Shown in pieces: positions 1 through 64,000 of a DNA stretch of 64,000 nucleotides. Made by a program: the position numbers and the translations under genes. The first letter of the stretch is position 1. The number at the start of each line of letters is the position of its first letter. The DNA is taken from contig NC_091289.1 in assembly GCF_032444005.1 (NCBI RefSeq), positions 6,138,001 through 6,202,000 of the forward strand, in the 5' to 3' direction. This stretch comes from Ranitomeya imitator (lineage: Eukaryota). The notes under the pieces were generated by a model. The model searched no databases and was not told the DNA's origin. It saw nothing but the letters and a program-made list of their open reading frames with translations.

Positions 1-335
1 CAGTGCACTCAGAGCACCAGGCCTACATATGTCACTCATCCACCTATTAATGATCAATGTTTCAGCTAGATTTGCTGCTCCAAACCCTGTCCCAGGCATC
101 CATGCTGTGCAAATATAATATTTGTACTCTGGGTTATTTGATGCCACTTTTCCTGGTCCCTACCACTAATTAATTTGAGCTGTTTTGGCAGCTTTTGGCT
201 CCCCTGAAGGTGTTGTCTATGCATTTGGTTTTGCCTCCTGTTGAATTCAATGGGGTGCAGGTAAGTTCTGCAAACATCCAGAAGTTCGCCGATCCCAGCT
301 GAACCGAACCTTTAATGGTTTGCTCATCTCTATTG

Positions 336-575
336 GGAAACAATAGTTTGATGAGAAAAGTTTCAGAAATTAATTTATCAAGTACACCTACATTCCTAGC
401 CCCCAATCTTGCCTTGCGCAGGCGTGTACTATGGAGGACAGAGAATGAACTTCAATCCAATATTGCAGCCAGCATGCAGCCGGCGGGTAAGGAAAGGGTC
501 AATCAAACACCCGATAACCCCGCCTCTATGGATGAAAATTGTTCCCTCCAAATTCAGGTGACAGTGTCCCTTTAA
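336..575 (-). mobile_element. End fragment of a T2/Kolobok-type MITE (TTAA-AGGG terminus)
   Basis: Ends ...gtgacagtgtccctttaa at 575 (minus strand TTAA-AGGGACACTGTCAC), the terminal pattern of anuran T2 MITEs. The other end was not identified. Confidence 0.45.
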
Positions 576-614
576 CAGAATGTCCTTTCTGCATATACTT
601 CACCAGTTGTGGGG

Positions 615-830
615 AAAAGGCAATGATGGTGGTGGTGGAAAGGACAATAATGGGGGTGGTGGAGGAGAAAGCAATGATGGAGGTGGTGAAGAGGGCAATG
701 ATGGGGGTGGTGGGGAAGGCAATGATGGAGCTGGTGAAAAGGGCAATGATTGGGGTGGGGGAGAGGACAATAATGGGATGCGGGGGGAGGAGGACAAGAT
801 GGGTGTGGGGGATTGGGATGGGAAGAAAGG
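615..830 (+). repeat. Purine-rich degenerate minisatellite, about 24-bp unit
   Basis: Repeated gcaatgatggaggtggtgaagagg-like units. These explain the low-complexity ORFs at 539-880. Confidence 0.8.
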
Positions 831-1317
831 GGATTTATAATGAATTTAGGAACAGGGAAGGTGGAGGAAGTATATAGCACAGTCCCTTAGTATATAGCGT
901 ACTCGCTTATTATTTTATGATGCCGTCCCATATTTTATAGCTTCCTCTGCTGTTATGTACAGTGCTGTCTCTTACATAGTGTATTCTTGTTATTTTTGTT
1001 ATTCACAGCGCCCTCTTTTATTACATAGTCCCCTCTCTTGTTAGATGTAAAATGACTGCTGATGGAGGAGCCGGTGACCAGACGACCAGTCCATCAGCTC
1101 CTCCATTAGAAAAGAAGCATTCCCATGCTCCATCAGCCATAATTGCATTATACAGCTAACAAGACAGAACAGTATGTAATAAAAAATCAGGGCTCTATAT
1201 AATCCAATATGTAAGGGACGGTACTGTACATGACAAGAGAGGGCACTGTATAATAAGGGACGGCAATATACATAACAAAGGAGACTATGTAATATATATA
1301 CATGTATGTGTGTGTGG

Positions 1318-1318
<1 letters not shown>

Positions 1319-1358
<40 letters not shown>
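1319..1358. repeat. (TA)n microsatellite
   Basis: About 20 uninterrupted TA units. Confidence 0.98.
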
Positions 1359-1360
<2 letters not shown>

Positions 1361-1432
1361 GTAGCTTTGGAGAGGGGCCCACAGACACATTTCTTGCACA
1401 GGGGCCCCAAGCTGTCAGTGTCCGCCCCTGCT

Positions 1433-1830
1433 CCATCCCATAGCCCCGTGCCCATATACCCATCATACATATCTTACATCCCATAGCCCCGTGCCCATAT
1501 ACCCATCATACACATCCTCCATCCCATAGTCCCATGCCCATATACCCATCATACATATCTTCCATCCCATAGTCTCATGCCCATATACCCATCATACATA
1601 TCTTCCATCCCATAGTCTCATGCCCATATACCCATCATACATATCTTCCATCCCATAGTCTCATGCCCATATACCCATCATACACATCCTCCATCCCATT
1701 GTCCCATGCCCATATACCCATCATACATATCTTCCATCCCATAGTCCCGTGCCCATATACCCATCATACATATCTTCCATCCCATAGTCCCATTCCCATA
1801 TACCCATCATACTCATCCTCCATCCCATAG
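1433..1830 (+). repeat. 43-bp minisatellite, about 9 copies
   Basis: Unit ccatcccatagtctcatgcccatatacccatcatacatatctt repeated in tandem. Confidence 0.92.
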
Positions 1831-1854
1831 TTCCAAACCCATAAACCTATAATT

Positions 1855-1975
1855 ACATCATCTTCGCCATGGAAACTTATTATGACATCATCGTTACCAT
1901 GGCAACTATATGACATCATCTTCGCCATGGCAACCTTTAAGATATCATCATCGCCATGGCAACCATAATGACATC
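1855..1975. repeat. About 30-bp tandem repeat (4 copies), each with an RFX X-box-like core
   Basis: ccatgg(c/a)aac in every unit. Perfect GTTACCATGGCAAC at 1893-1906. Confidence 0.75.
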
Positions 1976-2263
1976 ATTGTCGATACACACAGACATACAC
2001 TTGTTTTTGTAATAATAATAATAAAGAGCAAAAAAAGGAAAAAGAAAAGAAAAAATCTTTACTTTGCAATTCATAGAACACACGTTTCACACTCTGAAGA
2101 ACATAAAGGCAAATTTGGAAACCCTCCAATATGGTGGCTATGTGAGTGCCCCGTTTCCATGCATGCATAGTCATGCCAAATCTCTGTGTCTTGTGTCTAC
2201 TGAAAATGTCTTCTCCACTTTAAGGAAACTGTGACAGTAAAAGGTAACATCCATCACTGATGG

Positions 2264-3196
2264 TCAATTTTTTTGCTTATACAGATAGACGAGTCTCTTG
2301 ACGGCATCTTTCAGGTCTTTGTTTCTGATACTGTAGATCAGGGGATTCAGTAAAGGGTTAATGAGGGCATAGGTAACGGAGAACACCCTGTTCAGAGTGA
2401 AGAGCTTACTGGTGGTGGGCACAAAATAGATAAAGATAATGGACCCGTAGAAAATAAACACCACCGTCAGATGAGAGGTGCAGGTGGAGAAGGCTTTAAG
2501 CTTTCCGTGGCTGGTCCGGATTCTGAGAACGGTGCTGAAGATGTGAAAGTAGGGAACAAATGTGATGGTAAAAGCTCCAATTCCGAAGATTCCACCCACA
2601 ATTAATATGACTACAATGTTTATATAAGTGTCAGTACAAGAGATCTGGAACAGATGAGGAAGGTCGCAGAAGAAGTTATGGATGGTGTTTGGACCACAGA
2701 AGGTCAACCTGAGTGTGAATAAAGTGTGGACCAGTGAATAGAGGAACCCAAGAATCCAAACCCCAGAGGCCATGTAGGTACAAGCCGTCCAGGACATGAT
2801 CTGGGTGTAACGCAGGGGATGGCAGATGGCAATGTATCTGTCATAGGACATAGCAGAGAGCAAGAAGAGCTCCGCAGTGCCCAAGTAGATGAAGAAGAAG
2901 ACTTGGGTCGTGCAGGCCGGTAAAGATATTGAGTGGTTTTCGGTGACTAAGTCAAGGAGCATTTTAGGAGCCGTCACTGAAGAGTAGGAGACGTCTATAG
3001 AGGCCAAATTTCCAAGAAAGAAGTACATCGGAGTGTGAAGCTGGGAGTCGGTGAAGACACAAAGGATGATCAGGAAGTTTGTGATGACGGTCAAGACATA
3101 GATGAAGAAGAAGACAATGAAGAAAAGATGTAAGTTGTGCGGATGATCTGAGAGGCCGATGAGAATAAATTCTGTCACTTTGGTGAAATTCGTCAT
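2264..3196 (-). CDS. Olfactory receptor, class II (OR1), intact 310 aa
   Basis: Single-exon ORF with an N-terminal NFT glycosylation site and the motifs LHTPMYFFLGNL, MSYDRYIAICHPLRY, FFCDLP, KAFSTCTSHL, PLLNPLIYSIRN. Seven hydrophobic segments. Confidence 0.97.
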   Translation of the reverse strand: MTNFTKVTEFILIGLSDHPHNLHLFFIVFFFIYVLTVITNFLIILCVFTDSQLHTPMYFFLGNLASIDVSYSSVTAPKMLLDLVTENHSISLPACTTQVFFFIYLGTAELFLLSAMSYDRYIAICHPLRYTQIMSWTACTYMASGVWILGFLYSLVHTLFTLRLTFCGPNTIHNFFCDLPHLFQISCTDTYINIVVILIVGGIFGIGAFTITFVPYFHIFSTVLRIRTSHGKLKAFSTCTSHLTVVFIFYGSIIFIYFVPTTSKLFTLNRVFSVTYALINPLLNPLIYSIRNKDLKDAVKRLVYLYKQKN

Positions 3197-5234
3197 TGCG
3201 TTGATCTAAGAACTTTCAATGCTCAGAAACCTGAATGACTTGGGTCAAGTAGACATTGGTAAGTAGGAAGAACACGAGGACGCAAGATGCCGGCACACAC
3301 GTCACCTGAAGGGTTCATATTGTTCTAGTGGAGTCATTGCTGCCCGATAGATATAGAGAAATATAGATCCTCACCCTCCGAGGAGACGCCAGGCGCTGTA
3401 AATAACCAGCCAATTCCTACAAAGCCTCAGAGCATTAATTATAATGTCAAGTTTCTGTGTTTGCCGCTTGAGATCAGTAATTATTCTTCAGTTTTAAACT
3501 TGCAACAAATTGCGCTACTTTTATTATTGTTTTACAACTTAAACTTATAGCTTAAAATGTGTCTATGAAAATTTCAAGAAAGCTTTTTTTTAACCCTCAC
3601 TTATTGACATGATAAAAATGTATAAAATCTGATTGCAATTCTATCATATTCTGAAAATACTTATCCAAATGTATCCAGATCTCTATGGCAACAGACTACA
3701 AAGTCTCTGTGTTGTCTGATTTCAAACCTTTGTCTCTTTTTTCTCTACCAATGGTGTGAAGGAGAGGAGGTAAAGATCTGCAGTATCAGACTACACACAC
3801 TATTACTTGCCTGAAACCAGACTCAGAGCTATGCGTTGGGAAGATTTGGACACTTGCACCATTTACACAAGATTCTTTGGATTAGTAACATTCATATGAT
3901 AAGTCCGATAATGTCTACCTTGGGTTAACTATTAGACGAAAAAGATAATTGACTATTTTGTTCTAAATGGATTCCGGAATCAACGGAAAATGACAACATT
4001 GTAATAAACTGACAACTGCCAATATGGTCCTGTATAGGAATCTGCAGGATGACAAGGACATTCCCAAGTGTTTAGTTCAGGACCTTCAGGGACCGATAAT
4101 GCAGACCAATGGTTAAAGAAATGATAATGAGCACATCGTTTCCCGTAGTATCATCACAGGCACAGACTTTGGTGATATCTACCTTCAAAACCTGTGTTTT
4201 GTAAGATACAACAGGTCTTCTGCTAGAAGAAATCACGGAGGCCGAGTATGATGCATATTTATTTTTACTGATTTTATCATTTTACTGTTCTTATAAGCTG
4301 GATATACTTTTATATATTTTTTGTTAATTTTTGATTTCAAAGTAAAAAGTCATCTTGAATTTCAGATTTGCCAGAAACGGAATTCTTTTGCAATTTTATT
4401 TGCCCGGATCTTACAAAATGGTGACCTGAGCGCCTATCCGCCATTTTGCTGGAAAATGGGTTAAAAAGTAACAAAAAATAAAAATACACAGCCCTCATCT
4501 ATCTTCTTTGGTCTGGTACAATTTTCAGCATCTTCTAATTGCCGACGTCTTTGGTGTTTCCTACACCGACTACGCCTTGACATCATAATGTCGCAGGTTA
4601 ATCGGCGTAGGAGACACTGGTGATGACGGACATCAGAAGATGCCACAGATGCCAGGCATCGAGAGATGCTGAGGATGGAGCAGTGCAGACCACACCGGTG
4701 ACCAGACTAAAGAAGATGACTGGATCGGAGTGGGACTTTGCGGCAGGACAGGTGAGGGCAACGGGAATATAATTTTGTTTTTACATCTATTTATTGTGCT
4801 CTAGGGTTTGGTCGGTGCCTCAGAACATAATAATGCACATTTACACACAGATACATTTATATTTACATTTTATTCACACCCAATACATTTTTTGCAAATT
4901 AAATTTCCTGGCCAAAGTGATGTGAAATACCGGCTTGAACTTCTTTGGATTCACTCATCGCTGGATTATATGGTATTGATACCTTGCACGGTTTTGATGT
5001 TTTTGTGGTATTATTTAGCGCCAGAAGTGGGAAGCTGGAATAAATGGTTGATAAATCAGGATTTATCAGTGGTGATCCTCGTGCTCTATCACAGATCAGT
5101 TTCATCTAGTTATGGACCCAGGGCACCCATAAACCATACACAGATGATTGACAGTTTGCCAGGCGTCATGGCTGAGCCTGAGCCACTGGCCTGACCTGTG
5201 CGCTCTCCCATACTGCTAGCAGAAACAACGTTAC

Positions 5235-6379
5235 TGCAGCGCCCCAGGGTCCTGGTCGTTGCAGTAATGTCATTTTCCTCTAGGGGAGAGTGATGTTACG
5301 TTTGGAGGCAAAGAAGGATAACTGCATCCAGGTATCACAAACATGCAATACATTTCACACTCCAGGCCAACAGGGGGAGCTCTTGCTCCTATTTATTAGG
5401 TCACTCCCCACATTGGAGTGAGTTGCTGGCTGAGCTCCGCTCAGGTAGTTGGTCCCTGACAGGGGTGGGATCCTGTCAGAGGATGAAGGAGAAGGACACG
5501 GAGCTGTGCATGCCCTAAGAGCTGCAGCTCCTAGAAAGAGACACAGAAGGAGAACTGTATTGCCGAGAGGGTTAAAGAAGTCGTAGCAAAGGAGTGAATT
5601 CCAGAAGGGGACCAGCCCTACACAGGCTGCCTCCTTCTGAGGCGCAGGATCCCGGTAGCCGGAACACCGAGGGAGCAACGACCCTTTATGCCTTCCTCCA
5701 GAGACCAGCAGGACAGCTAATTTCACGTTACCTGTCCGCCCTACACCCAGGAGGCACAGTGGCACCCCTTAGAGGCTGGGGCGTGATAGAGTCCCTATAA
5801 ACCGCCTCAAGCCACCAGTCATACGGGTTTGTCCTATCCTATATGGGGGACAGCGAGAGAGACATTACATCTGTGAGACCCTTATGTGAAGCCTTAGGCA
5901 GTAAGGAACTTCAACACCACAGTGCTAGAGGAAGGCTACTGATTTCCACCTGGACAAGGCGACTCTGGACTTGCCTCCAAACCGGCCGGACTCTGCCTGC
6001 CCTGTGATCTGGAGCTCTGGACTGTGGATGCTGAAGCCTTCAGTAAAGGTAAAGAGACTGCAACCTTGTTCACTGCGCCTTACATCATCCACCATCTACA
6101 CACTGGGAAGCCCTGGGGACATACTTCACCTGTGGGAAGGTATACCATCTAGCTGCCATCACATCACCCCCAGCGGACCCCTTAAAGCAGCATCGGTCAC
6201 CCTGACCGAATACCACAGGTGGCGTCACGAACATAAACTCTATAACTCTATCCCATTAAAGACCTTTCCCTTTTACACAGATGTCTCAGGGCCACAGACC
6301 GGGTCAGCCACCATGACATCTCCCCTGTGAACGGAAAGACCCAGTACCGAGTACCCCGCTGCCCTGACGGGGCGATCCA
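5235..6379 (+). mobile_element. Solo LTR, family A (Gypsy-type)
   Basis: TGCAGCGCCCC...GGGGCGATCCA terminal inverted repeats. Homologous to 7270-8374, 10424-11630 and 61727-62977. Flanks ttac/tttt do not form a TSD. Confidence 0.8.
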
Positions 6380-6713
6380 TTTTCCCTGCAGCATCAGAGG
6401 AGGCTAGTGGGACAAAAGCCGGCTGGATACAGCTATTTGGTCAGTTTCAGAGCAAGGATTGCAAGCGCGCACTCCTTATCTAGGAACCCTACCTCCTCTG
6501 AGGTGGCCATAGACTTGGCAATGAACTGGAAACTATAGAATTAAAAATCCCTTATGCCTGGAGCCGGAAGTGGGTGAGTACTATCTGTGTTTGCTACTTT
6601 ATGTGAGCAATAGCTTGGGCACTAGTCTATTGAAAGCAGAAAAGCCATTTAAAGCCAGTGAGGTATAATCTCAATGATTCCTCTTTACACATATGAAGTG
6701 GAACAGCCAAATC

Positions 6714-7125
6714 CAGGAGCCGTCACAGGAGGAGCCATCACAGAAGGAGGTGTCACAGGAGGAGCCGTCACAGGAGGAGCTGTCACAGGAGGAGCCATCA
6801 CAGAAGGAGCCGTCACAGGAAGAGCTATCACAGCAGGAGGTGTCACAGAAGGATCCATCACAGAAGGAGCCAGCACAGGAGGAACAATAGCTAGGAGCTG
6901 TCACGGAAGGATCTATCACAGGAGGAACCATCGCAGGAGGAGCTGTCACAGGAGGAGCCATCATAGAAGGAGCCGTCACAGGAGGAGCTATCACAGCAGG
7001 AGGTGTCACAGAAGGAGCCATCACAGCAGGAGCTGTCACAGAAGGAGCCGTCACAGCAGGAGCCGTCACAGAAGGAGCCATCACAGCAGGAGCTGCCACA
7101 GGAGGCACCATTACAGCAGGAAGCA
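6714..7125 (+). repeat. 15-bp minisatellite (ggagccgtcacagga), copy 1
   Basis: Tandem 15-mers with CpG-decay variants gccgtc/gctgtc/gccatc. Paralogous with 22339-23630. Confidence 0.92.
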
Positions 7126-7269
7126 TCATTGGTTTAAAGTGATATTCATTATTATTAACCTTCTTTGGTTGTCCACTTGCTAAGGCACGTGAAATGAGCA
7201 AACACCAGAGTAAAAATATTTATGCCACCTGCTCACAATGTCACATATCCAGTCTGAAGATGAGGTCCG

Positions 7270-8374
7270 TGTAACCCTCCAGGTAACCGGTTGTTACAGT
7301 GGCATTGCTTTCCTCACGGGGAGAGTGATGTCATGCTTGGAAGCGAGGAAGGATCCCTTTATCAGGTATTAAGCACATACAACACTGTTCTGACTCCAGG
7401 CCAGAAGGGGGAGCTCTGAACCCAGTTTCAGGGGAGCTTCACTAGATAATATATATTCTGGTCTGGAGGAGGAGTTAGTCAGTCTGTCAGAGAGACAGAG
7501 GAAAGTGGAAGCAGATGGAGAAAGTCTGAAAGGAAAGCTGGGGCCATGCAGCCACGTGAGGTGCTGCATCTCTAGAGCAGTGCAGTCTGTAAGAGACTGA
7601 GAGGGTAAATGGTGCACAGGAGAGTAAAGAGCTGTGGGTAAGCTGCGACTGAGCTTCCTCCATGCTGAAGCGCAGATACCGGTAGCTGGAAGACTGAGGT
7701 TGTGTGGCTAACTTCATGCCCCATGGCAGAAACTGGTGGACAGCTAGATTTCAAGTCACCTGTCCACCATTAACACCCAAGGACACAATAACAGATAGAG
7801 CACGGAGTCATCTAAGAGACCTTGTAAAAAGGCTCGAGTTACCTGTTGTGCGAGTAGTGTCCTACCAACAAGGGGCCAGAGAGAAAGTGAGGACCTTGTG
7901 TGAGGCCTAAGGCAGCAAGGGACTGCAAGACGGCACTTAGGGAAGGCTTCCAATCCCACCTGGCTAGGGGGATCCCTGATCCGCTTCCAGGCCGGCCGGA
8001 CCTCACCAGCACCTGTGATCTGGTACCCTGGACTGTGGCTGCCTGAATTCTACAGTAAAAAGATAAAGAGACTGCAACCTTGTGTCCTCTGTTTCTTACT
8101 ACACCATCTTCATCTACTACATCGGGAGCCCTGGGGACCCAGCTTCACCTGTGGGAAGCCATACCATCCCTGCTGCCATAACATCACCCCAGCAGACCCC
8201 TTTAAGCAGCGTGGGTCATCCCTGACCGAGTACCACAGGTGGCGTCACTAACTTTTATTATTTCACAAATCCCCTTTGTGGCCCAGGGCCACAGACCGGG
8301 TCACCACTGCTGTGCCACATCCCTTTAAGTACCGGACCGGTACAGAGATCCCCACGGCCCTGGCGGGCGTTCCA
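7270..8374 (+). mobile_element. Solo LTR, family A, with 4-bp TSD TCCG
   Basis: TGTAACCC...GCGTTCCA, flanked by tccg at 7266-7269 and 8375-8378. Confidence 0.9.
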
Positions 8375-8441
8375 TCCGCACTTGGCATCTACTTCCTTCC
8401 TTGTATAATTTGTAGGAATGGACAACATCCCGTTTGGGTCA

Positions 8442-9893
8442 CATAGAATCCTAGAATGTTAGAGTTACATGGGATCTCCGGGGTCGTCGTGTCCAACCCT
8501 CTGCTCAATGTAAGAGTCACTAAATTATCCCAGACAGATGTACAGTTAGGGCCATATATATTTGGACAGAGACATTTTTCTAGTTTTGGTTATAGACATT
8601 ACCACAATGAATTTTAAACAAAACAATTCAGATGCAGTTGAAGTTCAGACTTTCAGCTTTCATTTGAGGGTATCCACATTAAAATTGGATGAAGGGTTTA
8701 GGAGTTTCAGCTCCTTAAAATGTGCCACCCTGTTTTTAAAGGGACCAAAAGTAATTGGACAATAGACTCCAAGGCTATTTCATGGACAGGTGTGGGCAAT
8801 CCCTTCGTTATGTCATTCTCGATTAAGCAGATAAAAGGCCTGGAGTTGATTTGAGGTGTGGTGCTGCATTTGGAAGGTTTTGCTGTGAAGTAAACATGCG
8901 GTAAAGGAGCTCTCCATGCATGTGAAACAAGCCATCCTGAAGCTGCGAAAACAGAAAAAACCCATCCAAGAAATTGCCATACTGTGTGCTCAGATCCAGC
9001 CAAATGCAGCCAAACTGATTGGTCGTCGTTTCATACTACAGATGGACAATGACCCAAAACATAAAGCCAAAGCAACCCAGGAGTTTACTAAAGCAAAGAA
9101 GTGGAATATTCTTGAATGGCCAAGTCAGTCACCTGATCTCAACCCAATTGAGCAGCATTTCACTTGTTAAAGACTAAACTTCAGACAGAAAGGCCAACAA
9201 ACAAACAGCAACTGAAAACTACCGCCCTGAAGGCCGGGCAGAGCATCAAAAAGGAGGAAACACAGCGTCTGGTGATGTCCATGAGTTCAAGACTTCAGGC
9301 AGTCATTGCCAACAAAGGGTATTCAACTAAGTACTAAAAATGAATATTTTATTTAAAATTATTGAATCTGTCCAATTACTTTTGGTCCCTTTAAAAACAG
9401 GGTGGCACATGTTAAGGAGCTGAAACTCCTAAACCCTTCATCCAATTTTAATGTGGATACCCTCAAATGAAAGCTGAAAGTCTGAACTTCAACTGCATCT
9501 GAATTGTTTTGTTTAAAATTCATTGTGGTAATGTCTATAACCAAAATTAGAAAAATGTTGTCTCTGTCCAAATATATATGGACCTAACTGTATATCCAGA
9601 CTTCCATTGAAGGAGAACTCGCCACCTCTCGTGGCAGCCTGTTCCACTCATTGATCGCCCTCACTGTCAAAAAGTTTATTCTAATATCTAATCTTTATCT
9701 TCTCCCTTTCAGTTTCCTTCCATTGCTTCTCGTGTTTCCAGGTGTAGATGAGAATAATGATCCTTCTACACTGTGACGGCACTTCAGATATTTGTAGACG
9801 GCTATTAAGTCTCCTCTCAGTCTTCTCTTTTGCAGCTAAACCTTCCCAGATCCTGTAACCGTTCCTCGTAGGACATACTCTGCAGTCCGCTCA
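8442..9893 (-). mobile_element. CR1 LINE 3' fragment, interrupted by the Tc1 element
   Basis: catagaatcctagaatgttagagtt... is the reverse complement of the CR1 (ATTCTATG)n-type tail. After the Tc1, the minus strand encodes a SYEERL-like CR1 ORF2 C-terminus near 9870. Confidence 0.8.
8543..9590 (+). mobile_element. Tc1-like DNA transposon, internally deleted, non-autonomous
   Basis: TA TSD (8541-8542, 9591-9592). About 220-bp terminal inverted repeats (CAGTTAGG...CCTAACTG). The transposase N-terminus [21 protein letters not shown] is fused to the catalytic part QMDNDPKH...[12 protein letters not shown]. Confidence 0.95.
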
Positions 9894-10423
9894 CTAGTGG
9901 TTCTGCAATTTCCTTTAACTCTTTCTGGAGGGTCAAGTTGTAGCCGGTAAACCTCATTTTCCTGGTTTATAAGGGAAGCAGATAGGGGGACCCCACTAGG
10001 ACTTGCCTGTTGCTGCTCCTGAGATGTGTTACCCTCCTCTTAAATTATAAACTACATCTAAGCAGCCACTGGACATATCCAATCATTCCGTGTCTAGATA
10101 GTTGGGGGAGGCATTTCGGACAGCTTGTGGCCCCTGGGCTGCGCATTACTACTCCATAGACACGGTGATCATGGTACCAAACCTCATCTGTTAATAAAGA
10201 TAAAAAATGAGGCCAAACTAATTTGGGACCCCCACTAAGGGCGTGTTTTCCAGATTTGTACCTACAGTAGATACCGAGATATATCCTGCACATTGGATAG
10301 GTGGGAATTTGCTGATTGCTGGGGGTCCCAAAAACAGAGTTCAACGATGGTATCTGAATGAATTGACAGTCAATCATCACTGCTCCATTTATTGTCTATG
10401 AGTCTGTTGGTCATAGCCATATA

Positions 10424-11630
10424 TGAAGCGCCCCCGTAGGGCCGTGGGGTACTCGGATCCGTGCTCTTCTGTAGTCAATGGGGATGTCACGGTGACTGAC
10501 CTGGTCATGGCCCTCGGGTGGTCCGTTGATGAAATGGGGGGGAAAGGTCTTTAAAGGGATAATGTTCGTGACGCCACCTGTGGTGTTCAGTCAGGGTGAC
10601 CGACGCTGCTTGGGGTCCACTGGGGTGATGTGATGGCAGCTAGATGGTATACCTTCCCACAGGTGCAGTATGTCCCCAGGGCTTCCCAGTGTGTAGATGG
10701 TGGATGATGTAAGGCGCGGTGAATAACGAGGACACAAGGTTGCAGTCTCTTTACCTTTTACTGAAGGTTTCAGCATCCACAGTCCAGGGTAGGGACCACA
10801 GAGTAGGCAGAGTCCGGCCGGTCTGAAGGCAAATCCAGAGTCCCCTTGTCCAGGAGGAAATCAATAGCCTTCCCCTACCGCACAGTAACACAGTAAGTCC
10901 CTACTTGCATAAGCTCCAATAAGGTCCTCACTGTTATTACTCCTCTCACTGTTCCCCGTGGTCGTATAGAACAAAACCCGTATGACTGATGACCTGAGGC
11001 TTTTTACAGGGACCCTAGAGATGCCCCGGCCCCCACAAGTTGCCACCATGTCTTCTTAGGTATTAATTTAACGTCGGGCAGCTAACGTGGAATTAACTGT
11101 CCTGCCAGTCTCTGAAGTAACGGCATAGAGCACTTTACTCCCTCAGTATTCTGGCTACCGGATCTGCGCTTCAGATGGAGGCAGCCTGCTTCTAGCTGGT
11201 CTCCCACTGATGTTTCACTCCTATTGCTATGACTTCTTTTCTCACTCACTACAGCACAATTCTCTTCGTGTCCTTTCCTGGGATGCTGCCGCTTGGGATG
11301 CAGGCGCAGCTCCGTGTACCCTCGTCTTCCTCAGACCTCAATCTGGATCTGACTGGAGATCACTCCAGCCAGCTCGACCTGGAGACCTTTCCTCGTCGGT
11401 CCCCAGTCAGGAACTCTCTAACTTTCTCCCCAACCCACCAGTTTTACCCTAATGTGAAGAGTGGCCTAATAGATAGAACCTTTGCTCCCCCTGGTGGACT
11501 GGAGTGTGAAGTGTGTGTGTGGCTGTGATACCTGGACAGAAGATCTCCTTCATTGCCTTCAGACGTAACATCACTCCCCCTGGTGGAAGAATAACATTAC
11601 TGCAACGAACCAGGACTCTGGGGCGCTGCA
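10424..11630 (-). mobile_element. Solo LTR, family A, with 4-bp TSD TATA
   Basis: TGAAGCGCCCC...GGGGCGCTGCA, flanked by tata at 10420-10423 and 11631-11634. Reverse orientation relative to 5235-6379. Confidence 0.9.
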
Positions 11631-12678
11631 TATACATTTCATGACAGTCCTGTAGGCAATAAATAGAGCGGATGCGCTCATGGGGCATTGTCTCTAGAGC
11701 CCTGTAGTTGGAATCGGTGGCACTTTCCAGTGATCAGCAGGATTGCCTATCTTATGCGTTGGTGTCAAATGGTTTGTGCTAAGATGGCAAGGTAATTGGT
11801 GATCAAACTAGATTAATGCTCATGTAAGGGGATGGAGGTATTGTCCGCGCTTCCCCTTAAAGAATATGCAAATTGTTATAATGTTTAATGTGTATTGTGA
11901 TGTGGCAGGTGAATTGTGACTTGTGTTAATGATGGTGATAATGTGTGTAGTTTGACAGTAGGGATAGTGAGAGTTAATGTTTGGAACTGGCCCAGAGTGG
12001 GAGGGGAGAGGTGAAGGGACAGAGACAGTTTCCTGATAGAAAGACAGACAGGACCTAGGTTGCAGCTAGAGCAAGCAGCGCTCTGATCTGATTACTCAGC
12101 AGAACTGCATGCAGTGGGTGTCCCTGCGGCAAGAGAAGAACTATTGGAGCAGATAGTAAGAGCCTGTAAGAGAAGAACTAGAAGAGACGCGAGCAGCAGT
12201 CCGGAATCGGGAGAGAGACAGTGAAAGAAAGAATATCTGGGCCTGGGGCAGGAAACCTACAAGGACGGTACGGAGTCTTCGGGCAGAGAGGTAACGGAAG
12301 GCAAAAGTAACGGGAAAGAAGACAATAACGATATTATTGTAACTACTAAGCTTCTATAGTGAAGAAAGCCAAGTAGTCGCCATATTGGGACACATCTTCT
12401 CCTACAGAGAAATTAAAGGACGCGTTGCTACAGGATGGAGTCTATGATTCTTGAGACTGGACACTGGAAGTGCTATTGAGGTGTCGTATCGGGGAACCTC
12501 ATCCCGTGGGGTCCGCATTAGTCAGCTGGGAGCTGAGAGTAACTGTGAGGGCCCGTAGTGTTACACCTTAACCCGTGCGGCCCCCACAGAGGAAAACGGA
12601 AGCTCCCAAGATAGTGTGCTGGTAGAGTAACCAGGGAAGGTAGAGTGTTTCCAGGAAAGAAGGAGATGTGTGTGATCA

Positions 12679-13570
12679 TGTTGAGTCTCCCACCAGAGGC
12701 TGTGGGGTTACTCGGTAAAGGGTCCGGTGCTTAAAGGGGATGTCATGGTGCCTGTGACCCGGTCCATGGCCCTGGGTGCCCAAGTAAAAGGGAAAGGTCT
12801 TTAAAAGGAGTTGTTAAAGTAATGAAAGATCGTGACGCCACCTGTGGTTCTCTGTCAGAGGTGACCGACGCTGCATAAAGGGGTCTTCTGGGGTGATTTT
12901 ACTGCAGCAAAGATGGTGACACTTCCCACAGGTGAAGCGGGGTCCCCAGGGCTCCCAAGCTGAATAGCAAGGGTGGTGAATGCTGGCAAATAAATGGAGG
13001 ATACAAGTTTATAATGTCATTACCTGGTTTACTGGTGGTAGCAGGTCACAGTCCAGGGTACCAGTAACAGGTGGTGATAAGGTCCGGCCGGCCTGGAGGT
13101 AAGGGATCCTTCTTCCGGGTGCGGGTGAGGTCCGTAAGCCTTCCTATTCGTGCTCGTATGCGAGGTCCTTGTTGCCTCTGGCTTTCTGGCAAAGTCCTCT
13201 TTCCTGTCCAGGTACAGTTACCCGTATGGTGGGCAGTGTGAGCCTTTTTATAGGGTCTCTATCATGACCCGGGCTCTTCATGTACTGCTTCACCTTCAGA
13301 TGTGGGTGTGGGCAGACTACATAAAGTCCTTTCTCTCCTGTTCTGCTGTGCGTCCTAGAGTTCAACGCAACCTCGGGCTTCCGGTGCACGGTTCCTGTGC
13401 TTCGGCTCAGAGGGTGCCTGATCACAGTTCCCCTCTAAGCCCTTTCCTTCTCCTTTGCTCCTTTCCTCAGATGCTCACTGGCATTCCAACCCTACAGGTT
13501 ATCTTCCTTTCCTGGAGCTGCAGCAGTCTTGGCTGCATGGCTCCAATCTCTACTCTCCTTCCTCACTCCT
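12679..13570 (-). mobile_element. Truncated LTR, family A, broken by the ERV-like element
   Basis: Homologous to 10424-11630 and closely to 25388-25905. The similarity stops at 13570, where the ERV-like LTR begins. Confidence 0.75.
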
Positions 13571-14103
13571 TGCTAAATATGCTTATTACGCACATTTATT
13601 TAATCAAGACTATTCACCAGGTGCATTACTCTTAATGAAAAAATGTCATGATATTCTCATAAAACATGTGGTGGTTTATTGAATTGTCCACAGAAAAACC
13701 ACTTTGCAGCGAAACATAAAAAAAGATGAAATAGTTACGAACAGATTGTCCATGTGTAAATATCAGCACTTGTTCCTCATCGTTTCTGAGATGGAGAAGT
13801 CATCTTACTTTCATGGAGTAGAATCATGGCTATCAGCTGTTCCTTCCTTGTGTGACTTGTCTGACGTCCATAGTGAATGATGGTGAAGGCAGGAGGTGAC
13901 AGCTCCCACGTGACAAAAGCCCCCCACCCTCCTAAGAGACGTTATTTATATGTCCCACAGACCACGTGTTCCCCTTTATATGGCATTGACTTATACTCTG
14001 AGCTACATACACAGAAATAGCTTTTGGTAATGTCAGCAAGAAGCAATGTGCTCAGTACAGAATTGAAAATAAGAATAATTCAATTAATAATTAATATTTA
14101 ACA
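13571..14103 (-). repeat. 3' LTR (533 bp) of the ERV-like element
   Basis: 10-bp imperfect inverted termini TG(T/C)TAAATAT. TATA-like CATATAAA near 13945-13985 and AATAAA at 13675-13680 on the minus strand. Confidence 0.7.
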
Positions 14104-17100
14104 ATTCCCCCTTTTGAGGGTGACAGACATTGATTGGAACCCTCAAAGTAAATATATTAATAAGATCTTCTTTCTTCTTTTCTTCTTCTTTGGCAAAATA
14201 TTTTAATAAATAATAATATCAATAATATAATAATATTGTTATACGTACTCGATAATATAATGATATCTTAATTCATGTTATGGTAAGCCGTGACTAATAT
14301 TCATATAAAATATATATATATTATACTTTCCTATATCTACTTGAAGCATCTCAGGTCTGATCATCATCTGATGTCATCTGGTCTTCATCTTGATATCTTC
14401 TTGGTTCTTTTAAAACAATGTTTGTTATAATTCTTTTGAAATAGATTTTTGCATGTAGATATTGTAGAGACTGTGTGTCATGTGTCAATCAAAGTCCATA
14501 AATTCAAATGTTGATAAGAAAACAAAGTTCATAGATGAAATGTGGCTTTAGTATCTGTGCAGTGTCACCTTTAAAAACCTGGAATACATTGGCTCGCCTT
14601 GGAAATCATCTGGAATCCTTCCATATCATCCGCACTGGTCTTGGAACAGGTTTGACGTCTTTGGTCAGCACAGCAAAGGGTTACATTGACTCTTCCTTGC
14701 TAAACATAGCACCATAATCAGTCCTTAGTGCACAGGACACATGTCAGGGTTGTAGCGTCCTGACAATTACCTGATTGTTCACCAGCTTTCATGGAAGTCT
14801 TATAGGTGATAGGAAACCACTGGAACATGATAAAAACGTAATATCACAGTTCATCTTAGCATCATAGGATCATCGTCCTCTCCAATTGTGGTTGTCAGTT
14901 TAGATACTGTACTCATAGTTGTCAGTGATGGATGCTGTAGTTGTGAGTGATGACATGAATTGTATTTGACACAGTCTATTATTAATCAGAAATCATAGCA
15001 TTGTTACCTTGTGGAACTTCTAGATAACGGCTTTTTCTTCTTGCAACTTTTAAGAATCAATTGAATTTAGAAATATGAAAAGTCTTTATTAATGTAACTT
15101 CAGTATCTTGATTGAATTCTTCATTCCCTATTCTTTACCATATCTGGTTCTTTACCTCACTTATAATATCACAGCTTACCATAGCAATCAATACTATCCA
15201 TATAATTATTTTATCAAAATATTAATATGGCTTCTTGTTTGAAAAAAATAAAATAATAATAAATGATAATACATTATTAACCATATTCTTCATGTGATTG
15301 GACATTTTTATGTCATAGGTGTAATTTCTTTTTGAACCCATAGATGTCAGTGTGTCTTTTACTGAAACTTTATTAATAATTTATATTTATTAGACCAATA
15401 ATATGTAAAAATGTGTAGCCATGAACCAAAATAAGTATATATATATGAATAAATGAATGATTGAATGAGTGAAAGAATTGAAACATTTCTTAATGAAACC
15501 ATATGATCACTATATTTAATAAAGCAATATTCTTGTAGACATTACTTTATTAAATATTGATTTTTTTCTTCTTGAGATAAAAATAAAAATTAAGAATAAA
15601 AATGAAAAATAAAAATGAGAATAAAAAATAAAAATAAGGCCTTTATGTCTCAATAACACATTCCCTTTAATATTTCCATTATTTAGATGTTGTCATAACC
15701 TTGGATTACCAAAATATTGAAATTATGTAGCTTTGCATATAATATCCTTGATTAGAGAAAAAAATTACTTTTATAATACTTAATGTTATTATACCCAATA
15801 ATACCTTATTCATATTTTTTCTTTATTAAAATGTGTGAAGAAGAGGTATTGATGAAATGTGATGATGTAATCAGGATCAAAAACACATTTCCCCCTTATT
15901 ACCAAAAAATATTATTCTATGAAAAAAATTAATTAATAAAAACCAAAATTAAAAATAATTAATTTTATAACTGTCATTTCAGCTTTATGCGTTATATTTG
16001 TTTGAAGATGTGTACCCATCTATGTAACTAAAAAAACACTGAATATCATAAAATTATCATTTGGAAAAATGTTCTAAGTGTAGATTTTCTTGATAAACCA
16101 TATTGATGTGTGATTGCACTTATTCACTATTAACTAAATCATGAAATAATAATTACTAAAGAAATATAGTAATATATGTTGAGTAAATAATATTTAAATA
16201 TATCTTAATATTCTAATAATTTAACTGAATCTTATTTTCTCATAAACACAAGTTTTTTTTTCTTTTTCCCAACATACCATAAATCATGAGGCCTCTTTCA
16301 TACTTGCACGTTCCACGCTATAGTCACTCTTACGTTAAGTTCACTCTCAGCAGCTGCTCATACTCTCATCTGTCATCTGTCACTCAGACTGTGACTCACA
16401 TAGAAGTTGAAACTACATATTTCACATACAAAGAATAAGAATACATGTATATTAACCCAAAATATTGTATCCTAATTATCAATGCGCATTGTAAACTATT
16501 AAATTTAATATTCTAAGATTCCTTTGAATATTCCCCAAATATTATCTAACACTATCTACAATAACGCTATGTTCTAACCTATAGATAGGACTCATCCATA
16601 AGAAACTTGAGAAATGTTGTTCTAAAGCTATATCTGGTACCGGGCCTGACTAGGAACTTCTAAAGTTTCTTCTTACAGCTCTAAATTGAAACAGGGGTGT
16701 GACATGTCATGCCATGCAGTGGGGAAAAAATATTATTATTATCATGCAAAGGAAAAAAAAGTGTTAGATTCTGTTACAGAAAGAAAACTTACAGTACACA
16801 AATTTTAGATCGTTATATATTATTATTTTAAGTGTTAAATATAAAATCATGCAGTTATTATAACTTCCTGTGTAAATAAAGACATAAATCCATGTAAGAG
16901 ATTTTTTTTTGTTCAATTCCTGCTTTAAAATGAAACTTATAAGGAAAAATAAAAGATAAAGGTTAATTTAATATTTACTTAAAAACAAAATAATTTAAAT
17001 ATCTTATACATATGTATATATTTAATACATGTATATAATGTAATTTTAAATATTATTACTGGATTAAATTTTAATTATTTCATTATACATATAAAAATAC

Positions 17101-17190
17101 AGTTAATATATAATCTCTACTTATACAAATATGCTACAGTATTTACTATATACTATATTAATAGATATATATAACTGCAGAATTATATTT

Positions 17191-18521
17191 TTAGCCAATT
17201 CCTAAACCAAAATTTACCTCTCTGTCGATAATTTGTTGAAAACCTAAAATTGCCATCTTTAGACTTATGAGTTGTGATGATGGAGTTTTCAGCTCACTTC
17301 TTATGCTCAGTTGTTTCTGTCTATCAATTTCCGCCATCTTTACAGACAGATCTGGCCCGTCAGCTTTTAACCCTGTCAGAGCAGCTCGAGTGGATGACTC
17401 CTGAATCATTTTTTATAGGGCTTATAACAAATATGTAATTTTCTTCGTACTCCATAGATGTGATTTTGGATCAGCTTTGGAGATTTTGATTGGTTTCTAA
17501 GTTTAAAAAACTTAGTATGATTTGTTTTCCTTTCAAGATTCTCATGTTTTCTAGAAAAATCAAGGCATTGCGCACATTCAGATAAAGAATCTTTTTGTGA
17601 TGCAATAACACGAGATGCAGGATTTAGGAATCCAAATTTGTTTACAAAACAATTTATCATTGATTGTTTATTGAAATTAGTAATGACCGTTTTGTACAAC
17701 CTTTCAAATATGGACATGAATGTAAAAGTACATTCTTTCTGGCCAATCCTCAATTTTAGAAGAATATCAATATCTGGATAATTTTCTTTTAATCCACAGA
17801 ATATCAAAATTTTTAATCTTTCTACATCAGTCATGTCTTCATGGATCTCATCATTCTGCATTTTTAATGAGAGTCTTCTGGAGAAAGTTACTGGAAGTCA
17901 CATTTTAAACAACTGATTTTTCTCCTCATTAGTCAAATCAAACTTATCAGCAAAACTCTCAAATATCTCTGAATTTCTGCACACATGGATTTTATCATCA
18001 TATGCAGGAATGATTTTGCATAATTTTAACAAGATTTCTCTAGATTTAGTTTGGAATTGGGCCTCTAAGTCATCTTCTATTTTGGTGGCAATGATACATC
18101 TGTCCCTCGTACATCATCTTTGTCAGTTGTCATGTCTCCTACGTTTCCTCCATCTTGTTTTTCATCATGAGAAACAAGGTCACCTTGAGTGGCCACTACA
18201 CACACGTGTGTCACATCTTCCTCACTCTCCACATTACAGTCAATCTTGGGAACATCATTAATTTCCTTAGAAATTCTTTATACACAGTCTTTTTTGGACT
18301 TCTCTGTAACGTACTTGTGAAATACATCAATCATATGTAAAATATTTTTCAGTTGCTCTTTTTCTTTTTTTCCTAGATACTAGCTTAGAATTTAACTTTA
18401 GATTTGCTATCTTGCATTCTGCAAATAAGCTAAGCCAAAATATTTCTAAGGTTTTAGACTTTTCACCTAGACTTAAAAATTCCAGCGAACTTGACTTAGA
18501 ATACGTATTAATTAAATCCAT
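17191..18521 (-). pseudogene. Decayed gag/capsid-like ORF with stops and frameshifts
   Basis: The fragments join into MDLINTYS...; LCKIIPAYDDKIHVCRNSEIFESFADKFDLTNEEKNQLFKM*LP...; LLKLRIGQKECTFTFMSIFERLY. The last resembles a capsid major homology region. Its position in an LTR element fits gag, but no database check was possible. Confidence 0.5.
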
Positions 18522-18556
18522 TTTTTGTTACCTTGAAATGTCTCAGTTTGTAGTTC

Positions 18557-19541
18557 CAGGATATTCACAGAAATAGGCAGTTCATATTTCTGGAAACCGC
18601 AGGGACAGGACTCCCAACTGGCGGGTTTTGGGAGCACAGCGCTTAGCAGAAATTTAGAAATGCATTATTGCTTAACTGAGGCTCATAGCCAAGCCGTGTA
18701 TGGACTTAAAGGAACTCCCATGTCATGCTTAGCATAATGATAATTTTGTCTTTCTTCTAGGGTCTCTCTAAGAGAAATGGGTAATAGCAGGATTTCATAT
18801 CTTTCAGAAAGGGGAGTATTCAGCCCTCTCAGTGAGGTCAGCACAGGGGGAGTGCCTTGGTTTTGGGCACAGGTATAAGATAGTGGGAGGTCATTTGGCA
18901 CTAGTCTTTGTCCAGGAAGCTAGCTAAGAGACTCTCTGTGATGCATTTTGATGTCACCTCTCCCCCCAGCCGCATGGTCAGCCATGACATGAGAGAATTA
19001 TAACTTTCTTTTCTTCTTTTAATCCCTTTTATTTTGTAATTGTCTGTACATACAATAATTGTCTACTTTTATAATATCTTTTTATACTTTTGTAAACACT
19101 GCCCACCTTTTGGAGTAAAATATATAAAATTACAAGCTTTGTTTCTCCTTGCTCTATAACGTACTTTCACATCCTCTGAAGTAAATTATGCTACTAATTG
19201 GGTTGGCTCCTGACTCGTTTTTAATTAAGAAATAAGAGCTGATGGCAGCGGAAGTGTCCTGAGCCTTTGGAAAAACTGGCAGTGACGGACAGCGTTGATA
19301 ATTATTGTTCCCGCCTGAGTGGGAGTAGCTACATCGCCCTCGCTGCAGTGTGCCCAATAGCCAGTACATGGCAAGGCAGCCTTTCAGGCAACTAATTATC
19401 CTAGGTGCATTTCCCTGTCTGACCTGAGGGTATGGGGAGCACCAGAGAGCTGCAAGTTCCAAACCAGAACTGGGAAGTGGGATATAAATAAATCCCCTAA
19501 AGAAAGGAACTGGGGCAACCAAACACCCTCGGTTCATGACA
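18557..19541 (+). mobile_element. 5'-truncated copy of the solo LTR at 31210-32477
   Basis: Near-identical to 31495-32477. Ends TCATGACA followed by the same GATCC flank. Confidence 0.85.
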
Positions 19542-19599
19542 GATCCCACCACATTACACTCATATACTCTCAAAACCCTCCATTTTGTATCCCAAGGAC

Positions 19600-20577
19600 T
19601 TAGTTTTGAAATGTATTTACAGACTTTTTTTGACTATAGAGTGTGTTTATGATAATGTACAGCACATGTACAGCTCTCCATAGCGCCGCCTTCAGGTCTC
19701 TGCTCCGTAGGCCGTAGATTAGGGGGTTCACTAAGGGGGTGATTAGGGTATATATCACAGTGACCACTCGGTTCAATGTAAGAAGATTACTCGCGTTAGG
19801 GACAAAGTAGATGAAAGTTACCGATGCATAAAAAATAAAAACCACAGTAAGGTGAGACGTACAGGTGGAGAAAGCTTTACGTTTTCCGTCACTGGTGCGA
19901 ATCATAATCACTGTCCTAAATATTCTAACATAGGAGTAAAATGTGGCACCAAAAGCTATGACGCCAAGAAAACAGCCTACAACTATTACAACTAGGACAT
20001 TGATGGAAATATCAGTACAAGAGATCTGGAGCAAATTGGGCAGATCACAAATGAAATTCTGGATGAAGTTGGGACCACAGAACGTCAACCTTATTAAACA
20101 TAAAGTAAAGAGAATCGGGGCAAGGAAACCAGACAACCAACTCAAAGATACTATCTGAGTGCACTTACTCCAGGACATGACCTGGGAGTAATGGAGGGGA
20201 TGACAGATGGCTACATAACGGTCATAAGACATGGAGGACAACAAGAAAGCCTCAGAGGTCCCAAAATAGATGACAAAGAACACTTGTGCTATACAGTCTG
20301 GGAGGGAGATGGACCAATGTTGGGTGGTGAGGCCAAAGAGCATCCTCGGAGCAGTCACCGATGAGTAGGACATGTCCAAAAATGCCAAGTTTCCAAGAAA
20401 GAAATACATGGGTGTGTGAAGATGAGGGCAAGTAACTACTAGGAGGATGATGAGAACATTGGTGAAGACGGTCATCAGGTAGATGAGGAAAAAGACGGTG
20501 AAGAGGACATGGATGGTCCTCTGATTATCGGACAGACTCAGGAGCAGAACGCTGGTGATCAATGTTTGGTTCTTCAT
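19600..20577 (-). CDS. Olfactory receptor, class II (OR2), 325 aa with a 19-aa C-terminal extension
   Basis: NQT site and the motifs LHTPMYFFLGNL, MSYDRYVAICHPLHY, KAFSTCTSHL, PLVNPLIY. The paralogous stop codon is deleted. Confidence 0.95.
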   Translation of the reverse strand: MKNQTLITSVLLLSLSDNQRTIHVLFTVFFLIYLMTVFTNVLIILLVVTCPHLHTPMYFFLGNLAFLDMSYSSVTAPRMLFGLTTQHWSISLPDCIAQVFFVIYFGTSEAFLLSSMSYDRYVAICHPLHYSQVMSWSKCTQIVSLSWLSGFLAPILFTLCLIRLTFCGPNFIQNFICDLPNLLQISCTDISINVLVVIVVGCFLGVIAFGATFYSYVRIFRTVIMIRTSDGKRKAFSTCTSHLTVVFIFYASVTFIYFVPNASNLLTLNRVVTVIYTLITPLVNPLIYGLRSRDLKAALWRAVHVLYIIINTLYSQKKSVNTFQN

Positions 20578-20727
20578 CTCTCTGCTGTGATTCTTACAAA
20601 ATATTTTATTATCTTTGATGACATCAAATTAATATTAAGAGAATTTAATGGAATCTATGAACCCAATGGGTGAACATATCGGCTCAGATATAATATTGCT
20701 GATAGGAATTGCTAACGGCGTCGTTCA

Positions 20728-20801
20728 TTTTATAACTCATTGGTTCTCCCAGGAGCTGAAGCCACAGAAGCCCAAACCTCAGCTCCACACATCCATAATT
20801 A
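20728..20801 (-). promoter_or_regulatory. Candidate OR2 promoter: homeodomain site, O/E (Ebf) site, TATA box
   Basis: TAATTA at 20796-20801, TCCCAGGAG (YYYCARRRR) at 20747-20755 and minus-strand TATAAAA at 20734-20728, about 150 nt upstream of the ATG. Motif match only. Confidence 0.4.
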
Positions 20802-20992
20802 ATGTACGGGGTCTCAGGACGCTCATTGTGCTTGTTTACTGTGCAGGATTTTGCAGTTTAATTTTAACCAATGAAGATCCACAAAGCACATTTTTGTGGC
20901 AAACATCATTCGATATCTGGCTACTCTTTGAATCTTTCAGGTGTATTCCAGTGTTTGTGAAAAGGTTTGACCGCTTAAAACAAGTTATCACC

Positions 20993-21579
20993 TGTAACGA
21001 CTTCACCTCTCAGTGCTGAGCTCTGTGCAGTGATTGACAGCTCAGTTGTCCAGTCTGGTGCACGGGTGTGCTGAGCTCTCTGTGCGATGATTGATAGATC
21101 AGTACAGTCTGGTGCAGAGGCATGCTGAGCTCTCTGTGCAATGATTGACAGCTCATATGTTCAGTCTGGTGCAGGGGCATGCTGAGCTCTCTGTGCGATG
21201 ATTGATAGATCAGTACAGTCTGGTGCAGAGGCATGCTGAGCTCTCTGTGCAATGATTGACAGCTCATATGTTCAGTCTGGTGCAGGGGCATGCTGAGCTC
21301 TCTGTGCGGTGATTGATAGATCAGTACAGTCTGGTGCAGAGGCATGCTGAGCTCTCTGTGCGATGATTGACAGCTCATATGTTCAGTCTGGTGCAGGGGT
21401 GTGCTGAGCTCTCTGTGCGATGATTGACAGCTCATATGTTCAGTCTGGTGCAGGGGCATGCTGAGCTCTCTGTGCAGTGATTGACAGCTCAGTTGTGCAG
21501 TGATTTACAGCTCAGTTGCTCAGTCTGGTCCAGGGGTATGCTGAGCTCTCTGTGCAGTGATTGACAGATCAGTAGTGCA
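20993..21579 (+). mobile_element. Family B LTR, 3'-truncated, with about 10 units of the 57-bp U3 repeat (alternating 54/57-bp units)
   Basis: Same tcacc|TGTAACGAC start as the complete LTR at 33974. Cut off by the PLE fragment. Confidence 0.85.
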
Positions 21580-22297
21580 AGAGTCTTATAGAAAATGCGA
21601 GCACTCACCATCCACTAAAATCCACTTCTTTATTGTGACATGTAGTCAAAAGGCAGGAAAAGTCAGGGAAAAAAATGTGATTCCACAAGACGACGGCCGT
21701 TTCGCGCTGCCGCGCTTCCACGGGTCTTGATGCACATTGTGGGTGGAGTCCTTTTCAGCAGTATCCGCTCCTAGTTCACCACTCCTCCAACAGCGTCATC
21801 ACCAGATCCTACTTATCAAATAAAATACCATGATATTACATGGAAAAATAAAAACATGTTTAAAAGAGACAACGTATGAAAATACAAAGAAGTCAAAATT
21901 ACATAAACTGATACAAAGTTACATCACAAAAACACCGACATATCAAGTCTCTCATTTAACCCTAAAGGACCCGTAGCATTAACCCGCATGATCCACGTGC
22001 CTTCCCTTCTTAATAATAACCTATTATGATCCCCTCCTTGTTCGGGTAAAGAGACCCTTTCCTGTCCAGCAAACCGCAATGCAGACGCTTCTCCCCCATG
22101 TTGTGTACGCATATGCGAAATTAACCGTGGGACTCCCTTCCCAGTGCTGATTGAATTATAATGTTCCCTAAATCTCACAAAGAGGGGCCTGATAGTTTTC
22201 CTGATATAATAAAAACAAAAAGGGCAAAATAATACATAAACCGTATGTGTAGTTCTACACGATATAAAGTCTCGTACTCTGTGAACATGAGGGCCTC
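21580..22297 (-). mobile_element. Penelope-like element, 5'-truncated (GIY-YIG C-terminus plus pseudo-LTR)
   Basis: RFREHYNSISTGKGVPRLISHM...GPLGLNERLDMSVFL is homologous to 37320-38087. It is followed by a hammerhead motif, AATAAA and GGTGAGTGC on the minus strand. Confidence 0.9.
21686..21729 (-). ncRNA. Minimal type I hammerhead ribozyme motif, variant core CCGUGGA
   Basis: CAAGAC-CCGUGGA-A-GCGC(GGCA)GCGC-GAA-AC(GGCC)GU-C-GUCUUG. All three stems form, stem III is palindromic, and the cleavage triplet is GUC. Confidence 0.75.
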
Positions 22298-22338
22298 AAT
22301 GATTCCTCTTTACACATATGAAGTGGAACAGCCAAATC

Positions 22339-23630
22339 CAGGAGCCGTCACAGGAGTAGCTGTCACAGGAGGAGCCATCACAGCAGGATCCATCACAGAA
22401 GGAGCCATCACAGGAGGAACCGTCACAGGAGGAACCGTCACAGGAGGAGCCGTCACAGCAGGATCCATCACAGAAGGAGCCGTCACAGGAGGAACCGTCA
22501 CAGGAGGAGCTGTCACAGGAGGAGCCGTCACAGGAGGAACAATAGCTAGGAGCTGTCACGGAAGGATCTATCACAGGAGGAGCTGTCACAGGAGGAGCTG
22601 TCACAGGAGGAGCTGTCACAGGGGGAGCCGTCACAGGGGGAGCAGTTGTCATGACTCCCAGTTATTAATGTTGCGGGGAGAGCTGCACACAGCAGCAAAG
22701 GAGCTGAGCTAAACGCTGAGTTACTAACCTGGTAACCAACAGGAGACAAAGTGACCTGGTAAGCAACAGGACCTTAAACATGTGACAGAGTGGGAGGAGG
22801 TCAGGGGGCGGAGCCAGATGCTGGGAAACAGAGAAGGGACAAGCACTAAAGAATTATCAGCATGAGCTGTCACAACAGGATACATCACAGCAGGAGCTGT
22901 CACAGGAGGAGCCATCACAGCAGGAGCCGTCACAGGAGGAACCATAACAGCAGGAGCTGTCACAGGAGGAACCATAACAGCAGGAGCTGTCACATGAGAA
23001 GCCATCACGGCAGGAGCCATCACAGGAGGAGCCGTCACAGCAGGAGCTGTCACAGGAGGAGCCATCACAGCAGGAGCCCTCACAGCAAGATACATCACAG
23101 CAGGAGCCATCACAAGAGGAGCCATGACGGCAAGAGGTATCACATGAGGAGCCATCAAAGCAGGAGCTGTCACAGGAAGAGCCGTCACAGGAGGAGCCGC
23201 CACATCAGGAGCTGTCACAGGAGGAGCCGTCACAACAGTTGCTGTCACAGGAGAAGCTGTCACAGCAGGAGCCGTCACAGGAGGAGCCGTCACAGCAGGA
23301 GCTGTCACAGCAGGAGCCGTCAGAGCAGGAGCTGTCACAGGAGGAGCCATCACAGCAGGAGCCCTCACAGCAGGATACATCACAGCAGGAGCCATCACAA
23401 GAGGAGCCATGACAGCAGGAGGTATCACAGGAGGAGCCATCACAGCAGGAGCTGTCACATGAAGAGCCGTCACAGCAGGAGCTGTCACAGGAGGAGCCGT
23501 CACAGCAGTTGCTGTCACAGCAGGAGCCATCACAGGAGTAGCCATCACAGAAGGAGATGTCACAGCAGGAGCCGTCACAGAAGGAGCCATCACAGCAGGA
23601 GCTGCCACAGGAGACGCCATCACCGCAAGA
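22339..23630 (+). repeat. 15-bp minisatellite, copy 2 (blocks 22339-22650 and 22862-23630 separated by about 210 bp of unique sequence)
   Basis: Same unit and same unique flanks (caatgattcctctttacac...; ...gcatcattggtttaaagtg) as 6671-7270. Confidence 0.92.
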
Positions 23631-23775
23631 AGCATCATTGGTTTAAAGTGATATTCATTATTATTAACCTTCTTTGGTGGTCCACTTGCAAAAAGTGAAA
23701 TGAGCAAACACCAGAGTAAAAATATTTATGCCACCCGCTCACAATGTCACATATCCAGTCTGAAGATGAGGTCCG

Positions 23776-24728
23776 TGTAACACTCCAGGTAACCGGTTGT
23801 TACAGTGGCATTGCTTTCCTCACGGGGAGAGTGATGTCATGCTTGGAAGCGAGGAAGGATCCCTTTATCAGGAATTCAGCACATACAACACTGTTCTGAC
23901 TCCAGGCCAGAAGGGGGAGCTCTGAACCCAGTTTCAGGGGAGCTTCCCTATATAATATATATTCTGGTCTCGAGGAGTTAGTCAGTCTGTCAGAGAGACA
24001 GACAGAGGAGAGTGAAAGCAGATGGAGAAAGTCTGAAAGGAAAGCTGGGGCCATGCAGCCACGTGGGGTGCTGCAGCTCTAGAGCAGTGCAGTCTGTAAG
24101 AGACTGAGAGGGGAAGTGGTGGACAGGAGAGTAAAGAGCTGTGGGTAAGCTGCGACTGAGCTTCCTCCACGCTGAAGTGCAGATACCGGTAGCCGGAAGA
24201 CTGAGGTTGTGTGGCTAACTTCATGCCCCATGGCAGAAACTGGTGGACAGCTAGATTTCAAGTCACCTGTCCACTATTAACACCCAAGGGCACAGTAACA
24301 GATAAAGCCCGGAGTCATCTGAGAGACCTTGTAAAAAGGCTCGAGTTACCTGTCGTGCGAGTAGTGACCTACCAACAAGGCGGACAGAGAGAAAGTGAGG
24401 ACCTTGTGTGAGGCCGAAGGCTGCAAGGGACTACAACACGGCACATAGGGGAAGGCTTCCAATCCCACCTGGCTACGGGGATCCCTGATCCGCTTCCAGG
24501 CCGGCCAGACCACCATCAGCACCTGTGATCTGGTACCCTGGACTGTGGCTGCCTGAATTCTACAGTAAAAAGGTAAAGAGACTGCAACCTTGTGTCCTCT
24601 GTTTCTTACTACACCATCTTCATCTACTACATCGGGAGCCCTGGGGACCCAGCTTCACCTGTGAGAAGCCATACCATCCCTGCTGCCATAACATCACCCC
24701 AGTGGATCCCTTTAAGCAGCATGGGTCA
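23776..24728 (+). mobile_element. Duplicated, 3'-truncated copy of the family A solo LTR at 7270
   Basis: Identical left junction gaggtccg|TGTAAC and high similarity to 7270-8220, so the insertion predates the segmental duplication. Confidence 0.88.
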
Positions 24729-24807
24729 TTGCAGGACAGCATAGAGGGTGGCAGGACTTTGTGTCCCTCTTTTACTGGTATATAGCATTATCTCGTTACA
24801 CAAGCAG

Positions 24808-24847
24808 GTCCCCTGATGACTTGAGCTTGGAAGAAACGCGTCGGGAC
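24808..24847 (+). ncRNA. Minimal hammerhead ribozyme motif, canonical core, weak stem II
   Basis: GUCCC-CUGAUGA-C-UU(GAGCUUGG)AA-GAA-AC(GC)GU-C-GGGAC. It lies in a probable PLE pseudo-LTR remnant (about 24730-25387). Confidence 0.65.
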
Positions 24848-25387
24848 AACAAGAGAGGGAGAGGGAGAGTGCAGGGCATATGTATACAGGGTTAGCTGTG
24901 GACTGCCCTTGTAAGGGCAGGAGCTTTGGGGATAGCTTACCGGTAGCTCCATAGGGATTGACATAGGGATTGTCATCTCCTTTTGATCCGGATGTACATC
25001 TGATTAAAGAAACACCCAGTGCTCCTGTGCCCACCTGATGGAATTGGTGAGACCGTTCCTGTTATTTTGTCTTAAAGCTACAGTTAGCACTTTATGCAGT
25101 ACCTGTTGTTAACTGTCTATTGTTGATATACATATCTGAGTGCATGGGGATTGCTGGTATCTCTTAGATGTTTTGACACAGCTTTCATGAACCCGGACTC
25201 AGAAATATAGGTTCCGAAATTACGGTCGGTAACTTTTTTACCCTGTCTGGGGCTTATCAGTCTCTGATATCCATTATATATGGTGGAGACGTGGCCCATG
25301 TGTCTTATGTGTTCACTTGGGTGACTATTTTTAACTAACTTTATAGTATTAAAAGTTACGTTTTAACTTCCACTTTTTTTGCTTTAT

Positions 25388-26147
25388 CACAGTCCAGGGT
25401 ACCAGTAACAGGTGGTGATAAGGTCCGGCCGGCCAGAAGGCAAAGGTGGATCCTCCTCCCAGGTGAGGTCCGTAAGCCTTCCTACTCACGCTCATATGCG
25501 AGGTCCTTGCTGCCTGTGGCTTGCTGGCAAAGTCCTCTCTCTCCTGTCCAGGTACAGTTACCCGTATGGTGGGCAGTGTGAGCCTTTTTATAGGGTCTCT
25601 TTCATGACCCGAGTTCTTCATGTACTGCTTCACCTTCAGATGTGGGTGCAGGCAGACTACATAAAGTCCTTTCCCTCCGGTTCTGCTGTGCGACCTAGAG
25701 TTCAACACAACCTCGGGCTTCCGGTGCACGGTTCCTGCACTTCGGCCCAGAGGGTGCCTGATCACAGTTCCCCTCTAAGCCCTTTCCTTCTCCTTTGCTC
25801 CTTTCCTCAGATGCTCACTGACATTCCAACCCTACAGGTTATCTTCCTTTCCTGGAGCTGCAGCACAGTCTTGGCTGGATGGCTCCACTCTCTACTCTCC
25901 CTCCTCATTCCTCCACTGTCTGCTACAGACTGTCTACTGTAACTCCTCCTCCAGACCAGAATACCTAAAGTTGGGGAAGGTCCCCTGAATCCGGGTTCAG
26001 AGCTCCCCCTTCTGGCCTGGATTCAGAATGCGTTGCATGTAGGTGCATTATCTGGTGAAGGGAATCCTCCTTGCCTCCAAGCATGATATTACCCTCCCCG
26101 AAGGGAAGGTAACATTACTGTAACAACCGGTTACCTGGAGGGTTACA
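25388..26147 (-). mobile_element. Truncated LTR, family A
   Basis: Ends ggttacctggagggttaca (minus-strand TGTAACCCTCC, as at 7270). Homologous to 13040-13570. Confidence 0.8.
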
Positions 26148-26670
26148 AACTCGCTTGTTGATAAAGAAGCATCCGTGAAGATAAATGCCAACTATCTGCT
26201 GTATATAGTTCATACCAAGTTATTCTCCAGTAGAAAGAAGTTTATTTTTTTGTGGTGGTCTCCATCATTGAACTGTCCAGTACCTGTTCCTGGCAAACCA
26301 ACAAAATTGGTTACATGCGGCCTGCACGGGTGTAGCGCCCTCACAGCACAAGTCCACACATCCAGCCATGACCTCCACATTCAGGTAACGTGGCCGGGTG
26401 CAAAAGATGAGTATTCGGCACACGGTTACGGCTCCGCGCCACGTTATAATTGGCTTAGCAGTCAGGAATGAGCTTTGCAGCTGGAAGAGCAGAGAAATGT
26501 GGGGAAGTTTCTAGTTGTGTGAAGGATAGCGATTGTTTCTCGGTCTAAGATGGCGCTAAACATGGACTCTGTAATAGGGGTTAGTGGCACAAGACAACAA
26601 GAAGGTTCGGCCCATCGTGGGCAAAGGAGGAGCAAAGGGACACAAAGTAGTGCCCAACCCTTTAGAGGTA

Positions 26671-26953
26671 TAATCTTTATTTTATAATCTTTATTTTTAT
26701 ATAGCGCTAACATATTCCGCAGCGCTTTACAGTTTGCACACATATCATCGCTGTCCCCAATGGGGCTCACAATCTAAATTCCCTATCAGTATGTCTTTGG
26801 AATGTGGGAGGAAACCGGAGTACCCGTAGGAAACCCACGCAAACACGGAGAGAACATACAAACTCTTTGCAGATGTTGTCCTTGGTTGGGTTTGAACCCA
26901 GGACTCCAGCGCTGCAAGGCTGCTGTGCTAACCACTGCGCCACCGTGCCGCCC
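26671..26953 (-). mobile_element. tRNA-derived SINE (V-SINE-like core, LINE-derived tail)
   Basis: The minus-strand head GGGCGGCACGGTGGCGCAGTGGTTAGC has A box and B box (GGTTCAAACCC). Core gtttgtatgttctctccgtgtttgcgtgggtttcc; tail gtaaagcgctgcggaatatgttagcgctatat. Absent at the paralogous site near 42100. Confidence 0.9.
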
Positions 26954-26983
26954 AGAGAAAGAACTGGAACTGGAATGGCCGGC

Positions 26984-27892
26984 TGTCACGGATCCATTCT
27001 CCGTGGCGTCACTTATTCATCACGTGCCTGCTCTCACACGTGACTTGGGGTTGTGCCTGCAAGGGGTAATCTATATCCCCACTCTCAATCCAGCATTCAA
27101 CCTCTGTCCTATGCTGTAATGGGAGCTCAAATCACACACCCACACACCCACTCATACGCGCTGCCACCACTCATCGAATACACGGGCGATGAGTCCCGGA
27201 ACTAACAATAATACTAATAAAAATATGTCTATCACTCGTAAGGCTCACACACCTTTAGGCTATGGATTCTTTAGAACATTCAAGGTTCAACTTGTTAAAG
27301 TTTTATACTTTAATAGCAAAAAGTTTAATGCTTACAATAAGAAAAGGTATAAAAATATAATAAAAAGACATACAACTTATGCAAAACAGTGTCAAAATAA
27401 ACAGGAGAAAACTTACAGAAATCATCTATCTGGTAGTTTGCTTTCTGCTTCCTGAGGAGGGGTGAATGAAGTTGGTGGAACACATCAGCTTCTCAGGCTG
27501 CCCTCACATGTGAACACAATTCTCTGTCTGCAGCCTAAATTTATAACTTTGGACTGAGGTCAGGTTTCTAGACCGGCCTCCCAGGTTAATATCATAATTG
27601 CGGTCTGTTTGATTGGGCCACGGCTGCTCTACTAATTAATATATTATTTTCTCTTGTGGAAGGTTCTCAGGAAAACATTCCCTCAGGCCGCAATTAGCGT
27701 CTCCCCTCCAAGACCTAGAAGGTGCCAAATGTTGCTTTTCTTCTCAGCCCTAGCTAGACCCCCTGGTGAGATATGGAGACAGAATTTCTACTAGTCCCAA
27801 GGAAGTACCTATTAACACCTCGGTGCGACTTGCCTTCAGGACAGATATTACATTATCACTAGTCACACATATAACCCTAGACATATGTCCCT

Positions 27893-27950
<58 letters not shown>

Positions 27951-27957
27951 CACCACA
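26984..27957. mobile_element. Solo LTR with 5-bp TSD CCGGC; contains (TA)n at about 27899-27948
   Basis: TGTCAC...CACCACA flanked by ccggc on both sides. The empty site ggaatggccggccgatag is near 42135. Confidence 0.88.
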
Positions 27958-28156
27958 CCGGCCTATAGTGAGGAGTGGCCATTGTAGAAGAACAAAGTGG
28001 AAAGAAAAGGCCCACCTGGTAAGGTATGACTCACAAGAACGAGCAGAGGAGTTAGAGAAATGGGATGGTGAGCCAGAGAAAACTCCAATGAGCAAAAGGT
28101 GGAGCCATGATGGATCTCAAGTGGCGGAAGAGATGGGGCTGTCTGTTGGTTGTGAG

Positions 28157-29591
28157 TGTCACGATTCACACACCATCACCCCCACGTCACAGATCGGGGT
28201 GACTTTAGGCCAACACACGGCTATAACACGTGCAGGGGGGCTTATCTTAGTTATCCCTCCACTCCGCAATGTGATGAAAAAACACACACAAGGCTATTGA
28301 CCTCTTAGTTTACAGCAGGGGCTTATTCTAGGTATCCCACTGCTCTGCAATATACCATGAACTGCATAGATTTATGTATATCCCGCTTACAGTTCCACTT
28401 GAAACTTGCAGCTCTCTGGTGCCCACTTTCTCTCAGGTCAGATTAGGTACTGCACCTGGGGTAATTAGTCGCCAGAAAGGCTGCCTGCTATGTACTGGCT
28501 ATTGGGCACGCTGCAGCGACGCGATGAACTACTCCCACTCAGGCAGGAGCAATAATTATCAACGCCGCAGTCGCTACAACGACACCCAACTACCCAGTAC
28601 AAATGTATGCTGCCACCAGCTTCGATTAAACGGGTCCGAAGCTAACCCAAAACAGTAGCGTAATTCCCTTCAGAAGACTTAGGGTACATTTTAGAGCATG
28701 AAGAACGACTCTAGTATTAAATATTATACTCCGTCAAAAGTTTCAGGTAGTGTTTATAAAAAGTCATATAAGGATGTTACAATATGAGACAATTGAAAAT
28801 ATGTACAAGGTAATTATAAAATAAACAGGGGTTAAATGAGAAGTAACACTTACATGTGTTCAGAGCATTGCAGGCAACCAGGCTAGTGGAGTTTCCATCT
28901 GCCCCAGTGCATTAGGACTCTGGATAGGAACAGCTCTTCAAGTCAAACTCACATAGACTCCAGCAGACAGACTCACTGCTGGGGTCTGGCCAAAAAAACT
29001 TATAGCTGCAGCCTGTGACATCACAGAAAGGGGTTGGTTTACCCCGTCCCTCTTACCTCTTCAGTTTAACTAACTTTAACCTAAATTTGTCTAATGCCTG
29101 TAACTCCGCTACAGAACATGTCATGGTCATAACAAACCCAGCATTAATCTCGTATTAACATTGGCATTCTAATGAGATCAAATATGTCCTATGTGTGATG
29201 CATAAATACAGAGAAATCACTACTTTTAACCTGATGGAGTTAGAAGCTCATGTTTACCGTGATGGATAAAGGCTCCGATGGACTTTAGCAATATCTATTT
29301 AATATTCTGTTAGCCCCAGTCGTTGGCCCAATATCTTACAATAATAGAACAAAGACTCTCATGGATTCTGGAAGCTTCTAATTGAGTTTTCTGCTGGAGG
29401 CAGATTTGAGCCTAGTCGTAAATACCTTTCTTCAATAAAACTCCCCCACATGCATTGACAAGGCAAGCTCTTCTACATCCATTGAAAAGGAAAGCTAAAC
29501 CCTGTCTTAAAGGAAGGGTGGGTCACCACCCACCCTATATGTGCTGGCAGAGAAACAAAACTTATATGATATTTCATACAATATCGTGACA
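28157..29591 (-). mobile_element. Solo LTR with 5-bp TSD GTGAG
   Basis: TGTCACGA...TCGTGACA flanked by gtgag. The empty site ggttgtgagtcaggg is near 42330. Internally related, in reverse, to 31210-32477. Confidence 0.9.
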
Positions 29592-29738
29592 GTGAGTCAG
29601 GGAAGAAGCAGTGAGGTATGATGTGGAGTGGGAGTTATTGTTGATCAAGGGAGGTCTGTCACAGAGTGAGAGAGGAGAGGATCGGATGTGGACGGTTGCG
29701 CCAACTGATGGCGATGGTGGAGGTAGAGGAGAGGCTAG

Positions 29739-30481
29739 TGTTGTGAGTTCTGTTTTTGGGCTCCCTCTGGTGGTTACTGATGGTACTGGGTGACTTGTCT
29801 TTCCTGGGTTTCTGGGTTCCACCTGTTCCATCAGCATATGGGAGTTTCCTATTTAACCTGGCTTTGCTGGCATTTCCTCGCCGGTTTGCAATGTATCCAG
29901 TGTGTCTTGTTACCTCTGCTCCCTGCTCCTAGAACCTTCTGGACAAGCTAAGTTTGGATTTTCCTGTTTTGTGTTTTGCTTAATTTGGTTTTTAGTCCAG
30001 CCTGCAGATATGTGATTCTCTGCTGCTGGTTGCTCTAGTGGGCTGAAATTGCTTTTCATGTACCATGAGTTGGCACATGAGTTCAAGTAATTTCAGGATG
30101 GTTTTTTTGAAGGGTTTTTTGCTGACCGCGCAGTTCACTTTTGTATCCTCTGCTATCTAGCTTTAGCGGGCCTCATTTTGCTGAAACTGTTTTCATACTA
30201 CGTATGTGCTTTCCTCTCATTTCACCGTCATTATATGTGGGGGGCTGCTATTTGCTGTGGGGTATTTCTCTGGAGGCAAGAGAGGTCTGTGTTTCTTCTG
30301 ATAGGGGAAGTTAGATCTTCGGCTGGAGCGAGACGTCTAGGATCATCGTAGGCACGTTCCCCGGCTACTTTTATTTGTGTGTTAGGTTCAGGGTCGCGGT
30401 CAGCTCAGGTTCCATCGCCCTAGAGCTTGTTTGTATCTGTGCTTGTCCTTTTTGTGATCCCCTGCCATTGGGATCATGACA
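29739..30481 (+). mobile_element. Solo LTR of a chromoviral Gypsy family with 6-bp TSD GGCTAG
   Basis: TGTTGTGA...TCATGACA. The start resembles the LTR at 40063. ggctag is on both sides, with a single copy at the empty site near 42480. Confidence 0.88.
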
Positions 30482-31209
30482 GGCTAGGTTGCCTGATGGA
30501 GGAGGCGGAGGCTGGGCATAAGCAAGAAGCTGAACTGCTGACGGCAGACTGGTTAATGGTCCATGGAGATCTTATGAGCCCAGACATCAGTGGGTTCCCT
30601 CCAATCCTGGAAGTGGTTCCCAGCCCTGTACGAATGCCCCCTGCCACTAAGGCGCAGTGGATAGCCAACATCATTCAGGAAAATAAGAGGCAAGAGCACA
30701 TGTGGGGCTTGCTGGCTGGCCCTGGAAGTGAAGATCTGGTGCTGGCCCCATGGGGGTCCTCATTAGTCAGCTGAGAACTGACAGTTACTGTGAGGAGCCG
30801 GAATGTTACACCTTGACCCGTGCGGCCCTCACAGAGGAAAACGGAAACTCCCAAGACTGTGTACTGGTAGAGTATTGGTACCAGGGAAGGTACAGTGTTT
30901 CCAGAACAGAAGGAGATGTGTGTGACAATGTCACTTGTTGATAAAGAAGCGCCTGTGAAGATAAATGCTGACTACCTGCTGTATTTAGTTCATGCAAAGT
31001 TATTCTCCAGTAAAAAGAAATTTATTTTTTTGTGGTGGTCTCAGTCATTGAACTGTCCAGTACCTGGTCCTGGCAAACCAGCAACATTGGTAACATGTGG
31101 CCTGCATGGGCGTAGCTCCCTCACAGGACAAGTCCACACACCCAGCCAGGACCCCCACTTTCATGTAATGTGCCAGGTTGCTATAGATGAGTACCCGGCC
31201 CACGGATCC

Positions 31210-32477
31210 TGTCAGGAATATTATGTATTTGATTCTATATTATCACGCACACTGAGCTCTGCTACATCCATTAGGTCTGTGTACATATGCACGCTGTGGG
31301 CTTTCTAACCCCCCCTCTCTTCCCCCCAGCAGCCTGTGGATGAATACACTTCTCTGCCTGCCAGTGCTGTGTAATTCAAAACCTTTCCCCCCTCCCCCTG
31401 CATGCAGCTGTGAAACCGAAAGTACAGAGTAGCAACGCATGGCAAGCCCTTTGTTTAGCTACAGTGGTCCTTTAAGACCAAATACATCCACACAGGATAT
31501 TCACAGAAATAGGCAGTTTATATTTCTGGAAACCGCAGGGACAGGACTCCCAACTGGCGGGTTTTGGGAGCACAGCGCTTACCAGAAATTGAGAAATGCA
31601 TTATTGCTTAACTGAGGCTCATAGCCAAGCCATGTATGGACTTAAATGAACCCCCATGTCATGCTTAGCATAATGATAATTTTGTCTTTCTTCTAGGTTC
31701 TCCCTAAGAGAAATGGGTAATAGCAGGATTTCATATCTTTCAGAATGGGGAGTATTCAGCCCTCTCAGTGAGGTCAGCACAGGGGGAGTGCCTTGGTTTT
31801 GGGCACAGGTATAAGATAGTGGGAGATCATTTGGCACTAGTCTTTGTCCAGGTAGCTAGCTAAGAGAGGCTCTGAGATGCATTTTGATGTCACCCCTCCC
31901 CCCAGCCGCATGATCAGCCATGACATGAGAGAACTATAACTTTCTTTTCTTCTTTCAATTCCTTTTATTTTGTAATTGTCTGTACATACAATACTTGTCT
32001 CCTTTTATAATATCTTTTTATACTTTTGTAAACACTGCCCACCTTTTGGAGTAAAATATATAAAATTACAAGCTTCGTTTCTCCTTGCTCTATAACGTAC
32101 TTTCACGTCCTCTGAAGTAAATTATGCTACTAATTGGGTTGGCTCCAGACCAATTTTTATTTAAAAAATAGGAGCTGATGGCAGCGGAAGTGTCCTGAGC
32201 CTTTGGAAAAACTGGCAGCGACGGACAGTGTTGATAATTATTGTTCCCGCCTGAGTGGGAGTAGTTACATCGCCCTCGCTGCAGTGTGCCCAATAGCCAG
32301 TACATGGCAAGGCAGCCTTTCTGGCAACTAATTATCCTAGGTGCAGTTCCCTGTCTGACCTGAGGGTATGGGGGGAACCAGAGAGCTGCAAGTTCCAAAC
32401 TAGAACTGGGAAGTGGGATATAAATAAATCCCATAAAGAAAAGAACTGGGGCAACCAAACACCCTCGGTTCATGACA
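31210..32477 (+). mobile_element. Solo LTR with 5-bp TSD GATCC
   Basis: TGTCAGGA...TCATGACA flanked by gatcc. The empty site cacggatcccatc is at about 43155 and 57565. Confidence 0.9.
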
Positions 32478-32637
32478 GATCCCACCACATTACACTCATA
32501 TACTCTCAAAAACCACCATTTTGTATCCCTAGGACTTAGTTTTGAAATGTATTTACAGAATTTTCTTGACTATAGAGTGTGTCTATGATAAATCTTCAGC
32601 AGGAAACATCTGCATATCTTCATGTCGCTGCCTGGCA

Positions 32638-33558
32638 TCAGTGCATATGAACAGCTCTCTGCAGCGCCGCCTTTAGGTCTCTGCTCCGTAGGCTGTAGAT
32701 TAGGGGGTTCACTAAGGGGGTGATTAGTGTATATATCACAGTGACTACTCGGTTCAATGTAAGAAGATTACTCGTGTTAGGGACTAAGTAGATGAAAGTT
32801 ACCGATGCATAAAAAATAAAAACCACAGTAAGGTGAGACGTACAGGTGGAGAAAGCTTTACGTTTTCCGTCACTGGTGCGAATCATAATCACTGTCCTAA
32901 ATATTCTAACATAGGAGTAAAATGTGGCAGCAAAAGCTAGGAAGCCAAGAAAAGAGCCTACAACTATTACGACTAGGACATTGATGGAAATATCAGTACA
33001 AGAGATCTGGAACAAATTGGGCAGATCACAAATGAAATTCTGGATGAAGTTGGGACCACAGAACGTCAACCTTATTAAACATAAAGTATAGAGAATCGGG
33101 GGAAGAAAACTAGATGACCAACTCAAAGATACTATCTGAGTGCACTTACTCCAGGACATGACCTGGGAGTAATGGAGGGGATGACAGATGGTAACATAAC
33201 GGTCGTAAGACATGGAGGACAACAAGGAAGCCTCAGAGCACCCGAAATAGATGACAAAGAACACTTGTGCTATACAGTCTGGGAGGGAGATGGACCAATG
33301 TTGGGTGGTGAGGCCAAAGAGCATCCTCGGAGCAGTCACCGATGAGTAGGACATGTCTAAGAATGCCAAGTTTCCAAGAAAGAAATACATGGGTGTGTGA
33401 AGATGAGGGCAAGTAACTACTAGGAGGATGATGAGAACATTGGTGAAGACGGTCATCAGGTAGATGAGGAGAAAGACGGTGAAGAGGACATGGATGATGC
33501 TCTGATTATCGGATAGACTCAGGAGAAGAACACTGGTGATCAATGTTTGGTTCTTCAT
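32638..33558 (-). CDS. Olfactory receptor, class II (OR3), intact 306 aa
   Basis: All OR motifs are present. It carries the unusual DRYVTIC (Ala to Thr) and CSEASLL (Phe to Ser) relative to its paralogs. Confidence 0.96.
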   Translation of the reverse strand: MKNQTLITSVLLLSLSDNQSIIHVLFTVFLLIYLMTVFTNVLIILLVVTCPHLHTPMYFFLGNLAFLDMSYSSVTAPRMLFGLTTQHWSISLPDCIAQVFFVIYFGCSEASLLSSMSYDRYVTICHPLHYSQVMSWSKCTQIVSLSWSSSFLPPILYTLCLIRLTFCGPNFIQNFICDLPNLFQISCTDISINVLVVIVVGSFLGFLAFAATFYSYVRIFRTVIMIRTSDGKRKAFSTCTSHLTVVFIFYASVTFIYLVPNTSNLLTLNRVVTVIYTLITPLVNPLIYSLRSRDLKAALQRAVHMH

Positions 33559-33708
33559 CTCTATGCTGTGATTCTTACAAAATATTTTATTATCTTTGAT
33601 GACAACAAAGAAATATTAAGAGAATTTGATGGAATCTATGAACGCAATGGGTGAACATATCGGCTCAGATATAATATTGCTGATAGGAATTGCTAACGGC
33701 GTCCTTCA

Positions 33709-33782
33709 TTTTATAACTCATTGGTTCTCCCAGGAGCTGAAGCCACAGAAGCCCAAACCTCAGCTCCACACATCCATAATTA
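33709..33782 (-). promoter_or_regulatory. Candidate OR3 promoter (HD, O/E, TATA)
   Basis: TAATTA at 33777-33782, TCCCAGGAG at 33728-33736, minus-strand TATAAAA at 33715-33709. Confidence 0.4.
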
Positions 33783-33973
33783 ATGTACGGGGTCTCAGGA
33801 CGCTCATTGTGCTTGTTTACTGTGCAGGATTTTGCAGTTTAATTTTAACCAATGAAGATCCACAAGGCACATTTTTGTGGCAAACATCATTCGATATCTG
33901 GCTACTCTCTGTATCTCTCTGGTGTATTCCAGTGTTTGTTAAAAGGTTTGACCGCTTAAAACAAGTTATCACC

Positions 33974-35366
33974 TGTAACGACTTCACCTCTCAGTGCTGA
34001 GCTCTGTGCAGTGATTGACAGCTCAGTTCTTCAGTCTGGTGCAGGGGCTTGCTGAGCTCTCTGTGCGATGATTGACAGCTCATATGTTCAGTCTGGTGCA
34101 GGGGTGGGCTGAGCTTTCTGTCCAGTGATTGACAGCTCAGTTGTTTAGTCTGGTGCACGGGTGTGCTGAGCTCTCTGTGCGGTGATTGACAGCTCTGTTG
34201 TTCAGTCTGGTGCAGGGATGTTTTGAGCTCTCTGTGCAGTGATTGACAGTTTAGTTGTGCTGTCTGGTGCAGGGGCGTGCTGAGTTCTCTGTGCAGTGAT
34301 TGACAGCTCAGTTGTTCAGTCTGGTGCAGGGATATTTTGAGCTCACTGTGTAGTGATTGATAGTTCAGTTTTTCAGTCTGGTACAGGGGTGTGCTGAGCT
34401 TTCTGTGCAGTGATTGATAGATCAGTCCAGTCTGGTGCATGGGTGTGCTGAGCTTTCTGTGCAGTGATTGCTAGATCAGTCAAGTCTGGTGCAGGGGTGT
34501 GCTGAGCTCTCAGTGCAGTGATTGACAGCTCAGTAGTCCAGTCTGGTGCAGGGGCTTGCTGAGCTCTCTGTGCGGTGTTTGACAGCTCATTTGTTCAGTC
34601 TGGTGCAGGGGTGTGCTGAGGTGTCTGTGCAGTGATTGACAGATCAGTTGTTCTGTCTGGTGCAGGGGTGTGCTGAGCTCTCTGTGCAGTGATTGACAGA
34701 TCAGTTGTTCAGTCTGGTGCAGGAGTGTGCTGAGCTCTCTGTGTAGTGATTGACAGATTAGTTGTTCTGTCTGGTGCAGGAGTGTGCTGATCTCTCTGTG
34801 CAGTGATTGACAGATCAGTTGTTCTGTCTGGTGCAGGAGCGTGCTCAGCTCTCTGTGCAGTGATTGACATATCATTTGTTCAATCTGGTGCAGGAGTGTG
34901 CTGAGCTCTCTGTGCAGTGATTGACAGATCAGTTGTGCAGTCTGGTGCAGGGGTGTGCTGAGCTGTCTGTGTTTTTGCTGACAGCTCGGATGTCCAATCT
35001 GAGACTGGGAGGTGCTGAGCTCTTGTTAAGGGCTCCTGATTCCCTTCATTGCTCAGCTATTTAACTGAGCTGGCAGTCCCAGAAAGCTGTCAGTCATAGC
35101 TTCAGCCAAGTGTGGTTTGTTACACTGTGCCTTGTATCTTTCTTGTTTATGTATCACTGCCTGACCTTGGAGCTCGTTCTGACCATCCGTCTATTTAACC
35201 CCTTTGCTCTGATTCTCTATCCTCCTGGTATTTTGACCTCAGACCATTACCTGACTACAACTCTGTCTCTTCCCTCTGTTTATGATGTACCCTCCTGGCT
35301 ATTGACCTCGGACTCCTTTATTATCTTGACTATCGGCTTGTCGGTGAGAAGAGACTGAGCGTTACA
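33974..35366 (+). mobile_element. Complete family B solo LTR (1393 bp), 5-bp TSD TCACC, with about 17 units of the 57-bp repeat in U3
   Basis: TGTAACG...CGTTACA inverted termini, with tcacc at 33969-33973 and 35367-35371. TATA-like CTATTTAA near 35057 follows the repeats. The flanks rejoin into a T2-MITE-like sequence (aagttatcacc|tatgcac...gatcagtgggg). Confidence 0.9.
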
Positions 35367-37319
35367 TCACCTATGCACTTAACTTATTGATCAGTGGGGA
35401 TCTGACCACTCGGACCCCCACTGATCAGCAGTGCACATGAGCGACCTGCAATCCATTGTTTCTCTGTGAGGCTGCTGAGTGCTGAGGGTTTTGCCTAACA
35501 TTTTTGCAAAACCCTGTATATGTATATATTGTATGAGATCACATCATGTCAACCTGTAATTCACAAGCTGTAAGAAAAGTTCAATAATTCGGACCTCCCT
35601 GCCTCCATATTGATGCCACCATCTACCTGAAGTCTTCCAGCCATAATCGCTGAGGTCATCACGTCTTAAGTCTAGTAAGTTAAGTGACAACTCCCGTGGG
35701 AGCGTGTTGTGAATTCTGCTTTTGGGCTCCCTCTGGTGGTTGTAGATGGTAATGCAGTTGTCCCTGGGCTGCAGTCTTGGACAGGTGTATCTGCTAATTG
35801 CAGTTCTGACTGGGGTATTTAGGTTTGCAGGACTCATTAGTCCTTGCCAGTTGTCAATGTTTTTTTGGGATGTGATGGATCTCTGGCTTCTCCTGCTTGG
35901 CTGCCATTTCAGCAAAGATAAGTGTCTGTTTCTTTTTCTATGGCACACAGGCTGTGTGCTTGTTATTTGATTGTATTCCTGCTCTGAATGTTGGATTCTC
36001 TTGAGTTGCAGATATACGTTCCACGTCTTTAGTTAGATGGAGGAATTTTTTGTATAATCTGCTGTGGATATTTTTTGAAGGGTTGTAACGTTTTTTGAAT
36101 TGCTTGTATGCTTTTAGCTTGAGGAATACGAGTGTATAGGTTTACTACATCTATTGATGTCAGGGCAAAAGTACTTTGCCAATCTATATCCTTTAGGGCC
36201 AGAACCAAATCTCCGGAGTCTTTGATGTATGAGGGAATTGATGGTAACAATGGTTTTAAAAGCCAGTCTATATAATGGGATAATGATTCTGTAACTGAGT
36301 TTATCCCAGAAATAATGGTGCGTCCGGGAGGTTCTTTTAAACACTTGTGCACTTTTGGAATGCTATACCAGTGGGGATATTGCGGAAATTCTGGTAATAA
36401 ACTCTCTGCTCGTTTTTTTGAGAGGACTTCTTTTTCAACATGTTTTCTTAACAGGGATCTTAATTTTATTTTGTATTTTTGGGTGGGATTATCTGGTAAA
36501 AGGCAATAAGTAACAGAATCATTTAGTTGTGACAGAGCTTCTTTGATGTAATAATCTCTATCTAGCACAACAATATTGCCTCCTTTATCGGCCCTTCTTA
36601 TCACTATGTCATCCCATTTTTTTAGATCTTTTAATGCTACCAATTCTTTATTATCTAAATTTTTACGGGGTGTCTCATACAAAATTGCTTCCACGTCTTT
36701 GATCACTAGGTCTTGAAAAAGATCTATAACGTTCCCTAGTGAAATAGGTGGCATAAAACGTGAGGGGGTGCCTCCTCTAAATTATTTTTTTCTGGGAAAT
36801 AGGGGCATTCTCTGTGCTCATAGAAGGTGTCGACTCAGGATCGCTAATACTCAGTAATAGTGCCGCATCAGCGTTATCTGACGTTTGATGGGGGGGGATA
36901 CACCATAAAGCCTAAAGAACCTATGTCATTTTCTATAGAGGTTGAAGAGCTGTGTAAATAAGGTTATTTCTCTTTTAGAAAATATTTTTGCAAGTGAAGT
37001 TTTCTTATACTTTTATAGAGATCTATTTTAAAGTCCGTTAAATCGAATATTTCTGGAAGGCAATAATTAAGTCCCTTAGAAAGGAGTGAGATGTGATCTG
37101 CACTTAATGTTCTTGAGATAATCACCAAGGTTTTTAAAAAGCCCACAGCAACAAATAACCTGCTTCATTTTAATAGTGCTCATCCGATGCATACAAAGAG
37201 GGGATTACCATTTAGTCAAATGGTTCGCTTACGGAAAATAAATAATGATAACATAATTTTTAAAAAAACAAATCAGTGAATTAAAATCACGTTTCGGAAA
37301 TCGAGGTTATCCATCAGAA

Positions 37320-38087
37320 GTGTTAAAAGAGGCTGAAAATCGCATTAGTAATTTCTCTCAAACTGACTTTCTGAAAAGGAAACAAAAATGTCCGTCGGAA
37401 TTATCCCAAAAAGAAAACACCAACAGAGAGAGATTTTCTTTTTGTTTTAAACATAGTAACCTCGACAACACTATACATGCCGCTATACGGAAAAACTGGC
37501 ACGTGTTGCAGACTGACAAAGTTCTTGCACATATTCACGGTAATGCTCCCAACTTTGCATATAGACGCACACATAATTTATCAGATATACTAGTACATAA
37601 CAGAATTTCCGCACCTAAAGAAAATTGGTTGATGAGTAGCATTCCAGCAGGAAATCACAAATGCGGTAACTGTAAATTTTGTAATTTTCTCATTACCAAT
37701 AATCCTATCCGTATTGGTCCGCTAGTCCATAGAGTCCGAGATTTTATTTACTGTAAAAGTAAATTTGTAGTTTACATCTTGTTCTGCCCCTGTTTTTACT
37801 TTTATATTGGTAAAACTATTAGACCACTCATTACGAGATTCAAAGAACATTATAATTCAATTAAAACAGGCAAAGGTTGCTTAAGGTTAATTCAGCACAT
37901 GAAGGAGAAACATAAATCTAATCCTGACCTGTTAAAATTCGCTGGTTTAGAGATCGTAAAACTTCTCCCGCAAGGTGGAGACCAGAATAAATTATTACTA
38001 CAAAAAGAAGCCAGATGGATTCTGAATTCCAATGCGCAAGGTCCGATAGGGCTTAACGACAGGTTAGACATGTCGGTCTTCCTATAA
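37320..38087 (+). pseudogene. PLE ORF C-terminus (Zn-finger-like linker plus GIY-YIG endonuclease), truncated
   Basis: CCHH-like linker and VVY...YIGKT..RFKEH motif. It is detached from the RT core. Confidence 0.85.
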
Positions 38088-38311
38088 AAGTTTATAATAC
38101 ACTGGTATGTTTAAAGAGTTAAAAAGTCTAGAGTTTTATAAAAACTTAAAGTAACAAAGGGTCTATATTTGCATATATTGCTAGTCTACATAGAAGAGTC
38201 GATTACTTGTTAATATTTATGTATTTATTCACTGTCACTTTTTTGTATATTGCATTTTCACGTGCGTCTAAAACCCCTTTAAAGGGAAATGACGTCTTGT
38301 AATCATTCACC

Positions 38312-38354
38312 TGGACCCGTTGAAGCACATTCAGTGCGAAACGGCCGTCGTCCA
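38312..38354 (+). ncRNA. Minimal type I hammerhead ribozyme motif, variant core CCGUUGA
   Basis: UGGAC-CCGUUGA-A-GCAC(AUUCA)GUGC-GAA-AC(GGCC)GU-C-GUCCA, in the PLE pseudo-LTR upstream of AATAAA at 38428. Confidence 0.78.
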
Positions 38355-38624
38355 CGCTCCATCACTGCACCCTCCTGTAAAACCTGCTGCCTAGCTGGAT
38401 GTATGATCTACCGTAAAGCCATGTTTCAATAAAGAACACGTTCACACAGCAACAACGGGGTGAGTGCCGCAGTTTTCTTTGTTCTCGGATATGTACTCAG
38501 CTTCATGCTTTTCTGCCAGAGCACCTTATGCCCATAAGCTGTTTGTGACAATCGCTTTCAGTGAGTTCTAGTCCAAAGGAGTACACATTGCTCTAGTGCC
38601 GTCCCTTTCTTATCTTTCTTTGCA

Positions 38625-40062
38625 TCTAAGAACATTAAGGCTGATGCCCTCTCTAGGAGTTTTTTTTGCCTGATTCTCCTGAGGTCTTGGAACCAGTCGG
38701 TATTCTGAAAGAAGGGGTGGTCCTTTCTGCCATTTCCCCTGATTTACGACGTGTTCTTCAAGAATTTCAGGCTGATAAACCTGACCGCTGTCCTGTGGGG
38801 AAATTGTTTGTTCCTGACAGATGGACTAGTAGAGTGATTTCTGAGGTTCATTGTTCAGTGTTGGCTGGTCATCCTGGCATTTTTGGTACCAGAGACTTGG
38901 TTGGTAGGTCCTTTTGGTGGCCTTCTTTGTCGCGTGATGTGCGTTCTTTTGTACAGTCCTGTGGGACTTGTGCGCGGGCCAAGCCTTTTTGTTCCCGTGC
39001 TAGTGGGTCGCTTTTGCCATTACCGGTCCCCGAGAGGCCCTGGACGCATATTTCTATGGATTTTATTTCCGATCTTCCGGTTTCCCAGAGGATGTCGGTT
39101 ATCTGGGTTGTTTGTGACAGGTTCTCTAAGATGGTTCATTTGGTGCCTTTGCCTAAATTGCCTTCCTCTTACGGATTTGGTTCCATTGTTTTTTCAGCAT
39201 GTAGTTCGTTTGCATGGCATTCCGGAGAATATTGTGTCTGACAGAGGTTCCCAGTTTGTTTCTAGGTTTTGGCGGGCCTTTTGTGCTAGGCTGGGCATTG
39301 ATTTGTCTTTTTCTTCTGCGTTTCATCCTCAGACAAATGGTCAGACCGAGCGAACTAATCAGACTTTGGAGACCTATTTGAGATGCTTTGTGTCTGCTGA
39401 TCAGGATGATTGGGTGGCTTTCTTGCCATTGGCCGAGTTTGCCCTTAATAATTGTGCTAGTTCGGCTACCTTGGTTTCGCCTTTCTTTTGTAATTTTGGT
39501 TTTCATCCTCGTTTTTCTTCTGGGCAGGTTGAGCCTTCTGACTGTCCTGGTGAGGCTCAACGTTTTGCTAACCGTTGTCGGTGTGTTGGTCCCCGGCTTC
39601 ATGTGGGGGATTTGGTTTGGTTGTCTTCCCGTCATGTTCCTATGAAGGTTTCTTCTCCTAAGTTTAAGCCTCGGTTTATTGGTCCTTATAGGATTTCTGA
39701 GATTATTAATCCGGTGTCTTTTCGACTGGCGCTTCCTGCCTCTTTTGCTATCCATAATGTCTTCCATAGATCTTTATTGCGGAAATATGTGGAGCCCGTT
39801 GTTCCCTCTGTTGATCCTCCGGCCCCTGTGTTGGTTGATGGGGAGTTGGAATATCTTGTTGAGAAGATTTTGGATTCCCGTTTTTCGAGGCGGAAGCTTC
39901 AGTACCTTTTCAAATGGAAGGGTTATGGCCAGGAGGATAATTCTTGGGTTTTTGCCTCTGATGTCCATGCTGCTGATTTGGTTCGTGCTTTTCATCTGGC
40001 TCATCCTGATCGACCTGGGGGCTCTGGTGAGGGTTCGGTGACCCCTCCTCAAGGGGGGGTAC
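38625..40062 (+). pseudogene. Gypsy pol C-terminus: end of RNase H, integrase, chromodomain; frameshifted and internally deleted
   Basis: KNIKADALSR; HCSVLAGHPG...CGTC zinc finger; ISMDFI...SDRGSQF...NGQTERTNQ core; EYLVEKILDSR...WKGYGQEDNSW chromodomain. Frameshift near 39170. Confidence 0.92.
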
Positions 40063-40860
40063 TGTTGTGAATTCTGCTTTTGGGCTCCCTCTGGTGGTTA
40101 GAGATGGTAATGCAGTTGTCCCTGGGCTGCAGTCTTGGACAGGTGTATCTGCTAATTGCAGTTCTGACTGGGGTATTTAGGTTTGCAGGACTCATTAGTC
40201 CTTGCCAGTTGTCAATGTTTTTTTGGGATGTGATGGATCTCTGTCTGGCTTCTCCTGCTTGGCTGCCATTTCAGCAAAGATAAGTGTCTGTTTCTTTTTC
40301 TATGGCACACAGGCTGTGTGCTAGTTTTTTGATTGTATTCCTGCTCTGAATGTAGGATTCTCTTGAGTTGCAGATATACGTTCCACGTCTTTAGTTAGAT
40401 GGAGGAATTTTTTGTATAATCTGCTGTGGATATTTTTTGAAGGGTTTTAATACTGACCACACAGAACTCTGTCCTATCCTTTCCTATTTTAGCTAGTGTG
40501 GCCTCTTGTGCTAAATCCTGTTTTTCTGCCTGTGTATGTTTTTCCTCTCCTACTCACCGCCAATATTTGTGGGGGGCTGCCTATCTTTGGGGTTCTGCTC
40601 TGAGGCAAGATAGTATTCCTATTTCCATCTTTAGGGGTATTTAGTCCTCCGGCTGTGACGAGGTGTCTAGGTTGTTAGGTACACCCCACGGCTACTTCTA
40701 GTTGCACTGTTAAGATCAGGATTTGCGGTCAGTATAGTTACCACCTACTCCAGTGAAAGTTTTCATGCTGCTCCAAGGTCACCGGATCATAACAGGAGTG
40801 GTTGTTTCTGCCATGATGGTTGTCACTGACTCCCAGGTTGTGCTGGAAATTGGACTACAA

Positions 40861-41735
40861 TTAGGTGGAGCTCCTGCATAAAGCTTCTTTATAGTCAGTT
40901 CTGGGGTGAGCCTTTATGCACAGGAGACACAATTAACTATCAAATGCTGGGGTTCACTTAGTTATGTAAATGTTCAGTAGTTTGAGCATTGTGACTGTTA
41001 CACAAATTCTAATTTGAGACCTTTTAACTCGGAGCTAAACCGACAAACTCCAAAACTCCAGGATGAACCCCAAGCACAATCTTTCCTGTGCCCTCCCCAG
41101 CCATCACCTGCATGTTTATCAGGATCCTGTCAGCACCGGCAAACTGCCACTGCTGAGGATTGTGACTCACCCACACTGCGGGAGAGCCCGGGGTCAGATG
41201 CTGCGGGGAAAGCTCAGGCAGATGGGACCTGAGCAGCGTGGTGAAAGGAGACACTGAGGATAGAAAACAGTAGGACCTGCGATCATGTGACCACAGGAGG
41301 CGGGGCTTAGGGTCCTGCTGCTGGAGATGAGGGTAGGATACTGCAAGGACCATGGAGTAAAGGAGAGGGGAACTCAGGTCGGACAAGCGGGGGTCATACA
41401 CAGAGAGGGCGGCGCGGGAAAGGAGGGGCGATCAGAGAATAGTCAGAACGTAGGCAAGGAGTCATACACAGAGATAGCAGCGCAGTACAGGAGGGACAGG
41501 CGGAAGTCTTAATGGGGACAGAACCAGATCAGAACCAGACAAACATAAAGTAGCACAGGCACAAAGCACTGGCTCAGGTGCAACAGGGTCACACACACTC
41601 GCCCAATGGTCAGAGTATAAGTGACAAGGAATGAGCCCACAATGAGGCTATAAGAAGCCTCCGAGAATCCCATAGTGAGGCCGTCAAGATTAACCTCTGA
41701 ACTACCTAATCCCACAAACTAAGCAGATCATGACA
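40861..41735. mobile_element. LTR-like remnant ending TCATGACA; duplicated at 55208-56082
   Basis: TG..CA-type terminus interrupts the 5' LTR of the dead element. The other end is not established. Confidence 0.45.
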
Positions 41736-43172
41736 CAGCAATATCGGTAACATGCGGCCTGCACGGGTGTAGCGACCTCACAGCACAGGTCCACATGCCC
41801 AGTCAGGACCCTCACGTTAATGTAACATTCCAGGTGCTATAGATGATCATTCGGCACACGATTACGGCTGCGCACCACCTTAGAATAGGCTTAGTCGTTA
41901 GGATTGAGCTTTGCAGCTGCAAGAGCAGAGAAATGTGGGGAAGATTCTAGTTGTGTGGAGGATAACGATCGTTACTCAGTCTAAGATGGCACTAAACACG
42001 GACTCTGTAAAAGGGGTTAGTGGCACAGGAAAACAACAAGGTTCGGCCCATCCTCTCAAAGGAAGAGCAAAGGGACACAAAGTGGTGCCCAACCCTTTAG
42101 AGGTTACACCTATCAGAGGAAGAACTGCAACTGGAATGGCCGGCCGATAGTGAGGAGTGGCCATTGTAGCAGAACAGAGTGGAAGGAAAAGGCCCACCTA
42201 GTAAGGTATGACTCACGAGAACGGGCAGAGGAGTTAGAGAAATGGGATAATGAGCCAGAGAAAACTCCAATGAGCAAAAGGTGGAGCCGTGATGGGTCTC
42301 AAGTGGCGGAAGAAATGGGGCTATTTGTTGGTTGTGAGTCAGGGAAGAAGCAGTGAGGTATGATGGAGGAGTGGGAGTTATTGTTGATCAAGGGAGGTCT
42401 GGCACAGAGTGAGCCAGTCGATTAGAGGATCGGATGTGGACGGTTGCACCAACTGATGGCGATGGTGGTGGTAGAGGAGTGGCTAGGTTGCCTGATGAAG
42501 GAGGCGGAGGCTGGGCATAAGCAAGATTCATGGCCCATGGATTGGTCAAGTACCTGGAGGCCTTTTGAGCCCAGACGTCAGTGGGTTCCCCTCCAACCCT
42601 GGAAGTAGTTCCCAGCCCTGGACGAGTAACCCCTGCCACTACGGTGCAGTGGATAACCAGCATCATTCGGGACAACATGTGGGGCCTGCTGGCTGGTCAT
42701 GGAAGTGATGACCTGGTGCGGGCCCCATGAGGGTCCTCGTTAGTCAGCTGGGAACTGACAGTTACTGTGAAGAGCCATAGTGTTACACCTTGACTCTTAT
42801 GGCCCACACAGAGGAAAACAGAAGCCCCCAAGATTGTGCGCTGGTAGAGTAGTGTTACCATGGAAGGTAGAATGTTTCCAGAACAGAAGGAGATGTGTGT
42901 GATGATTTCACTTGTTTATAAAGAAGCGCCTGTGAAGATAAATGCTGACTATTCTATTCAGTAAAAAGAAGTTTATTTTTTTGTGGTGGTTTCCCTCATT
43001 GAACTGTCCAGTACCTGGACCTGGCAAACCAGCAACATCGGTAACATGCGGCCTGCACGGGCGTAGGGCCCTCACAGCACAAGTCCACACACCCAGCCAT
43101 GACCTCCACATTCAGGTAACGTGCCGGGGTGCTTTAGATGAGTACCCGGCCCACGGATCCCATCACATTACA
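41736..43172 (+). mobile_element. Uninterrupted copy of the deleted LTR retrotransposon 3' of OR4
   Basis: Partial 5' LTR from 41736, degenerate PBS AGGCTTAGTCGTTAGGAT at 41887-41904, purine tract, and 3' LTR 42894-43172 ending ACATTACA. Confidence 0.6.
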
Positions 43173-43315
43173 CTCATATACTCTCGAAACCCTCCATTTT
43201 GTATCCCAAGGACTTAGTTTTGAAATGTATTTACAGACTTTTCTTGACTATAGAGTGTGTCTATGATAAATCTTCGGCAGGAAACATCTGCATATCCTCA
43301 TGTCGCTGCCTGGCA

Positions 43316-44236
43316 TCAGTCCACATGTACAGCTCTCCATAGCGCCGCCTTCAGGTCTCTGCTCCGTAGGCTGTAGATTAGGGGGTTCACTAAGGGGGTG
43401 ATTAGTGTATATATCACAGTGACCACTCGGTTCAATGTAAGAAGATTACTCGTGTTAGGGACAAAGTAGATGAAAGTTACCGATGCATAAAAAATAAAAA
43501 CCACAGTCAGATGAGACGTACAGGTGGAGAAAGCTTTACGTTTTCCTTCACTGGTGCGAATCATAATCACTGTCCTAAATATTCTAACATAGGAGTAAAA
43601 TGTGGCACCAAAAGCTATGACGCCAAGAAAAGAGCCTACAACTATTAGGACTAGGACATTGATGGAAATATCAGTACAAGAGATCTGGAGCAAATTGGGC
43701 AGATCACAAATGAAATTCTGGATCAAGTTGGGACCACAGAACGTCAACCTTATTAAACATAAAGTATAGAGCATCGGGGCAAGGAAACCAGACGACCAAC
43801 TCAAAGATACTATCTGAGTGCACTTACTCCAGGACATGACCTGGGAGTAATGGAGGGGATGACAGATGGCAACATAACGGTCGTAAGACATGGAGGACAA
43901 CAAGAAAGCCTCAGAGCACCCGAAATAGATGACAAAGAACACTTGTGATATACAGTCTGGGAGGGAGATGGACCAATGTTGGGTGGTGAGGCCAAAGAGC
44001 ATCCTCGGAGCAGTCACTGATGAGTAGGACATGTCCAAGAATGCCAAGTTTCCAAGAAAGAAATACATGGGTGTGTGAAGATGAGGGTAAGTAGCTACTA
44101 GGAGGATGATGAGAACATTGGTGAAGACGGTCATCAGGTAGATGAGGAGAAAGACGGTGAAGAGGACATGGATGATGCTCTGATTATCGGACAGACTCAG
44201 GAGCAGAACACTGGTGATCAATGTATGGTTCTTCAT
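43316..44236 (-). CDS. Olfactory receptor, class II (OR4), intact 306 aa
   Basis: All OR motifs are present, with an NHT glycosylation site. Confidence 0.96.
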   Translation of the reverse strand: MKNHTLITSVLLLSLSDNQSIIHVLFTVFLLIYLMTVFTNVLIILLVATYPHLHTPMYFFLGNLAFLDMSYSSVTAPRMLFGLTTQHWSISLPDCISQVFFVIYFGCSEAFLLSSMSYDRYVAICHPLHYSQVMSWSKCTQIVSLSWSSGFLAPMLYTLCLIRLTFCGPNLIQNFICDLPNLLQISCTDISINVLVLIVVGSFLGVIAFGATFYSYVRIFRTVIMIRTSEGKRKAFSTCTSHLTVVFIFYASVTFIYFVPNTSNLLTLNRVVTVIYTLITPLVNPLIYSLRSRDLKAALWRAVHVD

Positions 44237-44386
44237 CTCTCCGCTGTGATTCTTACAAAATATTTTATTATCTTTGATGACAACAAAGAAATATTAAGAG
44301 AATTTGATGGAATCTATGAACCCAGTGGGTGAACATATCGGCTCAGATATAATATTGCTGATAGGAATTGCTAACGGCGTCCTTCA

Positions 44387-44460
44387 TTTTATAACTCTTT
44401 GGTTCTCCCAGGAGCTGAAGCCACAGAAGCCCAAAGCTCAGCTCCACACATCCATAATTA
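44387..44460 (-). promoter_or_regulatory. Candidate OR4 promoter (HD, O/E, TATA)
   Basis: TAATTA at 44455-44460, TCCCAGGAG at 44406-44414, minus-strand TATAAAA at 44393-44387. Confidence 0.4.
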
Positions 44461-44648
44461 ATGTACGGGGTCTCATGACGCTCATTGTGCTTGTTTACTG
44501 TGCCGGATTTTGCAGTTTAATTTTAACCAATGATAATCCACAAGGCACATTTTTGTGGCAAACATCATTCGATATCGGGCTACTCTGTATCTCTCAGGTG
44601 TATTCCAGTGTTTCTTAAATGTTTTACCGCTTAAAACAAGTTATCACC

Positions 44649-47600
44649 TGTAATGACTTCACCTCTCAGTGCTGAGCTCTGTGCAGTGATTGACAGCTCA
44701 ATTGTTCAGTCTGATGCAGAGGCGTGCTGTGATTCACAGATCAGTTGTCAAGTCTGGTGCAGGGGTGTGCTGAGCTCTCTGTGCAGTGATCGATTGGCCA
44801 GTTCTTCAGTTTGGTGCAGGGGCATGCTGAGCTCTCTGTGCGGTGATCGACAGCTCAGTTGTTCAGTCTCGTGCAGGGTGTGCTGAGCTCTCTGTTCAGT
44901 GATTGACAGATCAGTTGTCCCGTTGATGCAGGGGTGTGCTGAGCTGTCTCTGTAGTTATTGACAGCTCAGTTGCTTAGTCTGGTGCAGGGGTGTGCTGAG
45001 CTGTCTGTGTAGTGATTGACAGCACAGTGAAACAGTCTGTTGCAGGGGCGTGCTGAGCTGACTGCAGTGATTGACAGCTCAGTTTTCCAGTCTGGTGCAG
45101 GGGCATGCTCAGCTCTCTGTTTAGTGATTGACAGCTCAGTTGTCAAGTCTGATGCAGGGGCATGCTCAGCTCTCTGTGCAGTGATTGACAGCTCACTTGT
45201 CCAGTCTGGTGCAGGAGTGTGCTGAGTTCTCTGTGCAGTGGTTCATGGCTCAGTTGTCCAGTCTGGTGCAGGGGCATGCTGAACTGTCTGTGCAGTGATT
45301 GACAGCTTAGCTTTTCTGCCTGGTGCAGGAATGTGCTAAGCTTTCTGTGCAGTGATTGACAGCTTAGTTGTCCAGTCTGGTGCAGGGGCGTGCTGAGTTC
45401 TCTGTGCAGTGATTGACAGCTTAGTTGTCAGTCTGGTGTAGGGGCGTGCTGAGCTTTCTGTGCAGTGATTGACAGCTTAGTTGTCAGTCTGGTGCAGGGG
45501 TGTGCTGAGTTCTCTGTGCAGTGATTGACAGCTTAGTTGTCAGTCTGGTGCAGGGGTGTGCTGAGCTCTCTGTGCAGCATTTGACAGCTTAGTTGTCCAG
45601 TCTGGTGCAGGGGCGTGCTGAGTTCTCTGTGCAGTGATTGACAGCTTAGTTGTCAGTCTGGTGCAGGAGTGTGCTGAGTTCTCTGTGCAGTGATTGATGG
45701 CTTAGTTGTTCAGTCTGGTGCAGGGGCATGCTGAACTGTCTGTGCAGTGATTGACAGCTTAGTTTTTCAGCCTGGTGCAGGAATGTGCTGAACTTTCTGT
45801 GCAGTGATTGACAGCTTAGTTGTCCACTCTGGTGCAGGGGTGTGCTGTGTTCTTTGTGCAGTGATTGACAGCTCAGTTGTCCAGTCTGGTCCATGGGCAT
45901 GCTGAGCTGTCTGTGTTGTGAGTGACAGCTTAGTTTTTCAGTCTGGTGCAGGAATGTGCTGAGCTTTCTGTGCAGTGATTGACAGCTTGGTTGTCCCTTT
46001 TGGTGCGGGGGCGTGCTGAGCTCTTTGTGCAGTGATCGACAGCTTAATTGTCAAATCGGGTGCAGGGGGATGCTGAGCTCTCTGTGCAGTGATTGACTGC
46101 TCAGTTGTCCAGTCTCTTGCAGGCGTGTGATGAGCTGTCTGTGCAGTGATTGACAGCTCAGTTGTTTAGTCTGATGCATGGGTGTGCTGAGCTGTCTGTG
46201 CAGTGATTGACAGCTTAATTGTCAAATCGGGTGCAGGGGCATGCTGAGCTCTCTATGCAGTGATTGACTGCTCAGTTGTCCAGTCTCTTGCAGGCGTGTG
46301 ATGAGCTGTCTGTGTAGTGACTGACAGCTCAATTGCTTAGTCTGGTGCAGGGGTGTGCTTAGCTGTCTGTTCAGTGATTGACAGCTCAATTGTTTAGTCT
46401 GGTGCAGGGGTGTGCTTAGCTGTCTGTGCAGTGATTGACAGCTCAGTTGTTCAGTCTGGTGCAGGGGTGTGCTGAGCTGTCTGTGGAGTGATTGACAGCT
46501 CAGTTGTTCAGTCTGGTGCAGGGGTGTGCTTAGCTGTCTGTTCAGTGATTGACAGCTCAGTTGTTTAGTCTGGTGCAGGGGTGTGCTTAGCTGTCTGTGC
46601 AGTGATTGACAGCTCAGTTGTTCAGTCTGGTGCAGGGGTGTGCTGAGCTGTCTGTTCAGTGATTGATAGCTCAGTTGTTCAGTCTGGTGCAGGGGTCTGC
46701 TGAGCTCTCTGCGCAGTGATTGACAGCTTAGTTGTCCAGTCTGGGGCAGGGGCGTGCTCAGCTCTCTGTGCAGTGATTGACAGCTCAGTTGTTCATTCTG
46801 GTGCAAGGGTCTGCTGAGCTCTTTGTGCAGTGATTGACAGCTCAGTTGTCCAGTCTGGTTCAGGGGCATGCTCAGCTCTCTGTTCAGTGATTGACAGCTC
46901 AGTTGCCCAATCTGGTGCAGGGGCATGCTCAGCTCTCTGTTCAGTGATTGACAGCTCAGTTGTCCAGTCTGGTGCAGGGGCATGATGAGCTGTCTGTGCA
47001 GTGATTGACAGCTTAGTTGTCAGTCTGGTGCAGGGGTGTGCTGAGTTCTCTGTGCAGTGATTGACAGCTTAGTTGTCAGTCTGGTGCAGGGGTGTGCTGA
47101 GCTCTCTGTGCAGCATTTGACAGCTTAGTTGTCCAGTCTGGTGCAGGGGCGTGCTGAGTTCTCTGTGCAGTGATTGACAGCTTAGTTGTCAGTCTGGTGC
47201 AGGAGTGTGCTGAGTTCTCTGTGCAGTGATTGATGGCTTAGTTGTTCAGTCTGGTGCAGGGGCATGCTGAACTGTCTGTGCAGTGATTGACAGCTTAGTT
47301 TTTCAGCCTGGTGCAGGAATGTGCTGAACTTTCTGTGCAGTGATTGACAGCTTAGTTGTCCACTCTGGTGCAGGGGTGTGCTGTGTTCTTTGTGCAGTGA
47401 TTGACAGCTCAGTTGTCCAGTCTGGTCCATGGGCATGCTGAGCTGTCTGTGTTGTGAGTGACAGCTTAGTTTTTCAGTCTGGTGCAGGAATGTGCTGAGC
47501 TTTCTGTGCAGTGATTGACAGCTTGGTTGTCCCTTTTGGTGCGGGGGCGTGCTGAGCTCTTTGTGCAGTGATCGACAGCTTAATTGTCAAATCGGGTGCA

Positions 47601-50600
47601 GGGGGATGCTGAGCTCTCTGTGCAGTGATTGACTGCTCAGTTGTCCAGTCTCTTGCAGGCGTGTGATGAGCTGTCTGTGCAGTGATTGACAGCTCAGTTG
47701 TTTAGTCTGATGCATGGGTGTGCTGAGCTGTCTGTGCAGTGATTGACAGCTTAATTGTCAAATCGGGTGCAGGGGCATGCTGAGCTCTCTATGCAGTGAT
47801 TGACTGCTCAGTTGTCCAGTCTCTTGCAGGCGTGTGATGAGCTGTCTGTGTAGTGACTGACAGCTCAATTGCTTAGTCTGGTGCAGGGGTGTGCTTAGCT
47901 GTCTGTTCAGTGATTGACAGCTCAATTGTTTAGTCTGGTGCAGGGGTGTGCTTAGCTGTCTGTGCAGTGATTGACAGCTCAGTTGTTCAGTCTGGTGCAG
48001 GGGTGTGCTGAGCTGTCTGTGGAGTGATTGACAGCTCAGTTGTTCAGTCTGGTGCAGGGGTGTGCTTAGCTGTCTGTTCAGTGATTGACAGCTCAGTTGT
48101 TTAGTCTGGTGCAGGGGTGTGCTTAGCTGTCTGTGCAGTGATTGACAGCTCAGTTGTTCAGTCTGGTGCAGGGGTGTGCTGAGCTGTCTGTTCAGTGATT
48201 GATAGCTCAGTTGTTCAGTCTGGTGCAGGGGTCTGCTGAGCTCTCTGCGCAGTGATTGACAGCTTAGTTGTCCAGTCTGGGGCAGGGGCGTGCTCAGCTC
48301 TCTGTGCAGTGATTGACAGCTCAGTTGTTCATTCTGGTGCAAGGGTCTGCTGAGCTCTTTGTGCAGTGATTGACAGCTCAGTTGTCCAGTCTGGTTCAGG
48401 GGCATGCTCAGCTCTCTGTTCAGTGATTGACAGCTCAGTTGCCCAGTCTGGTGCAGGGGCATGCTCAGCTCTCTGTTCAGTGATTGACAGCTCAGTTGTC
48501 CAGTCTGGTGCAGGGGCATGATGAGCTGTCTGTGCAGTGATTGACAGCTTAGTTGTCCAGTCTGGTGAAGGGGTGTGCTGAGGTGTCTGTGCAGTGATTG
48601 ACAGCTCAGTTGTTCAGTCTGGTGCAGGGGTGTGCTTAGCTCTCTGTTCAGTGAATGACAGCTCAGTTGTTTAGTCTGGTGCAGGGGTGTGCTTAGCTGT
48701 CTGTGCAGTGATTGACAGCTCAGTTGTTCAGTCTGGTGCAGGGGTGTGCTGAGCTGTCTGTTCAGTGATTGATAGCTCAGTTGTCAAGTCTGGTGCAGGG
48801 GTCTGCTGAGCTCTCTGTGCAGTGATTGAAAGCTTAGTTGTCCAGTCTGGGGCAGGGGCATGCTCAGCTCTCTGTGCAGTGATTGACAGCTCAGTTGTTC
48901 ATTCTGGTTCAGGGATGTGCTGAGCTGTCTGTCTCTTCGGTGATTGATAGCTCAGTTGTCAAGTCTGGTGCAAGGGTCTGCTGAGCGCTTTGTGCAGTGA
49001 TTGACAGCTCAGTTGTCCAGTTTGGTTCAGGGGCATGCTCAGCTTTCTGTTCAGTGTTTGACAGCTCAGTTGCCCAGTCTGGTGCAGGGGCATGCTCAGC
49101 TCTCTGTTCAGTGATTGACAGCTCAGTTGTCCAGTCTGGTGCAGGGGCATGATGAGCTGTCTGTGCAGTGATTGACAGCTTAGTTCTCCAGTCTGGTGCA
49201 GGGGTGTGCTGAGCTCTCTGTGCAGTGATTGACAGCTCAGTTGTTCAGTCTGGTGCAAAGGTGTGCTGAGCTGTCTGTGCAGTGATTGTCAGCTCAGTTC
49301 CTCAGTCTGGTACAGGGGTGTGCTGAGCTGTCTGTGCAGTGATTGACAGCTCAGTTGTCCAGTCTGGTGCAGGGGTGTGCCGAGTTGTCTGTGCAGTGAT
49401 TGATAGCTCAATTGTCAAGTCTGGTGCAGGGATGTGCTGAGCTCTCTGTGCAGCATTTGACAGCTTAGTTGTCCAGTCTGGTGCAGGGGCGTGCTGAGTT
49501 CTCTGTGCAGTGATTGACAGCTTAGTTGTCAGTCTGGTGCAGGGGTGTGCTGAGCTCTCTGTGCAGCATTTGACATCTCAGTTGCCCAGTCTGGTGCAGG
49601 GGCATGCTCAGCTCTCTGTTCAGTGATTGACAGCTCCGTTGTCCAGTCTGGTGCAGGAGTGTGCTGAGTTCTCTGTGCAGTGATTAATGGCTTAGATGTC
49701 CAGTCTGGTGCAGGGGCATGCTGAACTGTCTGTGCAGTGATTGACAGCTTAGTTTTTCAGCCTGGTGCAGGAATGTGCTGAACTTTCTGTGCAGTGATTG
49801 ACAGCTTAGTTGTCCACTCTGGTGCAGGGGCGTGCTGTGTTCTTTGTGCAGTGATTGACAGCTCAGTTGTCCAGTCTGGTCCACGGGCATGCTGAGCTGT
49901 CTGTGTTGTGATTGACAGCTTAGTTTTTCAGTCTGACGCAGGAATGTGCTGAGCTTTCTGTGCAGTGATTGACAGCTTAATTGTCAAATCGGGTGCAGGG
50001 GGATGCTGAGCTCTCTGTGCAGTGATTGACAGATCAGTTGTTCATTCTGGTGCAGGGGTGTGCTGAGCTGTCTGTTTAGTGATTGACAGCTCAGTTGCTA
50101 ATTCTGGTGCAGGGGTATGCTGAGCTGTCTGTGCAGTGATTGAAAGCTCAGTTGTCCAGTCTGGTGCAGGGGCGTGCTGAGCTCTCTCTGCAGTGATTGA
50201 CTGCTCAGTTGTCCAGTCTCTTGCAGGCATGTGATGAGCTGTCTGTGCAGTGATTGACAGCTCAGTTGTTTAGTCTGATGCATGGATGTGCTGAGCTGTC
50301 TGTGCAGTGATTGACAGCTTAATTGTCAAATCGGGTGCAGGGGCATGCTGAGCTCTCTGTGCAGTGATTGAATGCTCAGTTGTCCAGTCTCTTGCAGGCG
50401 TGTGATGAGCTGTCTGTGCAGTGACTGACAGCTCAATTGCTTAGTCTGGTGCAGGGGTGTGCTTAGCTGTCTGTTCAGTGATTGACAGCTCAATTGTTTA
50501 GTCTGGTGCAGGGGTGTGCTTAGCTGTCTGTGCAGTGATTGACAGCTCAGTTGTTCAGTCTGGTGCAGGGGTGTGCTGAGCTGTCTGTGCAGTGATTGAC

Positions 50601-53600
50601 AGCTCAGTTGTTCAGTCTGGTGCAGGGGTGTGCTGAGCTGTCTGTTCAGTGATTGATAGCTCAGTTGTCAAGTCTGGTGCAGGGGTCTGCTGAGCTCTCT
50701 GTGCAGTGATTGAAAGCTTAGTTGTCCAGTCTGGGGCAGGGGCATGCTCAGCTCTCTGTGCAGTGATTGACAGCTCAGTTGTTCATTCTGGTTCAGGGAT
50801 GTGCTGAGCTGTCTGTCTCTTCGGTGATTGATAGCTCAGTTGTCAAGTCTGGTGCAAGGGTCTGCTGAGCGCTTTGTGCAGTGATTGACAGCTCAGTTGT
50901 CCAGTCTGGTTCAGGGGCATGCTCAGCTTTCTGTTCAGTGTTTGACAGCTCAGTTGCCAAGTCTGGTGCAGGGGCATGCTCAGCTCTCTGTTCAGTGATT
51001 GACAGCTCAGTTGTCCAGTCTGGTGCAGGGGCATGATGAGCTGTCTGTGCAGTGATTGACAGCTTAGTTCTCCAGTCTGGTGCAGGGGTGTGCTGAGCTC
51101 TCTGTGCAGTGATTGACAGCTCAGTTGTTCAGTCTGGTGCAAAGGTGTGCTGAGCTGTCTGTGCAGTGATTGTCAGCTCAGTTCCTCAGTCTGGTACAGG
51201 GGTGTGCTGAGCTGTCTGTGCAGTGATTGACAGCTCAGTTGTCCAGTCTGGTGCAGGGGTGTGCCGAGTTGTCTGTGCAGTGATTGATAGCTCAATTGTC
51301 AAGTCTGGTGCAGGGATGTGCTGAGCTCTCTGTGCAGCATTTGACAGCTTAGTTGTCCAGTCTGGTGCAGGGGCGTGCTGAGTTCTCTGTGCAGTGATTG
51401 ACAGCTTAGTTGTCAGTCTGGTGCAGGGGTGTGCTGAGCTCTCTGTGCAGCATTTGACATCTCAGTTGCCCAGTCTGGTGCAGGGGCATGCTCAGCTCTC
51501 TGTTCAGTGATTGACAGCTCAGTTGTCCAGTCTGGTGCAGGGGCATGCTCAGCTCTCTGTTCAGTGATTGACAGCTCAGTTGTTCAGTCTGGTGCAGGGG
51601 TGTGCTGAGCTGTCTGTTCAGTGATTGATAGCTCAGTTATCAATTCTGGTGCAGGGGTCTGCTGAGCTCTCTGTGCAGTGATTGAAAGCTTAGTTGTCCA
51701 GTCTGGGGCAGGGGCATGCTCAGCTCTCTGTGCAGTGATTGACAGCTCAGTTGTTCATTCTGGTTCAGGGATGTGCTGAGCTGTCTGTCTCTTCGGTGAT
51801 TGATAGCTCAGTTGTCAAGTCTGGTGCAAGGGTCTGCTGAGCGCTTTGTGCAGTGATTGACAGCTCAGTTGTCCAGTCTGGTTCAGGGGCATGCTCAGCT
51901 TTCTGTTCAGTGTTTGACAGCTCAGTTGCCCAGTCTGGTGCAGGGGCATGCTCAGCTCTCTGTTCAGTGATTGACAGCTCAGTTGTCCAGTCTGGTGCAG
52001 GGGCATGATGAGCTGTCTGTGCAGTGATTGACAGCTTAGTTCTCCAGTCTGGTGCAGGCGTGTGCTGAGCTCTCTGTGCAGTGATTGACAGCTCAGTTGT
52101 TCAGTCTGGTGCAAAGGTGTGCTGAGCTGTCTGTGCAGTGATTGTCAGCTCAGTTCCTCAGTCTGGTACAGGGGTGTGCTGAGCTGTCTGTGCAGTGATT
52201 GACAGCTCAGTTGTCCAGTCTGGTGCAGGGGTGTGCCGAGTTGTCTGTGCAGTGATTGATAGCTCAATTGTCAAGTCTGGTGCAGGGATGTGCTGAGCTC
52301 TCTGTGCAGCATTTGACAGCTTAGTTGTCCAGTCTGGTGCAGGGGCGTGCTGAGTTCTCTGTGCAGTGATTGACAGCTTAGTTGTCAGTCTGGTGCAGGG
52401 GTGTGCTGAGCTCTCTGTGCAGCATTTGACATCTCAGTTGCCCAGTCTGGTGCAGGGGCATGCTCAGCTCTCTGTTCAGTGATTGACAGCTCAGTTGTCC
52501 AGTCTGGTGCAGGAGTGTGCTGAGTTCTCTGTGCAGTGATTAATGGCTTAGATGTCCAGTCTGGTGCAGGGGCATGCTGAACTGTCTGTGCAGTGATTGA
52601 CAGCTTAGTTTTTCAGCCTGGTGCAGGAATGTGCTGAACTTTCTGTGCAGTGATTGACAGCTTAGTTGTCCACTCTGGTGCAGGGGTGTGCTGTGTTCTT
52701 TGTGCAGTGATTGACAGCTCAGTTGTCCAGTCTGGTCCACGGGCATGCTGAGCTGTCTGTGTTGTGATTGACAGCTTAGTTTTTCAGTCTGACGCAGGAA
52801 TGTGCTGAGCTTTCTGTGCAGTGATTGACAGCTTAATTGTCAAATCGGGTGCAGGGGGATGCTGAGCTCTCTGTGCAGTGATTGACAGATCAGTTGTTCA
52901 TTCTGGTGCAGGGGTGTGCTGAGCTGTCTGTTCAGTGATTGACAGCTCAGTTGCTAATTCTGGTGCAGGGGTATGCTGAGCTGTCTGTGCAGTGATTGAA
53001 AGCTCAGTTGTCCAGTCTGGTGCAGGGGCGTGCTGCGCTCTCTCTGCAGTGATTGACTGCTCAGTTGTCCAGTCTCTTGCAGGCATGTGATGAGCTGTCT
53101 GTGCAGTGATTGACAGCTCAGTTGTTTAGTCTGATGCATGGGTGTGCTGAGCTGTCTGTGCAGTGATTGACAGCTTAATTGTCAAATCGGGTGCAGGGGC
53201 ATGCTGAGCTCTCTGTGCAGTGATTGACTGCTCAGTTGTCCAGTCTCTTGCAGGCGTGTGATGAGCTGTCTGTGCAGTGACTGACAGCTCAATTGCTTAG
53301 TCTGGTGCAGGGGTGTGCTTAGCTGTCTGTTCAGTGATTGACAGCTCAATTGTTTAGTCTGGTGCAGGGGTGTGCTTAGCTGTATGTGCAGTGATTGACA
53401 GCTCAGTTGTTCAGTCTGGTGCAGGGGTGTGCTGAGCTGTCTGTGGAGTGATTGACAGCTCAGTTGTTCAGTCTGGTGCAGGGGTGTGCTTAGCTGTCTG
53501 TTCAGTGATTGACAGCTCAGTTGTTTAGTCTGGTGCAGGGGTGTGCTTAGCTGTCTGTGCAGTGATTGACAGCTCAGTTGTTCAGTCTGGTGCAGGGGTG

Positions 53601-55207
53601 TGCTGAGCTGTCTGTTCAGTGATTGATAGCTCAGTTGTCAAGTCTGGTGCAGGGGTCTGCTGAGCTCTTTGTGCAGTGATTGACAGCTTAGTTGTCCAGT
53701 CTGGGGCAGGGGTGTGCTCAGCTCTCTGTGTAGTGATTGACAGCTCAGTTGTTCATTCTGGTGCAGGGGTGTGCTGAGCTGTCTGTTCAGTGATTGACAG
53801 CTCAGTTATCAAGTCTGGTGCAAGGGTCTGCTGAGCTCTTTGTGCAGTGATTGACAGCTCAGTTGTCCAGTCTGGTTCAGGGGCATGCTCAGCTCTCTGT
53901 TCAGTGATTGACAGCTCAGTTGCCCAGTCTGGTGCAGGGGCATGCTCAGCTCTCTGTTCAGTGATTGACAGCTCAGTTGCCCAGTCTGGTGCAGGGGCAT
54001 GATGAGCTGTCTGTGCATTGATTGACCGCTTAGTTGTCCAGTCTGGTGCAGGGGCATGCTGAGCTCTCTGTGCAGTGATTGACAGCTTAGTTGTCCAGTC
54101 TGGTGCAGGGGTGTGCTGAGGTGTCTGTGCAGTGATTGACAGCTCAGTTGTTCAGTCTGGTGCAGGGGTGTGCTTAGCTCTCTGTTCAGTGATTGACAGC
54201 TCAGTTGTTTAGTCTGGTGCAGGGGTGTGCTTAGCTGTCTGTGCAGTGATTGACAGCTCAGTTGTTCAGTCTGGTGCAGGGGTGTGCTGAGCTGTCTGTT
54301 CAGTGATTGATAGCTCAGTTGTCAAGTCTGGTGCAGGGGTCTGCTGAGCTCTCTGTGCAGTGATTGAAAGCTTAGTTGTCCAGTCTGGGGCAGGGGCGTG
54401 CTTAGCTCTCTGTGCAGTGATTGACAGCTCAGTTGTTCATTCTGGTGCAGGGATGTGCTGAGCTGTCTGTTCAGTGATTGATAGCTCAGTTGTCAAGTCT
54501 GGTGCAAGAGTCTGCTGAGCGCTTTGTGCAGTGATTGACAGCTCAGTTGTCCAGTCTGGTTCAGGGGCATGCTCAGCTCTCTGTTCAGTGATTGACAGCT
54601 CAGTTGCCCAGTCTGGTGCAGGGGCATGCTCAGCTCTCTGTTCAGTGATTGACAGCTCAGTTGTCCAGTCTGGTGCAGGGGCATGATGAGCTGTCTGTGC
54701 AGTGATTGACAGCTTAGTTCTCCAGTCTGGTGCAGGGGTGTGCTGAGCTCTCTGTGCAGTGATTGACAGCTTAGTTGTCCAGTCTGGTGCACGGGTGTGC
54801 TGAGGTGTCTGTGCAGTGATTGACAGCTCAGTTGTTCAGTCTGGTGCAAAGGTGTGCTGAGCTGTCTGTGCAGTGATTGTCAGCTCAGTTCCTCAGTCTG
54901 GTGCAGGGGTGTGCTGAGCTGTCTGTGCAGTGATTGACAGCTCAGTTGTCAGTCTGGTGCAGGGGTGTGCTGAGCTCTCTGTGCAGCATTTGACATCTCA
55001 GTTGCCCAGTCTGGTGCAGGGGCATGCTCAGCTCTCTGTTCAGTGATTGACAGCTCAGTTGTCCAGTCTGGTGCGGGACTGTGCTGAGTTCTCTGTGCAG
55101 TGATTGATGGCTTAGTTGTAGAGTCTGGTGCAGGGGCATGCTGAACTGTCTGTGCAGTGACTGACAGCTTAGTTTTTCAGCCTGGTGCAGGAATGTGCTG
55201 AACTTTC
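44649..55207 (+). repeat. Family B LTR start expanded into a 10.5-kb satellite of 57-bp units (about 185 units by length)
   Basis: Starts tcacc|TGTAATGAC. Consensus unit tgctgagctctctgtgcagtgattgacagctcagttgtccagtctggtgcaggggtg. Higher-order duplications are visible as identical ORF fragments at offsets 1536, 972, 1884 and 2856 bp. Confidence 0.97.
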
Positions 55208-56082
55208 TTAGGTGGAGCTCCTGCATAAAGCTTCTTTATAGTCAGTTCTGGGGTGAGCCTTTATGCACAGGAGACACAATTAACTATCAAATGCTGGGGT
55301 TCACTTAGTTATGTAAATGTTCAGTAGTTTGCGCATTGTGACTGTAACACAAATTCTAAATTGAGACCTTTTAACTCAGAGCAAAACCGACAAACTCCAA
55401 AACTCCAGGATGAACTCCAAGCACAAACTTTCCTGTGCCCTCCCCAGCCATGACCTGCATGTTTATCAGGTTCCTGTCAGCAGCGGCAAACTGCCACCGC
55501 TGAGGATTGTGACTCACCCACACTGCGGGAGAGCCCGGGGTCAGATGCAGCGGGGAAAGCTCAGGCAGACGGGACCATAGCAGCGTGGTAAAAGGAGACA
55601 CTGAGGATAGAAAACAGTAGGACCTGCGATCATGTGACCACAGGGGGCGGGGCTTAGGGTCCTGCTGCTGGAGATGAGGGTAGGATGCTGCAGGGACCAT
55701 GGAGTAGAGGAGAGGGGAACTCAGGTCATACAAACGGGGGTCATACACAGAGAGGGCGGCACGGGAAAGGAGGGGCGATCAGAGAATAGTCAGAACGTAG
55801 GCAAGGAGTCATACACGGAGATAGCAGCGCAGTACAGGAGGGACAGGTGGAAGTCTTAATGGGGACAGAACCAGATCAGAACCAGACAAACATAAAGTAG
55901 CACAGACACAAAGCACTGGCACAGGTGCAACAGGGTCACACACACTCGCCCAATGATCAGAGTATAAACGACAAGGAATGAGCCCACAATAAGGCTATAA
56001 GAAGCCTCCCAGAATCCCATAGTGAGGCCGTCAAGATTAACCTCTGAACTACCTAATCCCACAAACTAAGCAGATCATGACA

Positions 56083-57582
56083 CAGCAACATCGGTAACAT
56101 TCGGCCTGCACGGGTGTAGCGACCTCACAGCACAGGTCCACATGCCCAGCCAGGACCCTCACGTTCATGTAACGTGCCAGGTGCTATAGATGAAAACTGT
56201 AAAGCGCTGCGGAATATGTTAGCGCTATAAAAAAATAAAGACTATTATTATTATTATCATTCGGCACACGGCTACGGCTCCGCACCACCTTAGAATAGGC
56301 TTAGTCTTTAGGATTGAGCTTTGCAGCTGGAAGAGCAGAGAAATGTGGGGAAGATTCTAGTTGTGTGGAGGATAACGATCGTTACTCAGTCTAAGATGGC
56401 ACTAAACACGGACTCTGTAAAAGGGGTTAGTGGCACAGGAAAACAAGAAGGTTCGGCCCATCCTCTCAAAGGAAGAGCAAAGGGACACAAAGTGGTGCCC
56501 AACCCTTTAGAGGTTACACCTATCAGAGGAAGAACTGCAACTGGAATGGCCGGCCGATAGTGAGGAGTGGCCATTGTAGCAGAACAAAGTGGAAGGAAAA
56601 GGCCCACCTAGTAAGGTATGACTCACGAGAACGGGCAGAGGAGTTAGAGAAATGGGATAATGAGCCAGAGAAAACTCCAATAAGCAAAAGGTGGAGCCAT
56701 GATGGGTCTCAAGTGGCGGAAGAAATGGGGCTATTTGTTGGTTGTGAGTCAGGGAAGAAGCAGTGAGGTATGATGGAGGAGTGGGAGTTATTGTTGATCA
56801 AGGGAGGTCTGGCACAGAGTGAGCCAGTCGATTAGAGGATCGGATGTGGATGGTTGCGCCAACTGATGGCGATGGTGGTGGTAGAGGAGTGGCTAGGTTG
56901 CCTGATGAAGGAGGCGGAGGCTGGGCATAAGCAAGATTCATGGCCCATGGATTGGTCAAGTACCTGGAGGCCTTTTGAGCCCAGACGTCAGTGGGTTCCC
57001 CTCCAACCCTGGAAGTAGTTCCCAGCCCTGGACGAGTAACCCCTGCCACTACGGTGCAGTGGATAGCCAGCATCATTCGGGACAACATGTGGGGCCTGCT
57101 GGCTGGTCATGGAAGTGATGACCTGGTGCGGGCCCCATGAGGGTCCACGTTAGTCAGCTGGGAACTGACAGTTACTGTGAGGAGCCGTAGTGTTACACCT
57201 TGACTCTTATGGCCCACACAGAGGAAAACAGAAGCCCCCAAGATTGTGTGCTGGTAGAGTAGTGTTACCATGGAAGGTAGAATGTTTCCAGAACAGAAGG
57301 AGATGTGTGAGATGATTTCACTTGTTTATAAAGAAGCGCCTGTGAAGATAAATGCTGACTATTCTATTCAGTAAAAAGAAGTTTATTTTTTTGTGGTGGT
57401 TTCCCTCATTGAACTGTCCAGTACCTGGACCTGGCAAACCAGCAACATCGGTAACATGCGGCCTGCACGGGCGTAGGGCCCTCACAGCACAAGTCCACAC
57501 ACCCAGCCATGACCTCCACATTCAGGTAACGTGCCGGGGTGCTTTAGATGAGTACCCGGCCCACGGATCCCATCACATTACA
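56083..57582 (+). mobile_element. Copy of the deleted LTR retrotransposon 3' of OR5
   Basis: Paralog of 41736-43172. Confidence 0.6.
56194..56256 (+). mobile_element. 63-bp SINE/LINE 3'-tail insertion
   Basis: aaactgtaaagcgctgcggaatatgttagcgctataaaaaaataaagactattattattatta matches the tail of the SINE at 26671-26953. Absent at the paralogous site near 41845. Confidence 0.88.
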
Positions 57583-57725
57583 CTCATATACTCTCGAAAC
57601 CCTCCATTTTGTATCCCAAGGACTTAGTTTTGAAATGTATTTACAGACTTTTCTTGACTATAGAGTGTGTCTATGATAAATCTTCGGCAGGAAACATCTG
57701 CATATCCTCATGTCGCTGCCTGGCA

Positions 57726-58646
57726 TCAGTCCACATGTACAGCTCTCCATAGCGCCGCCTTTAGGTCTCTGCTCCGTAGGCTGTAGATTAGGGGGTTCAC
57801 TAAGGGGGTGATTAGTGTATATATCACAGTGACCACTTGGTTCAATGTAAGAAGATTACTCGTGTTAGGGACAAAGTAGATGAAAGTTACTGATGCATAA
57901 AAAATAAAAACCACAGTCAGATGAGACGTACAGGTGGAGAAAGCTTTACGTTTTCCTTCACTGGTGCGAATCATAATCACTGTCCTAAATATTCTAACAT
58001 AGGAGTAAAATGTTGTACCAAAAGCTATGACGCCAAGAAAAGAGCCTACAACTATTAGGACTAGGACATTGATGGAAATATCAGTACAAGAGATCTGGAG
58101 CAAATTGGGCAGATCACAAATGAAATTCTGGATGAAGTTGGGACCACAGAACGTCAACCTTATTAAGCATAAAGTATAGAGCATCGGGGCAAGGAAACTA
58201 GATGACCAACTCAAAGATACTATCTGAGTGCACTTACTCCAGGACATGACCTGGGAGTAATGGAGGGGATGACAGATGGCAACATAACGGTCGTAAGACA
58301 TGGAGGACAACAAGAAAGCCTCAGAGCACCCAAAATAGATGACAAAGAACACTTGTGCTATACAGTCTGGGAGGGAGATGGACCAATGTTGGGTGGTGAG
58401 GCCAAAGAGCATCCTCGGAGCAGTCACCGATGAGTAGGACATGTCCAAGAATGCCAAGTTTCCAAGAAAGAAATACATGGGTGTGTGAAGATGAGGGTAA
58501 GTAGCTACTAGGAAGATGATGAGAAAATTGGTGAAGACGGTCATCAGGTAGATGAGGAGAAAGACGGTGAAGAGGACATGGATGCTGCTCTGATTATTGG
58601 ACAGACTCAGGAGAAGAACGCTGGTGATCAATGTTTGGTTCTTCAT
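57726..58646 (-). CDS. Olfactory receptor, class II (OR5), intact 306 aa
   Basis: All OR motifs are present. Very similar to OR4. Confidence 0.96.
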   Translation of the reverse strand: MKNQTLITSVLLLSLSNNQSSIHVLFTVFLLIYLMTVFTNFLIIFLVATYPHLHTPMYFFLGNLAFLDMSYSSVTAPRMLFGLTTQHWSISLPDCIAQVFFVIYFGCSEAFLLSSMSYDRYVAICHPLHYSQVMSWSKCTQIVSLSWSSSFLAPMLYTLCLIRLTFCGPNFIQNFICDLPNLLQISCTDISINVLVLIVVGSFLGVIAFGTTFYSYVRIFRTVIMIRTSEGKRKAFSTCTSHLTVVFIFYASVTFIYFVPNTSNLLTLNQVVTVIYTLITPLVNPLIYSLRSRDLKAALWRAVHVD

Positions 58647-58796
58647 CTCTATGCTGTGATTCTTACAAAATATTTTATTATCTTTGATGACAACAAAGAA
58701 ATATTAAGAGAATTTGATGGAATCTATGAACGCAATGGGTGAACATATCTGCTCAGATATACTATTGCTGATAGGAATTGCTAACGGCGTTCTTCA

Positions 58797-58870
58797 TTTT
58801 ATAACTCATCGGTTCTCCCAGGAGCTGAAGCCACAGAAGCCCAAACCTCAGCTCCACACATCCATAATTA
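58797..58870 (-). promoter_or_regulatory. Candidate OR5 promoter (HD, O/E, TATA)
   Basis: TAATTA at 58865-58870, TCCCAGGAG at 58816-58824, minus-strand TATAAAA at 58803-58797. Confidence 0.4.
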
Positions 58871-59058
58871 ATGTACGGGGTCTCAGGACACTCATTGTAC
58901 TTGTTTACTGTGCAGGATTTTGCAGTTTAATTTTAACCAATGATAATCCACAAGGCACATTTTTGTGGCAAATATCATTCGATATCGGGCTACTCTGTAT
59001 CTCTCAAGTGTATTCCAGTGTTTCTTAAATGTTTTACCGCTTAAAACAAGTTATCACC

Positions 59059-62000
59059 TGTAACGATTTCACCTCTCAGTGCTGAGCTGTCTGTGCAGTG
59101 ATTGACAGCTCAATTGTTCAGTTTGATGCAGAGGCGTGCTGTGATTGTCATATCAGTTGTCAAGTCTGGTGCAGGGGTGTGCTGAGCTCTCTGTGCAGTG
59201 ATCGATTGGCCAGTTCTTCAGTTTGTTGCAGGGGCATGCTGAGCTCTCTGTGCAGTGATTCATAGCTCAGTTGTTCAGTCTTGTGCAGGGTGTGCTGAGC
59301 TCTCTGTTCAGTGATTGATAGCTCAGTTGTCAAGTCTGGTGCAGGTGTTTGCTGAGATCTCTGTGCAGTGATTGACAGCTCATTTGTCCAGACTGGTGCA
59401 GGGGTGTGCTCAGCTCTCTGTTGAGTGATTGACAGCTCAGTTGTCCAGTCTGGTGCAGGAGTGTGCTGAGTTCTTTGTGCAGTGATTAAGAGATCAGTTG
59501 TCCAGTCTGTTGCACGGGAATGCTGAGCTGTCTGTGCAGTGATTGACAGCTTAGTTGTCCCGTTTGGTGCAGGGGCTTGCTGAGCTCTCTGTGCAGTGAT
59601 TGACAGCTTGTCAAGTCTGGTGCAGGGGCATGCTGAGCTCTCTGTGCAGTGATTGACAGCTCAGTTGGCCTGTCTGTGCAGTGATTGATAGCTCAGTTGT
59701 CAAGTGTGGATAAGGGGTGTGCTGAGCTCTCTGTTCAGTGATTGACAGCTCAGTTGTCCAGTCTGGTGCAGGGTCATGCTCAGCTCTCTGTTCAGTGATT
59801 GACAGCTCAGTTGTCCAGTCTGGTGCAGGAGTGTGCTGAGTTTTCTGTGCAGTGATTGATGGCTCAGTTGTGCAGTCTGGTGCAGGCGCATGCTGAACTG
59901 TCTGTGCAGTGATTGACAGCTTAGTTTTTCAAGTCTGGTGCAGGAATGTGCTGAGCTTTCTGTTCAGTGATTGACAGCTTAGTTGTCCCATTTGGTGCAG
60001 GGGTGTGCTGAGCTCTCTGTGCAATAATTGACAGCTCAGTTGTCCAATCTAGTGCAGGAGTGTGCTGAGCTGTCTGTGAAGTGATTGACAGCTTAGTTGT
60101 CCCATTTGGTGCAGGGGTGTGCTGAGCTCTCTGTGCAGTGATTGACAGCTCAGTTGTCCAATCTAGTGCAGGAGTGTGCTGAGCTTTCTGTGCAGTGATT
60201 GACAGCTTAGTTGTCCCATTTGGTGCAGGGGTGTGCTGAGCTCTCTGTGCAGTGATTGACAGCTCAGTTGTCCAATCTAGTGCAGGAGTGTGCTGAGCTG
60301 TCTGTGCAGTGATTGACAGCTCAGAGGTTCAGTCTGAAGCAAGGGTGTGCTGAGCTGTCTGTGCAGTGATTGATAGCTCAGTTGTCAAGTCTGGTGCATT
60401 GGTGTGCTGAGCTCTCTGTGCAGTGATTGACAGCTCAGTTGTCCAGTTTGGTGCAGGGGCATGCTCTGCTCTTTGTTCAGTGATTCACAGCTCAGTTGTC
60501 CAGTCTGGTGCAGGGGCACGCTCAGCTCTCTGTTCAATGATTGACAGATCAGTTGTCCTGTTGATGCAGGGGTGTGCTGATCTGTCTGTGTAGTGATTGA
60601 CAGCTCAGTTGCTTAGTCTGGTGCAGGGGTGTGCCGAGCTGTCTGTGCAGTGATTGACAGCACAGTGGAACAGTCTGTTGCAGGGGCGTGCTGAGCTCTC
60701 TGTGCAGTGATTGACAGCTCACTTGTCCAGTCTGGTGCAGGAGTGTGCTGAGTTCTCTGTGCAGTGATTGATGGCTCAGTTGTCCAGTCTGGTGCAGGGG
60801 CATACTGAACTGTCTGTGCAGTGATTGACAGCTTAGTTTTTCAGCTTGGTGCAGGAATCTGCTGAGCTTTCTGTGCAGTGATTGACAGCTTAGTTGTCCA
60901 GTCTGGTGCAGGGGCGTGCTGAGCTCTCTGTGCAGCATTTGACAGCTCAGTTGTCCAGTCTGGTCCATGGGCATGCTGAGCTGTCTGTGTTGTGATTGAC
61001 AGCTTAGTTTTTCAGTCTGGTGCAGTAATGTGCTGAGCTTTCTGTGCAGTGATTGATAGATTGGTTGTCCTTTTTGGTGCGGGGGCGTGCTGAGCTCTTT
61101 GTGCAGTGATTGACAGCGTAATTGTCAAATCGGGTGCAGGGGCATGCTGAGCTCTCTGTGCAGTGATTGACTGCTCAGTTGTCCAGTCTCTTGCAGGGGT
61201 GTGATGAGCTGTCTGTGCAGTGATTGACAGTTCTATTGTTTAGTCTGATGCATGGGTGTACTGAGCTGTCTGTGCAGTGATTGACAGCTCAGTTGCTTAG
61301 TCTGGTGCAGGGGTGTGCTGAGCTGTCTGTCGAGTGATTGACAGCTCAGTTGTTCAGTCTGGTGCAGGGGTGTGCTTAGCTGTCTGTGCAGTAATTGACA
61401 GCTCAGTTGTTTAGTCTGGTGCAGGGGTGTGCTGAGTTGTCTGTTCAGTGATTGATAGCTCAGTTGTCAAGTCTGGTGCAGGGGTGTGCTTAGCTGTCTG
61501 TGCAGTGATTGACAGCTCAGTTGTTCAGTCTGGTGCAGGGGTGTGCTGAGCTGTCTGTTCAGTGACTGAGAGCTCAGTTTTCAAGTCTGGTGCAGGGGTC
61601 TGCTGAGCTCTCTGTGCAGTGATTTACAGCTCAGTTGTCCAGTCTGGTGCAGGGGCATGCTCAGCTCTCTGTTCAGTGATTGACAGCTCAGTTGTCCAGT
61701 CTGGTGCAGGGGTGTGCTGAGGTGTCTGGAGCGCCCCCAGACACAGGGCCACAGGTTACTCGGTACCAGTCCTCTCTGTCTCAGTTCTGGGGTTGTCACG
61801 GTGACGGGACCCAGTCCGTGTCCCTGCTAAGGGGCATCCAATGAAAGGGTTGATGGTATTTTGTCAAGGGTTCATGACGCCACCTGTGGTATTTGGCCGG
61901 GGAGACCGACGCTGCTTGGGGTCCACTGGGGTGATGTGATGGCAGCTAGATGGAATATCTTCCCACAGGTGAAGTATGTCCCCAGGGCTTCCCGATAATG

Positions 62001-63110
62001 TAGATGGCGATGGTGTGAGGTGCAGTCAATAACGAGGACACAGGGTTGCAGTCTCTTTACCTCTTTACTGAAGGCTTCAGGATCCTCAATCCAGAGCACT
62101 GCAAACAGGGCTGTCTGAGACCGGCCGGTCCGAAGGCACATCCAGAGTTCACTTTGCAGGTGGAAATCAGTGCCTACCACTAGCGTCTGTGTGTTGTAGT
62201 GCTTCCCTGCTGAGCATTCGGGGTAGTCCTCACAACTTCTTCTGTTCTCGTTCTTTCTAGTTCTTTCTCGTTCTTTCTATTCTTCGTCCCCCAGGTTTGT
62301 TATGGCTAGGACGCACCCGTTTGACGGGTAGGCTCGGAGCTATTCTGGGACCCTAGAGACGCCCCTCTCCACGGTTGCCCCCTATGTCTGCTTAGGTGAT
62401 GTAAGGTAAACAGCCAACCTATAATTAACTGTCCTGCTGTATTTGAAGTAAGGCATAGAGTCAGTTACTTCCTCGGTGTTCTGGTCACCGGCTAAACGCC
62501 TCAGTAGGATGTTGCCGTTCTTGGGCACGACTCCTACTGGCTCTCCTTTGTGCTTTGATCTCGTTTCTCACTGTCCACAATATCCTTCGCTTCTTGTCCT
62601 TTCTTTAGATGCCGCCGCAAGGTAGTGCAATGCGCGGCTCTGTAACGATCTGTCCTTGTCGCTAGGTGCCTGCCAGGTTCCCACACCTGACAGGGACCCC
62701 CCTGAATCTTCCCCGCAACACCCCCTGCCACGGGATGTTGCCTGGACAAAACCCAGTCAGCTTCTCTCTAACTTCCTATCCAACCCCTAGTTTTACCAGT
62801 GTGAGGAGTGGCCTAATAAATAATACCTTTTGCTCCCCCTAGTGGCCGGAGTGTGAAGTGTAATGTGTGCTGGTGATACCTGGTCAGATGAACTCCTTTA
62901 GTGCCATCAGACGTACCATCACTCCCCTTAGCGCCAGAGCGACATTACTGCAACGATCAGGTCTCTGGGGCGCTGCCTGTCTGTGCAGTGATTGACAGCT
63001 CAGTTGTTCAGTCTGGTGCAGAGGTGTGCTGAGCTGTCTGTGCAGTGATTGTCAGCTCAGTTGCTCAGTCTGGTGCAGGGGTGTGCTGAGCTGTCCGTGC
63101 AGTGATTGAC
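59059..63110 (+). repeat. Family B LTR start with a 57-bp array (about 2.8 kb net, about 49 units), interrupted by a solo LTR
   Basis: Starts tcacc|TGTAACGAT. Same unit as the other arrays. The LTR 3' part is missing. Confidence 0.95.
61727..62977 (-). mobile_element. Solo LTR, family A, with 4-bp TSD TGTC, inserted in the satellite
   Basis: TGGAGCGCCCC...GGGGCGCTGCC (terminal CA reads CC), with tgtc at 61723-61726 and 62978-62981. Confidence 0.9.
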
Positions 63111-63112
63111 TA

Positions 63113-63585
63113 GTGAGCCTAGTTTTGCATGTGGCGAGTTTTGAGCGGCGACTTTTGTGTTTCGACTTTTATGTGGCAATGGTTGGTGTATGTGTGGTGA
63201 AATGTGTGCTGAGGGTGGTATATGTGTTCAAGCACGTGGTAGTGTGTGGCGCATTTTGTGTGTGTCTTCATATCCCCGTGTGTGGTGAGTATCCCATGTT
63301 GGGGCCCCACCTTAGCAACTGTACGGTATATACTCTTTGGCGCCATCGCTCTCATTCTTTAAGTCCCCCTTGTTCACATCTGGCAGCTGTCAATTTGCCT
63401 CCAACACTTTTCCTTTCACTTTTTCCCGAATATGTAGATAGGGGCAAAATTGTTTGGTGAATTGGAATGTGCGGGGTTAAAATTTCACCTCACAACATAG
63501 CCTATGATGCTCTCGGGGTCCAGACGTGTGACTGTGCAAAATTTTGTGGCTGTAGCTGCGACGGTGCAGATGCCAATCCCGGATA
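63113..63585 (+). mobile_element. Fragment of an abundant anuran non-autonomous repeat (possibly Helitron/Helentron-like)
   Basis: The sequence ...gtgcaaaattttgtggctgtagctgcgacggtgcagatgccaatcccgga is recalled from frog repeats. The superfamily is not verifiable here. Confidence 0.35.
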
Positions 63586-63587
63586 TA

Positions 63588-64000
63588 TGTAAGGAGGTTG
63601 CTTTCCCTGCTCCTTGCCTGGAACCACTTAGTCAGACAGCTGGGTTCTTGGGGGGAAGACTTTCTGCCCTGGACAGAGGGGACCAGGGGACTGCTGGGAA
63701 GAGAGAGGGGTGTGGTCAGAAAAAGTGCGGGAGAGCAGAGAGAGGGCAGCGCGCCAAAGAGAGGGCAGGCTGCAGCGCCGTGCTCCCCTAAAGGTAGTGC
63801 TCCCCGTGAGGGCACTGAGACTGAGATACCCACCTTAGTGAAGGCTGGATGTGAGGGTGTAGACTCGGAAGCCACTTCACCTGACAGCGCAGAGACAGTG
63901 ACTCGAGCACAGCCCTGGTGGCCGCAGTGACAAGCAAAGATCCCTGAGTGTGATAAGTAACTGCCCAGTGTGTGTGTGACATTGTTACTACAGAGAAGCT
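63588..64000. mobile_element. Probable start of another LTR, running off the window
   Basis: Abrupt TGTAAGG start after a tata flank, with LTR-like composition. The other end is not visible. Confidence 0.3.

What the first reader, a model, noticed from the sequence alone, without database searches (positions are those of the whole stretch)
33974..35366. Every recent OR paralog is headed by an LTR whose U3 is a tandem array of Pbx-Meis/Prep decamers, with array length varying about 18-fold
Seen: a solo LTR (TGTAACG...CGTTACA, TSD TCACC) sits 415 bp upstream of the OR3 ATG, back to back with the gene. The identical junction precedes OR2, OR4 and OR5, so it was inserted before the duplications. 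Its U3 holds a 57-bp repeat in which most units carry TGATTGACAG, some the variant TGATTGAT, and most an adjacent CAGTTG. The arrays are about 0.6, 1.0, 10.5 and 2.8 kb (about 10, 17, 185 and 49 units). Known: TGATTGACAG is the Pbx-Prep/Meis decamer, TGATTGAT a Pbx-Hox-type site, and CAGTTG an E-box/Myb site. OR choice depends on competing enhancers and heterochromatin. Inference: a TE-derived, copy-number-tunable cis element (homotypic enhancer, TF sink or heterochromatin seed) that could bias which paralog is chosen. TGATTGACAG-like words are also common in frog repeats, so function is unproven.
Basis: partly seen in the sequence, partly recalled or inferred. Interest (0 to 1): 0.8.

Follow-up and report, generated by a model that had tools for sequence, protein, structure and literature searches.

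The report
Hitchhiking solo LTR with expanding minisatellite
One old retrotransposon LTR, whose enhancer region is a 57-base repeat, landed upstream of a frog smell-receptor gene and was copied along with the gene. Its repeat then stretched to different lengths, and nothing shows that it controls the genes.

Summary
The sequence facts mostly hold. A TSD-flanked solo LTR (33974-35366, TCACC) lies 415 bp upstream of the OR3 ATG. The same gene-side junction precedes OR2, OR4 and OR5. The 57-bp arrays have 10, 18, 185 and 47+3 units, and 65% of units carry the exact Pbx:Prep decamer.

Three corrections:
- Only the OR3 copy is a whole LTR. The OR2 and OR4 copies stop inside the array, where the next duplication unit begins, so two segmental-duplication breakpoints lie in the array. 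The OR5 copy is interrupted and runs off the window.
- The LTR belongs to an abundant dispersed family. Contigs from three organisms pile up exactly between the two LTR ends, and other copies also join 57-bp units to the LTR body.
- The 18-fold length range comes mainly from a few very recent block duplications (99-100% identical) inside the OR4 array.

The decamer block is among the best-kept parts of the unit, but it is not statistically distinct from the rest. The arrays lack the Lhx2/Ebf sites that known OR enhancers use. A candidate proximal promoter (TAATTA, TATAAA) survives between the LTR and each ATG.

Verdict: an ordinary hitchhiking solo LTR with an unstable U3 minisatellite, a known kind of event. 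A role in OR choice is untested and unlikely. Another note of this scan (s1-312660) covers the OR4 array.

The parts
33974..35366 (+). Complete solo LTR (1393 bp), TGTAACG...CGTTACA, the only whole copy in the window
   Evidence: Read directly. The right end is unique in the window. Summed contig depth jumps at both ends in three organisms: flank 64-86 to 560-790 at the left end, and about 1000 to 6-42 at the right end.
33969..33973 (.). Left target-site duplication TCACC. The right copy is at 35367-35371.
33994..34971 (+). 57-bp array of the OR3 copy, 17 full units plus one partial (putative U3 enhancer repeats). 12 of the 17 scorable units have the exact decamer TGATTGACAG.
   Evidence: TRF 17.3 copies, 86% matches; unit parsing; motif counts
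34972..35366 (+). LTR body: degenerate last unit with TGACAG (34979), CCAAT (34994), TATA-like TATTTAA (about 35066), then the high-copy putative R-U5 part with an internal ~55-bp duplication
   Evidence: Highest summed contig depth (3,000-21,500 in the DNA runs X1, X3 and X9, against flanks of about 6-90).
20993..21580 (+). Truncated LTR copy upstream of OR2: LTR bases 1-20 plus 10 units, ending inside a unit
   Evidence: It is followed by unrelated sequence.
44649..55208 (+). Truncated LTR copy upstream of OR4: LTR 5' end plus 185 units (10.5 kb) with nested block duplications. It ends inside a unit at the OR4|OR5 duplication junction.
59059..63110 (+). LTR copy upstream of OR5: 5' end plus 47 units (to 61728), a 1.25-kb repeat insertion (61729-62976), then 3 more units. 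It is cut at 63110 by other sequence, and the end is not resolved in the window.
32638..33558 (-). OR3, intact 306-aa olfactory receptor. OR2 is 19600-20577, OR4 43316-44236 and OR5 57726-58646, all on the minus strand.
   Evidence: Pfam 7tm_4 E 1e-48 to 1e-50. Pairwise nt identity 96-98%, dN/dS 0.33-0.55.
33559..33973 (-). Proximal upstream region kept between the LTR and the ATG in all four paralogs. It has TAATTA about 224 bp and TATAAA about 157 bp upstream of the ATG (candidate OR promoter).
   Evidence: motif matches only; the TSS is not shown
55208..55209 (.). Junction of the OR4/OR5 tandem duplication: an array unit abuts the homolog of 40863, with 1 bp of microhomology
   Evidence: 40862-41846 matches 55209-56193 at 96% and 41843-44678 matches 56253-59088 at 98%; sequences read
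21581..22294 (.). 714-bp fragment of an unclassified dispersed repeat. It lies between the end of the OR2 array and the start of the OR3 duplication unit (22295, the homolog of 6670).
   Evidence: It is 64% identical, inverted, to 37716-38080. No Rfam hit.

Best explanation
A single LTR of an abundant frog LTR-retroelement family inserted, in divergent orientation, 415 bp upstream of the ATG of the ancestor of OR2-OR5. It was then reduced to a solo LTR. Its 5' (U3-like) part already carried tandem 57-bp enhancer-type repeats, each built around the Pbx:Prep/Meis decamer. That decamer is most simply the retroelement's own transcription-factor site.

Later tandem segmental duplications of the OR gene carried the LTR along. 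At least two of them have one breakpoint inside the array, so the OR2 and OR4 copies are truncated LTRs. The arrays then drifted in length by unequal exchange or replication slippage. The 10.5-kb OR4 array owes much of its length to a few block duplications that are younger than the OR4/OR5 gene duplication.

The element is a passenger and a source of structural instability. It is not a demonstrated regulator of OR choice.

Shown: the insertion, the shared junction, the truncations, the family abundance and the block duplications.

Inferred: the U3 assignment, the decamer as the element's own enhancer site, the array as a breakage-prone site, and neutrality for the host.
For: - Element definition: TG...CA ends, 7-bp TIR and 5-bp TSD.
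- Contig depth in three organisms rises exactly at 33974 and falls exactly after 35366. Dozens of distinct contigs carry family variants.
- Contigs from other copies join a 57-bp unit directly to the LTR body near 34979-34994. Several carry TTGATTGACAG-type words in that last unit (tables 5 and 5c). The repeat and the decamer are therefore family features.
- The identical gene-side junction occurs four times. Flanks are 95-96% identical, and 98% for OR4/OR5.
- The LTR body is found only once.
- The OR4 array abuts the homolog of 40863.
- The OR2 array is followed by a 714-bp repeat fragment and then the homolog of 6670, which starts the colinear OR3 unit.
- Block duplications in the OR4 array: lag 1536 (100% identical), lags 972, 1884 and 2856 (99-99.6%), lags 5424 and 6960 (96-97%).
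- The OR4 and OR5 arrays share their first 3 units in register. OR5 units 25-37 track OR4 units 3-25 in rising order apart from one outlier.
- A CCAAT then TATA-like order follows the array on the + strand. This fits a U3 promoter pointing away from the OR.
- Literature: TGATTGACAG is the Prep:Pbx DECA site (PMC6023610). LTR12/ERV9 U3 has 5-17 tandem ~41-bp repeats full of TF sites (PMC11853044). Satellites often arise from retrotransposon tandem repeats (PMC7004042).
Against: - No full-length element with paired LTRs, PBS/PPT and gag-pol could be retrieved, so 'LTR' rests on termini, TSD, size and family abundance.
- No AATAAA signal was found in the LTR body.
- The decamer, with its 5' CAG, is nominally the best-conserved block of the unit (rank 2-3 of 48-57 windows). 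It is under-represented among differences between recent blocks (4 of 64 against 11 expected, p=0.013). That test is confounded by block edges and by subfamily-polymorphic positions, and only about 20 interior differences exist.
- Contig depth is not a copy number.
- The 100%-identical 1.5-kb blocks could in part be assembly error.
Confidence: 0.75

Rival explanations
1. One reading: the arrays are homotypic clusters of TALE (Pbx-Prep/Meis) sites lying about 255 bp upstream of the candidate OR TATA box. They act in cis as an enhancer, a local factor sink or a heterochromatin seed, so array length biases which near-identical paralog an olfactory neuron chooses.
For: - 169 exact decamers, all in one orientation, lie next to four intact and moderately constrained OR genes.
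- The decamer block is among the best-kept parts of the unit.
- The arrays sit close to the retained proximal promoter motifs.
- Multimerised homeodomain sites placed upstream of an OR transgene raise its expression (D'Hulst 2016, as cited in PMC12547500).
- An LTR12/ERV9 solo LTR with 14 U3 repeats acts as an enhancer at the beta-globin locus (PMC11853044).
Against: - Conservation of the decamer is not distinguishable from other blocks (p=0.12), and 35% of units are broken.
- There are no O/E sites and hardly any TAAT sites in the arrays.
- Pbx and Meis are absent from a 2025 review of OR-choice determinants.
- The same repeat is dispersed genome-wide in three organisms, which weakens any locus-specific sink.
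- The length variation stems from a few very recent duplications in one array.
- No RNA or chromatin data were available.
Confidence: 0.08
2. The array matters structurally, not transcriptionally. It is a breakage- and recombination-prone tract that repeatedly served as a breakpoint and so helped this OR subfamily expand by tandem duplication.
For: - Both duplication junctions that can be resolved in the window have one end inside the array (21580 and 55208).
- If the array was about 0.6-1 kb of a 13-15 kb unit at the time, two such hits by chance have a probability of roughly 0.002-0.005 (my estimate).
- The 55208/55209 junction shows only 1 bp of microhomology, which points to an end-joining or template-switch event.
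- The arrays themselves are highly unstable.
Against: - There are only two junctions, and one carries a 714-bp filler fragment of unclear history.
- Later deletions could have moved the apparent breakpoints.
- Array size at the time of duplication is unknown.
- Three consecutive units folded as single-stranded DNA are no more stable than shuffles (z=0.43), so no hairpin-type fragility is evident.
Confidence: 0.3
3. The extreme length of the OR4 array (10.5 kb) is partly an assembly artefact, so the 18-fold range is overstated.
For: The array contains a perfectly identical 1.5-kb duplicate block and 99-99.6% identical duplicate or triplicate blocks. Assemblers can create or collapse such structures. 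No read-level check was possible because only contigs were served.
Against: The blocks have different lags, and the near-identical ones carry a few private differences. This looks like real nested duplication. The array is flanked on both sides by well-matching unique sequence.
Confidence: 0.1

Closest known systems
Human ERV9/LTR12 solo LTRs (for example the one at the 5' edge of the beta-globin LCR)
   Same: A solo LTR whose U3 is a variable-number tandem array (5-17 units of about 41 bp) packed with recurrent transcription-factor sites, lying upstream of a tandemly duplicated gene cluster. U5 also has variable repeats (PMC11853044). Here the array is 57-bp units with a recurrent TF motif, and the LTR body also contains a ~55-bp internal duplication.
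   Different: The motifs differ: Pbx:Prep decamer here, NF-Y/GATA/MZF1 there. One copy here has 185 units, far beyond the LTR12 range. Enhancer activity is demonstrated for ERV9 and not here. The copies here spread by segmental duplication of one insertion, not by separate insertions.
Satellite or minisatellite DNA born from tandem repeats inside LTR retrotransposons (for example Ogre-derived satellites in Lathyrus)
   Same: Short tandem repeats native to an LTR element expand in place into multi-kb arrays with higher-order structure (PMC7004042; the block structure here is).
   Different: Here the expansion is seen at one locus in a vertebrate, next to genes. Chromosome-scale amplification or spread of the array on its own was not shown.
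OR-choice cis elements: promoter O/E plus homeodomain sites, Greek Island enhancers and multimerised HD sites
   Same: Position immediately upstream of OR promoters and a homotypic multimer of a homeodomain-class site. Multimerised HD sites raise OR transgene expression (PMC12547500; PMC5608512 listed).
   Different: Known elements use Lhx2 (TAAT-type) and Ebf (O/E) sites. The arrays have no O/E sites and only rare TAAT variants. TALE factors are not part of the described mechanism.
DECA motif sites bound by maternal Prep/Pbx with NF-Y at zebrafish blastula stage
   Same: Exact 10-bp match TGATTGACAG. In the LTR's last, degenerate unit a TGACAG half-site lies about 10 bp from a CCAAT box.
   Different: Those are single conserved sites near developmental genes. 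Here they are repeated units of a mobile element, and CCAAT is absent from the unit consensus (9 occurrences over both strands in the arrays).

Membership tests
Solo LTR of an LTR retrotransposon / ERV | 5'-TG...CA-3' termini with a short terminal inverted repeat | tested here: met
   TGTAACG...CGTTACA at 33974 and 35366
Solo LTR of an LTR retrotransposon / ERV | 4-6 bp target-site duplication directly flanking the element | tested here: met
   TCACC at 33969-33973 and 35367-35371
Solo LTR of an LTR retrotransposon / ERV | Member of a dispersed multi-copy family with the same boundaries | tested here: met
   Summed contig depth is 10- to several-hundred-fold above the flanks, stepping at both ends, in three organisms. 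Dozens of variant contigs were seen. Depth is not an exact copy number.
Solo LTR of an LTR retrotransposon / ERV | Full-length relatives with two direct LTRs, PBS/PPT and a gag-pol interior | not testable with these tools
   No eukaryotic genome search was available. There is no second copy of 34972-35366 in the window and nothing in the scan's notes.
Solo LTR of an LTR retrotransposon / ERV | U3-R-U5 layout with promoter and polyadenylation signals | tested here: inconclusive
   Repeats, then CCAAT (34994), then TATTTAA (about 35066) on the + strand. No AATAAA or ATTAAA lies downstream.
Pbx:Prep/Meis DECA binding site | Sequence TGATTGACAG | tested here: met
   169 exact matches in the arrays and it is the unit consensus. 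Motif identity from PMC6023610.
Pbx:Prep/Meis DECA binding site | Occupancy by TALE factors in vivo, or selective constraint on the site | tested here: inconclusive
   Occupancy is not testable. Constraint: the decamer is intact in 65% of units and ranks 2 of 48 windows, but differs little from other blocks (p=0.12). The recent-difference test is confounded.
Olfactory-receptor enhancer / promoter element (Lhx2 + Ebf grammar) | O/E (TCCCNNGGGA-type) and TAAT homeodomain sites, composite in Greek Islands | tested here: not met
   0 O/E matches even when relaxed. TAAT occurs only as a rare variant (21 in about 14.7 kb, both strands).
Satellite DNA | Long (>10 kb) head-to-tail array with higher-order repeat structure | tested here: met
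   The OR4 array only: 10.5 kb, 185 units, nested blocks
Satellite DNA | Amplification at many loci or chromosome scale, independent of the parent element | not tested
   The array bins have lower depth than the LTR body. No genome-wide census was possible.

The most novel reading that the evidence does not exclude
The 57-bp arrays are not inert. Either as dense clusters of TALE (Pbx-Prep/Meis) sites or as tandem-repeat heterochromatin seeds about 255 bp from the candidate OR TATA box, they change the probability that a given near-identical paralog is chosen. Rapid array-length mutation would then give heritable, individual-to-individual variation in OR representation. This would be a TE-derived, copy-number-tunable layer of OR choice.
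Probability: 0.07. Interest if true: 0.75.

Novelty: new member of a known kind. Interest (0 to 1): 0.3.

Why it matters
As it stands, this is a clean worked example of three well-known processes acting at one locus. A solo LTR hitchhikes through gene duplication. A U3 enhancer minisatellite grows toward a satellite. A tandem repeat sits at segmental-duplication breakpoints in an OR cluster.

It would matter more in either of two cases. The first is that the arrays prove to influence OR choice. The second is that the family's decamer-based U3 shows the retroelement exploits maternal TALE/NF-Y factors in the early embryo. Both can be tested with standard chromatin and expression assays, and neither is indicated by the sequence evidence gathered here.

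Tried and rejected
- Looked for a second copy of the LTR body or right end in the window with blastn word size 7 and a 3-mismatch pattern search. None was found.
- Tested whether the decamer is more conserved than the rest of the unit: per-position frequencies, distinct-haplotype weighting, exact-10-mer survival, rare variants and Mann-Whitney. There is only a weak, non-significant trend.
- Tested differences between recent blocks. Depletion in the decamer is nominal (p=0.013). I reject it as evidence because mismatches pile up at block edges and at subfamily-polymorphic positions, and only about 20 interior differences exist. With up to 185 redundant sites, selection per site would be negligible anyway, so this class of test cannot decide function.
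- Folded three units as single-stranded DNA to look for hairpin-based fragility: z=0.43, nothing.
- Ran Rfam on the 714-bp filler and on its relative at 37500-38600. There were no hits, so I do not call it Penelope-like.
- Searched for RNA runs holding the LTR. None was listed. Run X15 (only guessed to be RNA) covers the OR coding region and the LTR body but not the array or the upstream region. This is too weak to use.
- Searched the scan's notes by place, words and sequence.
- The apparent 'skips' from array units to about 34980 cannot be read as shorter arrays elsewhere. Short contigs align to whichever unit is most similar. I use them only as evidence that other copies join a unit to the LTR body.
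- The low CpG o/e of the arrays (0.09-0.19 against 0.335) is uninformative because the unit consensus has no CpG.

Full report
**What is there**

The window holds five intact olfactory-receptor genes on the minus strand:
- OR1, 2264-3196
- OR2, 19600-20577
- OR3, 32638-33558
- OR4, 43316-44236
- OR5, 57726-58646

All match Pfam 7tm_4 at E 1e-48 to 1e-53. OR2-OR5 are 96-98% identical in nucleotides, with dN/dS 0.33-0.55. OR1 is only about 70% identical to them.

Upstream of OR3, an element spans 33974-35366. It has TGTAACG...CGTTACA ends and a 5-bp TSD (TCACC), and it starts 415 bp from the ATG. Twenty bases inside its left end begins a 57-bp tandem array, 33994-34971. TRF gives 17.3 copies at 86% matches.

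**Shared junction and arrays**

The junction word GTTATCACC|TGTAAYGA occurs exactly four times, at 20984, 33965, 44640 and 59050. None is expected by chance. The four flanks align base for base across the junction (A1). This was therefore one insertion, made before OR2-OR5 diverged.

A wrap-around alignment to the unit consensus parses the arrays into 10, 18, 185 and 47+3 units. TGATTGACAG occurs 169 times in the arrays, always on the + strand, and once in the remaining 49 kb. TGATTGAT occurs 29 times and CAGTTG 141 times.

**Correction 1: only one whole LTR**

The LTR body and right end (34972-35366) have no other copy in the window, even at word size 7 or with 3 mismatches.
- The OR4 array stops inside a unit at 55208. 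It abuts sequence homologous to 40863 onward (96-98% identity). That point is the start of the OR4/OR5 duplication unit. Only 1 bp of microhomology lies at the joint.
- The OR2 array stops inside a unit at 21580. It is followed by a 714-bp fragment of an unclassified repeat, and then from 22295 by the homolog of 6670. That starts a colinear series of matches between the OR2 and OR3 units: 6670 to 22295, 13046 to 25387, 18557 to 31493, 19662 to 32643.
- The OR5 array is split by a 1.25-kb dispersed-repeat insertion (61729-62976). It is interrupted again at 63110, and its true end lies outside the window or is lost.

So two resolvable tandem-duplication junctions have one breakpoint inside the array. 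If the array was 0.6-1 kb of a 13-15 kb unit, that is unlikely by chance (roughly 0.002-0.005, my estimate). It suggests the array is breakage-prone. This rests on two junctions only. Three units folded as single-stranded DNA show no unusual structure (z=0.43).

**Correction 2: the LTR is one of many**

I laid contigs of four public runs on 32400-35750. In three DNA runs from three coded organisms, the summed depth was:

| Region | Summed depth |
|---|---|
| OR gene and flanks | about 6-90 |
| First LTR bin (starts 33968) | 280-790 |
| LTR body | 3,000-21,500 |
| Past 35423 | 6-42 |

Dozens of distinct contigs carry family variants. The steps coincide with the TSD-defined ends. This independently supports the element boundaries and shows an abundant dispersed family shared by related species.

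Contigs from other copies join a 57-bp unit directly to the LTR body near 34979-34994. Some of them read TTGATTGACAG-type words in that last unit (tables 5 and 5c). So the repeat and the decamer are native to the family. These apparent skips cannot be used to infer array lengths elsewhere. A full-length element could not be sought with the tools available, so the superfamily is unknown.

**Orientation**

After the array, the + strand reads in this order: a degenerate unit with TGACAG (34979), CCAAT (34994), and a TATA-like TATTTAA (about 35066). This fits the order U3 enhancer repeats, promoter, R-U5, pointing away from the OR gene. No AATAAA was found, so the assignment is plausible but not proven.

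**Correction 3: how the lengths came to differ**

Inside the OR4 array, blocks recur at several lags:
- lag 1536: 100% identical over about 1.5 kb
- lags 972, 1884 and 2856: 99-99.6% identical
- lags 5424 and 6960: 96-97% identical

These identities are at or above the 98% of the OR4/OR5 flanks. At least about 4.5 kb (about 80 units) was therefore added after the last gene duplication.

The OR4 and OR5 arrays still share their first three units in register. OR5 units 25-37 track OR4 units 3-25 in rising order apart from one outlier. The ancestral array thus already had tens of units.

The 18-fold range reflects a few recent events in one array and not a graded series. The perfectly identical blocks also leave some room for assembly error.

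**Is the decamer protected?**

Across 247 clean units, the decamer positions match the consensus at 94.7% on average. The comparable figures are 95.5% for CAGTGATTGA, 94.7% for TCTGGTGCAG and 94.4% for TCTGTGCAGT. The lower mean of the rest (89.6%) is driven by about eight positions that are polymorphic between unit subfamilies.

The exact decamer survives in 65% of units. This ranks 2 of 48 windows, against 61-62% for the TCTGGTGCAG block. Mann-Whitney against the rest gives p=0.12. A count of differences between recent blocks gave 4 in the decamer against 11 expected (p=0.013). Those differences sit mostly at block edges and subfamily positions, and only about 20 interior differences exist. 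I do not rely on that test.

A mild excess of conservation is what one expects if the site mattered to the retroelement before insertion. With up to 185 redundant sites, host selection per site would be invisible.

**Comparison with known OR control**

TGATTGACAG is indeed the Prep:Pbx DECA site. In zebrafish blastulae it is occupied together with NF-Y (PMC6023610). Known OR promoters and enhancers use O/E and TAAT-type homeodomain sites, and multimerised HD sites raise OR transgene expression (PMC12547500).

The arrays contain no O/E match and only rare TAAT variants. That review mentions neither Pbx/Meis nor LTRs.

All four paralogs keep TAATTA and TATAAA in the 412-416 bp between the LTR and the ATG, and OR2 and OR3 also keep CCAAT. 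The insertion therefore spared a plausible proximal promoter and lies about 255 bp upstream of its TATA box. No RNA run holding the LTR was listed.

**Closest known cases**

ERV9/LTR12 solo LTRs have a U3 of 5-17 tandem ~41-bp repeats rich in TF sites, and one of them acts as an enhancer at the beta-globin cluster (PMC11853044). Satellites commonly arise from tandem repeats inside LTR retrotransposons (PMC7004042). The present case is a new member of these known kinds.

**Verdict**

The TE origin and the instability are supported. The regulatory inference is unsupported, though sequence alone cannot exclude it.

Best explanation (confidence 0.75): a hitchhiking solo LTR with an unstable U3 minisatellite that also marks duplication breakpoints. 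Interest is 0.3.

Another note of this scan (s1-312660) covers the OR4 array as a nascent satellite. My block analysis agrees with it.

Noticed in passing
window 35705-40450: Young, internally degraded Ty3/gypsy chromovirus. It has 384-388-bp LTRs that are 97-98% identical (35705-36088 and 40063-40450) and an integrase / SH3 / chromodomain ORF at 38883-40070. It is inserted between the OR3 LTR flank and the OR4 unit. Its LTR start is extremely abundant in the public runs (summed depth 13,000 to 730,000 in the three DNA runs).
   Followed up: partly
window 61729-62976: 1.25-kb dispersed repeat with imperfect terminal inverted repeats (GGAGCGCCCCCAGAC... / ...GTCTCTGGGGCGCTGC), inserted inside the OR5 array. 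Related pieces lie at 5235-6234 and 10562-11630.
   Followed up: partly
window 6715-7105, 22340-22643 and 22858-23637: A 15-bp minisatellite (AGGAGCCGTCACAGG; 26, 20 and about 50 copies) lies near the start of both the OR2 and OR3 duplication units. It creates spurious ORFs of 278 and 327 aa on the two strands (22862-23698 and 22724-23707).
   Followed up: no
window 21581-22294: A 714-bp fragment sits exactly between the truncated OR2 array and the start of the next duplication unit. It is 64% identical, inverted, to 37716-38080 inside the gypsy element. It may be filler DNA captured at the duplication junction or a later insertion. No Rfam hit.
   Followed up: partly
window 1432-1865: A 43-bp tandem repeat, 10 copies at 91% matches, downstream of OR1. 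It is unrelated to the 57-bp unit.
   Followed up: no
window 32703-33529 (run X15): A small run (145 million letters, kind only guessed as RNA) yields contigs over the OR coding region at depth 5-13 but none over 33632-34191. If it is RNA, some paralog of this subfamily is expressed, and the transcript does not extend into the LTR.
   Followed up: no
window 35205-35320: The LTR body contains an internal ~55-bp imperfect direct duplication (CCTCCTGG...TGACCTC[A/G]GAC...CTGACTA). This is the most abundant segment of the family in all runs, and family contigs show variable joints there.
   Followed up: no
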